Shown here: piece by piece, positions 1-64,000 of the stretch
Layout of the letters: each line of letters opens with the position of its first letter
Numbering within the stretch: position 1 is the first letter of the stretch
Source: Caecitellus pseudoparvulus
Taxonomy: Eukaryota; Protista; Bigyra: Bicosoecida
Assembly: GCA_965644315.1 (NCBI GenBank)
Contig: CBFFRQ010000089.1
Span: 248,001-312,000, forward strand
Reading direction: 5' to 3'
Length of the DNA: 64,000 nucleotides
Program-made: the position numbers and the translations under genes
The notes under the pieces: model-generated
What the model was told of the DNA's origin: nothing
The model's database searches: none
Seen by the model: only the letters and a program-made list of their open reading frames with translations

Positions 1-389
1 CTCCCGTCACGGTGCCTTGGTTGTGCTGTGTATTGGCCACGCCTCGCTAGGCCGGGGATCCCCAGTACAGGCCAGCCAGCTCTGCACACAAAGACGGCAC
101 CATGGACAGGGGAATCAGGGGACAATCCGACAGCTGCAGCCCGCGGCAGCATGCTCCATCGTTCCGTTCTAGGCTGCAACGGGCGTGTGAAAGAGAGCGG
201 GTTTGGCTGCTGAAAATATACTCCGTGCGCCACGCTGCTCAAACCAGGAATGTGGCAAAAGCAGCCAACCCAGTCATTCTTCAGTTGCAACGAGGGTTCA
301 ATTTCCAACTCCGGCTCCATGTTGGCGCTGCCCTGACTGGCCAGTTGTTTCAACTCGAGAGCTGTCGAGGACCAGCCGCACGAAGTGCC

Positions 390-1289
390 ATGGCTGCTGT
401 GAAGGAGAGCACCGGAGAGGCTGAGTCCCCTAACATCGCACCATATGTTGAAATCCTATCGCGACGCGCTCAGCACATCGAAGAGCACGGGTATGGTGCA
501 CCGGTGGCACTGGGAGAAGGGTCCAGTGTACAGGAAGCAATTTCCGCAGCAAATCCGACCGGCGATCTGCCTGCGCGAGTCCCCCCGCGCATCGTGTTGG
601 AGGGGGAAGACGGTGCAACCATGGCACTAAGTATGGGGGGGCATGCGTCCCCCGCTGACCCTGCTGTTTCTGCCAAGGCCGATGGCGGCGTAACCACCTC
701 GCACCCAGCGCCTGCTGACGTCGCTGCGTGCGTGCGCAGTGCCCTGACGACGCAGCAGCAGCGAGTCGCAGCGTACAGGGAGCTAGATGCTGCCTTGAGT
801 TGCTTCACATCCGACCCGACCCCGCAGCGCCACGGCCAGCTGCTAGCCGAGCTACAGCGGTTGACTCGCGAGTGCGCTGCGATCAGCAACGCAATGCGCC
901 GCATTGGCACAGCAGCGAGTGAATTGGAGGCTGGCGGCGAGGTCGCTGAGCTCGTAGCACAGCTGCAACAGAATGAAGGCGTGAAATGGCGGCTGACACT
1001 GAACGCGTTGTCGCTGCGTGTGCAGTTGGCTATGCTGGCTCGTGCGCCTGGTGCTGTGTCAGCAGATTGCGAGGCTGCGGAAGTTGAAGCAGACCTTCGC
1101 CAGCGCCTGGCAGAGGCGCGGTCCAGCTTGGCAGGCGTTGTGGAGGAGGTGGCGGATGTGATGGGCTACTTGTCCCTGGCGGGCGTGGAGGGCAGTGATG
1201 AGACGCGTCCCTCGGTGCCTGCTGCCTCCGCGCCAGGTAGGGCAGGGCCAGGCGAGGCTCCTACAGAAGCGAGCGCATCACCGGAATGA
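390..1289 (+). CDS. REX1-B (required for excision 1-B)-like coiled-coil protein with low-complexity N-terminal extension
   Basis: Lies within ORF 102..1289; best start is gccATGg at 390. The C-terminal half (QQQRVAAYRELDAAL...LTRECAAISNAMRRI...LVAQLQQNEGVKWRLT) follows the REX1-B pattern Q-x-R-V-x-x-Y...T-x-x-F-x-x-x-S...Q-x-x-E-x-x-K-L-x-L-T. Confidence 0.6.
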   Translation: MAAVKESTGEAESPNIAPYVEILSRRAQHIEEHGYGAPVALGEGSSVQEAISAANPTGDLPARVPPRIVLEGEDGATMALSMGGHASPADPAVSAKADGGVTTSHPAPADVAACVRSALTTQQQRVAAYRELDAALSCFTSDPTPQRHGQLLAELQRLTRECAAISNAMRRIGTAASELEAGGEVAELVAQLQQNEGVKWRLTLNALSLRVQLAMLARAPGAVSADCEAAEVEADLRQRLAEARSSLAGVVEEVADVMGYLSLAGVEGSDETRPSVPAASAPGRAGPGEAPTEASASPE

Positions 1290-1824
1290 AATTGCAGCTA
1301 AGAGCACCCGTCTTGATGCAAATTTCCAACTCTGCTCTCAACAGAGCATGCCTCGGAGCGGGAAAGGCATGGAAACTGAAATGTCCTGCGTTTCACCACG
1401 CGCACACAAACTCTGGCGCATTCCCCGAGCAGGAAAATTAGTCACCCTGAGCTTTTTCCTATCCCGAAGCTAAAAGTAAGCCCACCAGTGCTCTACTGTT
1501 GCTGGAAGTGTGCGTCGACAAGTGTGCCGCCAGGCACTTGGGCACATCTCCGCACCACTTTCGTCAACAACCCCTGATCTGTGAGCCCCACGGATCCCCC
1601 CTTCAGTGCGTGCAGCGGTGAGGCAATGAAGGTGCAAGATCCAAACATTGTCCTCCGCCCGGCCATGCCACAAGCGGCGCGGACTGTGACGCGTTGGTGC
1701 CCCTTTGCGAGTTGGCGTGGTGGTGAGCGGGGGTTTGGCGAAGCACTTCGTTTCCCTTTGCCCTACTCCCAGGACTGACAGGGCGACTGCAAGGAACCCT
1801 CCACACCAAGTCCCCATCTACATC

Positions 1825-4800
1825 ATGGATGCCATGGCTGATGATCTCGTGGCCATCGCCTCGTCTGAGCTGGTGCAGGCGCTGGCGCGTTCAGACGTCG
1901 TGGCAGTCAGAGAAGCACTGGCAACGCCCGGCGTGAAGCCCAACTTGGACATGGAGCCGTACGGCGGGCAAGGCACGCCCCTCAGCTGGGTCATTGGCTT
2001 CGGGGACTTGCCCTGCGCCCTGGCCCTGATCGAGGCGGGCGCGCTGGTTGAGCTGAAGGGCAAGGTCAGCCAGCACGTGCGGCGTTTGAGTGACGAGGGG
2101 CACACTGCCATCCTAGAGGCATTCCTGGAGGCAGGCGTATCAGGAGAGGGCAGGGCCAAGTCTGAGTCAGAGCCCCTGTGCATGGACTGGGCGCCCATTC
2201 TCTCAGCCAGCGTCAGGCGGCACCCTGACTGCCTTGCGTTGCTGGTGAAAGCGGGGGTGAACCTGGACGTGTACTACTCCAAGGGTGCCCAGAGAGGCAA
2301 GCAGACGGGCAGGTCTGCCCTGTGGTACGCCCTCCGAGACGGAAACCCAGCCACCACCAGTCTCTTGCTGTCTGCAGGTGCCAAGTGCACCTTCCAGCCA
2401 AGTGCTGGAAACCCTGTGACTCTGCTGCTGCTGAGCCGCGCACCATCAACACAGGCCACCCTCGCCGCCCTGGCTGCTCACACTTCACGGGAGGATTTTC
2501 TCCGCATGCTAAACACACAGGAGGCGCTGCTGACCCCCCCGCCTGTGCAGAGCCCACCGCTAGCGCCACACTGGGCCTTGTTGCGGCAGGCGGTGCGGGG
2601 CGAGCTGCCACCCGCGCTCGCGTGGAAGTATATTCGACACGGGCGGCACGGCCACCCCCCGCCGGACTCCAAGCGCCATAAGGACATGGCTGCCATGGTG
2701 CGGCACACCAGGGACATGATGGACTTCGCAGGGTTGCGCGTGGACTCGGCCGAAGCCTGCCGCACACTCTCGGAAGTTGCATATATTGACGACACAGACG
2801 GCCTGGCCCAGGCCCTCATCGACATCGGCGTGGACCCCGTTCAGGCGCAGCCCCTGCAAGACTTATCCCTGGTTGGAGCGGTGCCACACAAGCCCCCCTT
2901 GCATTTTGCGGCAGCTGAGAACAACTTGCCGCTCATGCAAACACTGCGGGCTGCTGGCGTTCCGCTAGACTTGGTGGGCCCTCAAGGCGAGACGGCGCTG
3001 TGGTGGGCTGCGAGGCATGGCGGTATGGAGTGTTTGGAGTACTTGTTGTCGTGCCTGGGGCGCGACCTCAGCTACGTCAACGCGGTGACTCACGATGGTG
3101 TCTCTGCCCTCATGGCTGCATCAACGATGGGGGAGACAGCCTGCGTGCAGCAGCTGCTGAAGCACGGCGCTGATCCGCACATTGGAAACAAAGCTGGAGA
3201 TGTCCCTCTTGTAGTGGCTGCTCGGAACAACCACGTGGGGGTCCTGGAGGCGTTGCTGGAGGGCGGGGCCAGCGTCAGGGCTGTTGATCGTCGTGGCAGG
3301 TGCGCATTGCTCAACCTTGCGCCTCATGGAATGGTGTCTGGCGTCGCACTTCTTCTGAACCATGGAGCTGATCCCAATGCCACAGAGCGGGACGGTGAGA
3401 CGGCGCTCATGCGTCTGCACAGAGGTGACGTGTTGGGCACGGCCAAGCTGTTGCTCGCTGCGGGAGCAGATGCAACTGCTCGGAATCGAGATGGGGAAAA
3501 CGCTCTCATGCTGTGCACTGTGCGGGGCAGCCTCAACGTCAGCACGCTCGCTTTGATTGGCGTGCTGTTGGATGCAGGCTGCAAGCTCACAGACACGAGC
3601 GCAACCGGCAGGACAGTGTTTGACTGCCTCCGGGCCGGCGACGAGGACGTCGCAGCGGCGCTGCTGCAGGCAGACTCAGCAAGGTGCCAGCACCGAAAGT
3701 ATCCTCTAGACTTTATTCGCCACATTGCAATGTTGTTGGAACTTGGTGAAGAACGCTCACGAACGTTTATTGAGACATGGGCAGACTCGGAGGGGCATGC
3801 CGTGTGCCGTACCTGCCCCCCACTCATTTGGAGCGAGTACGCTTTGCTTCAGCTTGCCATCATGCCCCTCCCAAGGGTAGACTCCTTGCTGTCTGATTCT
3901 GGGAGTGCTGTGTACGCGTTCCCGAACGCACGGCTGGGGAACTGCAACACACTGGCCATGCACTTCATTGAAACGCACGTGCAGGGGTCATCCAATCGCC
4001 CGGTACGAAAGGTTCTGAATCGCGCTTGGGGTGGCCCGGTGGACTTCTCCGCCACAGATGCCAGCGGCTCCACAATGCTGGAGCGAGCACGGACATGGCC
4101 AGTGTGGGCTTTGGCCCCAAGCGAGGAGGCCTCCATTCCTGCGTATGTGTGCTTGGAAGCGTTGGCCAAGTGCCCACCACCACCCCCCGACGCCAACGGC
4201 AATACCCTCATGTCAGCCCTCTTGCGGTCCAAGACAAGCCGGGAGGATTTGGAGCAGCTGGTGGGGAGCTTCGAGTCCCATGGCGTTGAGCTGGACACCT
4301 CTGACACACATCGCGTGGGCCCCACCCCGCTGGGGCAAGCAGCCACTCTCGGGGACTTGGATTGGATGATACGGCTGTTGCGGGCGGGTGTGAGCGTGAA
4401 CCAGACCTTTGGACCAGGTGTGCAGAGCCCCTTGCTGGCTGCTGGCAACGAAGGGAAGATGGAGGCGTTCCTGAGGGCGTTGCAGCGTACAGGGCGCACC
4501 GGGGAGTTGGATTTCACCGCCATACTCCACCACCGCAAGATCCACGCGCCTGTACTCGTCCATGCCGCACGACGCTGGAATGCTGAATGGTTTGATGCGT
4601 TACTTGAGGCAGCGCCACGGCACGCGCTGGACCTGCCCTGCTCACGAGGGTACCCGCCGACATGGCATGCCTGCCGCGCCGCAAGGCACCAGCGACCACT
4701 GGTCTCTTTGCTAGCAGCTGGCGCGAGCCTGCCCCCTGCGTTGCGCTGGAAAGCCCAGCCACTGTTCAAGTGTGGGGCCTGGCGCGGCCGTCAGTCCCGT

Positions 4801-5343
4801 GCTGTTGTCACACTCGTGTCAGGCGGTGTGATCGAGGACCATGCTTGCTTGTCTGATCTTGGCATGGAGCAATGGCGGGATTTGGTCTTTTCCACCCTTG
4901 CCCGGCACGAAGTCAATGTGGCTGCACATGCCCGGGGACTGGGTGTGCCGGGACTGCCAGCTTGTGACGGCCCTCTCCCGCGGGCAGGTGAGAAAGAGGC
5001 ACGGCTGCGGTTGGCGTCGCCCGCAGCACTGTGCCAGCCGTGGGACTCGATGAGGGTGTGGGGTGAGGTGCAAGAGGACGATGCCGAGCCGGAGGTTCTC
5101 CGCCGAACCTTCTTCCAGCGCCTGCCGAACATGCACGCCGCACAGCTGCTGCACGAGCTGGGGGCAGATGCGTTCGCCGGCCCGTACCAGGCAAGTGCAG
5201 CATGCCGCAACGCTCTCGCGCTCATGCTGTACCGCAATCATTCGGAGAGTGTGGTGCCGGCGAGAGTCCGTAATCTTGCGCGAAAAATCGAGAAAGGCGC
5301 ACGGTGGAAGGCTGTGCTGCTGCGACAGGTTGTGCGAAAGTAG
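1825..5343 (+). CDS. Large ankyrin-repeat protein (~1,170 aa), intronless
   Basis: Many ankyrin consensus units: GTPLSW, GRSALWYA, PPLHFAA, GETALWWAARHG, GVSALMAA, GDVPLVVAARNNH, GETALM, GENALM, GPTPLGQAA. The ORF-track start at 1705 is TTG; the first good ATG is at 1825. Confidence 0.9.
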   Translation: MDAMADDLVAIASSELVQALARSDVVAVREALATPGVKPNLDMEPYGGQGTPLSWVIGFGDLPCALALIEAGALVELKGKVSQHVRRLSDEGHTAILEAFLEAGVSGEGRAKSESEPLCMDWAPILSASVRRHPDCLALLVKAGVNLDVYYSKGAQRGKQTGRSALWYALRDGNPATTSLLLSAGAKCTFQPSAGNPVTLLLLSRAPSTQATLAALAAHTSREDFLRMLNTQEALLTPPPVQSPPLAPHWALLRQAVRGELPPALAWKYIRHGRHGHPPPDSKRHKDMAAMVRHTRDMMDFAGLRVDSAEACRTLSEVAYIDDTDGLAQALIDIGVDPVQAQPLQDLSLVGAVPHKPPLHFAAAENNLPLMQTLRAAGVPLDLVGPQGETALWWAARHGGMECLEYLLSCLGRDLSYVNAVTHDGVSALMAASTMGETACVQQLLKHGADPHIGNKAGDVPLVVAARNNHVGVLEALLEGGASVRAVDRRGRCALLNLAPHGMVSGVALLLNHGADPNATERDGETALMRLHRGDVLGTAKLLLAAGADATARNRDGENALMLCTVRGSLNVSTLALIGVLLDAGCKLTDTSATGRTVFDCLRAGDEDVAAALLQADSARCQHRKYPLDFIRHIAMLLELGEERSRTFIETWADSEGHAVCRTCPPLIWSEYALLQLAIMPLPRVDSLLSDSGSAVYAFPNARLGNCNTLAMHFIETHVQGSSNRPVRKVLNRAWGGPVDFSATDASGSTMLERARTWPVWALAPSEEASIPAYVCLEALAKCPPPPPDANGNTLMSALLRSKTSREDLEQLVGSFESHGVELDTSDTHRVGPTPLGQAATLGDLDWMIRLLRAGVSVNQTFGPGVQSPLLAAGNEGKMEAFLRALQRTGRTGELDFTAILHHRKIHAPVLVHAARRWNAEWFDALLEAAPRHALDLPCSRGYPPTWHACRAARHQRPLVSLLAAGASLPPALRWKAQPLFKCGAWRGRQSRAVVTLVSGGVIEDHACLSDLGMEQWRDLVFSTLARHEVNVAAHARGLGVPGLPACDGPLPRAGEKEARLRLASPAALCQPWDSMRVWGEVQEDDAEPEVLRRTFFQRLPNMHAAQLLHELGADAFAGPYQASAACRNALALMLYRNHSESVVPARVRNLARKIEKGARWKAVLLRQVVRK

Positions 5344-5446
5344 CAGGAGGGAATGCTGAGGTGCCTTTTGCTCCACAGGACGCAGTGACTGGTATGAGTA
5401 ATGGAATGAATTATCGCAATTCACCGGTTGCCGAATTGTTCACGTA

Positions 5447-8400
5447 TTATTCAGAGTCTGACGTGTCGGATACCGAGCCGCCAGCCATGTCCATCACAAG
5501 TGTGTCACCAACTTCAAACCAGCGGTGCTCTGTCGTAATATTACTGTCTGGCTCGGATGCCTGTGCTTGGGATGCGAACTGCTCCCAAGCGAAACTCCTA
5601 AGGTGCATCTCCGCCTCTTGCGTCGTGTCAGAGTCCTCGTCTGAGGCCAAGTCGGGTGCCATGGCTCCGCTTCCTGCGGCAAGGGTGCCCGAGACTGCTG
5701 GCTTGGAAACGCGCACGATGCGACGCACAGCGTAGGAGCGCGAGGTGAAACCAGCCTCATCCTGCAGAGTCTGTGCTTCTGTGCCCCCGCTTGCTGAGGT
5801 TGGCTGCGGTTTATGTGGCGACACCTGCAGCTGCGCAAGCTGGGCCATGCGCCTCGTGCTCTCCATCGAGAAGTCTTGCCCAGAGCTCCCTGCGAACCCG
5901 AAATCCTGATCAGTTTCAAGGCGTTCATCCCCTCGGCCTTCTTCCATGTGCTGCACCCAACTTCCACCATAGCTTCGAATGAGAGGAGCCTCTTGCGCAG
6001 CAGGTGCAGGGCTGCCAGCTGTTGCGTCATGCTTCTGTGCGGATACCCACTTGCCCTGCGGCCCCAGCTGGATCGTCGTCGAATCGCCTTCGCGGGCTAC
6101 AACTCGCTTCATATGCACAGCTGCTACTTTGGGGGGCCGTTCACTGGAATTGACATGCTTCGGCGCTCCTAGGTGCACGATTGCCGTGGTGGAGCGGTCT
6201 GCCCGGTCCGCCTGTTTGCCACGCACGAGATGAGCGGCGTCGGCAGTGGTTGAAACAGCTGGCGCACGGGGGAGGTCGTGCCCATGGAATTCTTCAGCGC
6301 CTGTGCTGGAACGCATGGTCCAACTGGATGTGACGTGGCTGGAGCCGGGCCCGGCCGTGGCGGCAGGCGGCCCACCCATCTGCACTGCGTGGCTTGCCAG
6401 TTGCACCGTGCCAGCCTCAGATTGCGATCCAGCAGCACCCGGCGCCGATTGCTGCCCAACACGAACCCAAGCACCTCCTCCCTCGGGGACAGACTTCCAA
6501 GCGCCCCCAGCTTGGCGCATTGCGATGCCTGCCGCCGGTGTTTGCGAGGCGCTGGTGGGATCCCACGTGTGCACCGCAGTGGACACTCCGACTTCCAGCG
6601 GCACGTCGGTCCCACTGGGTACGCGGAGTGCATCCACATCGCTGCTGGCCACGCTTGGCACGCCATCTGCCGCCTCGCTGCCCTGCGGCCCGCCTGCTGT
6701 AGACGCCCGCATGGCGTCGGTCACCATGCTCGCAACCAGGTCTGCCTCATCTCCGTCACTGCTGGAGTCACTGCTCAGCTCAGCAGAGGTGTCTGCGCTC
6801 GGCATGCGGGAGGGAGCAAAGTCAAACGCGTCGATTTCCACTCGCGTGCCCGATCCCTGCTCTGTAAGGTGCCTTTCGTCTTCGAGGCTGCCCACCGTGA
6901 GGGTCCGCGAGTCTGATGCTTGCCCATCAGAGCGCTGCTTGGCCAAGATGTCTTGCACTTGGTGGGTCAAGTGGGAACGCGCTAGTGTGGCAGCCGTGGC
7001 TTGGTGCACGGCAGTAAGGCTATCATACGCCCCGTTCTGGTCAACTCCTTCCCCCACTGCTTCTTCCCACTGCCTGAAGAGCGGGATTCGAGCGTATGCC
7101 GCGCGGTCGCGGGCAAACACCACTGCGGTGATCCCACCCACACAGGCAAGCCAGAGCAGCGCAGTGGCGATGATGCCAGGCTCACCAGCAGCGTGCATGT
7201 CTGCCGTTTCAGCCAGGGCAAAGGCGTCAGCATCCACGGCGACTTCGTCTTGTGAGAAGTTTAGGTCTGAAGGGGAGTCCGAGGCGAAATTTACCACCAC
7301 CGGCGGCGCGACACTCCAAGCAACAAGCAGCAGCCAGGCGGTTGCGGCGGCCACGCCGTACACCCATGGTGTCACAGCAGCCAGGCGGCGCATCACGAAC
7401 GTTTGCTGACTGCGTAGGGCTGTCCAAGTGGCAAAAGCGGTCAGTGCTAAGGCAGCGACGAGAAGCGCAGCAAGGGTGTTGCTGCGCCCAAGGACCACCC
7501 CTGCCCACGCCACCGCGAATTTGACGGCTAACAATGCAATCAAGAACGCGAAGCGTGGGTGGGCTTCGAATCGGTGCTTCCAACGCTGCACGGATGCTAG
7601 CAGGTGCTCAGAGGTCAGCCGTTTGGGGTGAAACTCGGAGAACCTGGCGTCTGCTGACACGGGGAGGTCCTTCGCGGCTTTGGAGAACTTGATCACGCGG
7701 CGAGAGAGAATGAAGGCCAGTACACCAACGAGATCAGCGGGGCGCTCCAGCGTCTGATCGTGATGCATACGCCATGGGAACCAGACAAGGATTAGGTTGA
7801 CCAAGAGCAGGAGCAGGAAGCCAGACGCTACAGCAAGGATAATGTGCAGGTTGCCCCAGCAAGGCGTCTGAGCGCACCCTCCTCCGGCAGTTTCGGAGAA
7901 CCCCCCGAAGGGGAAGCCGCAGGTGAAGGGCTGTAGGAGGATGACCAGGGTGGGCACGAGCAGCACTGTGCCCAGCAAGTACAGCAGCACAGGTGCCACT
8001 CCAGAGTACCACGTGGTGTGGTATGCAACATGGTGCTCCTGCTGTGCGGTAAGCGCTGCATCTCCATTCTCCAGGAACACCACTTGCTGAGTGAGCAGGG
8101 TCGGCTTTTGAGGTAGCACCTGTGTCGAAGCGGAGCTCGCATCGCTGGCAGTGGGGCTAGGAGGCCGTATGGACGACAGCTGGGTCGCTTCCCGCCCTTC
8201 GCTTGCGTCAGTGTCGATGGAGCTTAGCACACGGGAGGCTCCGAAGGGGGACTGCTCCTTCCCTTTGGATGCGGGTGAGGTGCCGCTCGCACGTCGAGGC
8301 GACAGCGGGGCCAACTTGACGCCTCGCTTGCTCTGAGAGGGCTCTGGCAGTTTCAGCGCTAACGCCGACGCCTTTGGCTGCGACAGCTCACCCGGTTCGG

Positions 8401-11400
8401 GCCCAACGTCTTTGAGCTTTCGTTTGGCGGTCGGCGGTCGCAAGGGCTCAGGGGCAGGCAGGGGCGCATGCTTCATTGGTTGGGGTGCACCACCCGCTTT
8501 TTGCACGCGCACGTTCCTTGCCAGCTTTCGGATGGAGTCTCGCCTCCACTGGTAGTGCAGGGGCATCATGATGGTGAGTCCAACGATGATGAGCGCCACG
8601 ACGACGTACAGAAACGAATACGTGGGCACGTGCTTGACTGCAGTCAAGGAGAGGAGGCGGGCAGCAAACTTGGCGGGTATGTACGGCAACCAGGGCACCT
8701 GCTCCATGAACAGTGGAGCAACAGACATGAGGCCGTCCGTGGCGAGGAGTGCGACGATGAGAACGTGGCGCCAGTTGGCCCACAACTGGGGCGGCAGGTA
8801 GCTGGCTGTAGCTGCCCTGGGCAACACGTGCGACACAGGCACTGTGGTCAAGTTCACCCCACCAAAGGGCTGCTGTGGGTCTGGTTGTGTTTCAAGTGGC
8901 GCCACTGCCACAATTGCCGACGGGTCTCCACTTGGTGTCGTGGAGGAGCATGGCGTGACGGCAGAAACGGCACGTTCGTCATCGCCCGTATCATCTGAAT
9001 GGTCGGCTGGCAAAACGTCTGGGGGACACAAAGCCTCAAGCACCTGCTGCAAGCGATCCGGTAGCGCGTGGTTCGTGTACACAATGAACATGGTCAGAGA
9101 CCGTTTTGCAACCTCGGCGAGGGGCGGCGCGACCCACTGCACCTCTCCAAGGCGGTCGTTCCACCCATACTTCCAGCCCCATAGCACTGTGAAAATGGCC
9201 ACCAACAGAACAAGAGCAGCACACGATGCAGTGGCGGTCCACTGGGCACTGCCCTGCGACAAAGGCAGTGAGGAAGAGATGCGGAATCCGGTCCCGGATG
9301 CGTCACAGGCTTCGAGCGGCACTGCAGAGCGGGGCTCTTGCAGGCACTCTTGAAGTGAGCAAGGTACAGTCTCTTGGAGCCTTGACGGGCACTGCTGTCC
9401 GCCATACGCATCAGGGAACAAAATCGTGCGGTTACGGGTCATGTTTCCAGTCAGGGAGCCAGATGCTGGGTCCCGCACCGCTGTGTAGTTCGTCCACGGT
9501 GTGACGGCGCAATCGCTGAGGCACTTTGCAGTCGCACACAGCTCTGGAGATTGAGCGCATGTCTCTCCGCGGCAGAAGGGGTCTTGGTCTCGACTGTCGA
9601 AACCTGGGGTGCACTGGCACTGGCCGCCGAGCGGGCGTCCCCAAAACGCTGCCCCAAAGCCTGCACACACTCCGTTTCCATGGCACATGTCCGCACGGGA
9701 AGACGCTGGGTCGCAAAAGCAGCACGACCCACCCATCCAACCAGCCTTACAAGCGCACTTGCTCTGTGCATCGTACCCTGTCCCATCTGCCACGGGCACT
9801 CCCTGCACAGGCACAAATGTGCCACCCCCGAGGGCCAGGTTCTGCACTGTCTGGTTGCTGGGCAAGCACGCACCGTTGCCGGAGCATGTGAGAGTGGCAT
9901 CGCATGAAATCGTCACTTTCAGCGGCCCATCACGTTGCAGCACTGTGGGCGGTACGCCACCCGCTGTGGCTGGCGCGCTGGACCAACCGAGCACAGCCAG
10001 GTGTTCAATGACCGTGCCGACACCTGTCAAGGCTGGAGCAGCAAACTCGACAGAGAAGGCGGCTTGCTCACCTGATTGGATGGTCGGCACCCGCAGAAAG
10101 GCGACATCGAAGACTGGAGCTGCCGTCGCCTGCAGGGTTCGCCGGCCAACAGACCCGGCAGTGGTGCCCAAAGCTCGCACCTTTGAGCGGATCGGCTCCA
10201 GGTTGCCGAGAGCGGCGACAACTGCATCTTCGGAAATGCTGCCCAGCAATTGAACGGTGCCATTGACGCTTGCTGGAAGGCGCACAAATGGCTGAGGGCG
10301 TGCCTCAGTCTGTGAATGCACCACAATCACGCCTGCCACAACTTCCCTGGCAGGCACGGACAGGCGCAGGTCCTCAGCTGTCACTGTCAGGTTGACTTGG
10401 TACGGCTCCTCGGTTGACACTGCAGGCGTGCTGATGCTCTGCTGCAGCTGCAGCTGCAGCAGGGGCGGTACGATGATGGACGGGGTCGGCGAGGCTGGGG
10501 CGCTGCTGTTGCTGTCCTCCCCGCCGACAGTGACTGTCGCTGACAGCTCTGCAGAGCCGCGACGAGTGGTTCTTCCAGTAGGGAATGCCTGTACGGAGAA
10601 CAGAAGGCTCTCAGTTTGGTTGTTGTCGCGATCCAAGTTTTTCAATGCGCACGTGCGGAATGCAATCCACGACCCATCAGCACTGACAACCGGCTCTTCG
10701 GCGAAGGGGGTTCCTGAGGTCCCTGTTGTGCAGCCAGATAGAGGTACAAGCCCTGGGGTTGCAATGGCTGACACGGTCGCGTTGACGGGAAAGAAGAGCG
10801 AGCCATCTTCTGACGCGGAAATGTTGATGAGGACTCCGGGGACAATCCCCTCTGGAACGATGCTTGGAAGGCTGATCGTGAGTTGCTGCCCAATGGCAGC
10901 AACAGCGGTTCCGTTCCTAACAGTCGCCAGGCCTGTCGTGTCAATAGCTGGGCTGGGCACTGCCAGGTCAGGGATGCGGATTGCCGGCACGTTGCCGTTG
11001 CCCAGCACCGTGTCCCACGTCCCGTCGGCGCCGACGTCACGGCTTCTGAAGCGCGCAGCGCTCTCAGAGGTAGGGTGAGACACCCATTGCACCTGAAGCT
11101 GTGGCTGGTACGCTTCGCTCGCATTCACACTGTCTGAAAGCCGAACAGTCCAGGTGACATTCACAATCTGGCCTGGTGATACAGTCGCAATGCTGGCCAC
11201 TTGGCCAGGTTGCAGCCCTTCTGCAGCCAACGGGTTCAGTGTGTACGCTGTTCCCAGTGGACCTTCGTCAGTGATGGTGATGTTGTAAGCTGCGGATGCA
11301 TCTGTCGCGTTTGGATCTATCTGCAGGCTGAGGGTGAAGGTGATCACGTCCCCTGCGTCAGGCCCTGTCGGGCCCCGCACAGATAGCTGCCCTGGCACGA

Positions 11401-14400
11401 GAAGTGGCCGGGCAATGGAGAACGATGGAAGGAGTGGGCCCAGGCTCGTGGTGATTCTGGTGGGGGCGATGGAGCCGTTCTGGCTGGGCTGGTGAGCAGC
11501 TGAAGGTGCAGTTTCAAGTGACGAGATCTGAAAGGAGGTGTTCGCGAGGATGCTGCCGGCTCCCAGAGGCAGTCCGCCCGCTGACCCAACAGTGACCTGC
11601 AGTGCAACGGATAAGTTGAACGAAGCTGCACCCGAGAATGGGGCACTGCGACGTCCGCTGCCTGAGATGCCGGGAGTGGCCACGACAGTGCACATGGAAA
11701 GCACTGCAGTCCCTCCAGCAAGAACCGCTGCATCCGTGCTCAGGTCTGCAAAAGTACCCTGGCTGACATTGTTCCGAAGAACACCTGAGGGGCAGTCAAT
11801 CAAACGCACTGAGGAAGTCACATCCACCGTCTGTCCAGTGCTGGCATTGCGCACAGTGGCGCGGACGACAGCATCACCCACCTCGCTCACGAAGTCAGCG
11901 AAGGGTGCAAGAGGAATGCCCAGGCTCAAGTTGCCAGTTGTGCCGAGAGGCAAGCTCACAGTGGACTCCGCCTGCAGACGCTGCCCTTCAGTGAGCGCCC
12001 CGGCCGTGCCTGTCGGTGCCTGGACGTTGCCAGAAACGGCTGCATCATCGGAAACAGGCCCAACTGTTGTCTGCAGCAAGCGCACTTCGCCGGTGTTGGT
12101 CACTGTCAAATTGGCATCAGCCGACAAGGGCAAAACAATGGGTCCTACCTGCCTGGCGAACGGGTTGTTCGGGTCTTTATGTGTGCTGTACTGGATGGCG
12201 AGCAGGGGGCGCACGGGCATCCCTGGCAGTACCTCGTCCATGATGCGCCAACCGTACTCAACCTCACCCTGGACGGGAGCAGCCTGCAGGACTGGCTTGC
12301 CAGTGGTAGAAGACACATTCAGGGTAATCTCACCGGCAAGTGAGGTGAACACATTGGCAGACGCCAGCGCTTCCTCCACCGACAACAACACATGTCCCAG
12401 CGAGGTCTGCGACAGAGGCTGGTACAAGCTTGAAGTGACCACACCCAGCGGCAGGGCCAAATCAAGCAGGCGGACATGGTAGGCATTGCCTCTGGCTGCT
12501 GCATCTTGCTGCATGCGCACAAGGGTCTGAACCACATCACCAGCGGAGCCGTCTTGCCAGGATGAGGTGGCGCTTACAAACTTCACATTCGGCTCCACTA
12601 CAGACAGAACCGGCCCCGCCGCAGATGCGTTTCCTGCACTTGCCCCAGAAAGGGTGGCATTTGCCGTCCTCTGCAGCAGGGAGAGTGAGCTTGAGATGGC
12701 AACGCCCTGCAAGGGCACGGAGGTCGGCAGCGCCCCGCCATCGATCCAGGCTTCCACCTCAACAATCAGAGCATGGGACACGTTGTTCCTGTCATCAGTG
12801 TTTAGGATGGTGCACAGTGGAACACGCACATCAATAGTATCGCCGCTGTCCGACACGTTCACATTGATGTTTGAGGCGTTGGCAAGCCCGGGGAAGTCGG
12901 CCAAAGTCAAATTTGTGGCTGCAGCTAGCGAAACGTCGCTCGCACACGAGGTCGTGTCAACTGAAAGGAGCCCTTCAGCACCGGTACCTACGCGCACACT
13001 CGTCACGCGGGTATTGGCCAGAATCGGATCCGCGCCAGCCTGACGGTCCAGCAGCTGTGGCAAAGCTGCCGACAACTGTAGGTTGAGGGAGAGGTTGTCC
13101 GATCGCCCCTCTGGGAGAGCAATCTCAGCTACCCAAGACACTCTTGCCCCGACAGCCGCCTCGGCCGGGCTGAGCGTCGAAGCATCTGACGCTGCAGTCA
13201 AGCTGACGGCAGGTCCAGAGATCGCGATGGTTGGCTGGACACGAGCGCCCAAAGCGTAGTGCCGTGACAGGCTCACGTTCTGGCCTGAAGTCCACTGAAC
13301 TTCCAAGTTTGGATGAATGACAGTTGCAGTGCTGACCAAGTCCCATACCCGCACCGTCAGTTCCACTGTGACCGAATCCCCAAGATTCAGGACAAGCAAC
13401 CTGCCCCACACTCCTGATTCGACCGCTGCCTCACGCACCCCATGCACATCCAGGCCCGAGGACTCGTCAAACATGACGGTTCCATTAACTAAGACCCGGA
13501 CCAAGTCATACGCTCGAACCCCTGGGCCGAGGTGTTCGCGAGTCGTGCTGTTCTGAGTGGAATACACCACAGAGCCATGCCGCAGCTGGTCATCAACAAA
13601 GCGTAGGTTGTACAAGGGTGAGTCACTCGTAGGTGCGTGTGACAAGGTGAATGTGAACGTCAGCAGGTCCCCTGCGTCCACATCGGCAATCGCCAAGGGA
13701 GACACGTCGAAGGCTTCAACTTCAGGCTCCACAAACCGAATGGGGTCGAAGGAAGAGTTGAAGACGGTGGGTGCACCGTCCCCGATCTGAAAAACCGAGC
13801 TGGCTGAGATACTTGCACCCCGAGCCAGGGATGCATCTCGGGCAACAATGCCAGTCACGTTGAAGCGAACGCCCACGGCTGCTCCAGAGGAGGGCGTTGA
13901 CAGAAGGGCTGCTCGACTGGATGCGTTCGCAAAGCTTCCCACCGCGGACGACCCCACGCGAAGCTGAAGAGGCTGCGACTGAACTCCTGTGGAAGATTGT
14001 ACAAACAAGGTGTCGAAAGGTGCCCCAGTCTGACCGCTAGCGACGGATTCCAGGGTCGGTGACGAAGCCCCGAAACCATCCTGAGTCAGGGGCAGCGACT
14101 CGGGAAGAAACGCACTCAGTCCGCCGAAGAAAGGAGGGACAGCCCCAGCCAACGGGGATGGTGGGACCGCACCAGGAGCAGCTTGCAACAACACTGTGTG
14201 TGAGGTGATGCTGAGGCTGGCGAACGTGGTGTTTGGCACTGCCAAGACGAAGCTGAAAGCTGCAAAGGGCACCGAGCCAAGAGGCAGCGCAACCGTGGTG
14301 GTCCAAGCCACGGTTGAGCCAAACGTGGCGACAGGGGCTGCGAAGGTTGGCTTTCCGATGCCTTCCTCACGAGAAATGACGCTAGAAACAGAGGCGCTTG

Positions 14401-17400
14401 CCATGGCGAGAGTCGAGGCGGACTCCACTGCATCTATGGAAATCAAGTACCGGCGCCCGCGTCTCATGTCAGGGTGTGACCACACTTCGACTGTCAGCGA
14501 TGCTGCCGGGGAAGTGGAGGCGTTGACAGCCGAGGCTGGCTCGAGAAGTAGGTCCAGGTCGAGGAAGTTTGACGCTGACGAGAGGGGCACGGTGGCGTTG
14601 GCAAGGAGCAGCCCCGATGCTGGAAGGTGAGGGGGCTGGCTCACATTCTGCCAGGTCACAGAGGGCACTTGGTACAGAGCTCGACTTCCAGCTGCAACGA
14701 GAGAGGGCTGTGCTGAAGCTGCTTGAGAGATCGCCAGATGCGAATCGGTGACACGTAGTTGGTAAGCTGGCCACGAACTGCCTGCTGCATGGCGAAGGCG
14801 AAGTCGCAAGGCAACACGGTCGCCTGCTGCCAAGTCCAGTACAGGGTCGGCAGACTCCGTGGCATTGGCAGAAATTGAGTGGATGGAGACGGGTTCAATC
14901 TTTGGCTCTGCGATGGTGATGTTTGGGAGCGAACCGCCTGCCTGAAAGAAAGGGAAGGCGATGAAGAAGCCGCCTTGCACAACAGCGCCATCGGCGAGTC
15001 CTGGCGAGTCCTGCAACACTGCTGAGAACTGAAACAGGCCAGCAGCGGTTGGATCTGACGTTTGAACGCCTCCTTGCATCGTGAGATTGGCAAGAGTCAC
15101 AGTCAGTTGCCCAGAGGAGACGTTCAGCTCTAACTGTGACTGAGCCACGGAAAAGGACAGTGGGGAGCCATTCACGAGCACACTGCCACGTGTAACGGAC
15201 ACGTTCTCAAGCTGGATGCCGCCAAACACGTCCGCCGGATCCAGTGGCGGCTCAAAGACCTGCCCGAGGTCGATTGCAATCTTGAAGGAACTAGTCGATC
15301 CTGGAGGAAAGACGACAGGCAAGGAGAAGACCACCTTCGAGCCAATCCCTGCACTGGAACCGTTCTGTGCAATATCAGCTGCCACTATGGGAGTGGGAAG
15401 GTTGGCAGTGAATGTGCCGTTGAGGGGTTGTGCTGTTGGTGTCGTGTAGTTCTCCGCACGGGGGAGTGATGGGTGTGACGCGTACTTCGCAGACAGCTCC
15501 ACAGCAACACCTGCGTCCAAAACTGCTCCCGGATTGCTGACGAGCGTCAAGGTTACGTCAAGCCTCTCGCCAAGGGTAAGAGCGGGGAGAAACGTCAAAA
15601 GGGAAGCTGTGTCGTCTTGCGCAAGCTGCTCGGTCACCCAAGGAGACAGCCCAGTCACGGTGCCATTCAATACACAGCAGTCAGTGACCCGTGAGCCGTT
15701 GACGATGGCAGCTGCTACACGGTACTGCTTCGTCAGCAGCCCTTCGTCCCGAAGGGCGATGCCGTAGGCGCTTGCTGAGCTGCCAGGTGCGTGCGCGAGC
15801 TGGACCGACACGTTGAAGAAGCCGCCGGCAGGCAGGGCGGCAAAGTCCCCCTCTGGGCTGACGGATATCTCAAGTTCAGGGCGGCCTACGGTGACGTTGG
15901 TTGTGGCACGAGCACACCCGTCGCAAACACTGGCAGATCTGAACGAGCTAGTAAAGTTCAGCAGCGTGCCAGACCGCACCGAGGCAGAGTTGTTGAGGAT
16001 TTGGAACTGGGCCGACAGTGTCAGAAACTCTGCTTGGCCATTCTGCGTATCGTTGTTTACCACATCCCCCAAGTCGAAAAGTAGTGCGTCACCACCCGGA
16101 ACAACCTGAGCGCTGCTTGCAACGGTAGCCCAGTCGCCGCCCAGCGCTGTGGTGGACAAGGACGGACTGGCTACGGCAGAGGCTGAACCTGGGACGTATC
16201 GCAGCTGTTGCGGGGAGGACCACGCAATGGAGAGGTTCGCTGAAGATGATGTCCCTTCAGCAAAGCGTTTCATGGAGGTGACAGTCACCACAGAGCCCAC
16301 AGGCGCGATTGAGGGCGCTGGGCTCGCGTCGTCAGTCGCGCTGAGCAGCGCAAGGTCAGCAGGTGCCATGAAGAAAGCTACGGGTACAGTGGGGACAGCA
16401 CGCGTGCCTGCCACATCACTGCCGGCAGACGTGGTTGAGTACCCGACGAGAAGGTCCAGGAGGGGCAGCTCTTGTCCACTCTCTGCAGCCAGGTCCACCC
16501 GCAGGAGGATCGTAACATTGGCAGGTGCGGACAGGGGCAGCATCTCCAACACGACAGCTTGTCCATTGGCGTTCATGTCAGCAGCGACTTCTGCCCCCAC
16601 AGATGTGCCGTTTACCAGCACATCAATGACGGGGGTCAGGCCAACTTGCAAAGCGCCAGATAGGTCAGCAGAAATGTTGAATGCAGGGGCTGTGCTGTTG
16701 GCTGCGTGAGCGACAGTCCAAGACACCACCAAAATGTCTCCTGCATCGACAACAGACCCAGGGCTCGGAGACCACTGTGGCCCATCTGTGATATCCACAA
16801 CAGGCAAGCCGATGGAAACATTGAAGGGTGTGCCAGTCGCAGGGGCACCGCTTGACACTCCAGCTGGGTCCAAGAGGCCGGCAGTGGCGACCGAGGCACT
16901 GACGGCAATGATGTCCCCAGGCACAAGCCCAGCAACATCGGCTACAACAAGGCGCAAGGTGGCGGTTATGTTCTCGCCTATCGCATTGCGAGAGTCGGTA
17001 TTAAGTAGGTCTCCGAGGGTCACGACTGCCTGGCTTCCACCGGACAAGATGGCAGTGCCGTTGATGGGAAGAGCTGCGAGGCCTCCAGCCACATTGGAAG
17101 ACACCCCGTCAGATGCAGTGATGACTTGTAGCCCTCCGATGGTCATGGGGGTGGCAGGACCTGTCCAGCCCGAAATGGTGAGAGTCAGGACTGCGGCAGA
17201 GGTCGTGCCCTCTGGCAGCGAGACAGGCACGGTGACGTCCAAAGTTGTGCCCGGGAAGACCAGTTGGGGGCTTTGCTGACCCTGTGTGGACACAGCTGTA
17301 ACGGCATCTAGGCCTATGGTAAGCTGCTGCGGCTCGGCTTGTTTTGTTGCAAAGGAAAGGCCAACCCCTGGAACCGCAAACTGCTGCGCTTGCTCTGAGC

Positions 17401-20400
17401 CATCCACGTCTGCAGGCAGTGACGAGTACATGCCATCAGTTCCGATTGCCAGGACAGTCCCAGACTCCAGAAAGCTTGTTGCTCTGACGCGGAGCAGCGA
17501 CGAGATGCTTGACCCGGCAGGGATGTGGGTCAAGTTGAAGAACACGCCACTCGGTGCCGTCGACGCAGGGCCGAATCCAAGGGCTGGTATGCCAGCCTGA
17601 TCCGCTCCGCTCCCACTCCCTTCAAATGTGGTCACACCGTCAACCACAACCTCCTCCACACGGTAGGCAGCGAGGCCTGCGTTCAAGTCGACCAGCGTGA
17701 AGTTCCACGCGTCTGCAAAGCCGGGTCCTCCAGTCGCTGTGAGGTTAACCCTGATTGTGAAGGGGTCGTCAGAGTCCAGGACTCCAGCTGGGTCAGCAGC
17801 AACTGACACTTGCAGCTCGGGGAGTGCGATTGAGAACGAAGCTGTAGAGTTGTAGGAAAACACGAAAGGGGCGTACTCCGAGCCGGGACCGGCTGTGAGG
17901 CCTGTCGGCTCAGCGAAGAAGATCTCCGCAGAGAGACTGGCTTGGCTGAGCCGCGGAGCACCCTGGGCAACCTGAAGCGTCGCGGAGATGGTCAGGTTCT
18001 GTGAAGAGCTGGCCGTGTTTGACAGCTGCCCAAGGTCAACAAAGATGGATGTCGGCGAGGCTGTGATGCCAGGCGTGAGGCCTGAAGCCGTCACTTGCTG
18101 GCTCGAAAACAAGGGAGGGTTGCTGGCCAGCACCAAGGGTGACGTCGCCTGCAGTACCTCGAGCGCCTCAATGGCAGCAACAGTTGTTGGCGAAGAAGGA
18201 TGGGATGCCGAAGTTAGCGTCAGATTCAATGTTGTGCCGTTCAGGATGCCGGTGAACGGCAGTGCCAAGTTGAAGTTGAGCGTCAGCCGCTCACCAGGCA
18301 CGAACACCTGTGCGTCGACCCCTGCCAGACTGCCCGAAAAGCTCAACTTCCCTGCCTCAGGCTCATTGATTTGTGCCCATTGCGGTGGGTTTCCCTCCCC
18401 GTCTAGGATGTCCATCACTTCAATGGGATTGGTGAAGCCGCTATCCACGTCTCCGAGCGGCTCGCTGATGTCGAAGCCGTGAGAGGCGCTCAAAACCGGC
18501 AGGGGAATCAGTTGTGAATGCTGCGCTGTGGTTAAGGACACGTTCAATGTGATGACTACAACCGTGACGAGTGCCGTGGGATTATCAAGCACGAAAGCTG
18601 CTCCGGGGGTATGGTGTGCTGCAGCCCGCGCAAACGCTTCCGCGCCGGCTGTGGAGTTTCCGTTCACAGACACGCTTGCGACGCTGTACTCCCCAGAAAT
18701 GAGATTCGAGTCAAACACGGCCACTTCGCGAACAATCACGTCCAGAGCGGGGTCCAACCTCCTAATCAGAGTGACGGTGTACGAGACAGTGTCTGGGCGA
18801 AGCGACAGAGCGGCGGACTCGGCCGTGACATTCAAGGCCTGGAACACGTCACGGGGATAGTACAGCATTGGTGCGTCTGTAAAGAAAAATGCCTCACCAC
18901 AAGATGCCGCATTGGACACACTGAAATTGGTGGAAACACCGGCGATGTTGTCGCCTTCAGGGTCGAGCGTTGCTCGTGGCGGAGCCTTGCACACCAGCTC
19001 CGTGTCCGAGATGTACTCGGGGCGGGTGAAGACAGTGTTGGAAGCAGGCTCTCCTTCAAGCAAGTAAATGCAGTTCAAGTTGGTGCTGATGACGAAGTCA
19101 GTACCCGTGACAGGCATGTCTAGGTCGCTGCCAGCGTCGTCAGACCAGAAGCGCAGCTTGGCCACGCTGGAGACAGGTGGGGCCAGGACCGCTCCTGACT
19201 CAGGGACGAACAGCTTCACGATCTTGTTGTCAGAAAGAGCCCCGGCGCTATCCCTGACGAGGAATGACAGGGGGAAGTTTCCGGACACTGACGCGCCTGG
19301 TGTCCAAGAGAACGTGAACACCAACGGATTCAACGTGGGGGCGTTGGAGTGTGTGAAGGAGGCCCCAGGCGGAAGGTCGGAGGGCACAATCTCCATATCA
19401 TCACAGACATCTTCGTTGTCTGTGGCAGTGACTGTGAACACAATCGCTTGCCCTGGCTCAGCACATGCTGGGAGCTCCAGGGAGTCCACACTCGTCGTGA
19501 TGTTGGGGGTGGCATTCTCAACACACACAGCGCCAGGCGTGTTGCAGCCGTTGGCGCCCCCGACGTTGCAGTCCACATCATTTCCACATTGGCGGCACTG
19601 ATTTCCTCCGCTGCACCCGATGCAGTACTTGTCAGGGGTCACGATCTCGGCGAGAAAGTCCACTGCTGCCCTGCAACTGCCATCCGAGATGATAATGACC
19701 ACCGCATGCTGGTTCCCGCTCGCACTGAGAGTGCTGTCAAACGTGACCAGGCCTGTGCTGGAATTCACAGACACTCCCGGGTATTGCGTGATGCCACCGT
19801 TTTCGGCGGTCGTAGCGAGTCTGAAGGTGATGGGGTCGTTCTCTTTGTCGGTTACAGGCAGGAACCACTGCACAACTCGATCGGCCCCGATGTACTGAAT
19901 GGGCGGCTGAGAAGTGGCAGGGCAAGAATTGAGAAATGTCCTGCCGTTGTTTCTGAGGTCCACTTCAGTCCACAGGTTGTAGTCTCCATCTGCGCAAGGA
20001 ACGGCGGAGCACGGAAAGTGCGTACACATGTTACGAATCGACGAAGCTTCCCGCACACTGGCCCGCCAAACCCCGGCCCGCCCTCACCTGCGCCATTGGC
20101 CAGCGTGCTGATGCGTTCTCCGTCCAAATGAGACACATAGAAAGGATTGCCTGCGCTGTTTGTTGGGCCCGAAAACCTGTGCGTCCAAGTCTTGGTGCCG
20201 AGCACGTAGTCTTCCGCCGCGTTCACGATCACCGCGACGAAGTCCTCCAGATCTTCAGTCGCACCGCCATCATCAAGGTCAAAGTTACCCTGTGTGTTGA
20301 AACAAGCTCATGGAGGTTCTTGCAGTGTCAGGCTGATCGCTGTGCGCTCGATTGCCTTTGCGGGCATCGGGCATTTCAAGGCACGTACAGCAACATCAAA

Positions 20401-21031
20401 CGTGTCTCCAACATCTGGTTCAGGGAGAAAGAAACTCCGCCGCCTGCGAAAAGTCAAAGTGAGCGTGGGTGCCGAGCATGGGATCCAATGTATGGCGGGG
20501 GGCACTCTGGGACATGCGTCGACGTAAACGCCGTGACCTGCGATTGCGCCACGCACCATCCTGTCACGGCCGTGAACTCGACCAAATAGTCAGTGACACT
20601 GGTGCCGACGTGCCTCCACGATATCTTACCAAACCTGTAGAGCGGGTACCGCAGGAAGTGTCCACCAGGAAGGCCAAGAGGATGCGGAGGAACGAATGCT
20701 GCCGGCGCGAGTGTCTCTTCAGCCTCGTCTCGTCAGCTGACTGTGGGTAAGCGCTAATTCAGGCTACCCACAGCTGACAAAGACACAGGACATAAATGAC
20801 ATCTAGTGAAGTGTTTTCTGTCCACTATTTTCACGCGAAAGCCTTCATGTAATGCTCCGCCGAAGGCAGTACGCAGCGGCGATGGTTCCCTCGGTCTTCG
20901 GCGTTGGGGAGGCCTGCACCTGGTCAATGCGCGGCAGCTTCTTACCTCCAGTGGGTGGCTTCGACACTAAGACATGCCAAGAAGACGAACAAAGAGAAGA
21001 GGCTCCAGGCTGCCGCGGTAGTCCCCCGCAT
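5447..21031 (-). CDS. Giant (~4,987 aa) cell-surface protein: signal peptide, bacterial-type N-terminal domain, cadherin/Ig-like domains, ~8 pairs of pilin/DUF11-like repeats, EGF x2, TSP1, 1+8 TM helices, low-complexity tail
   Basis: Hand-spliced exons 21031-20946, 20634-20557, 20443-20389, 20289-20088 and 19989-5447 total 14,964 nt in consistent phase. All four introns are GT..CAG. The N-terminus reads MRGTTAAAWSLFSLFVFLACLSVEA|THWRFGKISW. EGF motifs: CSGNGAC...CACKAGWMGGSC and CHGNGVC...CQCTPGF. Spondin-type TSP1: DCAVTPW...TRNRTIL...GGQQCP...ETVPC. Confidence 0.85.
19990..20945 (-). other. Four spliceosomal introns of the giant gene (20635-20945, 20444-20556, 20290-20388, 19990-20087)
   Basis: Donors GTAAG, GTGCGT, GTACGT, GTGAG; acceptors tacag, cgcag, cacag, cgcag. 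Splicing restores a continuous frame and coherent motifs (THWR|FGKISW, GW|RRSFF, DVA|GNF, NGA|DGDY). Confidence 0.8.
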
Positions 21032-21418
21032 GTTTGCGTTGTCGTCACGCGCTGCGGAGGCAAGGCAAACGCGCGCACTTCAGCGATGGGCTTCACTCAG
21101 CGAGGCACCACGAGGTCAAGCTTGCAAATGCGGGCCTCCACGTGAACCCCTGAGGAATGAAGTGTGCTGAATGCACGCGGGCGTTCCGTTATGCAGTGGA
21201 ATGTGCGCGGGAATCTGGAGTGCGTGGGACAGGGTGCGCCTCGGCGGTGAGGTACAGGCGCCGCCACGGAAGGGTGCCTTGCACTTCGCCAAAGCACTGT
21301 TCACCCGACGAGCGACAGAGATCTGGCATAATTCACAGACCCTAAGCATTTATCGCTTTCATTCGGCCCTTTCTTTCGTGCTCTGTAGCTTTGTGCAGGC
21401 TGCAGAGGCTTCGGCAGC

Positions 21419-22476
21419 ATGATGGCAGTTGATGCGCGCGCCTTCTCGGAAGCCAGGGCCTGGGCCTCGGACATCCTCGCCAAGCTCGGCGCTGAAGGGC
21501 ACCAAGGTGCGCTGAGAGGTTCGTGAAGCATCCAGCTTATCGGTACAGCATCTGGGAGAGGCCTTCTTGTCTGTGGTGGTGTTGTCCGGGCTGATGGTGT
21601 TGCGGCGAGTATCCCGGCTCGAACCCTGTTGCAAGACACTCGCAGTTCACGCGCGTCACGCGTGGTGTGTCTTTGCTCGGATTATTCATGAGCTTCTGCG
21701 AACTCCCCACCGTCCGGCTTTCTGCGTCCGCAGTGCCTCAAGTTGGATGCACCGGTCGGGTTCGCAGCTGGCCAGGGAGCAGTGCCTTATGTGATGCGCA
21801 AGGTACCGATACCAAATGCCAGAACAGATTTTGCCTTGTGGCATAGGCTGGGCTCTGCCACATGAAGCCACTCAACGGAGAGTCCGTTTCGAGGTTGACA
21901 GAAACAAGGGTTGAAGAGTTGAGAAGAGGTCGGCGTTTCGCCCACGCAGCTCTTCATCGCCAATGCGCATCAGGCATACACGGCACAGACTACCCGGCAC
22001 TGTCGCATTGGCTATACCAATCGATTGTACGAGAAATGCTGGATGGCGCTGGAGACATCCGAATCTTTCCGAGATAGAGCCCACGGAAGGTTGTGCGGGC
22101 GTTTCATATTGCCGCATGCTCTTATCAGCTGCCGCCTAAAGCAGCTGTGCAGCCCAGCACACAGTTTAAACTCTTCATATGCGAGATGGGTATGGCATAG
22201 TTGGCCTGATTTCCCCGGCTTTATCGTCGGCCGTCGCATTGCCTCGAGTCGCTTGGAATCTCCTCAGTGAGTCCGTAAGCGCCAATGGAGTCTACTACGC
22301 CTTCATTCTAGAGCGCTGCAAAGCTCTGACACTGGCCCAGGTCGGCATCAGATTTCTCAGGCTCGTAGGATCATGCCATGTCACCCACTCTGCACGTTAT
22401 CCATGGAGTATTTGTCCGCAACTGCCATCCGATCCCGCTCAAGCGAGGCGAGAAGTCCTTCGTGATCAGCCAATGA
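21419..22476 (+). pseudogene. Possible decayed SET-domain (LSMT/SETD-type) gene remnant
   Basis: The frame from ATG 21419 has an in-frame TGA (21524) and then reads SIQLIGTASGRGLLVCGGVVRADGVAASIPARTLL, which resembles the SET N-terminal GRGL...IP..LL motif. Later fragments in other frames (RIIHELL; DHAMSPTLHV...RNCHPIPLKRGEKSFVIS) loosely fit SET motifs. No intact ORF. Confidence 0.25.
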
Positions 22477-22901
22477 CGGCATGTTGGGTTGACAAGCGTC
22501 CACAACTACGTCGTACGCTGCATGTGGTGTCCCTCACAGCCAGTGTCAGTGGGTCAACAGCTTCTTTGTCTGACGAAGGAGGGTCGTGGTGTTGTAACTG
22601 CGTAGGCCACATCTCTCCAAAATCCACGGCACACGAACTTGTGCTGCCTGGCACAAGTGCCTTCCCAATGCTTCTCCTGTCGTTCCTTGTACTGCCACCC
22701 AGTGCAAGGTCCGCTGAGCTTCAGGACTCCAACGCCCCCGCGCCCGGCAGTGCTTGCGTGCGGAAATTGAAGCGTGGCTGTCCGCGCGGCTCGATTCTGC
22801 GGCTGTTCAGACCCACGAGGCGAGCGCTTCCAAGCAAGGGCGCCTAAAGAGGAACAGATACCACATATCACGCTAATCAAGGACCCCTGTTTTCGCTCAG
22901 A

Positions 22902-25900
22902 ATGTCGAGCAGTACCGTCAGCGTGCAGGCGGAGAACGGGCTGGTCGCAGCGCGACTGGCTACAACGACTGTCAATGTCTTTCGCCTGTCGCGGGACCAA
23001 GTCCCAGAAACGGACCGCATTGACCCTAAGTTCACAGGGTCATGCCCTGACATCGGCATGGTGCCGAAAATCGCCCCCCTCGGAACGTACCAAGGTGCCC
23101 CGACGGAGATCGCGGCCACACTGCTCGCCGAGTGGGACCTCTACGCCATCACCCGTCTTGGCGTCCTGTGCAAGTGGAATGTCAAGGTAAGCAACGCGAA
23201 CGCCCTTGTTCCATGTGTTGTATCTGTTCCAACATGCTGCACGTTGCAAGTCCTGTGCCACCGCAGAGTGAGGCGCTCATTTGGCGAGTACAGCTGGATT
23301 TGGGCAACCTCCGCCCAGACTCCCTTGTGGACGTCTCCCACATGGCCCGCAACCGACTGCTGGTGGTGACCAACAAGACTGTCATCGCCGTGCGCCCCAG
23401 CAACGGCAGCGAGGTGTGGCGTGGCCCAGTGCTTGGGGCGCAGGCCGCCGTCATGGAGTTCGACCTTTCAGCTGACGACCTGGAGGAGCGGGAGGAGGGC
23501 GCCGAGGAGAAGGAGGAGGCTGACTTGGACAGCCGCACGGCGGCGCTGGCCGGGCCCAGGGTGCGGCTGCATGCGCCTGACAAGCACGTGTACCTGTTCT
23601 ACGAGCAGAGCGTGCTCATTTTGGATGTCCGACACGGGGCACCGGTCAGCCCACCTCCCCCGCCCCGCAAGCCTCTCGCGCAGCGCAAGGCAGAGTGGCA
23701 GGCAGCTGTGGACGAGGGCCGGGCAGGCAAGGCTGGTGCGGCCTTTGACTTTGTGCACCCGCCTCTGTGGAGCACACAACTGGCTGACAAGCAGCGCTTG
23801 CCCAGCCCCGTCCTGCCCCGGTTCGACGAGGTGTCTGAGGCTCTGGTGCTGGAGACGAACACCCCGGGTGAGCCGCGCCTCATCATCGCGGGCTTCAACG
23901 GTGGGCTGTACGCGTGGGATGCAAACATGCGCCCCATGTGGCAGTACTACTTGGAGCGCGACGGCGCAGCGCGACCTGCTGGCTTCAAGCCAAAGCGCAT
24001 CGGCAAGTACGACGCGCCCCACGACGACGAGACTCTGACAGCCTTCCGTAGGCTGCTCGTGCTGGAGGAAGAACACATGTTGGTGGGCATGGATGACGAC
24101 AGCTCCATTCACTGCCTGTTCCTGGGCAAGAACGCTGAGGGCTCCACCAAGCGCAAGTGGACCGTGAAAGTCGAGGACATGGGGCTGACGGACGCCTTCC
24201 TGGACAAATTGGCGTACCTCCCTGGCCGAGGCCAACTCCTTGTTGCGACTGAAGAAGGCAGTGTTGCCGGTCTGCTGGCGACGGATGGAGGGCTGACGTT
24301 CTCGGTGCAGCAGAGTCTGCTGCGAGGTCAAACCACGTCCTGCACACTGGTGCCCCACGCTCCTGGCACGACTGTGCAACGGGCCTTGCGCCAGCCACGC
24401 CCGGCCGCCGTGCACATGTTGACAGAAGCTGATGATGCGGCATGTCCGTGGGACAGCAACCAGCCGGCGCAGGGGTACGAGCTTTTTGCCAGCGTCGTGT
24501 TGTCTTCCGACATCTTTGGTGCTGTGATGACACTGGAGATCCTAGGCCCTGCTGGCTCTGCCAACGTCGCACCGGTGCAGGCGAAGGACATTGCCAATCC
24601 CCTGGTGGGCGCCGCGGTGCCTGGGGGCAGTCCGCCCACAGGCGAGCCGGGTGCTGTGCAGCAGATCGGCACGTTGCAAGCTGTGCCGCAGTGGCTGGGC
24701 AAGTCCCGCAGCGCAGAGTACTCGGAGAAGTGCATCTTGTCCTTGCCTGATGCCGGCATGGTGATTGTGGGCAAAGACCGAGGAGAAATCGAAGCGTGGA
24801 ACATCACAAGCGGCGCGCAGGCGGACGCCAAGGCCGTGAACGGCCCCAAGGCAAGCGCCTTCCTGCGGTGGCAAAAGTTCGCCATGGACTATGCCCACAT
24901 CACAGCCCCATGGGAGCTGGCCGTCGATGGACCGGTTGCTGCTCCCGTGGCGGCGAGTCAGCCCCCGCCCGCTGCCACGGGAAGCGGCGCTGCAGCGGGC
25001 GGCTCCGATGATGATGACGATGAAGAGGAAGAGGAGGGCGGCGGCGGGCGATCAGCACGCAAGGCCAAGGCACAAATTGAGGATTTGAGCGACTTTGACG
25101 TGGCTGTCGGCGTCGTGGCGCCAAAGGCTGGCCTCGTGCTGACTCTGCATGGCTCCATGCACGTGCGTGCGTGGACCGCTGCGACGGGCAAGTTGGTGTG
25201 GGTGCGGCATTTTGGAGACGATGACACCCTTGCGCCGTACAAGGACAACTTTCATGCAGTGGTGTTCACGCCGACTGGCTCTGAGCAGGAGCTATGCGCG
25301 TTCAACATGGAGCTGGATGAAGTGCCGTACTTGGTCATCGTGGACACCCGCAGCGGGCAGATGGTGCAGGCGACAGCCCTGACCAGCAAACCAGAGACGG
25401 CGCACTGTGCGCAGAGCCTGCACTACCTACAGGATCGGGGCTGTCTCGTCGTCTCGTACGAGTTGGATGTGCCCGAGATGGAGGAGATTGACGACGAGGA
25501 CGAGGCCGAGAGGGAGGCGCGGGAGGACGAGTTCCACCGCAAGCCGGTGGTGCTGTTCAGCGTGCAGGCACCAGGCAGTGGCTCCGCGGCTGCAGGCGCA
25601 AGGGCGGGCGGCCTGGGCTCTCTCCCAGCGGAGGAGCTGAAGAAAGGTCGACTGCCGAGGGGGAACCCAGCTGCCGACCCCGCCATCATTCACCGCTTGC
25701 TGTTGGAGAAGCACGGGGTTGGCGCAGGCATGGCGCTAGACACGACCAGCGGCATGGCCATCATCCCCAGCTACGACTCTGCGGTGACAGGGCTGTCAAT
25801 TTCAGAAGGCGCAGTGGCGTGGCAGTACATGTACTCCCTCGCAGCTCAGCGAGCGTACCCACACCCCGAGCACAAGAACTTCTCATGGTCCAGCACCCAC

Positions 25901-27901
25901 TTCATTGCTGAACAGGGACGCCTGCTAGGGTTGATATCAGGGTCAGCCAAGTATGGCGCCCCCCCGGAGAGCCGCGCAGAGACGATGTCTGACGGTGCTC
26001 TGCTGGTGTGTTTGGATGTGAAGACAGGGTTTGAAACGGGCCGCGTCATGCTGGACGTGCCGGCCAGCAACGTCGAGATTGCCTCCTCTGACTCCCTCAT
26101 TGCCATCGTGCAGGCAGGAGTCGGCGTGTCACTTCGGCGCGCGAGCAACCTGCAGCTGCTGCACGAGTATCCATACGAGTTCTCGGGCGTGCCTGCCCTC
26201 ATGGCATTTGTGCAAGCAAACAAGGCGCTCTGCTGCGACTTCGGCGGCAGCATCATTGAAAAGGGCGGGCCTGCAAAGCCTGGCCATGGCTCTGCTAGCA
26301 CGCTGCCCCGCCACCTGCTCATCCTCGGCACGGGCGGGGAGGCAGTGTCCTTGGACGTTGCGGGCTACCTTGGCCCTTTGCATGCGTCGCCCCAGGTGGA
26401 CTTGGCGGAGTTAACCCTGGAGCCACCGGGTCTGAAGCAAACCTTGGGGGTGGTCATGCCCACCGTGCAGATGTACATTGCCCTGGTGCTGTTGGTGGTG
26501 GACTTCCTGCAAATGGTCGCCTTCGCGTTCAGCGACGCGGCCAAGGTTCCCCCTGGGCAAGAGGACGCCCAAAGCACGCTGAGCTCCGTCCAAGGTTTCG
26601 GGCTGGACATCACTGTTGGGTTCACCGAGGTGTTCATCGCTGTCGTCGTCTTTGTCCTGCTCTTCCTCATCACCATCAGTTTCTCTGAGCGCATCGAAGC
26701 GTGGGCGTTCGTGAACAAAGAGAGCACCAACGCCCAGCTTGCGTGGCAAGGCATGACGTTCCTGGCAAAGCTGATGACAAGCATCCTCCTCATTCCCATC
26801 ACGCGCGTGCTGGTGACCGCCTTTGACTGCACCGAAGTTGGCGGCAAGCTCACGTGGGACGGGGAGTCTGGGCAAGGCGTCGTTTGCTACGAAGGCAGCC
26901 ACATGGTGCTTGCCATTCTGGGGGGCGTCACGCTGCTTCTGTACTTCCCCCTCGCTGTGCGCCTCATCTTGGTGGGCAATGATCTGTCGGGTGTGGAGCT
27001 GGACCTGGTGCGGTTCTGGGACTGGAGCGGGGATGACCGCAGTGACCCCCCTCGTGAGCACTTCCTGTCCGAGCGCAGCAGCTACTATGGTCCAGTGCAG
27101 GCCTTTGTCAAGCTGCTGGCGTCTATACTGTCAGTGTTGCTGGGCGCACAGCAGGCTGTGGCCGCCACTCTGCTAGTGGTGCTGTTGGGCGTGGGTCTGC
27201 TCATCACGAGCCTCGTGTCTCCGCGGTACTACTACGCCTCCGCCAGCAAGCTGCGCACTGCTCTGGATGCAGGAGTGCTGTGGACGTACGTCTGCTCCTT
27301 TATTGCCACTGCAGTGATCCAGGGAGGAGCAGACGTCTCCGACGGTGGCCTGAACGCGCTCCTCACGTACCTTCCAGCGGTCATCCTGCTCATCATTCCA
27401 GCGGTGCTCATCTGGCAGTGGCAACGCCCAGACCTGTGCACCTGCCTCAAGGCGGTTATTCCCGGCGCGAACATGTTCCAGTTCCAGCCCAAGGCGTACT
27501 CCATCGACGCTCCCAGTGACGCGCTGGCGCCTGGCGTGGGAGACGCGTCCTCCGCCGCGCAGCACTACGCGTCAGCCTCTGTGGCCCCTGAGGACGTGGA
27601 GATGGCCATGGTCACGCACGGCATGCCCCGAGCGGAGATGTGGACGACAAAAACCCTCATGAAGGGCTCCATGCGCGTCGTGGGTCAGGCAGAGGTGGAG
27701 GCACTCATGTCGCACGATGATGCGGTAGACTCAGATGATGACTCAGATGACGACGGCGGGGACGTCGCCAGTGAGGACGGCACCAGCGACGACGACGCGA
27801 GCGAGGGCGGTACCAGTGACGATGGTGCCAGCACGTCGCAAGATGGCAAAGAAGGAGCCGTCGCCAGCGACGGGGACATGGGCTCTGACAGCGACTGGTG
27901 A
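22902..27901 (+). CDS. PQQ/WD40-like beta-propeller protein with C-terminal 8-TM module and acidic tail (~1,639 aa)
   Basis: Exon 1 is 22902-23186 (..KWNVK|gtaagc), followed by an 80-nt intron and exon 2 at 23267-27901. PQQ-like motifs: AVRPSNGSEVW, LYAWDANMRPMW, AWTAATGKLVW, GLSISEGAVAW, CLDVKTG. Eight hydrophobic helices lie at ~26470-27420, followed by a D/E/S-rich C-terminus. Confidence 0.8.
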
Positions 27902-27968
27902 GGCAATGCAGTGACGTGGCGTGAAGCTGTGCATTCCACCCCCCGCCCGCCCTCGACACCAAGCCGCA

Positions 27969-29712
27969 TCACGCATCCATGCTGGTGTCATAGCCCACCT
28001 GCCCATACCCTCCGCCTCCTCCGCCCTGCATGGCGACGTACCCAGTGGAGTAGCTGTCGCCCATGGCAGCTGGGACGCCGCCTCCTGAAGGCCCGCCGAA
28101 GGCTTCTGCGTCAAAACCACTGCGCTCGCCAAAGACAGTGTCATCTCCGAAGTCGCCCCCTCCTGGCATGCCCACATCGCCGAAGCCCTGCCCTTGGAAG
28201 TCATAGTCGGTGGGGTCGGGGTCCATGTGGTGGTGCAAGAGTGCGAACACGCCGGCACCAAAGAGCGCCCCCACAAAGGGCCCGACAACGTACACCCACC
28301 AATTGCCGATGTGTGTGTGGTCATCATGTGGCAGCAGGGAGGCAGCAGCGGACAGGCCCGCGCCCAAGGCGGGGTTGAAGACGCCAGACGCGCCTGTGCC
28401 GTTCTTCGTTGCACAGTAAACGCCAGAGGCAACAATGAAGCCAATGGTGAAGCCACGCCGGTTCAGCATGCGCACATCCTTGGGGTCGGCAGAGATGGGC
28501 GTCATGACTGTGCACACGACGTATACGAGCAGCGCTGTCCACAGCACTTCAAACGCCATGGCGCCTGAGGCACCAGACAGCTGCCCTGGCTGAGGAAAGT
28601 GCACTTCCCCGTGCAAGCCATACACGACAAAGGCAGCGCCAAAGCCGCCCAGGAACTGCGCCAGGGCTGTGACGCCCACCTTCCAATATTCTGAGAGGGG
28701 CACACCCCACCGGAGGGCGGCGCCCACTGTGACTGCCGGGTTAAAATCCACACCACAGACATGGTCCCCCATGTACACCATGGCCAGGAGAATGCCACCC
28801 ACACCCAGGGAGGAGCCGTTCAGGGCGTACACGAGGGTCAAATAGAACGTGCCGATGAACTCGACAACGGGGACGACGGAGGGCAGGCGCCCTCGGGCTG
28901 TGTCCTGTGTGTGCCAGTCTGAGTTCATGAACACCTTCAACAGCGCAGCGGCGACGGTGCCCACGATGGGCGCCGTCCAATACACCCAAATGCTGTCCAT
29001 GCCCGTGTTCCGGCCGGTGATGCCTGCAAGGAACCCCATGGCCGTGTTCACAGCAGGGTTGTACACTGAGACGTTGAGGGGGAAACCCGCCGACACGCCA
29101 GCCAACACCGTGAAGCCGATGGCGATGCCGTAGTAGCTGTTGGGTTCGCTAGAGTTCTTCTCTGTGGCGACGTTCAGGTACACGAGGACGATGGCCAGGG
29201 TGAAGAGGCACTCCAGCACCCACGCCGCGACGAGGGGGGCGCCGGATGCGTTCGTGGGGTGGGCTGTCTGCGTCACGTCGGAGCCTGCCAGGATGAAGGA
29301 CGTGACTGCGCCCATGCACGCTCCCAGCAGCTGCACGACGATGTACAGAATGCCCAGCGCCCACTGCATCTTGCCTGTCAAGCAGACGCCCAAGGTGACT
29401 GCCGGGTTGAAGTGAGCTTCTGAAATGTGCCCAAAGGCGTATGTGAGAGAGGCCAGCGCCACACCGATGGCAACGGCACCGCCCTGCAAGTCCTCATGCA
29501 GCATGGTGAGGGAGACCATGAGGGTGTAGAAGAAGGTGCCAATGCACTCAGCGATGAGTGACTGAGCAAGGGCGCACGTGGGAGAGGTTGCAGAGGAGCA
29601 GCGCGGTGCACGAGTGCAGGGCGTGGTGGTGTGCCAGCCGTCACCCTGACGCTGGCACACTCCAGGCGCGACGCACCTCCAGCTTCTCGACATGCAGGCC
29701 GCTCTTGTGCAT
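27969..29712 (-). CDS. Tandem double aquaporin (two MIP domains in one ~542-aa chain)
   Basis: Exon 1 is 29712-29677 (MHKSGLHVEKLE|gtgcgt), the intron is 29562-29676 and exon 2 is 29561-27969. There are two EC/FIGTF helix-1 motifs and four NPA boxes (HFNPAVT, YNPAVN, DFNPAVT, FNPALG), and each half ends in a W-V-Y-x-x-x-P-x-V-G helix. Confidence 0.9.
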
Positions 29713-30446
29713 GGTGGGTAGATTATGGAGTTCCTGGCAGCCACAGGCCGGGGCTGGGCGCCCTGCACACGGCCTGGGTGGCCGGTCTGGCCTTGTCTGG
29801 CGCGGAAGTTGAGCAGCACGCTGCACCCCAGCGCAGGTGGAGTGGGTGGCGAGCGCTTGTAGCGGACAGAATGGCACCAGGCAGAGAACGTTGATTTCTC
29901 AGAAGGTTTGTGGAATATGGCGCGCTGGAGGGCGCTGGTTACCGCATCGAGCCCGCTCGAAGCAGGTGGCCCAACTCCGCCTCAGCGAAGAGCACGAGGA
30001 GGGGTGTGAAGGGGCCGTCAAGGCTGCTGAACACGCCCCCTCTCGTGGCGTGCGTTCAGCCAGCAAAGTGAAGTGAGTGGCTCCTGTGGCTGCAACGTGG
30101 CGAAGGCAGCGGCCGCCCAAGTCCACATTCAACAAGCGGCTTGAAATTGAAAGCCGTTCCACTCTCCAAGTGTTTCGTTCAACATATGCTCAGCTCGGTA
30201 CGTCGCCCGTTGCTGCAAGGTGTGCGTCGGGAAATCACGCCCGAATTTCCGCACACCACGCTGTGTTTCTGCGCTACGCGGCGCTGAACGCTGCCCCATA
30301 GCTCAGGATGCTCCCTGTGCACTGTCAAACTTGTCGTGCACGCTTTCCTCCAAGTTCATGTGCTCAGTCCGCGCTTTCGCCTTGCACAGCCTCGTACCCT
30401 GACGTGCAGCAGTTGATGACCAAGAAACGTGCGCTCCAGCTCAAAC

Positions 30447-32617
30447 ATGCCGACTCACGGCATGGGCGAAGTGCAGGGCGAGGCTGCCTCGGCCCCCGTG
30501 CAGCCAGCCACATTTTACCGAGGAAAGGTCGCGGTGGGCGCTGAGGCCGTCTTGCAGCGGCTTGTGGCCAAGAGCAAGGAGGCTGCTGCAGTGCACCAGC
30601 CGCCAACCAAATCCGCAAAGGCTTCAGAGCAAGAGGCGTGGAGCGGCATGACGGTGCGCAGCAGCAACGCCATGGCAGCCTTCACGTTTGCCATGACAGC
30701 GCTGGCAGGGCCCGCGTCTGTCGGCCTCACGGTGCGTGATGCGGCGTTTGACACGCAAGTGAAGTGGCAGCGATGATGGGTGCATTTCCTTTCACTTCCC
30801 CCGCCTTTCCGCCGCAGATTGCCAGCCCTTCCGGCGCCTTGGGCGTGCGGCTCTTCGCTGGCATGGCAGCATGTGTCACAGGTATGCAGGCTGTGGCGCC
30901 TCATGCGACGCCAGTGACTCGCATCATCCACAACCGCCTGGCCTACCCCGAGCCCAACTGGCAGCACCACACAATCCGCTCAGGAGTGGAGAGCCTGGTG
31001 TTCTTGGGCGGTGTCGCCCTGGCGCGTTTTGCCCTGGAAGGCATGGGTGGCCCCATCGCCCTCTCAGCTGCTGCCCTGCTCACGGGCGGCATGCTGGCCC
31101 TGCTGGCGTGCGCCGGCGCCGAGCTGGGGCTGCAGGCCCTGGACGGCCCCCCCACGCCGGAGCACGAGGTGAACACGGACCCCACCATGATTTGGCGAGA
31201 GGAGGAAGGCAAGTCTGTGCTGGTGCCTGCCCTGCACCTGCGCAAGGGCGGCTCCACCCCCCTTCGCACCGACATCACCATGGCGGAAGTTGCCCGCCAC
31301 AACAAGCGGGAAGACGCATGGATCGTCATTGAGGGCCAAGCGTACGACGTGACGGGCTACATTGACTCCCACCCTGGCGGCTGGCTGCCCATCGTGGACC
31401 TGGCGGGCAAGGATGTCACCGACGCCTTTGCCAACTACCACCCAGCTCGCGTGTACGCCAAGATGCTGCCCATGTACCACATCGGCAGTGTCGTGGACTA
31501 CACCGTGTCAGACTTTGTCTCGGAGCACCGCGCCTTGCGCCAGGAGCTGCTGCGCACCAACCAATTCGAGAGCAAGTGGTCATACTACGGCTACCTCGTC
31601 GCGTGGCTCGCAATCCTCCTCGGCACGGCGCTGTACCTGTCCCTGGGCTGCACCTCCACCACCGCCCACATGGCCGGCGCGGCCTTCCTGGCCTTCTTCT
31701 GGCAACAGGGGGCCCTCCTGGGCCACGACGTCGGGCACAACTCCCTTACCCACGTGCGGGACGTGGACCAGGCGGTGGGCGTGGGCGTGCTGAACCCGCT
31801 GCTGGGCGTGTCCATGGCTTGGTGGAAGCGCAGCCACAACGTGCACCACGTCGTGTGCAACAGCATCGAGAACGACCCCGACATCCAACACATGCCCATC
31901 ATTGCCGTGGACAAGGGCATCTTCGGCTCCTTCTGGTCCACCTACCACCAGCGCCAAGTCATCACCGACGCGGTCGCGCGGGCCCTCGTCTCCATCCAGC
32001 ACATTATCTTCTTCCCCGCCATGGCCTTTGGCCGCTTCAACCTGTACGCCCAGTTCATCATGCTGCTCAGCAGCTCGGAGAAGGTGTTCGCCAAGCGGGC
32101 CGAGGTGGCATCCCTGCTCACCTTCGCCGCTGCCTTCACGGCGCTGTCTTTCGCCACCACCTCCACCTGGGGCGAGTGGTGGGCGTACACCCTCCTGAGC
32201 CACGGCCTCACCGGCGTCCTGCACGTGCAGATCGTCATCTCGCACTTCGCTGAGGAGGTGTACCACGGCATGGCCTACAACGACGACGGGGACGAGTGGT
32301 TCACCATGCAGGTGCGCACGAGCCTGAACGTCCTGTGCCCTACGTGGATGGACTGGTTCCATGGCGGCCTGCAGTTCCAGACGGAGCACCACTTGTACCC
32401 TCGCCTGCCCCGCCACAACCTGCGCGTGGCGCGGGAGAAGGTCATGGCCCTCTGCACCAAGTACGACATCCCGTACAAGGAGCTGCCTTTTTTCCCGTGC
32501 ATTGCGCGGGTCATCACCAAGATGGCGGAGACCGCCGCTGTCGCCCGCACCCTGGAGAAGGGGGATGGGGGTTTCTACGAATGCGCTTTGCACCACGGCA
32601 TGAACGCCATTGGCTGA
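30447..32617 (+). CDS. Cytochrome b5-fused front-end desaturase, most like sphingolipid delta-8 desaturase, with hydrophobic N-terminal extension (~694 aa)
   Basis: Exon 1 is 30447-30731 (..VGLT|gtgcgt), the intron is 30732-30817 and exon 2 is 30818-32617. Heme motif HPGG. His boxes HDVGH, HNVHH and QTEHH sit in WWKRSHNVHH..NS.E.DPDIQHMP and WMDWFHGGLQFQTEHHLYPRLPRHNLR contexts. Confidence 0.9.
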
Positions 32618-32673
32618 GCGGAGATGGTGGGAGCCCGGTGTCGTGATTGAATACACAGTAACAAACGCAGCCG

Positions 32674-35553
32674 TCACTGCCCGTCGTCGTCGTACGCCAC
32701 GTGCACGCGTTCAGGCGCTGGGCGGCGCCTGGACCCCAGCGGGCCGCCTCCACCCGCAGCCTGCAGCAGCGCAGCCGCTGCTTGCACTTCCGCTGCACTG
32801 ACGCTGGAAGCAGCCCCCTCCACACCCTCGCCCACTGAGCTGTCCATCTCGGATGCCACTTGCAGGAGCGGCGTGGTGATGCTGGTCAGGCCAGCTGGTC
32901 CGGAGGGGTGCGTGCGAGGCACAGCACTGGAGGGAGTGTTGCTTCGGCTGGCCATCTCCGCAGCCACCGCCGCAGCAGCCTCCGCACGCGTGTATCCGCC
33001 GCCCCCCCCTGGCTCCCCCTCCCACACTGAGCTGCCCATGGAGCTGTCCCCACGGAAGCTGCTGGCGAGGCTCAGGCCAAGGCGAGGTGTTGTGATAGGG
33101 CCGCCGCCACTGGAGGCGGCAGGGCCATCCTGCGGCACGCTGGACGTGGTGAGGAGGCGTGTGAGGGACACTGACGAGCCACCGTGGCCTGAGCTGCTGC
33201 CCATGAAAGCAATGGGGGGCGCACCCACTGCTGATGCGGAGGTGATGCTCTTCGGGGAGTCACCCCGCATGGACACGCTGCCCGGCCCGAAATCAGAGAA
33301 GCCGACACTGCTGGCGGCACCCCCTCCCACCCGCCATGCGCCACCCCCCCGATGGAGCGAGCCTGCGCCCACCACGCCAGGTGTGCCCATGGCTGGGGAC
33401 AGGCCTGCCTGCGTCATGGTGTAGAGGCCAGGCGCCAGGAGGGGGGCGGGCGCTGTGGCGGCGGTGGTGGGCACAGGTGGCTGGTCCAGCCCTCTCCCAG
33501 CCGCCCCAACTCCCGCCCCTGAGGCTTGGCTACGGGCCCCCGATGTGGTGCGGTGGCGCGACGCAGGGGGCCAGTCCGTGATGGTGGGGTAGTCCAGTGC
33601 CGACGCCAGCATCCACCGAGAGTGCGACGCGGGGTCGCTGTGGGCGGGGCTGCTGCCTTGTCCGAGGCTGGAGGGAATGGGGTAGCCCCCCCCTCGTGGC
33701 GTGCTGTGGGGAGTGTCCCCCCCTGACATGCCTGAATCCACACTTCGGGTGTCCAGGGAGTTCACATCCAGCGGCAGGGGTCGCTGTCGACGACTGTGAC
33801 CTGCAGACGCACTGGAGGAGCCCTCGACACGAGGGCGTTTCACAGTCACATCGCCAGGGCCTGGGAGGATTAGCTGTGGGTCACCGGCGTTGGAGTGCAG
33901 GAGTTTCTGAAACGCAGCGTGCTGCATGGTGACTTGGGCCAGCAGCGACTCCAGCGTGCTGCCCTGAGCCACCAGGTTGGCCTGCCCAGCCTCCGCCACG
34001 GCCAAACGAGCGTCCAGCACCTGCTGCCGCGCCACGAGGTGCTGCAACGCAGCATTCTGCCGTGGAGTCAACGACGCGGTGTCGGTGGTTGGCGCACACC
34101 CCGCCTCGACAGCGGCACGCGGACTTGGTGCCGCGACAGGGCGGTCCCGGGTGCCGGCCGAGCTACCCGCAGTTATGCGCGAAGACTGCAGTTTGGCGGG
34201 GACGCGACGTGAGCGCCGGCGGGGAGGGGGGGGCATGCTGCTGTCGGGGCTGAGGGGGGTGGTGCCACCGCCCCTGCCCTTCGTGGAGGCGCTGCGGCGA
34301 GGGCGCTTGCGGCTGGGACTGGGCTGCCGGAGGTGGCCAGGCGCGTTCCGTGTTCCGGATCCCAGCACCAGCGGGGGAGGGGGGCCAGACACCGCCGCGA
34401 CACTGTGCAGGTCCATGGCACTGAGCGGCACAGAGTGGCAGCGGGAAGGAGGGGCAGGGGGTGTGTCACCCCCCCCTGCGTCCCGCACAGCAGCTGCCAG
34501 GGCACCCCACCACCGTGCATGTACAGCTGCATCTGCGGCGCCAGCAAGCGTGCTCACCGCCTGCGCCAAGTCACCCCACGCCGACGCACCAGCGCCAATG
34601 GGTGGCGTCCCGAGCAACGTGCCATGTGTGTGCACGCACAGAATGGGCGTGCGCAGCCACCGGCGGACTGCACTTGCAACGTCCTCCCACGAGCTTTCTT
34701 CGCCGGTGCCAGGTGCAGGCAGCGAGTCAGAGGTGCGGGAGGTGGGCGTGATGGGCGTTTCGCTGCCAACTCCACTGCCAACCAGGCCGCTGGCGTCGAA
34801 CGTGAGCGCAGGCGCCGCGGCCGCTACCACACGAGCAGCCATGGCAGCAGCAGCAGCTGTGCTGCTGCCTGGTGTCCTGCGTTTGATGAGGGCCAAGTCA
34901 CGGTTGCCTTGCGTGAAGCGTGGGTGCTCGAAGACGCGCTCCACGCCTCGCCGCTTCTGTGAAACAGTCTTGAAGCCGTAGTGGTTCAGTTGGCGCAGGA
35001 AGGAGGGGAACTTGCCATGCTTGAAGAACTGTGGCAGCACCTGCGCACGTGGAGGGGCGAGGGGGGCGAGTGCAGTCCCCGCGGCAGCACGTGCCAGCAA
35101 CGCAAGACCGTGAAAGGTGACACACACCTGCGCACAGAACTGTGGTAAATCCCGCAGGTGAATGCGGTCGCCGTCGGGCGTCCACGAGATCATCGCAGCG
35201 AAGCGAGGCGTATCCAGCATCTGCCCCAGCTTCACGAGGAAGGGCGCCGGCTTGGCCCCCTTCGGCAGCGCCGTGGCCCCCCCCAGCGCAGAGCTGAACG
35301 GGGACGTGCCTGCGGATTTTGACCCAGCGCCACTTGACAGCGTCAGGAGGGACCCCGAGCAGCCCCGCGAGCCCACACGCAGCAGGAGGTTGCATCGTCG
35401 CAACAGGGCCAACTGCACGTGGTAGCTCTGCGCTGCTGCCGAGTGAGGGGACAGCGATGCGAAGGGCGCCGGCAGAGCACGGACTGCACCAGCTGGCAGC
35501 GGCCCTTCGAAAGCCGCTTCCCGCAGCGGCAAAGCCGGCAGGGAGATGTCCAT
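32674..35553 (-). CDS. Heat-shock-factor (HSF) type transcription factor
   Basis: The HSF DNA-binding domain PFLVKLGQML...ISWTPDG...FCAQ|VLPQFFKHGKFPSFLRQLNHYGFK is restored by removing an in-frame 87-nt intron (35041-35127, GTGTGT..gcag). A heptad region follows (LQHLVARQQVLDARLAVAE...LESLL). Start position is less certain. Confidence 0.85.
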   Translation of the reverse strand: MDISLPALPLREAAFEGPLPAGAVRALPAPFASLSPHSAAAQSYHVQLALLRRCNLLLRVGSRGCSGSLLTLSSGAGSKSAGTSPFSSALGGATALPKGAKPAPFLVKLGQMLDTPRFAAMISWTPDGDRIHLRDLPQFCAQVCVTFHGLALLARAAAGTALAPLAPPRAQVLPQFFKHGKFPSFLRQLNHYGFKTVSQKRRGVERVFEHPRFTQGNRDLALIKRRTPGSSTAAAAAMAARVVAAAAPALTFDASGLVGSGVGSETPITPTSRTSDSLPAPGTGEESSWEDVASAVRRWLRTPILCVHTHGTLLGTPPIGAGASAWGDLAQAVSTLAGAADAAVHARWWGALAAAVRDAGGGDTPPAPPSRCHSVPLSAMDLHSVAAVSGPPPPLVLGSGTRNAPGHLRQPSPSRKRPRRSASTKGRGGGTTPLSPDSSMPPPPRRRSRRVPAKLQSSRITAGSSAGTRDRPVAAPSPRAAVEAGCAPTTDTASLTPRQNAALQHLVARQQVLDARLAVAEAGQANLVAQGSTLESLLAQVTMQHAAFQKLLHSNAGDPQLILPGPGDVTVKRPRVEGSSSASAGHSRRQRPLPLDVNSLDTRSVDSGMSGGDTPHSTPRGGGYPIPSSLGQGSSPAHSDPASHSRWMLASALDYPTITDWPPASRHRTTSGARSQASGAGVGAAGRGLDQPPVPTTAATAPAPLLAPGLYTMTQAGLSPAMGTPGVVGAGSLHRGGGAWRVGGGAASSVGFSDFGPGSVSMRGDSPKSITSASAVGAPPIAFMGSSSGHGGSSVSLTRLLTTSSVPQDGPAASSGGGPITTPRLGLSLASSFRGDSSMGSSVWEGEPGGGGGYTRAEAAAAVAAEMASRSNTPSSAVPRTHPSGPAGLTSITTPLLQVASEMDSSVGEGVEGAASSVSAAEVQAAAALLQAAGGGGPLGSRRRPAPERVHVAYDDDGQ

Positions 35554-35908
35554 GAATCCCCAGCCAGATCAAGGTGGGCACGCAGGAAGCCCTGATCTCG
35601 CCCAGCCTGCCACCTCCGCTCACGGGGAGACCCCAGTGCACCAAGCCTCGCTTCCCTGCACTGCACTTGCACAGGGAAGGAAAGAAAGTTTTGAGCTGCG
35701 GGTGAGAGCGGCACGCCGCCTCCGCGGCCCGACTCATCACTGGCCCTCACGCGCAAATTGCTGCATCCCCGACCCCCAACTGCTTCACGCGTGCCCTGCA
35801 CAGCTGCAACACTGCGCACTCCGCTGCTTGCCACCGGCCCTGCCTCCTGCCTGCACGTTGCGTGTGGGAGTTGTGCAAATTCCGCCCCCGCCCGCTGTCG
35901 CACCTGCC

Positions 35909-36618
35909 ATGGCGGCGCAGAGCTTCAGCCAGAAGATGGCCTTCAAGATCATCGTTGTAGGCTCCATGGGCGTCGGCAAGACCTGCATCCTGGAGCGCTA
36001 TGTGCGCGGTCGGTACAGCAAGGACCACAAGGCCACCCTGGGCACAGGCGTCAACAGCAAGACTCTCGAAGTGGACGGCACGCAGATCGTCATGCAGATC
36101 TACGACACAGCCGGGCAGGAGCGCTTTGACAGCTTGGTCAACACGTACTACCGCGGGTCGGATGCCGCCATCATCGTCTACGACGTCACAGACATGCGCA
36201 CGCTGGAGGATGTCACAGCGTGGCACGAGCGCCTGATGAAGCACGTCCCCCGCCCCGAGGGCTTCCCCGTCATCGTCCTGGGCAACAAGTCTGACAAGCC
36301 CGAGAGTGCTCAGCAGGTGTCCCTGGAGGACGGCGAGAGCTTTGTCGCGGCCAAGCTGCCCAGCGCTTCCCACCTCAGGGTGCGTGCACCTGGCGTTTCG
36401 CTCCTGCACTGCACCTTTCGCCAGCTTGCCCTGCACGCCCCGTCCGCGCCATGCCCTCGCAGACGAGTGCCAAGGAGAACAGCAATGTCGAGACAGCCTT
36501 TGAGACCATCGCACGGGCTGCCCTGGCTCGTGGCGCCTCCACGCAGACCTCGGCTGCAGTCCCGCAGCAGATCAAAATCGATGCTCCTGCGCAAGATGGC
36601 GGTGGCTGCGCTTGCTGA
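35909..36618 (+). CDS. Rab family small GTPase, divergent Rab7-like (208 aa)
   Basis: Exon 1 is 35909-36379, the intron is 36380-36462 (GTGCGT..cgcag) and exon 2 is 36463-36618. Motifs: G1 GSMGVGKT, G3 DTAGQE, G4 FPVIVLGNKSD, G5 TSAK, and a C-terminal CAC prenylation motif. Confidence 0.92.
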
Positions 36619-36907
36619 TGGAGCTGTCGTAATGCACCCCTTCGCGCTCACCCAGCACTGTGCAGTCAGCAGGCTCTGTTGATGAGCCTGTGCAAGGGGC
36701 TCGGTTCCCTCGGACGCCTGCATTCCTTCGTGAGCTGCAGAATCCAAAAAGTTCAATGGACGACGCAGCACACAAGAAACATTGCCGTGGCGAGTGCTGT
36801 TCAACCTCAACAAGTTGCTCGGCTTACCACTTGTGCTAGGCGCTCTTGGCACCTGCATCACGCCCGTGCGCAGGCCATTTGAGAAACAGCGCGTGGCAGA
36901 CTGCAGC

Positions 36908-37492
36908 ATGCCGCATACCGCGCCCCTCCTCTTTGCCGCCTTCTCTGCACTGCTCCTGACTGCCATGGCAGTGCATGGTGCAGATTCAGAAATGCTGAGA
37001 CTGCTCCAACGAGTTGCTGAGCTGGAAGCACAGGTCGCAGCCTGTGCCTGTGACTTGCCAACTTCCGCACCCGGCGCCACAGCCTTCCCAAACGCCAGCT
37101 CGTTCCAAGCAAGCGTGGCAGAGCAGCTACACAAAGAGGACATCTTTGCACGTGCAAAGGGGTTTCAGGCCGCAGACCGCCTTGGGGCTGGCCCCAAACA
37201 CATTACAGTGCACTGCGAGAAGGACCCAGTCGTGAAGGTCACAGACTTGCCCGACACCGAGCGTGATGAAAACACTTGCCTGTAAGGACCAGCCAAGTCG
37301 CAATGGAGAACGCGGTGCACTTGATTCCCTCAACCTCCTCCGCTCCCTCGCAGAGTCATGCACCTGACTGCACCCGACACCTCGGCCCGGCTCGCCCTGA
37401 ACTGTGACCCACTGGTGCAGAACCCACAACCTCTCTTTGACGCCGACCACGAGGAGGAACACCTGGACTCTGAAAGCCATCATGAGCTGTGA
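36908..37492 (+). CDS. Small secretory-pathway protein (170 aa) with signal peptide, short coiled coil and C-terminal HHEL ER-retention-like signal
   Basis: Exon 1 is 36908-37281 (MPHTAPLLFAAFSALLLTAMAVHG|ADSE...), followed by intron 37282-37353 (GTAAG..cgcag). Exon 2, 37354-37492, is in phase and ends ...EEEHLDSESHHEL*. Confidence 0.7.
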
Positions 37493-37671
37493 CACGCCTA
37501 CAGGCAGCCCCCCCTCCCCCCACTCGGTGCCCAAGAGCAAGCTAGCTGCATAGCCTTGCGATTTTACGGCTGCGATCAGCCCTGCAGTCGCCAGCCCATG
37601 GCTACACACGAATAACGCGGACAAGCCGTGCAAAAGTGCATTGCTCGGCTCGCCGCAGGGTAGTGTTCCAC

Positions 37672-39630
37672 TCACGCCAGAATGCCCTGCTCCACCTCCA
37701 GCTCCGCCATGTCCACGCCCCGGGCACGCAGCGAGCTGCGCAGTGCCTTGACCAGACCAGCCTCCGCCTCGCCACTGCCCAACACCGCCTGCACCACCGG
37801 CACCAAGTCACTGCGAGGCACACTGTGCCGCAGGTGGAACTCACACACAGCCCGCAGCGGCTCCCCCGCCTGGCCCAGCCCCAGCGCGAACTGCAACATG
37901 CCCACCGCGGACTCTGCGTCAGACAGGTCGTACCCAGCCACCATGCTGCGCAGGGCATGGGCCAACAGCCGCGGCTGCATGTGCATGCTGCCCAGCTGGG
38001 CCAGAGCAGGTGCGTCTTCCACGGCGTCTTCCTCTCGCACCGCCCCTGCTGAGAAGGGCGCCTCGGCAGGGGGGGGCAGGGTGCCTTGCGCCAGAGCTTC
38101 GGCTGGGTCCGCACCAGACACCACCGCGTGGGCCATGCCTCGCGCACTGACCAGCTCTGCGTGCAAGCCAGCAGCTGCCGCCTGACTCAGCGCCAGACGC
38201 CCCATGCGGTCAGTGTACAGGAACTCCACCATGTGGGCAGCTGCGTGGGTGCTGAGGTCAGTGTCAGGCAGACCCACGCCGGTGCTGGGCAGGGCCGCCT
38301 CCCCGCTGAACACGCCACCACTGGACGCTGCAGCACTGGGCTCCACTGGCGCACTGATCAAGCCGGAAGCCACTGCATGCCGCATGAAGAAGGACCGACG
38401 AGCCAGGATGCACTGGTGTGCAGGCAGCCATGCGTGCCCGGTGGCAGCCACAGGCGGCACATCCACCACCACAGAGCCAGTGGACAGACTGCGTGCCATG
38501 CCCAGCTCAGGCGGCGGCATGTCCAGACCGCCCTCACACCCTGGCGCCCACCGTGTCAACGTCAACACGCCATCCTCCCCGCCGCCCACGCTGCCAGGCC
38601 CATACACGACGCCATCGGATGCCACAGCAGTGCCGTGCTGAGCCAATGCCCCAGTCAGCTGCTCGCCCAGCTCAGCCGACACAGGCACTCGCAGACGCAC
38701 ATCAGCACCCACACCGTACACCAGCACAGCACTCAGCACACTGCGCACATGGCTCAGTCGCCCTCGGCTGCCTGACCGCCCCATGGCAATGTCAATCGTG
38801 GCAGGCCTCACACCTGCCCGCACCTCCTCCTGCCGCACCTCCACAGAAGCAGAGCCATGTGTGTGCTGCATGGCCAGCAGCACATCGCCCAGGGCGCCAG
38901 GTGCACACACCACCGCCGCGTGGCCTGGGCGCCGCACACGAGGCACACCTGCGCCGCTCAGCCCCCACCGGCGCACCAGCAAGCACACTTCCTCCACTTG
39001 CACTGGGTCGAACTGGGCCTGGCCAGTGTACAACCACTGCAGCGTCGCACTCAGGGCGCTGGCGCTCACTCCCGGCTCCTGGAACGTCAGCACGCCTGAC
39101 GCCGCCTCCCACACCCAGCTGCAGCCAGGCCCACCAGGAGCAAGGCCCTCGACGGCACCGTCACTGCAGATGGTTCGCCACGCACCCTCCAGCCGACGCC
39201 GCCATAGCCACGACACGCCTCCCAGAATGCAGGCGTGGGCGTACACGGCACCGATGCTGCTCGCGTCACACGTGTGGCCCAGTGCGTCCCCACTGGCCTG
39301 CAGTGCCGCAGCCCAGCTGGGCGGCACCAGGCTCGTCGCATCCCCAGGCACGAAGCTGCCCTCCTCCACATCCACGTCGCCCAGCAACGCCAACGCGTCA
39401 CAAACTGCAGAGTGCGGCGCACTGCCACCTGCTCGCACCTGTACGATGGGCGGCAGGGGGGCAGCTGCACCCTGCTCCACGCTGCGCAGAGCAAAGTCCG
39501 CCGGCGGGCTGCCCGCATCCACCTCCCCACTGCCTGCCGCCTCCCACAGTGCGCTGGCATCACGGACGAGGGATGGGCCAGGCACGGGGATGTGCGTGGG
39601 CCCAAGGGAAATGCTGAGCACCTCTCCCAT
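37672..39630. repeat. Inverted repeat block 3 (1,959 bp), partner at 55853-57811
   Basis: Encodes the BTB-BTB C-terminus. I count 8 amino-acid differences in 652 codons. Identity ends 4 nt after the stop codon. Confidence 0.95.
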
Positions 39631-42600
39631 TGTGAGGGTTCGCATGCCGCCTTGCGAAGCTGCTGCGATGTCTCGCTTGCCGCCCGCTGACGCTGGCGTG
39701 TCCGAGGAAGCCATGAAGGAGCCAGCCACTTGGCCCCAGCGCTGTCCCCCAAACACAAGCATCTCGCCTCCCACGACGGCAGCCTTTGCCCCTTTGCGAC
39801 CTGGCAGCGCCGTCGTCGGTGGCGGGCCGCTGGACACGGCGCTCTGGAACACCAGGCGCATGCTGCCGTCTGTCTCTCGCTGCGTTCCCCACTTACCCCC
39901 TGCGTTCAGCTTGTGCTCAGCGAGGGGCTTGTCAGACAGGAGTGACTCCCGCCACACGCCGTACACGGGGCACAGCAGAGCCTGGGCTACAACCTGGCGG
40001 CTCTGTGCCGTGCCTTGCATCACGTGAGCTGGCTGAGCTGAGCTGGAGCGGGCTGCCCGGGAAGCCAGCAGCATGCCAGTCCAAGACTCTGCTGCAGCGC
40101 CCCCTTCGCCAGCAGAGTCAACCGCAGCGCCACCCGTTGTTGCTGGCACTATTCCAGCATCAGAGCCAGGCCATTCAGCGCCACCTTGAGACTCCATTGC
40201 GATGCGCTCCTCGGCAGCTGTCAGGCTGGCGTCATCACGCTGCACCAACTCCAGCGTCCAGGTGTCCCCCAGAACACGCCCACCCTTCGTCTCCCCGCCA
40301 AAGATGCACACCTTCCCTGCCACACGCCCTGCCGCATGGCACGTGCGAGGGGGCGGCAGCTGCGTGCTACAGGGCGCAAACGGCAGTCGCCACCAAGTGG
40401 GCACGCCGCCACCCGCTCCGGCCGCCAAATCCAACACCCACACGTCAGAGCAGAGACCTGCGCCCCTGCCCTGTGTGGAACCACCCACCACCACCATGTA
40501 CTGCTTGCGCACAAGGGTGGCGCTGTGGCCGCTGCGCTGGGCGGGGGGCGTGCCAGCGGTGAGTGGCCAGCCCCAACAGGGGTCGGTGCCATCTCCTAGG
40601 CTGAGGAGGGCCAGGCCGCCGTTCTGCGGGGAGTCCACCTCCCCCATCACCAGCACACCTTCGTCCCCAGCACTGCCCACTGCCAAGGCAGAGTGCCCTG
40701 TCAGCTCCACCAAGTTTGCACCGCCAGCTGGGCGCGTGACGGCGGTCACCCTTGGCCTCAGTGTACTGATGCCCGCGAAGCACGGACGCAGCATAGTGAG
40801 CCCTGACCTCTGCTCCTGGCGCCCAGAAAGAGCACACTCGTACTCGCGCCAGGAGATGCACTGCCGATTGGCCAGCACCACAGCATGCTCCAGTGGATGT
40901 AAGTTGTCCACCTCCGGGCCACGCTGGGCTTGCCCGGGCACTTGCTGCAGGTGCACGTAGTCAGGCAGCGACTCACCCGAGCGGAGCGTATCCACCAGCG
41001 TATCTTCCTTCGCCGGGGACAGCAGCTGGCAGCGAGACACGAGCGGACCGACGTTGCGCATCACTTTGGCGTTGGGCTGGGTAGCGCACGTGCTGTGGTC
41101 CAGCACGTACACCGAGTAACTCGGTGTGTTCATGCGGCTGCTGGAACAGGCGAAGAAGTGCGTGTTCCACGCTCTCTCATCCACTGCTCGATCTACAATC
41201 TCGTACAGGCCTGCGTTGCCGCCGACGGCCAACAGCGGCACGGCAGCAGGTGCAGGGCGGCCTGGCCGTGCGGCTGCAGCCCGCTGCACGCGCTCGGCCG
41301 CCGTCTGCCAGCGCATGAGGGCGGAACGGCGCACCTTGGCATACGGGTTGCCTGTCACCACCCGTGCTTGCCGCAGTGCCTCGTCGCGTTCAGAGCGCTC
41401 CATCGCTGCAGCCATGTCCGCCGCTGGCACACCGGCGCCCTGACCTGCCGCGGCCATGCCGGCGCCCACCAGCGGCGCGCGGGCGGCTGCTTGTTCGCCG
41501 TCATGCTCCGGGAACTGTGCCGGCGCAGGGCCGTCAGAGTCACTGTCAAACAAGTGTTCCAGCCCCAGCGCGTCGTGCTCCGATTCGCTGCTGCTGCCGT
41601 CATAGTCCTCCGTACGGCGCCCAATCCGCCGCCAATCTGAGCGACTGTAGCCATCTGATTCACGAGAGGGATCCGGCATACGCGGGCGAACGGTCCAGTC
41701 ATTGATGGACAGCCATGCGCTGGCCTGCAGGGCATGGGTGCCGCACATGCCGCCCAGCAACACCACACGCCGATCAGGAAGCACGGTGGCTGTGTGTTCG
41801 TGCAGGGAGGGCAGGAAGGGCAGACTGTCCACCGTGGCTGTGCCTGTGCTGTGTGCCGCCAGCTGCAGAGTACGCTTGCCTGGTGGTGGGGGTGGCAACT
41901 TGCCGGCGCGGGGTGCAAGGCCTGATGCAGCGTGGGGGCCGCCTCGCGGCAACCACGTCAGGCCAGGCACATCCCACGCAAACAGCTCGTTCGAGATGCT
42001 GGACGCCGCGCCGGAAATGGAAAACGTCAAGCCCTGTGCGGCACGCAGGGCCGCTTCCGCACCACTGCGCCCTTCGCCGATGCCCACTGTCAAGCACTTG
42101 TGCTTGGCCTCTGGGCCTGAAGCGGAGTGCGTGCCGGCGAGGTACTGGTTCTCGTCGATAACTGAGCGCTGCATGTACCTATACCGGGGATCCAACGTGT
42201 GCTGAGGCTGCGAGGCGCGCACAGAACGCACAGATGCGCCAAAGCCTCCATGCACAAACACCAGGCGACCAATGGTGTACACCGCGGCGCCAGCACGCGG
42301 GCTAGGTGCGTGGCCACGGTGTAGCTCAGGCACCGTCACCACCGCCCCTGAGCCGAGGCGCACATTGCGCAGCAACTTGGGCGTGTGCTGCCCGTACCCC
42401 AGGCTGACCACCATGCTGCCGCCCATGGCCACGTGCATGTGCTGCGGCACCCAGCGCCAAGCCGGCTGGATGGCTGCAAAGGGGGTGATGTAGCCATACT
42501 CCCGCCCCCACACAGTGCAGGTCTCCAAGGTGGGGGCTTGCTCTGCCTCGGCCTGCACGGCGTGCTCGGGGGTGGCCCAGGCAGGCAGCACCAAGCTGCC

Positions 42601-45600
42601 GTCTCGCAGGAGGGTCGCGTCGAACCCCGCAGAGGTGCTGCCTGGGACCTGCGCAGACAGCACGGTGCAGCCCTCGCCGTCCTTCCGAGCGGCGACAGTT
42701 GTCCGGTGCACGGGCAGCGGCGTGACGCCCTCTGCGATGAACTCGTCCCGGAGCTGTTCCAGGATGGACCCCAGGGCGTTGCGGCCTTCCACAGTGTACA
42801 GACTGTACGGCAGCGTCGGCAGGTCGGCTCCGTCTGGCCCACGGCACTGTTTGAGAAGGGCCCAGATCTCGTCAGCAGCACGCACGACACCCTCCCCCAC
42901 GGCCTGCTCTAGGCCGGTTTCCGCCTCGTGTTCTCCCTGTGCTGTTGGCGCAGAGGTTGCGCCTGGGAAGTGCACGGACGCCATGGTGGGCTTGGACTTG
43001 GACAGCCCCAGTGCCGTCGCGGTGGCTCGCCCCAGCACCGGGTCCTGCATCATGCGCTTGAAGCCAGCCAAGTCCCGTAGCCCAGACTTGTCAGATGATG
43101 TCATTCTTGAGGGGTCTTCACCCTCCGCCTCCATCAACTTTGTCAGTCCGTGCTTGCCAAGGGCGTGGGGGCGAAAGTATGTGGTGTCTGAGATGGGGCG
43201 GTACGTGTGTGACCCGCGCATACGTTTGGGGGGCAGGTCCTTCGACGCTGTGTGCACGGAGATCACGCCTGTGGCGCCGATCTCCTTTGCATGCTGCTGG
43301 CGCCGGTCATACGCAGCCTTCGCAGCCTTAGTCATGTGGGTTTTCGCCTCTTCATCGCTGCTGTGACTGCCTTTCTCCTGCTGCAGCGGATCTGCCCCCA
43401 TGCGGCGCTTGGAGCCCTGCACACGTGGCGTCCTGCGGGCAGCCTTCTTGCCGCGCTGCTTACGCCGCTGTGGAGCGTCACTGTCGCCCAGCCGCTTCTT
43501 CGCAAGGGCATCCCGCTTTTTCTGCTTCCACGCCTCCGTGCTCTGTCGCCGCGTTTCGAACTGGTAGTCCGGGTCGTGGGCAAGGTCCTTGCCCAATCGG
43601 TAGGGTTCTGCCGCTCCACCATGACCATCCGAGCCTGTGGAGCCCTCATCACTCGACCCAGACTGGTCGCTGTCGCTGTTCAATTCGTCCTCTTCCGGTC
43701 GTTTGAGGGCGCGCAGCTGTCTGTTCAGGTTCTTAAGTTTAGCCTTGAAGCCCATGCTGTCCCCAGTCCCGTAGTTGGCCGGGCTAGGCTTAGCCAGGCG
43801 CTGCAGTGCAAGGCGCTGTGACACAGCTTCCACGTCATCACCCCCGAGGAGTCCCTTACCGGGTGTGGAAGAGTGCAGCAGCACGATGTCACCAGGCATG
43901 GCCTCGGCAGTGCTGCGACGGGAGGCGCCCCCCCTGAACCAGGCAGGTCCGGACCGCTTGGAGGCGGACTTCCCCCGGCTAGAGCCGGCACCCGACACGT
44001 TCTCGTTCACAATGCCGAGCACTGGCACGCGGCCGCCCTCGCCCACAGCGACACGGTGCACATCGAAGGCCCGAATGCCGATGCGTGTTGCGCTGAGAAT
44101 GGAGTCCTCGCCTGACGCGCTCAGCCGAGCGGACATCGTGTGCACGAGGCGGGCGGGGTAGGTAGACACGAGTGTGTGCTTCAGGTTGGGGTGGGCGGCA
44201 AAGCGCGCAGCCAACACTTCCCGCAAGACCTCCAGCTTGCAACTGCCCCAAGCCTTTTGCCCCACCCTGCGGTAGCTGACGGAGGACTTGAGGTTCAGCA
44301 GGGACCGCTGGCTCTCGAGGTCGTGCAGGTTGCTGGGGCTGGCGTGGCGCATGTTGGAGCTGCGAACCAGCCACACTTCTTGCTGGGGTGGCGGCCGGGG
44401 AACCCTGTTGGTGTTGGGAACGGCGTACAGCGAGCAGGGCAGGCTCAAATTCAACGCTGGCGTGTCTGGTACGGCGAGCGGCGCCACAGGGGTGGGCAGA
44501 TCAGCAAGTTCAGCTGCAGTCACCCGAGGTGCGGCGTCAGGGCTGTCCTCGCTGCCAGATTTTGACCCGGCAGCTGCTGATGGGCGATGTCCTGGTGTTT
44601 GGGAAGCTGATGAGAGCACCTTCAAGCAACGGGAAGCAGGTGCCTCCACCAGGACGCAAAGCGGCGCCGTTGGGCCATGGCCAGAGTACACCTGCACATA
44701 CGGCAGGATGTGGCTGGGCTTTGTGTTTTTTACTTCATGCACCTTCAGCGGGCGGGGAGCAAAGTTCCGTTGCATGATAGCAATTGGCCCACACAGTGAC
44801 ACGGGAAGTGAGGTTGGGAGCATCTTTTCGTGAGTCATACGGAACGCGCCGTCTGGCAGCGGCGGGGTGTAGTACCCGAACTGGTACCGGAACTCGGGCA
44901 TGTTGCGTTTTGCGTGGTACAATGTCCTGAAGGTGCTGGAAGCGAAGGAATTCACGCTTATCACGTTCAACGCGTACTCATGGCTGCTCATTCGCAACCC
45001 GGAAAGCCGAGCGTCCTCCTGCTGCCGCCCAGCCTGCTCTGCGAACGGCACAGAGCCCTTGCACGACAGCTGCTGCAGCACTCGAGGCATGGCTGTGAAG
45101 CGCTGGGCGGCAAAGGCCGCTGTGGCGTTCGGGTAAATGTGCCCGTCAAAGCTGAAGCTGAAAGGGCTTGACAGGCCCAAATCTTCTGCCCAGGACAGCT
45201 GGGATCCGAAGCTGACCCCTCGCTGGAACGCTGGCACGTCTGATCCCTTCAGCTGCTCGCCGACAACCAGCGCGTCATTCACGCTCCACCCAGTTGCCGC
45301 GGCGACCGCTGCGAACCTTGCACGCACCTCTGCAGGCTTGGAGGCCAGCTCTTCTGCCAGCGTGTCGAAGTGCCGGCGACGCCCAGACACACTCCGCTCT
45401 TCGTCCTTGGCATCGCCAGCGAGCCCCGCCAGCACGCCCTCCATCGTACGGGGAGCGTCGCCAGCCGCAGAATGACCACCACCGCCCCCCCCAACACCCA
45501 CTGACGTGTGCTCTGACACCCACGCATCATCCAACGCCACGGCATGCGGCATGCTGGGGGGACCCACATACCCATCCCCGCTGCCCACACCCGTCCCGCC

Positions 45601-46140
45601 CCCTGACGACCCACCCAACGCACTCGCCAGCATCGCCACCCCAGACCCCGACAGCTGACGCTCCAGCTCCACACCACCCGCAGCCCCCCCTCCTGACACG
45701 CCAGCCCCCGGCACTGCTGGCGGCACTGCACTTGCGCCACCATCATCCACACGAGCCACGGCTGCACGCCCCTTCCACACACTGCCACCCCCCGAACCCT
45801 TCGCCACACGCCCTCGACCCAGCACCGGCATGGCCTCGGCACTGCCCTGCGCCTGTGCAGGCACTGCTGCACCGCTGGCGCCCCGGGCCTTGCCCTTGTG
45901 CCGCACTGTGCTGGCGTTGGCCAGGAGGTCCACTGCCATGCCGCCATCGCCTTGGCCAGGCTGCTTGAGGTACAGGGCAGCTGTGCCGGCTGAGACCTGG
46001 CGGGCGAGGGTGGGCGCGCCGGGGGGACCAATGTCCAGGTCACCGGAGGAGTCTGACAGGTCGGAAGCTACTGAGCCGTCCTCGTCCACATACCCGCGCA
46101 CTTCCTTCAGACCTTTCGCAACAGAGCGGTGTGCAGCCAT
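37672..46140 (-). CDS. NADAR(YbiA)-like / kelch-repeat / tandem BTB protein, copy A (~2,822 aa)
   Basis: Lies within ORF 37672..46641; likely start MAAHRS at 46140. NADAR-like pieces: FSFDGHIYPNATAAFAAQRF, WGSCKLEVLREVLAARFAAHPNLKHTLVSTYPARLVH and GRNALGSILEQLRDEF. Kelch blades: PSPRAGAA..VFVHGG, HTATV..VLLGG, RSGHSATLV..VVVGG, RTCHAA..CIFGG. BTB motifs: AHACILG..LQWLYTG and AHQCILARRS..VEFLYTD. Confidence 0.85.
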   Translation of the reverse strand: MAAHRSVAKGLKEVRGYVDEDGSVASDLSDSSGDLDIGPPGAPTLARQVSAGTAALYLKQPGQGDGGMAVDLLANASTVRHKGKARGASGAAVPAQAQGSAEAMPVLGRGRVAKGSGGGSVWKGRAAVARVDDGGASAVPPAVPGAGVSGGGAAGGVELERQLSGSGVAMLASALGGSSGGGTGVGSGDGYVGPPSMPHAVALDDAWVSEHTSVGVGGGGGGHSAAGDAPRTMEGVLAGLAGDAKDEERSVSGRRRHFDTLAEELASKPAEVRARFAAVAAATGWSVNDALVVGEQLKGSDVPAFQRGVSFGSQLSWAEDLGLSSPFSFSFDGHIYPNATAAFAAQRFTAMPRVLQQLSCKGSVPFAEQAGRQQEDARLSGLRMSSHEYALNVISVNSFASSTFRTLYHAKRNMPEFRYQFGYYTPPLPDGAFRMTHEKMLPTSLPVSLCGPIAIMQRNFAPRPLKVHEVKNTKPSHILPYVQVYSGHGPTAPLCVLVEAPASRCLKVLSSASQTPGHRPSAAAGSKSGSEDSPDAAPRVTAAELADLPTPVAPLAVPDTPALNLSLPCSLYAVPNTNRVPRPPPQQEVWLVRSSNMRHASPSNLHDLESQRSLLNLKSSVSYRRVGQKAWGSCKLEVLREVLAARFAAHPNLKHTLVSTYPARLVHTMSARLSASGEDSILSATRIGIRAFDVHRVAVGEGGRVPVLGIVNENVSGAGSSRGKSASKRSGPAWFRGGASRRSTAEAMPGDIVLLHSSTPGKGLLGGDDVEAVSQRLALQRLAKPSPANYGTGDSMGFKAKLKNLNRQLRALKRPEEDELNSDSDQSGSSDEGSTGSDGHGGAAEPYRLGKDLAHDPDYQFETRRQSTEAWKQKKRDALAKKRLGDSDAPQRRKQRGKKAARRTPRVQGSKRRMGADPLQQEKGSHSSDEEAKTHMTKAAKAAYDRRQQHAKEIGATGVISVHTASKDLPPKRMRGSHTYRPISDTTYFRPHALGKHGLTKLMEAEGEDPSRMTSSDKSGLRDLAGFKRMMQDPVLGRATATALGLSKSKPTMASVHFPGATSAPTAQGEHEAETGLEQAVGEGVVRAADEIWALLKQCRGPDGADLPTLPYSLYTVEGRNALGSILEQLRDEFIAEGVTPLPVHRTTVAARKDGEGCTVLSAQVPGSTSAGFDATLLRDGSLVLPAWATPEHAVQAEAEQAPTLETCTVWGREYGYITPFAAIQPAWRWVPQHMHVAMGGSMVVSLGYGQHTPKLLRNVRLGSGAVVTVPELHRGHAPSPRAGAAVYTIGRLVFVHGGFGASVRSVRASQPQHTLDPRYRYMQRSVIDENQYLAGTHSASGPEAKHKCLTVGIGEGRSGAEAALRAAQGLTFSISGAASSISNELFAWDVPGLTWLPRGGPHAASGLAPRAGKLPPPPPGKRTLQLAAHSTGTATVDSLPFLPSLHEHTATVLPDRRVVLLGGMCGTHALQASAWLSINDWTVRPRMPDPSRESDGYSRSDWRRIGRRTEDYDGSSSESEHDALGLEHLFDSDSDGPAPAQFPEHDGEQAAARAPLVGAGMAAAGQGAGVPAADMAAAMERSERDEALRQARVVTGNPYAKVRRSALMRWQTAAERVQRAAAARPGRPAPAAVPLLAVGGNAGLYEIVDRAVDERAWNTHFFACSSSRMNTPSYSVYVLDHSTCATQPNAKVMRNVGPLVSRCQLLSPAKEDTLVDTLRSGESLPDYVHLQQVPGQAQRGPEVDNLHPLEHAVVLANRQCISWREYECALSGRQEQRSGLTMLRPCFAGISTLRPRVTAVTRPAGGANLVELTGHSALAVGSAGDEGVLVMGEVDSPQNGGLALLSLGDGTDPCWGWPLTAGTPPAQRSGHSATLVRKQYMVVVGGSTQGRGAGLCSDVWVLDLAAGAGGGVPTWWRLPFAPCSTQLPPPRTCHAAGRVAGKVCIFGGETKGGRVLGDTWTLELVQRDDASLTAAEERIAMESQGGAEWPGSDAGIVPATTGGAAVDSAGEGGAAAESWTGMLLASRAARSSSAQPAHVMQGTAQSRQVVAQALLCPVYGVWRESLLSDKPLAEHKLNAGGKWGTQRETDGSMRLVFQSAVSSGPPPTTALPGRKGAKAAVVGGEMLVFGGQRWGQVAGSFMASSDTPASAGGKRDIAAASQGGMRTLTMGEVLSISLGPTHIPVPGPSLVRDASALWEAAGSGEVDAGSPPADFALRSVEQGAAAPLPPIVQVRAGGSAPHSAVCDALALLGDVDVEEGSFVPGDATSLVPPSWAAALQASGDALGHTCDASSIGAVYAHACILGGVSWLWRRRLEGAWRTICSDGAVEGLAPGGPGCSWVWEAASGVLTFQEPGVSASALSATLQWLYTGQAQFDPVQVEEVCLLVRRWGLSGAGVPRVRRPGHAAVVCAPGALGDVLLAMQHTHGSASVEVRQEEVRAGVRPATIDIAMGRSGSRGRLSHVRSVLSAVLVYGVGADVRLRVPVSAELGEQLTGALAQHGTAVASDGVVYGPGSVGGGEDGVLTLTRWAPGCEGGLDMPPPELGMARSLSTGSVVVDVPPVAATGHAWLPAHQCILARRSFFMRHAVASGLISAPVEPSAAASSGGVFSGEAALPSTGVGLPDTDLSTHAAAHMVEFLYTDRMGRLALSQAAAAGLHAELVSARGMAHAVVSGADPAEALAQGTLPPPAEAPFSAGAVREEDAVEDAPALAQLGSMHMQPRLLAHALRSMVAGYDLSDAESAVGMLQFALGLGQAGEPLRAVCEFHLRHSVPRSDLVPVVQAVLGSGEAEAGLVKALRSSLRARGVDMAELEVEQGILA
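40195..40698. repeat. Inverted repeat block 2 (504 bp), partner at 54746-55249
   Basis: Encodes an identical 168-aa kelch segment (GHSALAVG...EERIAM) in both copies, with only scattered silent differences. Confidence 0.95.
45417..46064. repeat. Inverted repeat block 1 (648 bp), partner at 49464-50111
   Basis: Near-identical reverse complement with equal length in both copies; only 4 amino-acid differences seen in ~216 codons. Confidence 0.95.
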
Positions 46141-47231
46141 AGTGCTTGCCACTTCTGCAACATCATCTCGAGTTGCAGCACGGCGGACAGTTCGCCGAGA
46201 GAGACTTGCAGGCCCTTCGTAGCCATGTACAACAGAGTTCCCAACACTTCTGTCTGTGCATGGGCAGTGCAGGCAAGCGGTGTATCCAAAGGAGAACGAC
46301 TTGGGAACGGCGGGGTGGGCCGAATTCCGCAGTCGTCTCTCGCTTGTACGCACGCTTTCCAGTCCAGTGTCCGGGTAGAACATCCCGTGCCTGGTACAAA
46401 TACCCATGCTGCTTCTTGGACACCACTTTGGCATGCCCATCAGCCTTGCGGCGCTCGACGGCAGCCAGCGCCGCGCTTCCGGTGGCTCCAGGAAGGGAGC
46501 CTTGATCCATGCTCTGACCTCGTCCGATCTGGCTGATGCATGCGAGTGACAAGCAAGTAGAACCCAAGAAATCGCATGCTCGCATGTGGGGGGGGGGGAT
46601 TTGATACTGTATCTTGTCTCTTGGTGCGCGAGGCTGCACATTGAAGTCCCTTGGATACAGTAAACTAAACGCCAGCAACCAACGGGCAGGGGAGACTAGG
46701 CTTCATGGTCTGCTCCAAGGTGTACGCCAAGGACCACGCGAAGCACTGGCGGGAACAAGCACTTGCCATTCTGGCTGGCCTGCCCAAGCCTCGCTGCTAG
46801 TAACTTGACAATGGCTGTAGCCGGGGCTCTTGCGTTCCTCGCTGCACAGCGCGAAGAAGCCGGCTGTTGACGTTCGAATTTAGAAGATTCAGCACTGGGA
46901 GGTCTTGGAATCTGTACTTAACAAGTGCTGGCGCACCGGTGCCCCGCCCTGTCCTGCTGGGGGTGAGGCAAGCGCCGTCGCAGTGTGCACTTCAGGCCGC
47001 ACGCGCGACAGCCGCAAGCTGGCCAGGCTGCAGCACATGGGCACACTGCACCCTTCGTCACATACCTGGAGGAAGAAGTTTGGCTGGCAAGAGCATTATT
47101 CGCTACCTTTCGGGGCCCCATTGAAACACCACCCCACTTGCACACAGACAGCTGCATACCTGCCGGACTGCAAAGTGGGCACTTCATCAACTTCCGCAAG
47201 CAGCTACCCAAGTTGCAGTTGCCAGCCGTGC

Positions 47232-48452
47232 ATGGTTGGGCCGTCAAGCAGCATGGCCTTGAAGAATGATGATTCAAGGGCCTCTTTGTTTGGCAAGCAT
47301 GGTGTGCTCCGCCACATGCGCTGGGCTCATGCAGGCGTGCTGCTTGTCTTGGTGATGCTGCTGAACCTGGCATTCATGCCGTCCCAAACTGGAGCCGCAG
47401 AGACCTTCTTCGGCAACTCAATCCTCGTACAATCACTGGGATGGGCTCCAAGCTGCCCAGACTGGGCAGGGCACCCGGTCAGCAACGCCCTCCGGCGTGA
47501 ACAGCAGGCCCAGCAGCAGCCAGCCCTGCCCCAGCACTTCCACTCCAAGCTCAGCCTAGCAGGCGCTGTACGGCCGTACTCACAGCACGGCAAAAGGGAT
47601 GCATGGTTGACCCAGGCGTTAGTCGACAAGGGGTACACTCCCAACGCGGGGCAGACGGAGAACAACGCTGGGCTTGGCACAGTCAAGGCAGCGCAAGTGC
47701 GGCGACAGGTGTGCCCTTCTGGCATTCAAATGGATGACGCAGAGATCGCCGCGATGAGCAAATGGATGCAGGAGGGGGCCGAAGCGCACGGCAAGACTGC
47801 CTTGACCTCTGTGTACATGGAGTGGGGCACGGGCGGCTCCACCCTCCGGAATGGGCTGCGAGCTGGCCACGTATTCGCAGTGGAGCACCACGCTGACTGG
47901 TGTGCGATGCTGAAACGCTGCTTCGGCCACCTTGGATGGGACCACGTCACGACAGTGTGCGCGCCGCCCGATCTGCGCCACCGGGACTGGTGCCCCACGG
48001 AAACTGGCAGGGTGGGTTTGGACGAGGGGGGGCTCCTGTCGTTCCTGTCATACGTGAACGCTCCGTTGGATGCCGTGCTGCAGCGCGGTCTGCCTGCCCC
48101 AGTCCTGGACAGCATCCTCGTGGACGGGCGTGCTCGTATCGCCTGCGCCCTCCGAGCCTATGCCTTCATGGACATGGGCACTGCCCTCATGATCCACGAC
48201 TCCAACCGCGACTACTACCGACAGCGCCTTGCGCCCTTCTTTGACTTTGACGCTGAACGTGACTGCACCAAGTCAGAGAGTGGCATCTGCAGGCTGAGAC
48301 CCAAGCCAGAGCTCGTCGGGCGCATGTTGCCTGAGGAGTACATTGCCAAGGTGGCAGATTTGACCCACTACACGCCTGGTCTTTGGGCAGCGCCCAGGCT
48401 TCCTGCCACAGAAGACATGCCGCGACTCGCAGATGTGTGGAAGCAGCAGTGA
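47232..48452 (+). CDS. Type II membrane class I SAM-dependent methyltransferase-like protein
   Basis: A single N-terminal TM (AGVLLVLVMLLNLAFM) is followed by VYMEWGTGGST (motif I), AVEHHADW, DSILVDGRARIAC and LMIHD. Start is ATG 47232 or 47253. Confidence 0.75.
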   Translation: MVGPSSSMALKNDDSRASLFGKHGVLRHMRWAHAGVLLVLVMLLNLAFMPSQTGAAETFFGNSILVQSLGWAPSCPDWAGHPVSNALRREQQAQQQPALPQHFHSKLSLAGAVRPYSQHGKRDAWLTQALVDKGYTPNAGQTENNAGLGTVKAAQVRRQVCPSGIQMDDAEIAAMSKWMQEGAEAHGKTALTSVYMEWGTGGSTLRNGLRAGHVFAVEHHADWCAMLKRCFGHLGWDHVTTVCAPPDLRHRDWCPTETGRVGLDEGGLLSFLSYVNAPLDAVLQRGLPAPVLDSILVDGRARIACALRAYAFMDMGTALMIHDSNRDYYRQRLAPFFDFDAERDCTKSESGICRLRPKPELVGRMLPEEYIAKVADLTHYTPGLWAAPRLPATEDMPRLADVWKQQ

Positions 48453-49381
48453 GGGGGGCAGCTGGAGCGAGAGCGGCTCTTGTGCCCAGCAGCGAACTCG
48501 CAGGGACAAGGTGCTCAGAAGTTGGCAAGTGATATGAAGCGCGAGCACCTGCAGCCTCAACCGAGGCAAGAATTCCAGCATGTTGGCTTTCATTGAATTC
48601 TATCGGATTGGTTGTGTGTGGTTCTCACAGGCTTCTGCAGCTCTCTACATGAATCGCGACCCCCTTCCATTCGAGCCGAAACGTGGGTGAAACGCCCAAG
48701 CGGGGCCAGCCTTTGCCGCGCAAACGAGCGAAGGACCAACCTTGAGCCAAAGCCTTTCAGCAGGGGGTGCTATCATCCTTAGCTTGGTTTCATCATCTCA
48801 CTGGACTCTTTTCGGGCTTTCTTTCCAGTGCACGATGTCGATGCAGCATGTGCAAGCGCAGATCTCGATGCGACAGTTCTGGTGGGGTAACCACGACAAA
48901 ATCCAAGAAGCGTGCAGCACAACTGCGCTGCTACAATGAAACCAGCTCGGGACTTCAGTCAAAGTCCTGGCTTCCTCAGTCGCCGCGTGTGAGGCCACCT
49001 TTCGACATCGGCCGACAAGCACGTTCCGCCGCAACATGCAGCATTCCTCGAGTGACGCTGGAGCAGAGTTTGCCGCCTATGCTGCGTCAGAGGCAGCTGA
49101 TCGGCGCAAGTTTCATGGCAACGCGCACCACAAGGCAAAGCTGCGGGATGCGTTGCGCCACTGGGACTCTCGCTTGAAGTCACGTGTGTATCTTGCAGCG
49201 CCTGCTCCTTGCGGTTTTCGCAGCCACCACGCCATCGCTACTTGCTCGGCGTTCTTGCCTCACAGCTCATACCGAAAGCGATGAAGGAGGGAAAAGTGGC
49301 ATTGCAGCTTCAATCCGAGGCTCCAAGCCAGGCGACGTGCCTGGTGGCCACCATGCCAAGCACCACGGCGGTGCAAAAGTC

Positions 49382-52300
49382 ATGTCCGATGCTGCCCAAG
49401 TCGCGCTGCTGGCAGGCTCGCGCGCGGCAGCGGCACTGCAGGACGTGGCGGGAGACGAAGGTGCCGACCTGTCAGACTCCTCCGGTGACCTGGACATTGG
49501 TCCCCCCGGCGCGCCCACCCTCGCCCGCCAGGTCTCAGCCGGCACAGCCGCCCTGTACCTCAAGCAGCCCGGCCAAGGCGACGGCGGCATGGCAGTGGAC
49601 CTCCTGGCCAGCGCCAGCACAGTGCGGCACAAGGGCAAGGCCCGAGGCGCTAGCGGTGCAGCAGTGCCTGTGCAGGCGCAGGGCAGTGCCGAGGCCATGC
49701 CGGTGCTGGGCCGCGGGCGTGTGGCGAAGGGTTCGGGGGGTGGCAGTGTGTGGAAGGGGCGTGCAGCCGTGGCTCGTGTGGATGATGGTGGCGCAAGTGC
49801 AGTGCCGCCAGCAGTGCCGGGGGCTGGCGTGTCAGGAGGGGGGGCTGCGGGTGGTGTGGAGCTGGAGCGTCAGCTGTCGGGGTCTGGGGTGGCGATGCTG
49901 GCGAGTGCGTTGGGTGGGTCGTCAGGGGGCGGGACGGGTGTGGGCAGCGGGGGTGGGTATGTGGGTCCCCCCAGCATGCCGCATGCCGTGGCGTTGGATG
50001 ATGCGTGGGTGTCAGAGCACACGTCAGTGGGTGTTGGGGGGGGCGGTGGTGGTCGTTCTGCGGCTGGCGACGCTCCCCGTACGATGGAGGGCGTGCTGGC
50101 GGGGCTCGCTGAACAGCCGAAACTCCCGTCCCGGTCTTCAACACGCCTTCCTCCGTACCTCCGCCGCATGACACGCCAGCAGCGCGCCGTTGCTGCCGCA
50201 ACAGGGTGGAGTGTCTCCGATACAGTGGTGATAGGTGACGGCTTGGACGCAAGTGAGCTGGTTCCAGGCCAGAGCAAGGTGTGCATTGGAGGCAGGTTCG
50301 ACTGGCACGAGACGCTGTCGCTGAGTCATGACTTTCCATTCAGATGCTTCGGACTGGAGTTTTTCTGCGGTTGGTCAGCCTTTCTGTCGGCAAGGTTTCC
50401 TGGCATGCCCCGCATTCAGCAGCAGTGCACCACGCAGCACGAGCTGTCTTCATGGAGTGAAATCGCTCCCAGCACTGTGCAAGAACATAACCTCCCATGG
50501 CAGGGGCATCCATGGACGGCTTGGCTGACAGCGCTGAACTTGATTAGCACCGACGACTCTTCTTCCACCACGTTTCAGCGCAACTTCAAGGAAGCACGGG
50601 ACAAAGCAGCCGCTGCTGGGCAAAAGATCGTCCCTTTCGAACAGGCCTCCCACGCCTATGCCAACATTCATCGGTACTACAACTACAGCTATGGCTACGG
50701 CCACGCGCACAGTCGGCGTTTCAACTTGAAAGCTCTGCCGCTCATGCCAGGCTACGAGCCGATACAGCTGTGGAAGTACACGCTAGCAAACGAAGGGCAC
50801 TGGTTCAATGGCGCCATGCGATGGTCTTTCAGGGGGAGGCCCTCGAGAGTGAACAGCTCCTCGCCGATGCTTGCCAAGCTGCAAGCCCTCCGAGCCGGGT
50901 GCATGGGAGGAAGGACTTCCTCCCCTTACGGCTTCAGCCCCTTCCCCACCCCAGGCCCAAGCCCATCGGGACAGCACACTGTTCACCTGCGAGCGATGTC
51001 GCCAGCGATGAGCGGGTGTCTGACTGTCAGCTCTGTGATCGGCTTCGACGAGGGAATGCCGCGTCCCTCTGCTCGACCACTCACTGCGGCTGATTATCCA
51101 ACGGCAGTTCAGGCCGTGCACAAGCTCCGGCTGGAACTCACCACCACGCCCCTTTCCAAGTGCAAGTTCACCGTGGGTGCCCCCGGAGATGAAGGGGTGC
51201 TGCGGGATCCCCCCAAAACCCCCCACGTGACTGAAGTATGGCTAACGACTGCTCGAATATCGAAGAACATGTCACGGTATGTTCCGCACGATCTGCCCAC
51301 CCCCGCGGACCTGAGCAACGCTGCGGGGGCGCGCATGGCCAGCAACTTCTCCATGGACGCACCTGGCTTTATGGGGGAGGAACAGTGGGCAACGACACGC
51401 CAGATTGCCATGCTGGAGGTCTTGCGCCGCATGTTTCGGCCTGGATCTGAACGTGCAGCAGCGTTGGTTGCGACGTACCCAGCGCGGCTGGCGTACTGTG
51501 TCGGGGAGGCACAGCCAACCACTGCAGAGGACAAGCACTGGACTGCTCGGCACATGTGCCTGCAGCCGTGTGACTTGTTCCCCGAGCTGACCCCGGAGGG
51601 CCCGCAGCCAGACACCTTGCCGAGCTTCGGCACCCCCTTTGACGCAAATGGCCGGCCCTTGCCTCGAGACATGTGCATGGGGTTCGAGGGGAAGCCGGTC
51701 CACGGCATGCTCATTTCGCGATCAGCACAGGGTCACACCACGTCGCAGTATCTGCCAACCGCGGAGGCCTTGTCCAAGCAGCGTCAAGCAAGGCCGGTCG
51801 CTGAACAGGACGCGGTTGTGGCCCAGCAGCGCGTGCATGATCTGCGTCGGCAGATTGAAGGGGGTGGTGGCGAGACTGGGCGATCGTACGTGGAGCGCGC
51901 CCAGGCAGCGGCTGAAGCAAGCTCTGATTCAACGAAGCATGTGCAATCAGTGCAGCCAGCACATGAGGCTGCACGCAAAGAGGGCGAAGATGGCCCGAAG
52001 CCAGGCGAGAAGGGGTACCGAGCGCCAAAAGGGGCACGTGGCCGGCGGTCTGCTCCGCTCCGGGCGCGTGCATCTCCGGCGCAGGCTCCAGTAGCGCAGC
52101 AGGCGGATCAAGTCGCACGAGATGCTGACCTGGCGAAGAAGACGGGGCGCGGGCATTCCACGAAAAAGGAGAGCCGCCGCACCGCGCCGGCATCCAGGGC
52201 GCTTGCGGGTACGAGGGGCGCAACAGCACAGGGTGAAGAGCTCTCTGAAACGCAGAAGGGCACCATGATGCAGTTCCTGTCCCAGGCATGCGATGAAACC

Positions 52301-55300
52301 GGCAACCCCCTCCCCACCCTGCCTTGTCACGTACAAATTGTGGCAGGGCAGAATGAGCTGGGGTCCCTGCTAGAGCGAGTGCGGTCGGAGCTCATTCACA
52401 AAGGGCAAGCCCCCGCCCCGGTGACGCGGGAGTGCACTGGGCAGGCGGCTGTTGAGCGCTCCTTGAACCTGTCCCTTTCTCTTGCGCCAGATGGCACGAA
52501 ACCGAACGAGTTGGGGGTCTGCTTCCGGCACGGCAACATGCCTCTTCTTCCAGCTGACTGCGTGGAGAGCCAGCATGCCCTGCTTGACAGCGAGGGAGCA
52601 GCGGCAGGTGGCGGCACAGCTGGAGCTGCCTTTGACGCACAAGTGACTGCTCCCCTTGGAGCTCACGTGGACTGGGGTGACGGCTTCCGGATCCTGGTCC
52701 CTTCGGATTCGCTTCTCTCACACTCAATGTCCCGTGACACACACCAACTTCAACAAGCTACGTTTGCCGGGGCCCTGCACTTTGCCGGGCCGATGCTGGT
52801 GGATGCCGGCTACGGTCCGCATGCGGTACAAGTCATGCGCAGTGTCTTGACCCCCACGCTTTCTGGTCGCAAGAAGTCCCTGGTGCCCCGCCCGCACGCT
52901 ACTGTGGGCCCCAGTCCACGCACTGACGCGGCTGTGTACAGCCTTGGCGGGATCGTTTTCATGCATGGCGGGCGGGGCCCCAGTCTGCGTAACGCTTTCA
53001 GTGCTGATGCAGCTGCGGGCTCATCCACCTCTGCACAGTACGTGAGAGGGACGTACGTGCCCCCTCAAAGCACCCTTCGGCATGCCCTGGCAATTCGCAA
53101 ACTGCCACTGCCGACAACCGCACAGCAACAGCGCCGTGCTGCCGTCATGGGCACAGTCAGTACCGTGGGCGGTGTGGCGCACACTGTGTTCAACGAGATG
53201 TTCGCTATGGACACACGGCGGGGAACGTGGTTGCCTCGCGGAGGGCATTTGCGTGCGACGGGCTTGCGGCCCGATGCCCCTGAGCTGGAAGTTCCATCCC
53301 CTCATGAGCGTGCCTTGCGCCTGGCAGACCACTGCCTCAACCCAGACATGCCCAACGCGCTGCCTTTCCTGCCGTCCCTCTCTGGTCACACAGCCACCGT
53401 GATGTCAGATCGCCGGGTTGTGGTATTAGGAGGCATGTGCGGTGTACATGCGTTGGAACCTTCCCGAGGGTGGGGTGTCCGGAACGCCAAAGACTTCTTC
53501 TTGCTGCCCTGCCCTCGGATTCAAACTGGCCGCCCGTCGCGCTGGATGCGTGTGGGGCGTGGCGCAGTGAAGCACACCAACCTACAGCGCCCCACCGCAG
53601 AAGTGCTGCCCGGGGATGACTACGAGTCCACGTCGTCCGGGATTTCCATTGGAGGGCTCTTCGACAGTGACACTTCGGATGACGAGGCGGAAGCCCGACG
53701 CGCCGCACGCCGTGTCCGACGAGCTGCATTGCGAGGCCGTAGACAGCTTGCGAGGGCTGCTGCAGATGATGATGACCCCATCGGGACCGGTACGCGCTAT
53801 GAGCGGCCTGTGGGGGGCGTCGTCGTGCCTGAGATGCTGGGAGGCGGCGACTTTGACGCAGGCCACGCTGGCGGCCGCAGTCGGCAGCCAGCGGACCAGT
53901 TTGAGGCCTGGGAGTACCGGCGTGCGTTAGAGGCGGCCCAGGAACTGACGGGGAATCCAGCTGTGGAAATTGTCCGCACACGAGCTCGGATCTGGCAAGC
54001 CGCGCGTGAGAGGGCTCATGCTCTGCTGGCCCAAGGTGGTGCCGCTCTGGGTAGTGGTGGCGCGGCTGCCGAGGATGATGCCGCGATTCTGCGAGCCCTG
54101 GAAGACCGCGAGGTGGCCATGGTGGGGGCGGGCCACGCAGCAGCAATGCCCGGGACCGGCTCCCTGCCGCCACTGCCCCTGCTTGCCATTGGCAGTGACG
54201 TTGGGCTGTACCGCATCGTGCACCGGGACAGCGAGCACATCCTCCGCTCCTACGTGCAGTTCTATGCAGGCAGTCCTGAAAGCAAGGCCTCTTGCATGGT
54301 GTACATGCTGGACCATGGGCAGGGCTTGCTGTCCCCCCGAGTGACAGTGCTCACGAAAGGCGGCCCCCTGCTGCCCCGTTGCACGCGCCCGAGTGGCGAG
54401 GCCTGGGACGCTCTAGTCGAGGCAGCGGAAGGTCTCACAGAGGAGCGTGCCCAAACCCAGACGCTCTCTGAGTTCTGCGCTGCGCGGTGCACGCCCGAGC
54501 TTGCCCAGGACGTGTTCTTTGAGCACGCCGGCGTGGCACAGTCGAAGCGCTCAGGCCATGCCCGCTCCGTACCAAGCCAAGCACCTCCCTCTAGCCTCAT
54601 GAAGCTTCGCTCCGCAGACTACCTCCCCTGGCACATCACACAGCGACCCGTGCTTGAGGGTACGTTCGCTGGACTGCGGGTTCAGCAGCAGACGCTGGAA
54701 GATCTGGGAGACGGGGAGCACATTCCAGAGCCAGTGTCGCTGGTGGGGCACTCTGCCTTGGCAGTGGGCAGTGCGGGGGACGAAGGTGTGCTGGTGATGG
54801 GGGAGGTGGACTCCCCACAGAACGGTGGCCTGGCCCTGCTCAGCCTGGGAGATGGCACCGACCCCTGCTGGGGCTGGCCCCTCACCGCTGGCACGCCCCC
54901 CGCCCAGCGCAGCGGCCACAGCGCCACCCTTGTGCGCAAGCAGTACATGGTGGTGGTGGGTGGTTCCACACAGGGCAGGGGCGCAGGTCTCTGCTCTGAC
55001 GTGTGGGTGTTGGATTTGGCGGCCGGAGCGGGTGGCGGCGTGCCCACTTGGTGGCGACTGCCGTTTGCGCCCTGTAGCACGCAGCTGCCGCCCCCTCGCA
55101 CATGCCATGCGGCAGGGCGTGTGGCAGGGAAGGTGTGCATTTTTGGCGGGGAGACGAAGGGCGGGCGTGTTCTGGGGGACACCTGGACGCTGGAGTTGGT
55201 GCAGCGTGATGACGCCAGCCTGACAGCTGCCGAGGAGCGCATCGCGATGTATGCTACAAAGGTTGAAGAAGTGTATGACACGAAAGTCAGTGCCGAGTCC

Positions 55301-57811
55301 CAAGCAGCAGTGAGCCAGCAGCCGTGGAGCGGCCCCATGATGGAATTGACCAAGTTGCAGGGGCTGTACCACTCTCGCTTCGTGCAGGAAGCGCTCATGA
55401 CCCGCCATGAGGTGTCCACGAGCACCTGTGTGCTCAACAGCCCTGTGTACGGTGTTTGGCGCCGGCAGGAGCTTGAAGTGACGCCGAGCGGCATGCGACC
55501 GGCGGGCATTCAGAGCGGCCGCTGGGTGCAGAGCAGCACACCCTCCGGCCCACAGCTGCTGCTTCACAAGGTTGCGCGCCAAGATGCGGCATCGTCGGAA
55601 CAGCCGTTGGATCGCACTGACGTACTGACTCCCCGGGCTAGCATGGGGGCTGTCGTGGCGGGCGGGAAGCTCATCGTTATTGGCGGACACAGGTATGGGC
55701 GACAGGCAGGAGGAGTCATCTCTGAGCAAGACTCAAGCCATGCGGGCCCTGCATCGCGCAAGACTGGAGTTCGAAGGTCACAGCCACGGTGGTACTGGGA
55801 TCGGCGCCTTGTCAACAAGCGGTCCGAACTCACCGGCATTGGGAAGGTTTACATGGGCGAAGTGCTCAGCATCTCCCTTGGGCCCACGCACATCCCCGTG
55901 CCTGGCCCATCCCTCGTCCGTGATGCCAGCGCACTGTGGGAGGCGGCAGGCAGTGGGGAGGTGGATGCGGGCAACACTCCAGCAGACTTTGCTCTGCGAA
56001 GCGTGGAGCAGGGTGCAGCTGCCCCCCTGCCGCCCATTGTGCAGGTGCGAGCAGGTGGCAGTGCGCCGCACTCTGCAGTGTGTGACGCGCTGGCGTTGCT
56101 GGGCGACGTGGATGTGGAGGAGGGCAGCTTCGTGCCTGGGGATGCGACGAGCCTGGTGCCGCCCAGCTGGGCTGCAGCGCTGCAGGCCAGTGGGGACACA
56201 CTGGGTGACACGTGTGACACGAGCAGCATCGGTGCCGTGTACGCCCACGCCTGCATTCTGGGAGGCGTGTCGTGGCTGTGGCGGCGTCGGTTGGAGGGTG
56301 CGTGGCGAGCCATCTGCAGTGACGGTGCCGTCGAGGGCCTTGCTCCTGGCGGGCCTGGCTGCAGCTGGGTGTGGGAGGCGGCGTCAGGCGTGCTGACGTT
56401 CCAGGAGCCGGGTGTGAGCGCCAGCGCCCTGAGTGCGACGCTGCAGTGGTTGTACACTGGGCAGGCCCAGTTCGACCCAGTACAAGTGGAGGAGGTGTGC
56501 TTGCTGGTGCGCCGGTGGGGGCTGAGCGGCGCAGGCGTGCCTCGTGTGCGGCGCCCAGGCCACGCGGCGGTGGTGTGTGCACCTGGCGCCCTGGGCGATG
56601 TGCTGCTGGCCATGCAGCACACACATGGCTCTGCTTCTGTGGAGGTGCGGCAGGAGGAGGTGCGGGCAGGTGTGAGGCCTGCCACGATTGACATTGCCAT
56701 GGGGCGGTCAGGCAGCCGAGGGCGACTGAGCCATGTGCGCAGTGTGCTGAGTGCTGTGCTGGTGTACGGTGTGGGTGCTGATGTGCGTCTGCGAGTGCCT
56801 GTGTCGGCTGAGCTGGGCGAGCAGCTGACTGGGGCGTTGGCTCAGCACGGCACTGCTGTGGCATCCGATGGCGTCGTGTATGGGCCTGGCAGCGTGGGCG
56901 GCGGGGAGGATGGCGTGTTGACGTTGACACGGTGGGCGCCAGGGTGTGAGGGCGGTCTGGACATGCCGCCGCCTGAGCTGGGCATGGCACGCAGTCTGTC
57001 CACTGGCTCTGTGGTGGTGGATGTGCCGCCTGTGGCTGCCACCGGGCACGCGTGGCTGCCTGCACACCAGTGCATCCTGGCTCGTCGGTCCTTCTTCATG
57101 CGGCACGCAGTGGCTTCCGGCTTGATCAGTGCGCCAGTGGAGCCCAGTGCTGCAGCGTCCAGTGGTGGCGTGTTCAGCGGGGAGGCGGCCCTGCCCAGCA
57201 CCGGCGTGGGTCTGCCTGACACCGACCTCAGCACACACGCAGCTGCCCACATGGTGGAGTTCCTGTACACTGACCGCATGGGGCGCCTGGCGCTGAGTCA
57301 GGCGGCAGCTGCTGGCTTGCACGCAGATCTGGTCAGTGCGCGAGGCATGGCCCACGCGGTGGTGTCTGGTGCGGACCCAGCCGAAGCTCTGGCGCAAGGC
57401 ACCCTGCCGCCCCCTGCCGAGGCGCCCTTCTCAGCAGGGGCGGTGCGAGAGGAAGACGCCGTGGAAGACGCACCTGCTCTGGCCCAGCTGGGCAGCATGC
57501 ACATGCAGCCGCGGCTGCTGGCCCATGCCCTGCGCAGCATGGTGGCTGGGTACGACCTGTCTGACGCAGAGTCCGCGGTGGGCATGTTGCAGTTCGCGCT
57601 GGGGCTGGGCCAGGCGGGGGAGCCGCTGCGGGCTGTGTGCGAGTTCCACCTGCGGCACAGTGTGCCTCGCAGTGACTTGGTGCCGGTGGTGCAGGCGGTG
57701 TTGGGCAGTGGCGAGGCGGAGGCTGGGCTGGTCAAGGCACTGCGCAGCTCGCTGCGTGCCCGGGGCGTGGACATGGCAGAGCTGGAAGCGGAGCAGGGCA
57801 TTCTGGCGTGA
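49382..57811 (+). CDS. NADAR(YbiA)-like / kelch-repeat / tandem BTB protein, copy B (~2,809 aa)
   Basis: Lies within ORF 49184..57811; likely start MSDAAQ at 49382. Colinear with copy A: FRCFGLEFFCGWSAFLSARF, WATTRQIAMLEVLRRMF..ALVATYPARLAY..EDKHW and GQNELGSLLERVRSEL, with the same kelch and BTB motifs. Confidence 0.85.
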   Translation: MSDAAQVALLAGSRAAAALQDVAGDEGADLSDSSGDLDIGPPGAPTLARQVSAGTAALYLKQPGQGDGGMAVDLLASASTVRHKGKARGASGAAVPVQAQGSAEAMPVLGRGRVAKGSGGGSVWKGRAAVARVDDGGASAVPPAVPGAGVSGGGAAGGVELERQLSGSGVAMLASALGGSSGGGTGVGSGGGYVGPPSMPHAVALDDAWVSEHTSVGVGGGGGGRSAAGDAPRTMEGVLAGLAEQPKLPSRSSTRLPPYLRRMTRQQRAVAAATGWSVSDTVVIGDGLDASELVPGQSKVCIGGRFDWHETLSLSHDFPFRCFGLEFFCGWSAFLSARFPGMPRIQQQCTTQHELSSWSEIAPSTVQEHNLPWQGHPWTAWLTALNLISTDDSSSTTFQRNFKEARDKAAAAGQKIVPFEQASHAYANIHRYYNYSYGYGHAHSRRFNLKALPLMPGYEPIQLWKYTLANEGHWFNGAMRWSFRGRPSRVNSSSPMLAKLQALRAGCMGGRTSSPYGFSPFPTPGPSPSGQHTVHLRAMSPAMSGCLTVSSVIGFDEGMPRPSARPLTAADYPTAVQAVHKLRLELTTTPLSKCKFTVGAPGDEGVLRDPPKTPHVTEVWLTTARISKNMSRYVPHDLPTPADLSNAAGARMASNFSMDAPGFMGEEQWATTRQIAMLEVLRRMFRPGSERAAALVATYPARLAYCVGEAQPTTAEDKHWTARHMCLQPCDLFPELTPEGPQPDTLPSFGTPFDANGRPLPRDMCMGFEGKPVHGMLISRSAQGHTTSQYLPTAEALSKQRQARPVAEQDAVVAQQRVHDLRRQIEGGGGETGRSYVERAQAAAEASSDSTKHVQSVQPAHEAARKEGEDGPKPGEKGYRAPKGARGRRSAPLRARASPAQAPVAQQADQVARDADLAKKTGRGHSTKKESRRTAPASRALAGTRGATAQGEELSETQKGTMMQFLSQACDETGNPLPTLPCHVQIVAGQNELGSLLERVRSELIHKGQAPAPVTRECTGQAAVERSLNLSLSLAPDGTKPNELGVCFRHGNMPLLPADCVESQHALLDSEGAAAGGGTAGAAFDAQVTAPLGAHVDWGDGFRILVPSDSLLSHSMSRDTHQLQQATFAGALHFAGPMLVDAGYGPHAVQVMRSVLTPTLSGRKKSLVPRPHATVGPSPRTDAAVYSLGGIVFMHGGRGPSLRNAFSADAAAGSSTSAQYVRGTYVPPQSTLRHALAIRKLPLPTTAQQQRRAAVMGTVSTVGGVAHTVFNEMFAMDTRRGTWLPRGGHLRATGLRPDAPELEVPSPHERALRLADHCLNPDMPNALPFLPSLSGHTATVMSDRRVVVLGGMCGVHALEPSRGWGVRNAKDFFLLPCPRIQTGRPSRWMRVGRGAVKHTNLQRPTAEVLPGDDYESTSSGISIGGLFDSDTSDDEAEARRAARRVRRAALRGRRQLARAAADDDDPIGTGTRYERPVGGVVVPEMLGGGDFDAGHAGGRSRQPADQFEAWEYRRALEAAQELTGNPAVEIVRTRARIWQAARERAHALLAQGGAALGSGGAAAEDDAAILRALEDREVAMVGAGHAAAMPGTGSLPPLPLLAIGSDVGLYRIVHRDSEHILRSYVQFYAGSPESKASCMVYMLDHGQGLLSPRVTVLTKGGPLLPRCTRPSGEAWDALVEAAEGLTEERAQTQTLSEFCAARCTPELAQDVFFEHAGVAQSKRSGHARSVPSQAPPSSLMKLRSADYLPWHITQRPVLEGTFAGLRVQQQTLEDLGDGEHIPEPVSLVGHSALAVGSAGDEGVLVMGEVDSPQNGGLALLSLGDGTDPCWGWPLTAGTPPAQRSGHSATLVRKQYMVVVGGSTQGRGAGLCSDVWVLDLAAGAGGGVPTWWRLPFAPCSTQLPPPRTCHAAGRVAGKVCIFGGETKGGRVLGDTWTLELVQRDDASLTAAEERIAMYATKVEEVYDTKVSAESQAAVSQQPWSGPMMELTKLQGLYHSRFVQEALMTRHEVSTSTCVLNSPVYGVWRRQELEVTPSGMRPAGIQSGRWVQSSTPSGPQLLLHKVARQDAASSEQPLDRTDVLTPRASMGAVVAGGKLIVIGGHRYGRQAGGVISEQDSSHAGPASRKTGVRRSQPRWYWDRRLVNKRSELTGIGKVYMGEVLSISLGPTHIPVPGPSLVRDASALWEAAGSGEVDAGNTPADFALRSVEQGAAAPLPPIVQVRAGGSAPHSAVCDALALLGDVDVEEGSFVPGDATSLVPPSWAAALQASGDTLGDTCDTSSIGAVYAHACILGGVSWLWRRRLEGAWRAICSDGAVEGLAPGGPGCSWVWEAASGVLTFQEPGVSASALSATLQWLYTGQAQFDPVQVEEVCLLVRRWGLSGAGVPRVRRPGHAAVVCAPGALGDVLLAMQHTHGSASVEVRQEEVRAGVRPATIDIAMGRSGSRGRLSHVRSVLSAVLVYGVGADVRLRVPVSAELGEQLTGALAQHGTAVASDGVVYGPGSVGGGEDGVLTLTRWAPGCEGGLDMPPPELGMARSLSTGSVVVDVPPVAATGHAWLPAHQCILARRSFFMRHAVASGLISAPVEPSAAASSGGVFSGEAALPSTGVGLPDTDLSTHAAAHMVEFLYTDRMGRLALSQAAAAGLHADLVSARGMAHAVVSGADPAEALAQGTLPPPAEAPFSAGAVREEDAVEDAPALAQLGSMHMQPRLLAHALRSMVAGYDLSDAESAVGMLQFALGLGQAGEPLRAVCEFHLRHSVPRSDLVPVVQAVLGSGEAEAGLVKALRSSLRARGVDMAELEAEQGILA

Positions 57812-58301
57812 GTGGCGTGCTGAATGCAGTTTTGAGTGAGTCGTTCGGCATCTGGACGGCTGGCGCTGTGAAACGTCTTGCATTGTGAGCTTTGGCTCAT
57901 CCGCACGACAAGCACCATTCCCTTCCCCATGCCAAACCTCCAAAGGAAACGTCGCCCAGCGTTTGTTCAAGGGATAAATATCATTTTGCTTGTGTCTCTA
58001 TCGTCTTTCCGTGGTGTGGCTTTTCGTGGTCAGCGCTTGTTTTGCTGGCTTCCATTGGAGCCTGACAATTTCCGCAGCGACATTTTTAAGGCCGACCTAC
58101 CTCGACTAAACACCTGTACTTGCGCGTGTAATTGATCGGAATCATAGAAAAAGCCTAATTTTAGCCCCTTTCGACGTCAATCTTTCACACGGCTGAAGTG
58201 CTTGGGCTGGGGAGGTCCACGTGTCAAGCTGCGGTTTTTGCTGCAACGTCACTCGATAGCACTTGACAAGTCAACCAATCCTGAAGCCGCAGGGGGGCAC
58301 C

Positions 58302-59894
58302 ATGACTCACAAACCCAGTCTTGGCGTTATGCAAGCTTGTGATTATTCATCGTGCGGATGTTTCGTCCCTGCCGTTTCATCGCGTCGACGGGGCATTCGT
58401 TTGCTCACTGTTTGGTCGAGCCTCGGCCTTAAGCTGGCTTTGCTGTGTCTCTTGGGTGCTGGTAGCGCCGCTGTGGGGCAGGACACAGCATCTCCTGAGA
58501 GTGCAGCTCAGAACTTGCCCGTCTCTATGGAGAGCATGGCTCACAAAGTCTTTCAACAGTTGCAGGTTCTTGCCAAGGCACGGAGCCTGACCAGCATGAA
58601 TCGCCTGTCCGGGTTGGAGTCACCCCTAGAAGGAGCTGTGCGCTTCAACCCAAGGCAGCCAGCTTCGAGCGTCAGAGGTGAGAGTGGGTTCGAGCCTCTC
58701 TCCGTTTCCAGGTCGCCGTCTGGGCTTGATGTGCAGTTCGTTGCCGTGCGTGCAGCTGCAAGGGGAAGTGGCACTGCAGTGGAACCCACGCATGTGGAAG
58801 TCCCCCTGTTCCCGGATCCTGGCTCAGTATTCGAACATTACGGGCTGGCTACATGCTCTGCAGCGACAGGGCCTTTCTGTGCACCCTCCCTGCCAGCATT
58901 TCCATCGCTCGATGAGTTTCCACGGTCCATGGCGGACTTTGGCTTGAACTCCCATACCACTGCACCTTGGCCCCGCGCTCCTGCGCAAGGGCGAAAGACA
59001 GTGCAAGTGGCAGCAGAGGTGTGGCTGAGGCAACAAGGCATTGAGTGGGCAGGAGCATCAGATGTGTCTGAGCTGTCTCGTGCTCCGTCGCGGGATGGGG
59101 CAGAGCTGCGCGTTAGCCTGCACAGCGATGGACAGCTCTCCGTGGAAGGAGATTTGTCGGACCAGGACAGCCCCGGTTTGATGCGGCTTGCAAAGGCACT
59201 TGCAGCTGTCGCAGCTGACGCCGAGCTTTCACCTCCAGGTGACCAAGCGAATCCCCCCCAGGCTCACCCAAATCAGGCCGGGTCAAAACCTGGGTCTGGG
59301 ACTGCCAACGGCAAGCATGGCCATGGCGCAGCTGCTGATGAGCAGAAGTCTGCAGGACGCCGGCCCAGACAGGCCCAAGCTCAAGCAGCCAACATCCCAG
59401 CTGGAAGTTGGTTCAGTGTGGAGATTGTGGGGGGAGTCCAGATTCAGCTGGCGAATGCCGGTTCCCGGCGCAAGTGGGCCCTGAAACGAGCGTCAAGTCA
59501 CAGCAAGCTGTTCCGCGTGGAGCAAGTCGTGAGCCAGACATATGCACAGCGATCCATTGCGCTGCGTGTGGAAGAGCTGCAGGCCACTGCTCGAGGCCAA
59601 CTTGTGTCGCTGTGGCAGGGAGCTGCCGAAGCGGTCGAAGGTGAGGACGCACGTGGCTTGTGGGGCCAGGCTGTATTGATGGAGGTCATGACAGGGAAAG
59701 CATCAAAGGGTGCCCGTCGATCCGGTCGGACTCGAGCCGCTCTCTCTTCGAGCGACTTCCATGCTGCAGTGCAGGATGTGCTGCTTCACCCAGACAGTGC
59801 TGCCGTGCTGAAGGCGCTGCAGCAGCACGAGGAAGACTCACTGCATGTGCTGGTATCTTTGGACGTCGCGGGCTGGCGCAAGACGAGGAAGTAA
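58302..59894 (+). CDS. Hypothetical protein with N-terminal signal/TM-like segment
   Basis: Long open frame (58263..59894) containing LGLKLALLCLLGAGSAAVG|QD. No recognisable domain and the start is uncertain. Confidence 0.55.
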   Translation: MTHKPSLGVMQACDYSSCGCFVPAVSSRRRGIRLLTVWSSLGLKLALLCLLGAGSAAVGQDTASPESAAQNLPVSMESMAHKVFQQLQVLAKARSLTSMNRLSGLESPLEGAVRFNPRQPASSVRGESGFEPLSVSRSPSGLDVQFVAVRAAARGSGTAVEPTHVEVPLFPDPGSVFEHYGLATCSAATGPFCAPSLPAFPSLDEFPRSMADFGLNSHTTAPWPRAPAQGRKTVQVAAEVWLRQQGIEWAGASDVSELSRAPSRDGAELRVSLHSDGQLSVEGDLSDQDSPGLMRLAKALAAVAADAELSPPGDQANPPQAHPNQAGSKPGSGTANGKHGHGAAADEQKSAGRRPRQAQAQAANIPAGSWFSVEIVGGVQIQLANAGSRRKWALKRASSHSKLFRVEQVVSQTYAQRSIALRVEELQATARGQLVSLWQGAAEAVEGEDARGLWGQAVLMEVMTGKASKGARRSGRTRAALSSSDFHAAVQDVLLHPDSAAVLKALQQHEEDSLHVLVSLDVAGWRKTRK

Positions 59895-59939
59895 GGGGCC
59901 CTGGCTTTTCAACAGCTGCAAGGGTCAGCTCGCGTTGCG

Positions 59940-61439
59940 TCATGGCGGCGGCACGCCTTCTGCTGACACGTCCTGTGATGCAGCTGCTGTCCCGGCGCCT
60001 GCCAGCGTGGCGCTCGGCAAGAACCCAGAGCTCGCGGGCGGAAACCGCTTCTTAAATGCAGCAGCAACTTTGTGAAACTTCTCTACAAAGGCGGGAACAG
60101 CGTCTGGCTCTTGACCAATCGCGATTGCCACTGTCAAGTACGGGCAGTGTGCGTACTTTGCCGGGGCGGATGCACCCCAGTGATGCAAATTGATGCCCCC
60201 CACTGATTTATCCGTCCCTGTCGACACTACCCTGCACCCTGTCACACCCCGACTGTACAGCATGCTGCCAAACTCAGTGGGGTCGCCGCCTGAAGTCAGC
60301 GCCCCTAGCGTCACAGCGAAGGAGATTGGGTTTTGTGGTGTGCTGAGCAGGCGCTCGCCGTGAACAGCTGCCATCTCAGACAGCAAGGCCGGAGCAGCCT
60401 TCGCAGCTGCCTTGCGAGCTGCGAGTGCCTCCTTCCACCCTTGCTCCCCCAAGTACAGAAGCGTGGCAAACAGGTCGGTGATGGGTGCGGCGCTGGCTCG
60501 GCCGGCGTACGCCGCTGACACTCCCGCCACCAAGGCTGGGTCAGAGGACAGGACAAGAGCCCCTCCAACAGGCACCATGAAGTTTTTGTCTGTGCTCTGC
60601 ACGATGGCGTCCACGCGCCCAGTACGCATGGCCTGGTTCAGCTGGTGCGTGATTTTGGACGCCTGCAGTCCGTAGGCGTTGTTCACCAGGTGTGGAATGC
60701 CCAGCGCCGCACACATCTTCCCCACTGCCACCACATCATCCGGAATCCGTGGGGCAAAGCATGAGGTGGTGGTCAGGATGGCTGCGATGCGCTCCGCCCC
60801 CACTCGCTCCACTGCTGCGTGCATGCCGGCCATGTCCGTCGCCAATGCATCACCTTGCTCGGCCGTGTCCACGACGACGCATGTTAGGCCGGCTGCCGTA
60901 ATCGACTTCCAACACGCCTTCTGATCAATGCGAGACCATAAAACGTACTTGGCGCCCTCCCCTCTCGCGTCTGCCAGGTGTCGCAGGCACAGTGCCAGGC
61001 TCATGCCAGTGGCCAAGGGGAGGACGAGGCCAGCCTTGGCCAGCTGCAGTCCCGCCAACCTCGCAGCATGCAGCGCCAGGCGGTTTGTCAGCTGGTACAT
61101 GAGGCTGCTGCCCGCTGCCTTGGGTTGCACCGCCGCCACGTCGCCGGAGCGGCCAACGCCATGAGCCAGCCCGAAGTGCCGCCGAGCGACAAGGGGGCAC
61201 ACGACACGCCCTTCACGTTCCCCGACACCAATGCCGCCAGGCGCATTGTTGGTGTCCATGTCCGCGAGTTCCTCCAGAATCTGACCGATCAGGCGCTCGT
61301 CCCAGCCCTTGGCAGGGAGACGCCTGTTGGCAAGCAATTTCCGCAGTTCCCTGGCCCGGCGTCCAAGCGCTGCAGTGCCCTGTACGATGTACGCTGCAGG
61401 CACCAGAGCCTGTGCTAGTTTTGCATTACTGTAATCCAT
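59940..61439 (-). CDS. SEPSECS: O-phosphoseryl-tRNA(Sec) selenium transferase (SepSecS), 499 aa
   Basis: Signature segments MDTNN..GVGEREGRV..LVARRHFGLAHGVGRSGD..QPKAAGSSL, WSRIDQKAC, TTTSCFAPR, HLVNNAYG and the PLP-lysine motif VQSTDKNFMVPVGG. Confidence 0.95.
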   Translation of the reverse strand: MDYSNAKLAQALVPAAYIVQGTAALGRRARELRKLLANRRLPAKGWDERLIGQILEELADMDTNNAPGGIGVGEREGRVVCPLVARRHFGLAHGVGRSGDVAAVQPKAAGSSLMYQLTNRLALHAARLAGLQLAKAGLVLPLATGMSLALCLRHLADARGEGAKYVLWSRIDQKACWKSITAAGLTCVVVDTAEQGDALATDMAGMHAAVERVGAERIAAILTTTSCFAPRIPDDVVAVGKMCAALGIPHLVNNAYGLQASKITHQLNQAMRTGRVDAIVQSTDKNFMVPVGGALVLSSDPALVAGVSAAYAGRASAAPITDLFATLLYLGEQGWKEALAARKAAAKAAPALLSEMAAVHGERLLSTPQNPISFAVTLGALTSGGDPTEFGSMLYSRGVTGCRVVSTGTDKSVGGINLHHWGASAPAKYAHCPYLTVAIAIGQEPDAVPAFVEKFHKVAAAFKKRFPPASSGFLPSATLAGAGTAAASQDVSAEGVPPP

Positions 61440-61593
61440 TCTTTCTGTGGTTGATACTGCTGCCAAAATGAATCAGGTGAGCAGGGAGGCACCCATTCAG
61501 TCGCAATGTGTGGTTTGGCTGGCGCAAGAGTCTGCATTTCGCAAGGCTGCTTCCGCACTGCGTGACAGCCAGCTTGGGAGACACGCTGCCCAC

Positions 61594-63960
61594 CTAGCGG
61601 CGAGTTGGTGTGCGTGACCTGGATCGAGACCGGCTGGGCGACTGCCCAACGACCAACTGGGCACTGGCCCCCCGAAACAAGCCTGGGTGCGGGGCTGTAG
61701 GAGAGCTTGCAGGGCCCTTTCCGGGGCCACCGCCTCCTCCCGCCACCCCACTGGTGTCAGTGGTTGGCTTGGCAGGGGGGGGGGCACCGTCACTCGGCTT
61801 GGGGAGGGGTGCCGTAAAACGCTTTACACTGCGCTTGCCTTGTGAGAACGCTCGGAGCAGTCGATCCCCAACACTTGGCCCGCTGTCGCCACCGCCTGCC
61901 GAGGCGGAGGGCGAATCTGCGGGCTTTGAACCTTGCGTAGGCTGTGCCGCTGGTGCTGCGGCCTTGGGCACGGGGGCTGGGAGACTCTCTGAGTCAGCCT
62001 TGAGGGGGGAGCTGACCTTGGGCCGCGCTGTAGAGACAGGTGACGCCAGAGCCGCCGGCTCGTGGGGGGCCGAGGTATCCGCTTTTCCTGCGGAATCCTT
62101 CTGCGGTTTGTGCTTCGGTTCCCTTGCGGGAGGTTCAGGTGCTACAGATGTGTCTGGCAGCGACACCCGCACTGCACTTGCCGGGAGGGCTGCTGCTCGT
62201 CGAGGGGGTGGGGAGCCCACAGACTCGAACTCCTCGTCTTTCTGCTGTTGCTTCTCCTTTTCCTTCGGCTGTTGGTCGTGCTGCTGCTGTGGGGGCGGCA
62301 AATCCTTTGCCGCCTCTCGTGCCTGGTGAGGTTGGGCAGGGGGTGGTGTCTTTCGTGCCGGCACTGCTGCCAGACGGGGAGGGCGAGGGGGCGTTTGCCG
62401 GCGCGGACGCCGCACAGCAGCAGTTGCTTGCTCAGGCTGTGGCACAGGGGGGCGGTCCTGCACTCCTCCTCCCTCTGAGGGGCTGGAGCGGGGGGGCGGT
62501 GCTTGGTGCAGCGGGGGGGGTGCCACGCGGGCCGGGGGGGGTGTCAGACTCGGTTTGGCACGCTCCTGCCGTTGGGCGACACTGCCCGGCGCGGGACTTG
62601 CTCTCTTCCCTGTGCTGGCCAGTGGAGACCTGTGCTGCTGAGGCTGGGTCTGAGGCTGAGGCTGAGGCTGGGGCTGGGTCTGAGGCTGAGGCTGAGGCTG
62701 AGGCTGAGGCTGAGGCTGAGGCTGGGTCTGTGCCTTCGGCTTGGGCTGGGGCTGTGCCTTGGACCGACTTGAGTCCGCCTCGCTGGCCTTGCTGGAGGTC
62801 GCGGCGGCTGGTGATGGAACTTGTCGACGGGGCGGCGAGAGGGGGGCGGGGGCCAAGTGGCCGCTGGACCGCGATCGGCGCAGGGAGCCTGTCCCGGGTC
62901 GGCGTTTGGGTTGCCCCCACTCATCCATGTCGTCCACGTCACTGTCGTCCGAGCTGGATGACGTTGACTCGGCTGCCTGCACGGCGTGGGGCACAAAGGC
63001 AGGCTGTGTCCCAGGACTGGACGACCTCAGATCGTGCTGGTTCAGCTGCGAGAAACGCCGCGAGGGCGTCAGCCCAGCCCGTTCAGGGGCCGGTGGTTCC
63101 TTGCCAGTTGTCTGTGGCTGCGTGCTCGATGGAAGGTAAGCAGGAGAAGCCTGCGCGTCAGACTTGCCAGCAAGTGGCCGGGACACGTCAGGGTCCTGCT
63201 GCGAATGCGATGCCCTCTTGGTCGCAGGCTTGATAAGCCCCGCCAGGGGTGCCTGTGCCGTGGGCTGTCTGCTCTGGGCAGGCGAGGCACTGCGCTGCGC
63301 GGCGGGGGAGGCTGCCCTGCCCTTGCTACTGCCGATGGAGTTGGATGACGGGAAACGCACTAGCACAGGCATGTCGGCCTCCTCCTCCACGGAAGGCGTC
63401 ACCTTGACGGGTGTGGAGCGCTGTCGGGGCAAGTGGGGGCTGCTGGCCCTGCGCTGGAGGGGCTGCGGGGGGGACAGTGCCGATCCTCTGGAGCTGTGCC
63501 GCAAGGTGCCTGGCTGCTGCGCCAGTAACGGGCTCGCTGCAGTGTGTGTTCGGGGTGGTGGCGTTCGTGCGCTGTCCTGTGCTTTTGGTTTTGGCGCAGG
63601 TGGCGGCGATCTGGAATCGCGCGCACTCGAAATTATTGGGCCTGGTTGGGCTTTCGCCAATGGCTTCGGTGCGGGTTTGGCTGCGCTCGACGAAAAGTGG
63701 TGCTGCGGTGCCGTGGAGCGTTCTTGTATGTCTTGCTGCCGAGCAGGGCTGTGCTCACGCTGCGGAGGCACGGCGTGCACCACAGTCACAGGGCTGCTGC
63801 TGTGCCCTGATGTTGCTGCTCGGGGTGGCTTCCCAGTAGAAGGTGAGGGTGCTCCTTTACCGCTGGTTGCAGTTCCTTCAAATGGATCAGGTCCTTCATG
63901 GGTGCCGCGTTTCGCTGTCTGCTGTTGGGCAGGCTTGGTGGCCGGTTCGCCTTGGGCCAC
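61594..63960 (-). CDS. Last exon of a Pro/Ser/Ala/Gln-rich low-complexity protein; 5' part lies beyond the window
   Basis: The 788-codon frame is preceded by an acceptor-like tttccag at 63961. It contains a (QP)n tract and ends SRSRSRSRTPTRR. No folded domain is visible. Confidence 0.65.
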   Translation of the reverse strand: MAQGEPATKPAQQQTAKRGTHEGPDPFEGTATSGKGAPSPSTGKPPRAATSGHSSSPVTVVHAVPPQREHSPARQQDIQERSTAPQHHFSSSAAKPAPKPLAKAQPGPIISSARDSRSPPPAPKPKAQDSARTPPPRTHTAASPLLAQQPGTLRHSSRGSALSPPQPLQRRASSPHLPRQRSTPVKVTPSVEEEADMPVLVRFPSSNSIGSSKGRAASPAAQRSASPAQSRQPTAQAPLAGLIKPATKRASHSQQDPDVSRPLAGKSDAQASPAYLPSSTQPQTTGKEPPAPERAGLTPSRRFSQLNQHDLRSSSPGTQPAFVPHAVQAAESTSSSSDDSDVDDMDEWGQPKRRPGTGSLRRSRSSGHLAPAPLSPPRRQVPSPAAATSSKASEADSSRSKAQPQPKPKAQTQPQPQPQPQPQPQPQTQPQPQPQPQTQPQQHRSPLASTGKRASPAPGSVAQRQERAKPSLTPPPARVAPPPLHQAPPPRSSPSEGGGVQDRPPVPQPEQATAAVRRPRRQTPPRPPRLAAVPARKTPPPAQPHQAREAAKDLPPPQQQHDQQPKEKEKQQQKDEEFESVGSPPPRRAAALPASAVRVSLPDTSVAPEPPAREPKHKPQKDSAGKADTSAPHEPAALASPVSTARPKVSSPLKADSESLPAPVPKAAAPAAQPTQGSKPADSPSASAGGGDSGPSVGDRLLRAFSQGKRSVKRFTAPLPKPSDGAPPPAKPTTDTSGVAGGGGGPGKGPASSPTAPHPGLFRGASAQLVVGQSPSRSRSRSRTPTRR
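62638..62730. repeat. Coding hexanucleotide microsatellite (CTGAGG)n, encoding (QP)n on the minus strand
   Basis: About 15 tandem ctgagg/ctgggt/ctgggg units are directly visible. Confidence 0.9.
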
Positions 63961-64000
63961 CTGGAAACTACGTGACGAACGAGATGACGGGGAGCGCTTC

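Follow-up and report, generated by a model that had tools for sequence, protein, structure and literature searches.

The 64,000-nucleotide stretch of marine protist DNA analysed here (the window) contains two head-to-head paralogues, copy A on the minus and copy B on the plus strand, each a single ORF of about 2,800 aa. A sequence-only reading had recognised in both a NADAR-like domain split by long insertions and fused to kelch repeats and two BTB domains. Two questions follow: whether the separated motifs belong to one NADAR domain, and what such a domain might do in a protein resembling a Cullin-3 adaptor. Alignment with copy B and with a third, diverged family member from a related protist (L072; protein P0006) suggests that copy A starts at M168 of a 2989-aa ORF (37672-46641); copy B, also by alignment, likely starts at M67 of a 2875-aa ORF (49184-57811). 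The Pfam annotation of these proteins calls the kelch part alone. The features are collected in Table 1.

Table 1. Features of copies A and B in window coordinates
Feature	Position	Strand	Remarks
Copy A gene	37672..46140	-	stop-free single ORF; 2822 aa
A NADAR piece 1	45085..45225	-	aa 473-519; first hairpin and helix 1; pLDDT 78-94
A insertion 1	44317..45084	-	aa 520-775, 256 aa; predicted mostly unstructured
A NADAR piece 2	44092..44316	-	aa 776-850; core helices; pLDDT 78-96 (aa 800-859)
A insertion 2	42802..44091	-	aa 851-1280, 430 aa; basic, few order-promoting residues
A NADAR piece 3	42727..42801	-	aa 1281-1305; G.N.LG..L..R helix fully retained; pLDDT 77-96
A six kelch blades	39607..42324	-	about aa 1446, 1610, 1980, 2035, 2097, 2280; long linkers between
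A BTB-like domain 1	38962..39609	-	about aa 2345-2560, with insertions; Pfam BTB E 0.008, sole match
A BTB-like domain 2	38152..38874	-	about aa 2590-2830; weakly supported; Pfam BTB E 0.16, sole match
A C-terminal tail	37675..38019	-	helical, BACK/3-box-like; low-confidence model
Copy B gene	49382..57811	+	stop-free single ORF; 2809 aa
B NADAR piece 1	50273..50410	+	aa 364-409; alignment and residue mapping
B insertion 1	50411..51298	+	296 aa
B NADAR piece 2	51299..51544	+	aa 706-787; profile and residue mapping
B insertion 2	51545..52330	+	262 aa
B NADAR piece 3	52331..52408	+	aa 1050-1075; Pfam and profile
B six kelch blades	52892..55873	+	long linkers
B BTB1, BTB2, tail	55874..57811	+	nearly identical to A
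Shared block 1	45417..46064		N-terminal low-complexity region; 98% identical to 49464-50111, inverted orientation
Shared block 2	40195..40698		kelch blades 3-5; 98% identical to 54746-55249
Shared block 3	37668..39630		BTB region; 98% identical to 55853-57815

Detection and predicted fold of the NADAR domain

All six motifs of the sequence-only reading, three per copy and in order, were confirmed where it had placed them: at 45156-45097, from W798 at 44250, and at 42786-42739 in copy A, and at 50333-50400, 51386-51541 (EDKHW at 51527) and 52346-52393 in copy B. A profile built independently from 53 distinct intact viral NADARs and E. coli YbiA finds exactly three pieces in the 2989-aa ORF of copy A (aa 495-524, 777-833 and 1284-1304), arranged in profile order, and two in the ORF of copy B (aa 733-769 and 1054-1076). 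When the profile alignment tolerates long insertions, copy A scores 73 bits versus 14±6 for local shuffles (maximum 30) and copy B, weaker than A, 28 bits versus 12±5 (maximum 26.5); in the same alignment, none of four further long ORFs in the window exceeds 15 bits. The curated profiles point the same way from below their cut-offs: Pfam NADAR matches aa 783-835 of copy A (E 1e-4, under the gathering score) and is the sole, sub-cut-off match of motif 3 in both copies, and the matches to YbiA 2b3w (E 3e-4) and TIGR02464 (E 2e-4) are likewise sub-cut-off. Motif 1 of copy B is undetectable alone and is placed by alignment to A and the third member. Given 35 intact NADARs, MAFFT places their E, W, LxE and G.N.LG motifs on the three pieces without guidance. 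One alignment offered another site for motif 1 (about aa 700 in A, YPTAVQ in B), which is not kept in A. The site at aa 495-515 is kept in A and L072, is the one the profile picks, and is also where MAFFT settled in 13 of the 15 settings of one alignment series and all seven of another. Judged by whole-domain profile similarity, with the pieces in order, A and B belong to the NADAR/YbiA superfamily.

The AlphaFold model, run with intact NADARs in the alignment, is partly circular, as the alignment supplies NADAR contacts. In this model, pLDDT reaches 77-96 on the three pieces, most of the insertion sequence falls below 50, and strands are predicted at both ends of insertion 2. The top two PDB matches of the model in Foldseek are YbiA and the Phytophthora NADAR (8bau), both local (66-68 columns) with E 0.4. 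A viral fold library gave noise, except that a YbiA-like protein had the highest probability among the matches listed. Within these bounds the three pieces may assemble into one YbiA fold, which is a helical core with two small hairpin sheets.

The presence of the insertions holds, and their sizes, earlier given as about 270-450 aa, are corrected to about 256 aa for insertion 1 and 430 aa for insertion 2 of A, with about 296 and 262 aa for their counterparts in B. They carry small conserved elements of their own, in copy A a short EVWL-type element close to the end of insertion 1 and one family-conserved helix in insertion 2. Since every domain of the protein, kelch and BTB included, is stretched by long insertions, the splitting of the NADAR is a property of the whole protein.

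Kelch and BTB regions, shared blocks and relatives

The earlier assignment of kelch plus two BTB domains stands for the kelch part, which is firm (six blades; PF24681, E 4e-22), whereas the BTB domains can be called only BTB-like, with Pfam E 0.008-0.17, below threshold. For BTB1, the pairwise test against 12 BTB domains gives 366 versus 280±15; for BTB2 the summed score is not significant, and 7 of the 12 templates land on its AH..IL motif. Poxvirus BTB domains entered pairwise comparisons only, with no consensus. PDB sequence searches with the BTB regions returned chance matches only. In a Foldseek search with the tail, SPOP BTB/3-box chains have the highest probabilities, but E exceeds 1, and Pfam BACK has no match. 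By sequence only about 30 aa lie between BTB1 and the first BTB2 helix, so there is no first BACK, and the BACK-like tail comes after BTB2 only. Support is strong for kelch, moderate for BTB1, and weak for BTB2 and the BACK/3-box-like tail.

The two copies form a mosaic in which blocks of 98% identity (n=3) alternate with blocks of about 25-30% identity; in shared block 3, identity ends a few bases past the stop codon. The three blocks probably arose by gene conversion. They are under purifying selection. For the BTB block, comparison of A with B gives a pN/pS of 0.09; for the kelch region, comparison of strains gives 0.03-0.24. The NADAR had been placed in the most variable segment. It does lie in the diverged part, but so do kelch blades 1, 2 and 6, whose divergence is just as great, and it lies there only because the other blocks have been homogenised.

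Outside this small family, no NADAR joined to kelch was found among 1.84 billion representatives or in papers, in agreement with the claim that no described protein has this combination. Word searches with the whole of A and with its kelch-BTB part retrieved P0005 only and no LZTR1-like relatives. P0005, considered as a third paralogue, is an A/B chimera on a gapped scaffold of the same organism and was treated as a misassembly. Exact look-ups of A and B gave no match, scans of JGI metagenomes, bacterial genomes and viruses gave no relatives, and inspection of synteny at SepSecS revealed no A/B homologue in the three nearest relatives.

Ligand contacts and the possible role of the domain

In the solved complex of the Phytophthora NADAR, E43 and E125 hold the distal ribose, and the pyrophosphate is held by K50, R79, W89, R93, W133 and D130 (PMC11543638). 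The position of E43 is occupied by T507 in A, W397 in B and Q in the third member, that of E125 by H834, Y771 and F, respectively; the EH motif is absent from both copies, as had been noted, with A508 in place of H in A. The lysine K50 is replaced by R514 in A and R404 in B. Piece 2 retains W798, K802 and D846 in A, with L849 at the W133 position, and W735, R739, D783 and W786 in B. The earlier statement that D..W survives only in B is right for the tryptophan, not for the aspartate. With K/R swaps counted as kept, 4/6, 5/6 and 4/6 pyrophosphate contacts remain in A, B and the third member. At the level of sequence, both catalytic glutamates are lost in all three members, yet most pyrophosphate contacts are kept. 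This pattern, which suggests loss of NADAR catalysis, lends some support to the earlier proposal of a non-catalytic reader.

Taking the domains, their order, the residue pattern, the coding status, the purifying selection and the mosaic identity as shown, the reading tentatively preferred is that A and B are Cullin-3 adaptor-like proteins whose pseudo-NADAR binds a phospho-nucleotide ligand and guides ubiquitylation. It assumes that a kelch-BTB-BTB-tail substrate-adaptor-like protein gained an N-terminal YbiA-type NADAR, the three pieces of which would fold together while two long, largely disordered insertions loop out at positions that are already variable in length among intact NADARs (the Phytophthora NADAR has about 33 residues at the site corresponding to insertion 2). 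Because the glutamates are lost and most of the phosphate-binding cleft is kept, the domain would likely bind rather than cut its ligand. This ligand is predicted, speculatively, to be ADP-ribose, or an ADP-ribosylated protein or nucleic acid. The ligand-bound NADAR might then help to select or gate ligase targets, a speculative coupling to ubiquitylation, with CUL3 presumably bound via the C-terminal region. An old inverted duplication would have produced two versions with different recognition halves, and gene conversion would keep their ligase-facing parts alike.

The most serious rival, although a somewhat unlikely one, is that the NADAR is a dead structural scaffold that binds no nucleotide and presents insertions which, with kelch, bind protein substrates of a CUL3 ligase. 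R79 is lost in all three members, K50 (M in the third member) and K75 are not retained throughout, and the adenine-binding loop is reshaped and differs among them. Conservation is highest at residues of the core (F, L, T, G.N.LG..L..R), W89, D130 and W133 may be retained for folding alone, and the conserved elements of the insertions, together with insertions in all domains, suit a scaffold as well. Against it, all three members, at about 25-35% identity, still have the aspartate D130 and a basic residue at the R93 position, and the change of K50 to R in A and B is independent of the surrounding divergence; all of these are ligand contacts in the solved complex.

Copy A may not be dead. Active NADARs have E (YbiA), D (BC4488) or, in phages, H at the E125 position, E88A (the E43 equivalent) has a minor effect in vitro, and K95R keeps activity in vitro, so that K50 to R is tolerated there (PMC11543638). 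Copy A carries that histidine and is the best-scoring family member against the NADAR profile. It is nevertheless improbable that at least copy A still acts as an N-glycosidase on an adaptor, whether as an ADP-ribose remover or as a hydrolase of riboflavin intermediates: H44, Q47, R79 and W133 are lost in A, the histidine is not conserved in B or the third member, and E88 mutants fail in vivo (PMC11543638).

It is similarly doubtful that A and B act as a diversifying immune receptor directed at giant viruses or toxins, with variable recognition halves and a constant ligase end. The mosaic identity would suit this, NADARs have roles in conflicts over toxins and between viruses and hosts (PMC9503650), and the KB8 assembly, in which genes of this organism occur, contains mavirus-like virophage genes as well (PMC10120064). 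However, only two copies are seen, both types are almost unchanged in another strain, and pN/pS is 0.14-0.24 in those unique segments, outside the NADAR, that could be compared. The neighbours are housekeeping genes, PADLOC gave no match, and neither a partner transferase nor a defence gene lies near A or B. The defence role suggested earlier is not supported, and there is no sign of positive selection or of a defence neighbourhood.

Very improbable, finally, is that the insertions are in-frame introns and the split an annotation artefact hiding a compact mature NADAR, for although introns do occur in this genome, some of them in frame and free of stops (HSF gene), the intron of the neighbouring Rab-family gene spans about 80 nt versus 770-1290 nt without stops in the insertions, which have borders without a donor motif, use bases in a coding manner, keep protein similarity to the other species (z 4.8 and 7.2) and in L072 (insertion 1) are themselves broken by two short GT-AG introns, and so are probably coding.

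To our knowledge, every NADAR tested to date is an eraser. If the pseudo-NADAR does bind its ligand, it would represent the first case of this fold acting as a reader and would open a new path from ADP-ribosylation to ubiquitylation. The fuller claim, a first NADAR pseudo-enzyme reading ADP-ribose or ADP-ribosylated nucleic acid on a Cullin-3 ligase, in two specificity variants with a shared gene-converted ligase module and possibly directed against virus- or toxin-made marks in a heterotrophic protist, is unlikely as a whole. The two natural variants, with different pockets, make the reader idea directly testable; if the domain binds nothing, what remains is an odd lineage-restricted architecture of modest interest. 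In either case, domains split by several hundred residues escape standard annotation. The roles of eukaryotic NADARs are an open question (PMC11125620).

Comparison with known systems

The YbiA subfamily (2b3w; Phytophthora nicotianae 8bau; PF08719; TIGR02464) has its core elements in the same order and sequence in A and B, with W89, R/K93, D130, the G.N.LG helix and the T.PA.L strand in common. The A/B domain differs from it in two insertions of 256-430 aa, the loss of E43 and E125, and scores below curated cut-offs. The NADARs described so far stand alone, serve as antitoxins, or are joined to enzymes and other ADP-ribose domains, whereas here the domain is part of a kelch-BTB protein of 2,800 aa. 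P0023 (Logan; 927 aa), considered by its length as a compact NADAR-kelch-BTB protein, actually consists of four tandem NADARs. Several of them have an aromatic residue or H at E125 and two lack E43, as in A and B, so degeneration of NADARs is not confined to this family; unlike A/B, they are compact and unsplit, without kelch or BTB.

In LZTR1, kelch precedes BTB-BTB (PMC8154269), the reverse of the usual BTB-kelch order. This CUL3 adaptor for RAS/RIT1 (six kelch, BTB-BACK, BTB-BACK) and A/B alike have six blades N-terminal to two BTB or BTB-like domains. A and B are more than three times longer, carry the extra NADAR, lack the first BACK and have a weak BTB2, and the ATRN/LZTR1 propeller profile gives 27.8 bits versus a cut-off of 50, weaker than the KLHDC2-type profile. 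Of the LZTR1 likeness in the sequence-only reading, the kelch-BTB-BTB layout stands, and it is a resemblance of layout only.

Among E3 ligases that read ADP-ribose, RNF146 uses a WWE domain, PARP9/DTX3L macrodomains and DTX2 a DTC domain. DTX2 exemplifies reading by another fold (PMC12402299). All are RING-type ligases with reader folds unrelated to NADAR, and neither a NADAR reader nor a comparable CUL3 adaptor is described in the literature searched. The logic proposed for A and B would nevertheless be the same, namely that an ADP-ribose mark is read and ubiquitylation follows.

Two inverted paralogous genes

The window is gene-dense, intron-poor eukaryotic DNA of 56-69% GC, and the flanking DNA is 94-98% identical to ENA metagenome and Logan run contigs. 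The giant paralogous genes A and B are divergently oriented, with a single unrelated gene in between; this gene has no Pfam match, and its PADLOC match is marginal (E 0.01). Three blocks, namely the N-terminal low-complexity part, kelch blades 3-5, and the entire BTB region, show 98% DNA identity between A and B and lie between fully diverged segments (window 37668-46064 vs 49464-57815, inverted); outside them, protein identity is ~25-30%. Within these blocks, synonymous divergence is 0.045-0.085; for a pair of short conserved motifs beyond them it is 0.6 or more. The final block terminates at the stop codon. Judging by this comparison, the pair likely arose through an ancient inverted duplication, and the inverted genes have probably undergone gene conversion recently. 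Metagenome contigs also break at the inverted repeat, and the ‘Symbiodinium sp. KB8’ assembly (GCA_905221625.1) contains both A-specific and B-specific segments; thus, the repeat is not confined to the present assembly. The KB8 gene model P0005 (scaffold L005), named rngB, is an A/B chimera. Genes 95-98% identical to those of the present protist occur in that assembly, which appears to include a second organism; the window's aquaporin shares a 90% cluster with a KB8 protein. Probably the protist is no dinoflagellate but a flagellate of bicosoecid type that shared the KB8 culture. SepSecS groups firmly only with metagenomic sequences, its nearest relatives (56-59%) being metagenomic protists.

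Features of the window and of related contigs (window positions unless a contig is named)
Feature	Position	Strand	Remarks
Single ORF, 4869 aa	5447-20056	-	repeat-rich, surface-protein-like; one weak TSP1 match
EMC1-like protein	23132-27901	+	~1,590 aa
HSF-type DNA-binding gene	32674-35553	-	seemingly with a short in-frame stop-free intron within the domain
Rab/Ras-family GTPase gene	35909-36620	+	one intron, ~80 nt; ~1 kb away from A 3' end
Gene A	ORF 37672-46641; likely start 46140	-	stop-free ORF
N-terminal motif, A	45800-46000		no Pfam match
Gene between A and B	46905-48452	+	predicted membrane anchor, methyltransferase-like motifs (by eye)
Gene B	ORF 49184-57811; likely start 49382	+	stop-free ORF
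N-terminal motif, B	49520-49720		no Pfam match
SepSecS gene	59940-61439	-	intronless
N-terminal motif, third member	L072:427-560		no Pfam match
Stretch similar to kelch blade 1	L073:2277-2423		40-49 aa; ENA metagenome DRIS22-1

A NADAR domain in three pieces

The NADAR domain that the sequence-only reading had recognized in A and B is real, as Pfam, PDB sequence search, TIGR02464, our own profile, insertion-tolerant alignment, and MAFFT agree. Pfam NADAR matched A at aa 783-835 (E 1e-4) and was the sole Pfam family matched by motif 3 of both A and B; YbiA was the top match in the PDB sequence search, and the TIGR02464 profile also supports the assignment. A profile made from intact viral NADARs and YbiA found exactly three pieces in A, in profile order, and two in B. 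When long insertions were permitted at flat cost, A scored 73 bits (14±6 for local shuffles) and B 28 bits (12±5), and other long ORFs reached at most 15 bits. MAFFT aligned intact NADARs so that their motifs coincided with these residues of A and B.

AlphaFold, run with an alignment including intact NADARs, assigned pLDDT 77-96 to the three pieces of A and mostly below 50 to the insertions, with one helix of insertion 2 reaching 82 and strands predicted at either end of this insertion. Foldseek ranked YbiA first and the Phytophthora NADAR next; however, the matches were local only, with E 0.4. The three pieces would assemble into one fold according to this model, which is partly circular owing to the supplied alignment and was judged by pLDDT and the Foldseek matches.

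The insertions (256 and 430 aa in A, 296 and 262 aa in B) are free of stops and have the codon-position GC pattern of the domains, and no splice-donor motif was found at their borders in A or B. Their protein similarity is significant between A and the third member, P0006 (z 4.8 and 7.2), but not between A and B. In contig L072, which encodes P0006, insertion 1 is itself split by two short GT-AG introns, as read from the sequence; the pieces either side were searched separately, unjoined. The insertions in A and B look like coding sequence; the intron found in the nearby Rab-family gene is ~80 nt long. Comparison with KB8 shows purifying selection on linkers of the kelch region (pN/pS 0.14-0.24). 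One NADAR insertion follows helix 1 and the other separates WG from G.N.LG; both sites vary among intact NADARs, and the second holds ~33 residues in the Phytophthora nicotianae structure 8bau. Similar stretching affects the kelch propeller and both BTB-like domains, so that splitting characterizes the protein as a whole. The EMC1-like protein exceeds the usual length of its family; proteins of this genome may often carry long insertions.

Putative adaptor part and distribution of the architecture

Six kelch blades are clear. BTB1 is supported by its sole Pfam match, BTB (E 0.008), and by pairwise comparison with 12 viral BTB domains, which gave 366 vs 280±15. BTB2 has its motifs in the correct order and BTB as its sole Pfam match (E 0.16), but taken alone this second domain is not significant. 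When BTB2 and the tail were modelled from single sequence, at low confidence, SPOP BTB/3-box chains had the highest probabilities listed, with E > 1. Upstream of the NADAR, a short motif, RQVS.GTA.LYL..P...GM.VDLLA.A.TV..KGK, shows strong conservation between species.

A profile of A and B spanning NADAR piece 2 through kelch blade 2 was searched against 1.84 billion representatives and returned 44 proteins, two of which are family members: P0006 (E 8e-13) and P0007 (82 aa). Contig L072 (JGI, 58% GC) encodes, at ~32% identity, the N-terminal motif seen in A and B, NADAR piece 1, and a piece 2 in which D..W is present; it stops ahead of piece 3, so that its sequence covers neither kelch nor BTB parts. 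All remaining matches were either plain NADARs or plain proteins of the kelch-repeat type, and no match combined the two. Plain NADARs scored 36-38 bits at best, and plain kelch proteins as much as 51; therefore, a protein matching both well should rank high, although a remote, compact homologue that matches each part weakly could have escaped the search. The literature searched likewise contained no NADAR-kelch or NADAR-BTB protein, which bears out the earlier statement that no such combination had been described. On these sequence comparisons, we regard a split, probably non-catalytic NADAR followed by six kelch blades, a BTB, and a putative second BTB as a real, lineage-restricted new architecture. 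The stretch in L073 shares 53-62% identity with kelch blade 1 in A/B; this contig is otherwise AT-rich and without other similarity, and is either chimeric or holds an exon of an intron-rich relative.

Active site and proposed function

The complex of the Phytophthora NADAR has the distal ribose bound by E43 and E125 and the pyrophosphate by K50, R79, W89, R93, W133, and D130 (PMC11543638); the numbering was cross-checked. E43 is replaced by T, W, and Q in A, B, and the third member, respectively, and E125 by H, Y, and F. In all three, W89 and D130 are retained and R79 is absent; K50 corresponds to R, R, and M, R93 to K, R, and R, and W133 to L, W, and W. The catalytic acids are lost and the phosphate cleft is mostly retained; the domain is probably non-catalytic. 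This pattern fits a binder such as the reader proposed earlier; however, the kept residues may be structural. Degenerate NADARs are not unique to the family: P0023 (Logan contig, 927 aa) has four tandem NADAR domains, some without E43 or E125.

The most likely model, a tentative one, is a CUL3 adaptor in which the pseudo-NADAR would bind a phospho-nucleotide mark. Its main rival, a NADAR that is an inert scaffold for insertions, is somewhat less likely. Copy A could also still be an active hydrolase, since phage NADARs carry histidine at the E125 position, as A does, and in a tested NADAR E88A (the E43 equivalent) had a minor in vitro effect and K95R (that of K50) retained in vitro activity (PMC11543638). 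A defence role is possible, but no direct sign of it was found: the neighbours are housekeeping genes, the PADLOC search for defence systems was blank, and comparable unique segments of A/B are conserved between strains.

The CUL3 adaptor model has an analogue in DTX2, which reads an ADP-ribosyl degron (PMC12402299). In LZTR1, kelch is placed ahead of two BTBs (PMC8154269), an order that A and B resemble with their BTB and putative second BTB. The proposed LZTR1 likeness is one of layout; the LZTR1 propeller profile fell under the cut-off and the first BACK is absent. The presence of a Rab/Ras-family gene near A, despite the LZTR1-RAS link, is probably a coincidence. We infer that A and B work like a CUL3 adaptor, and do not class them as LZTR1.
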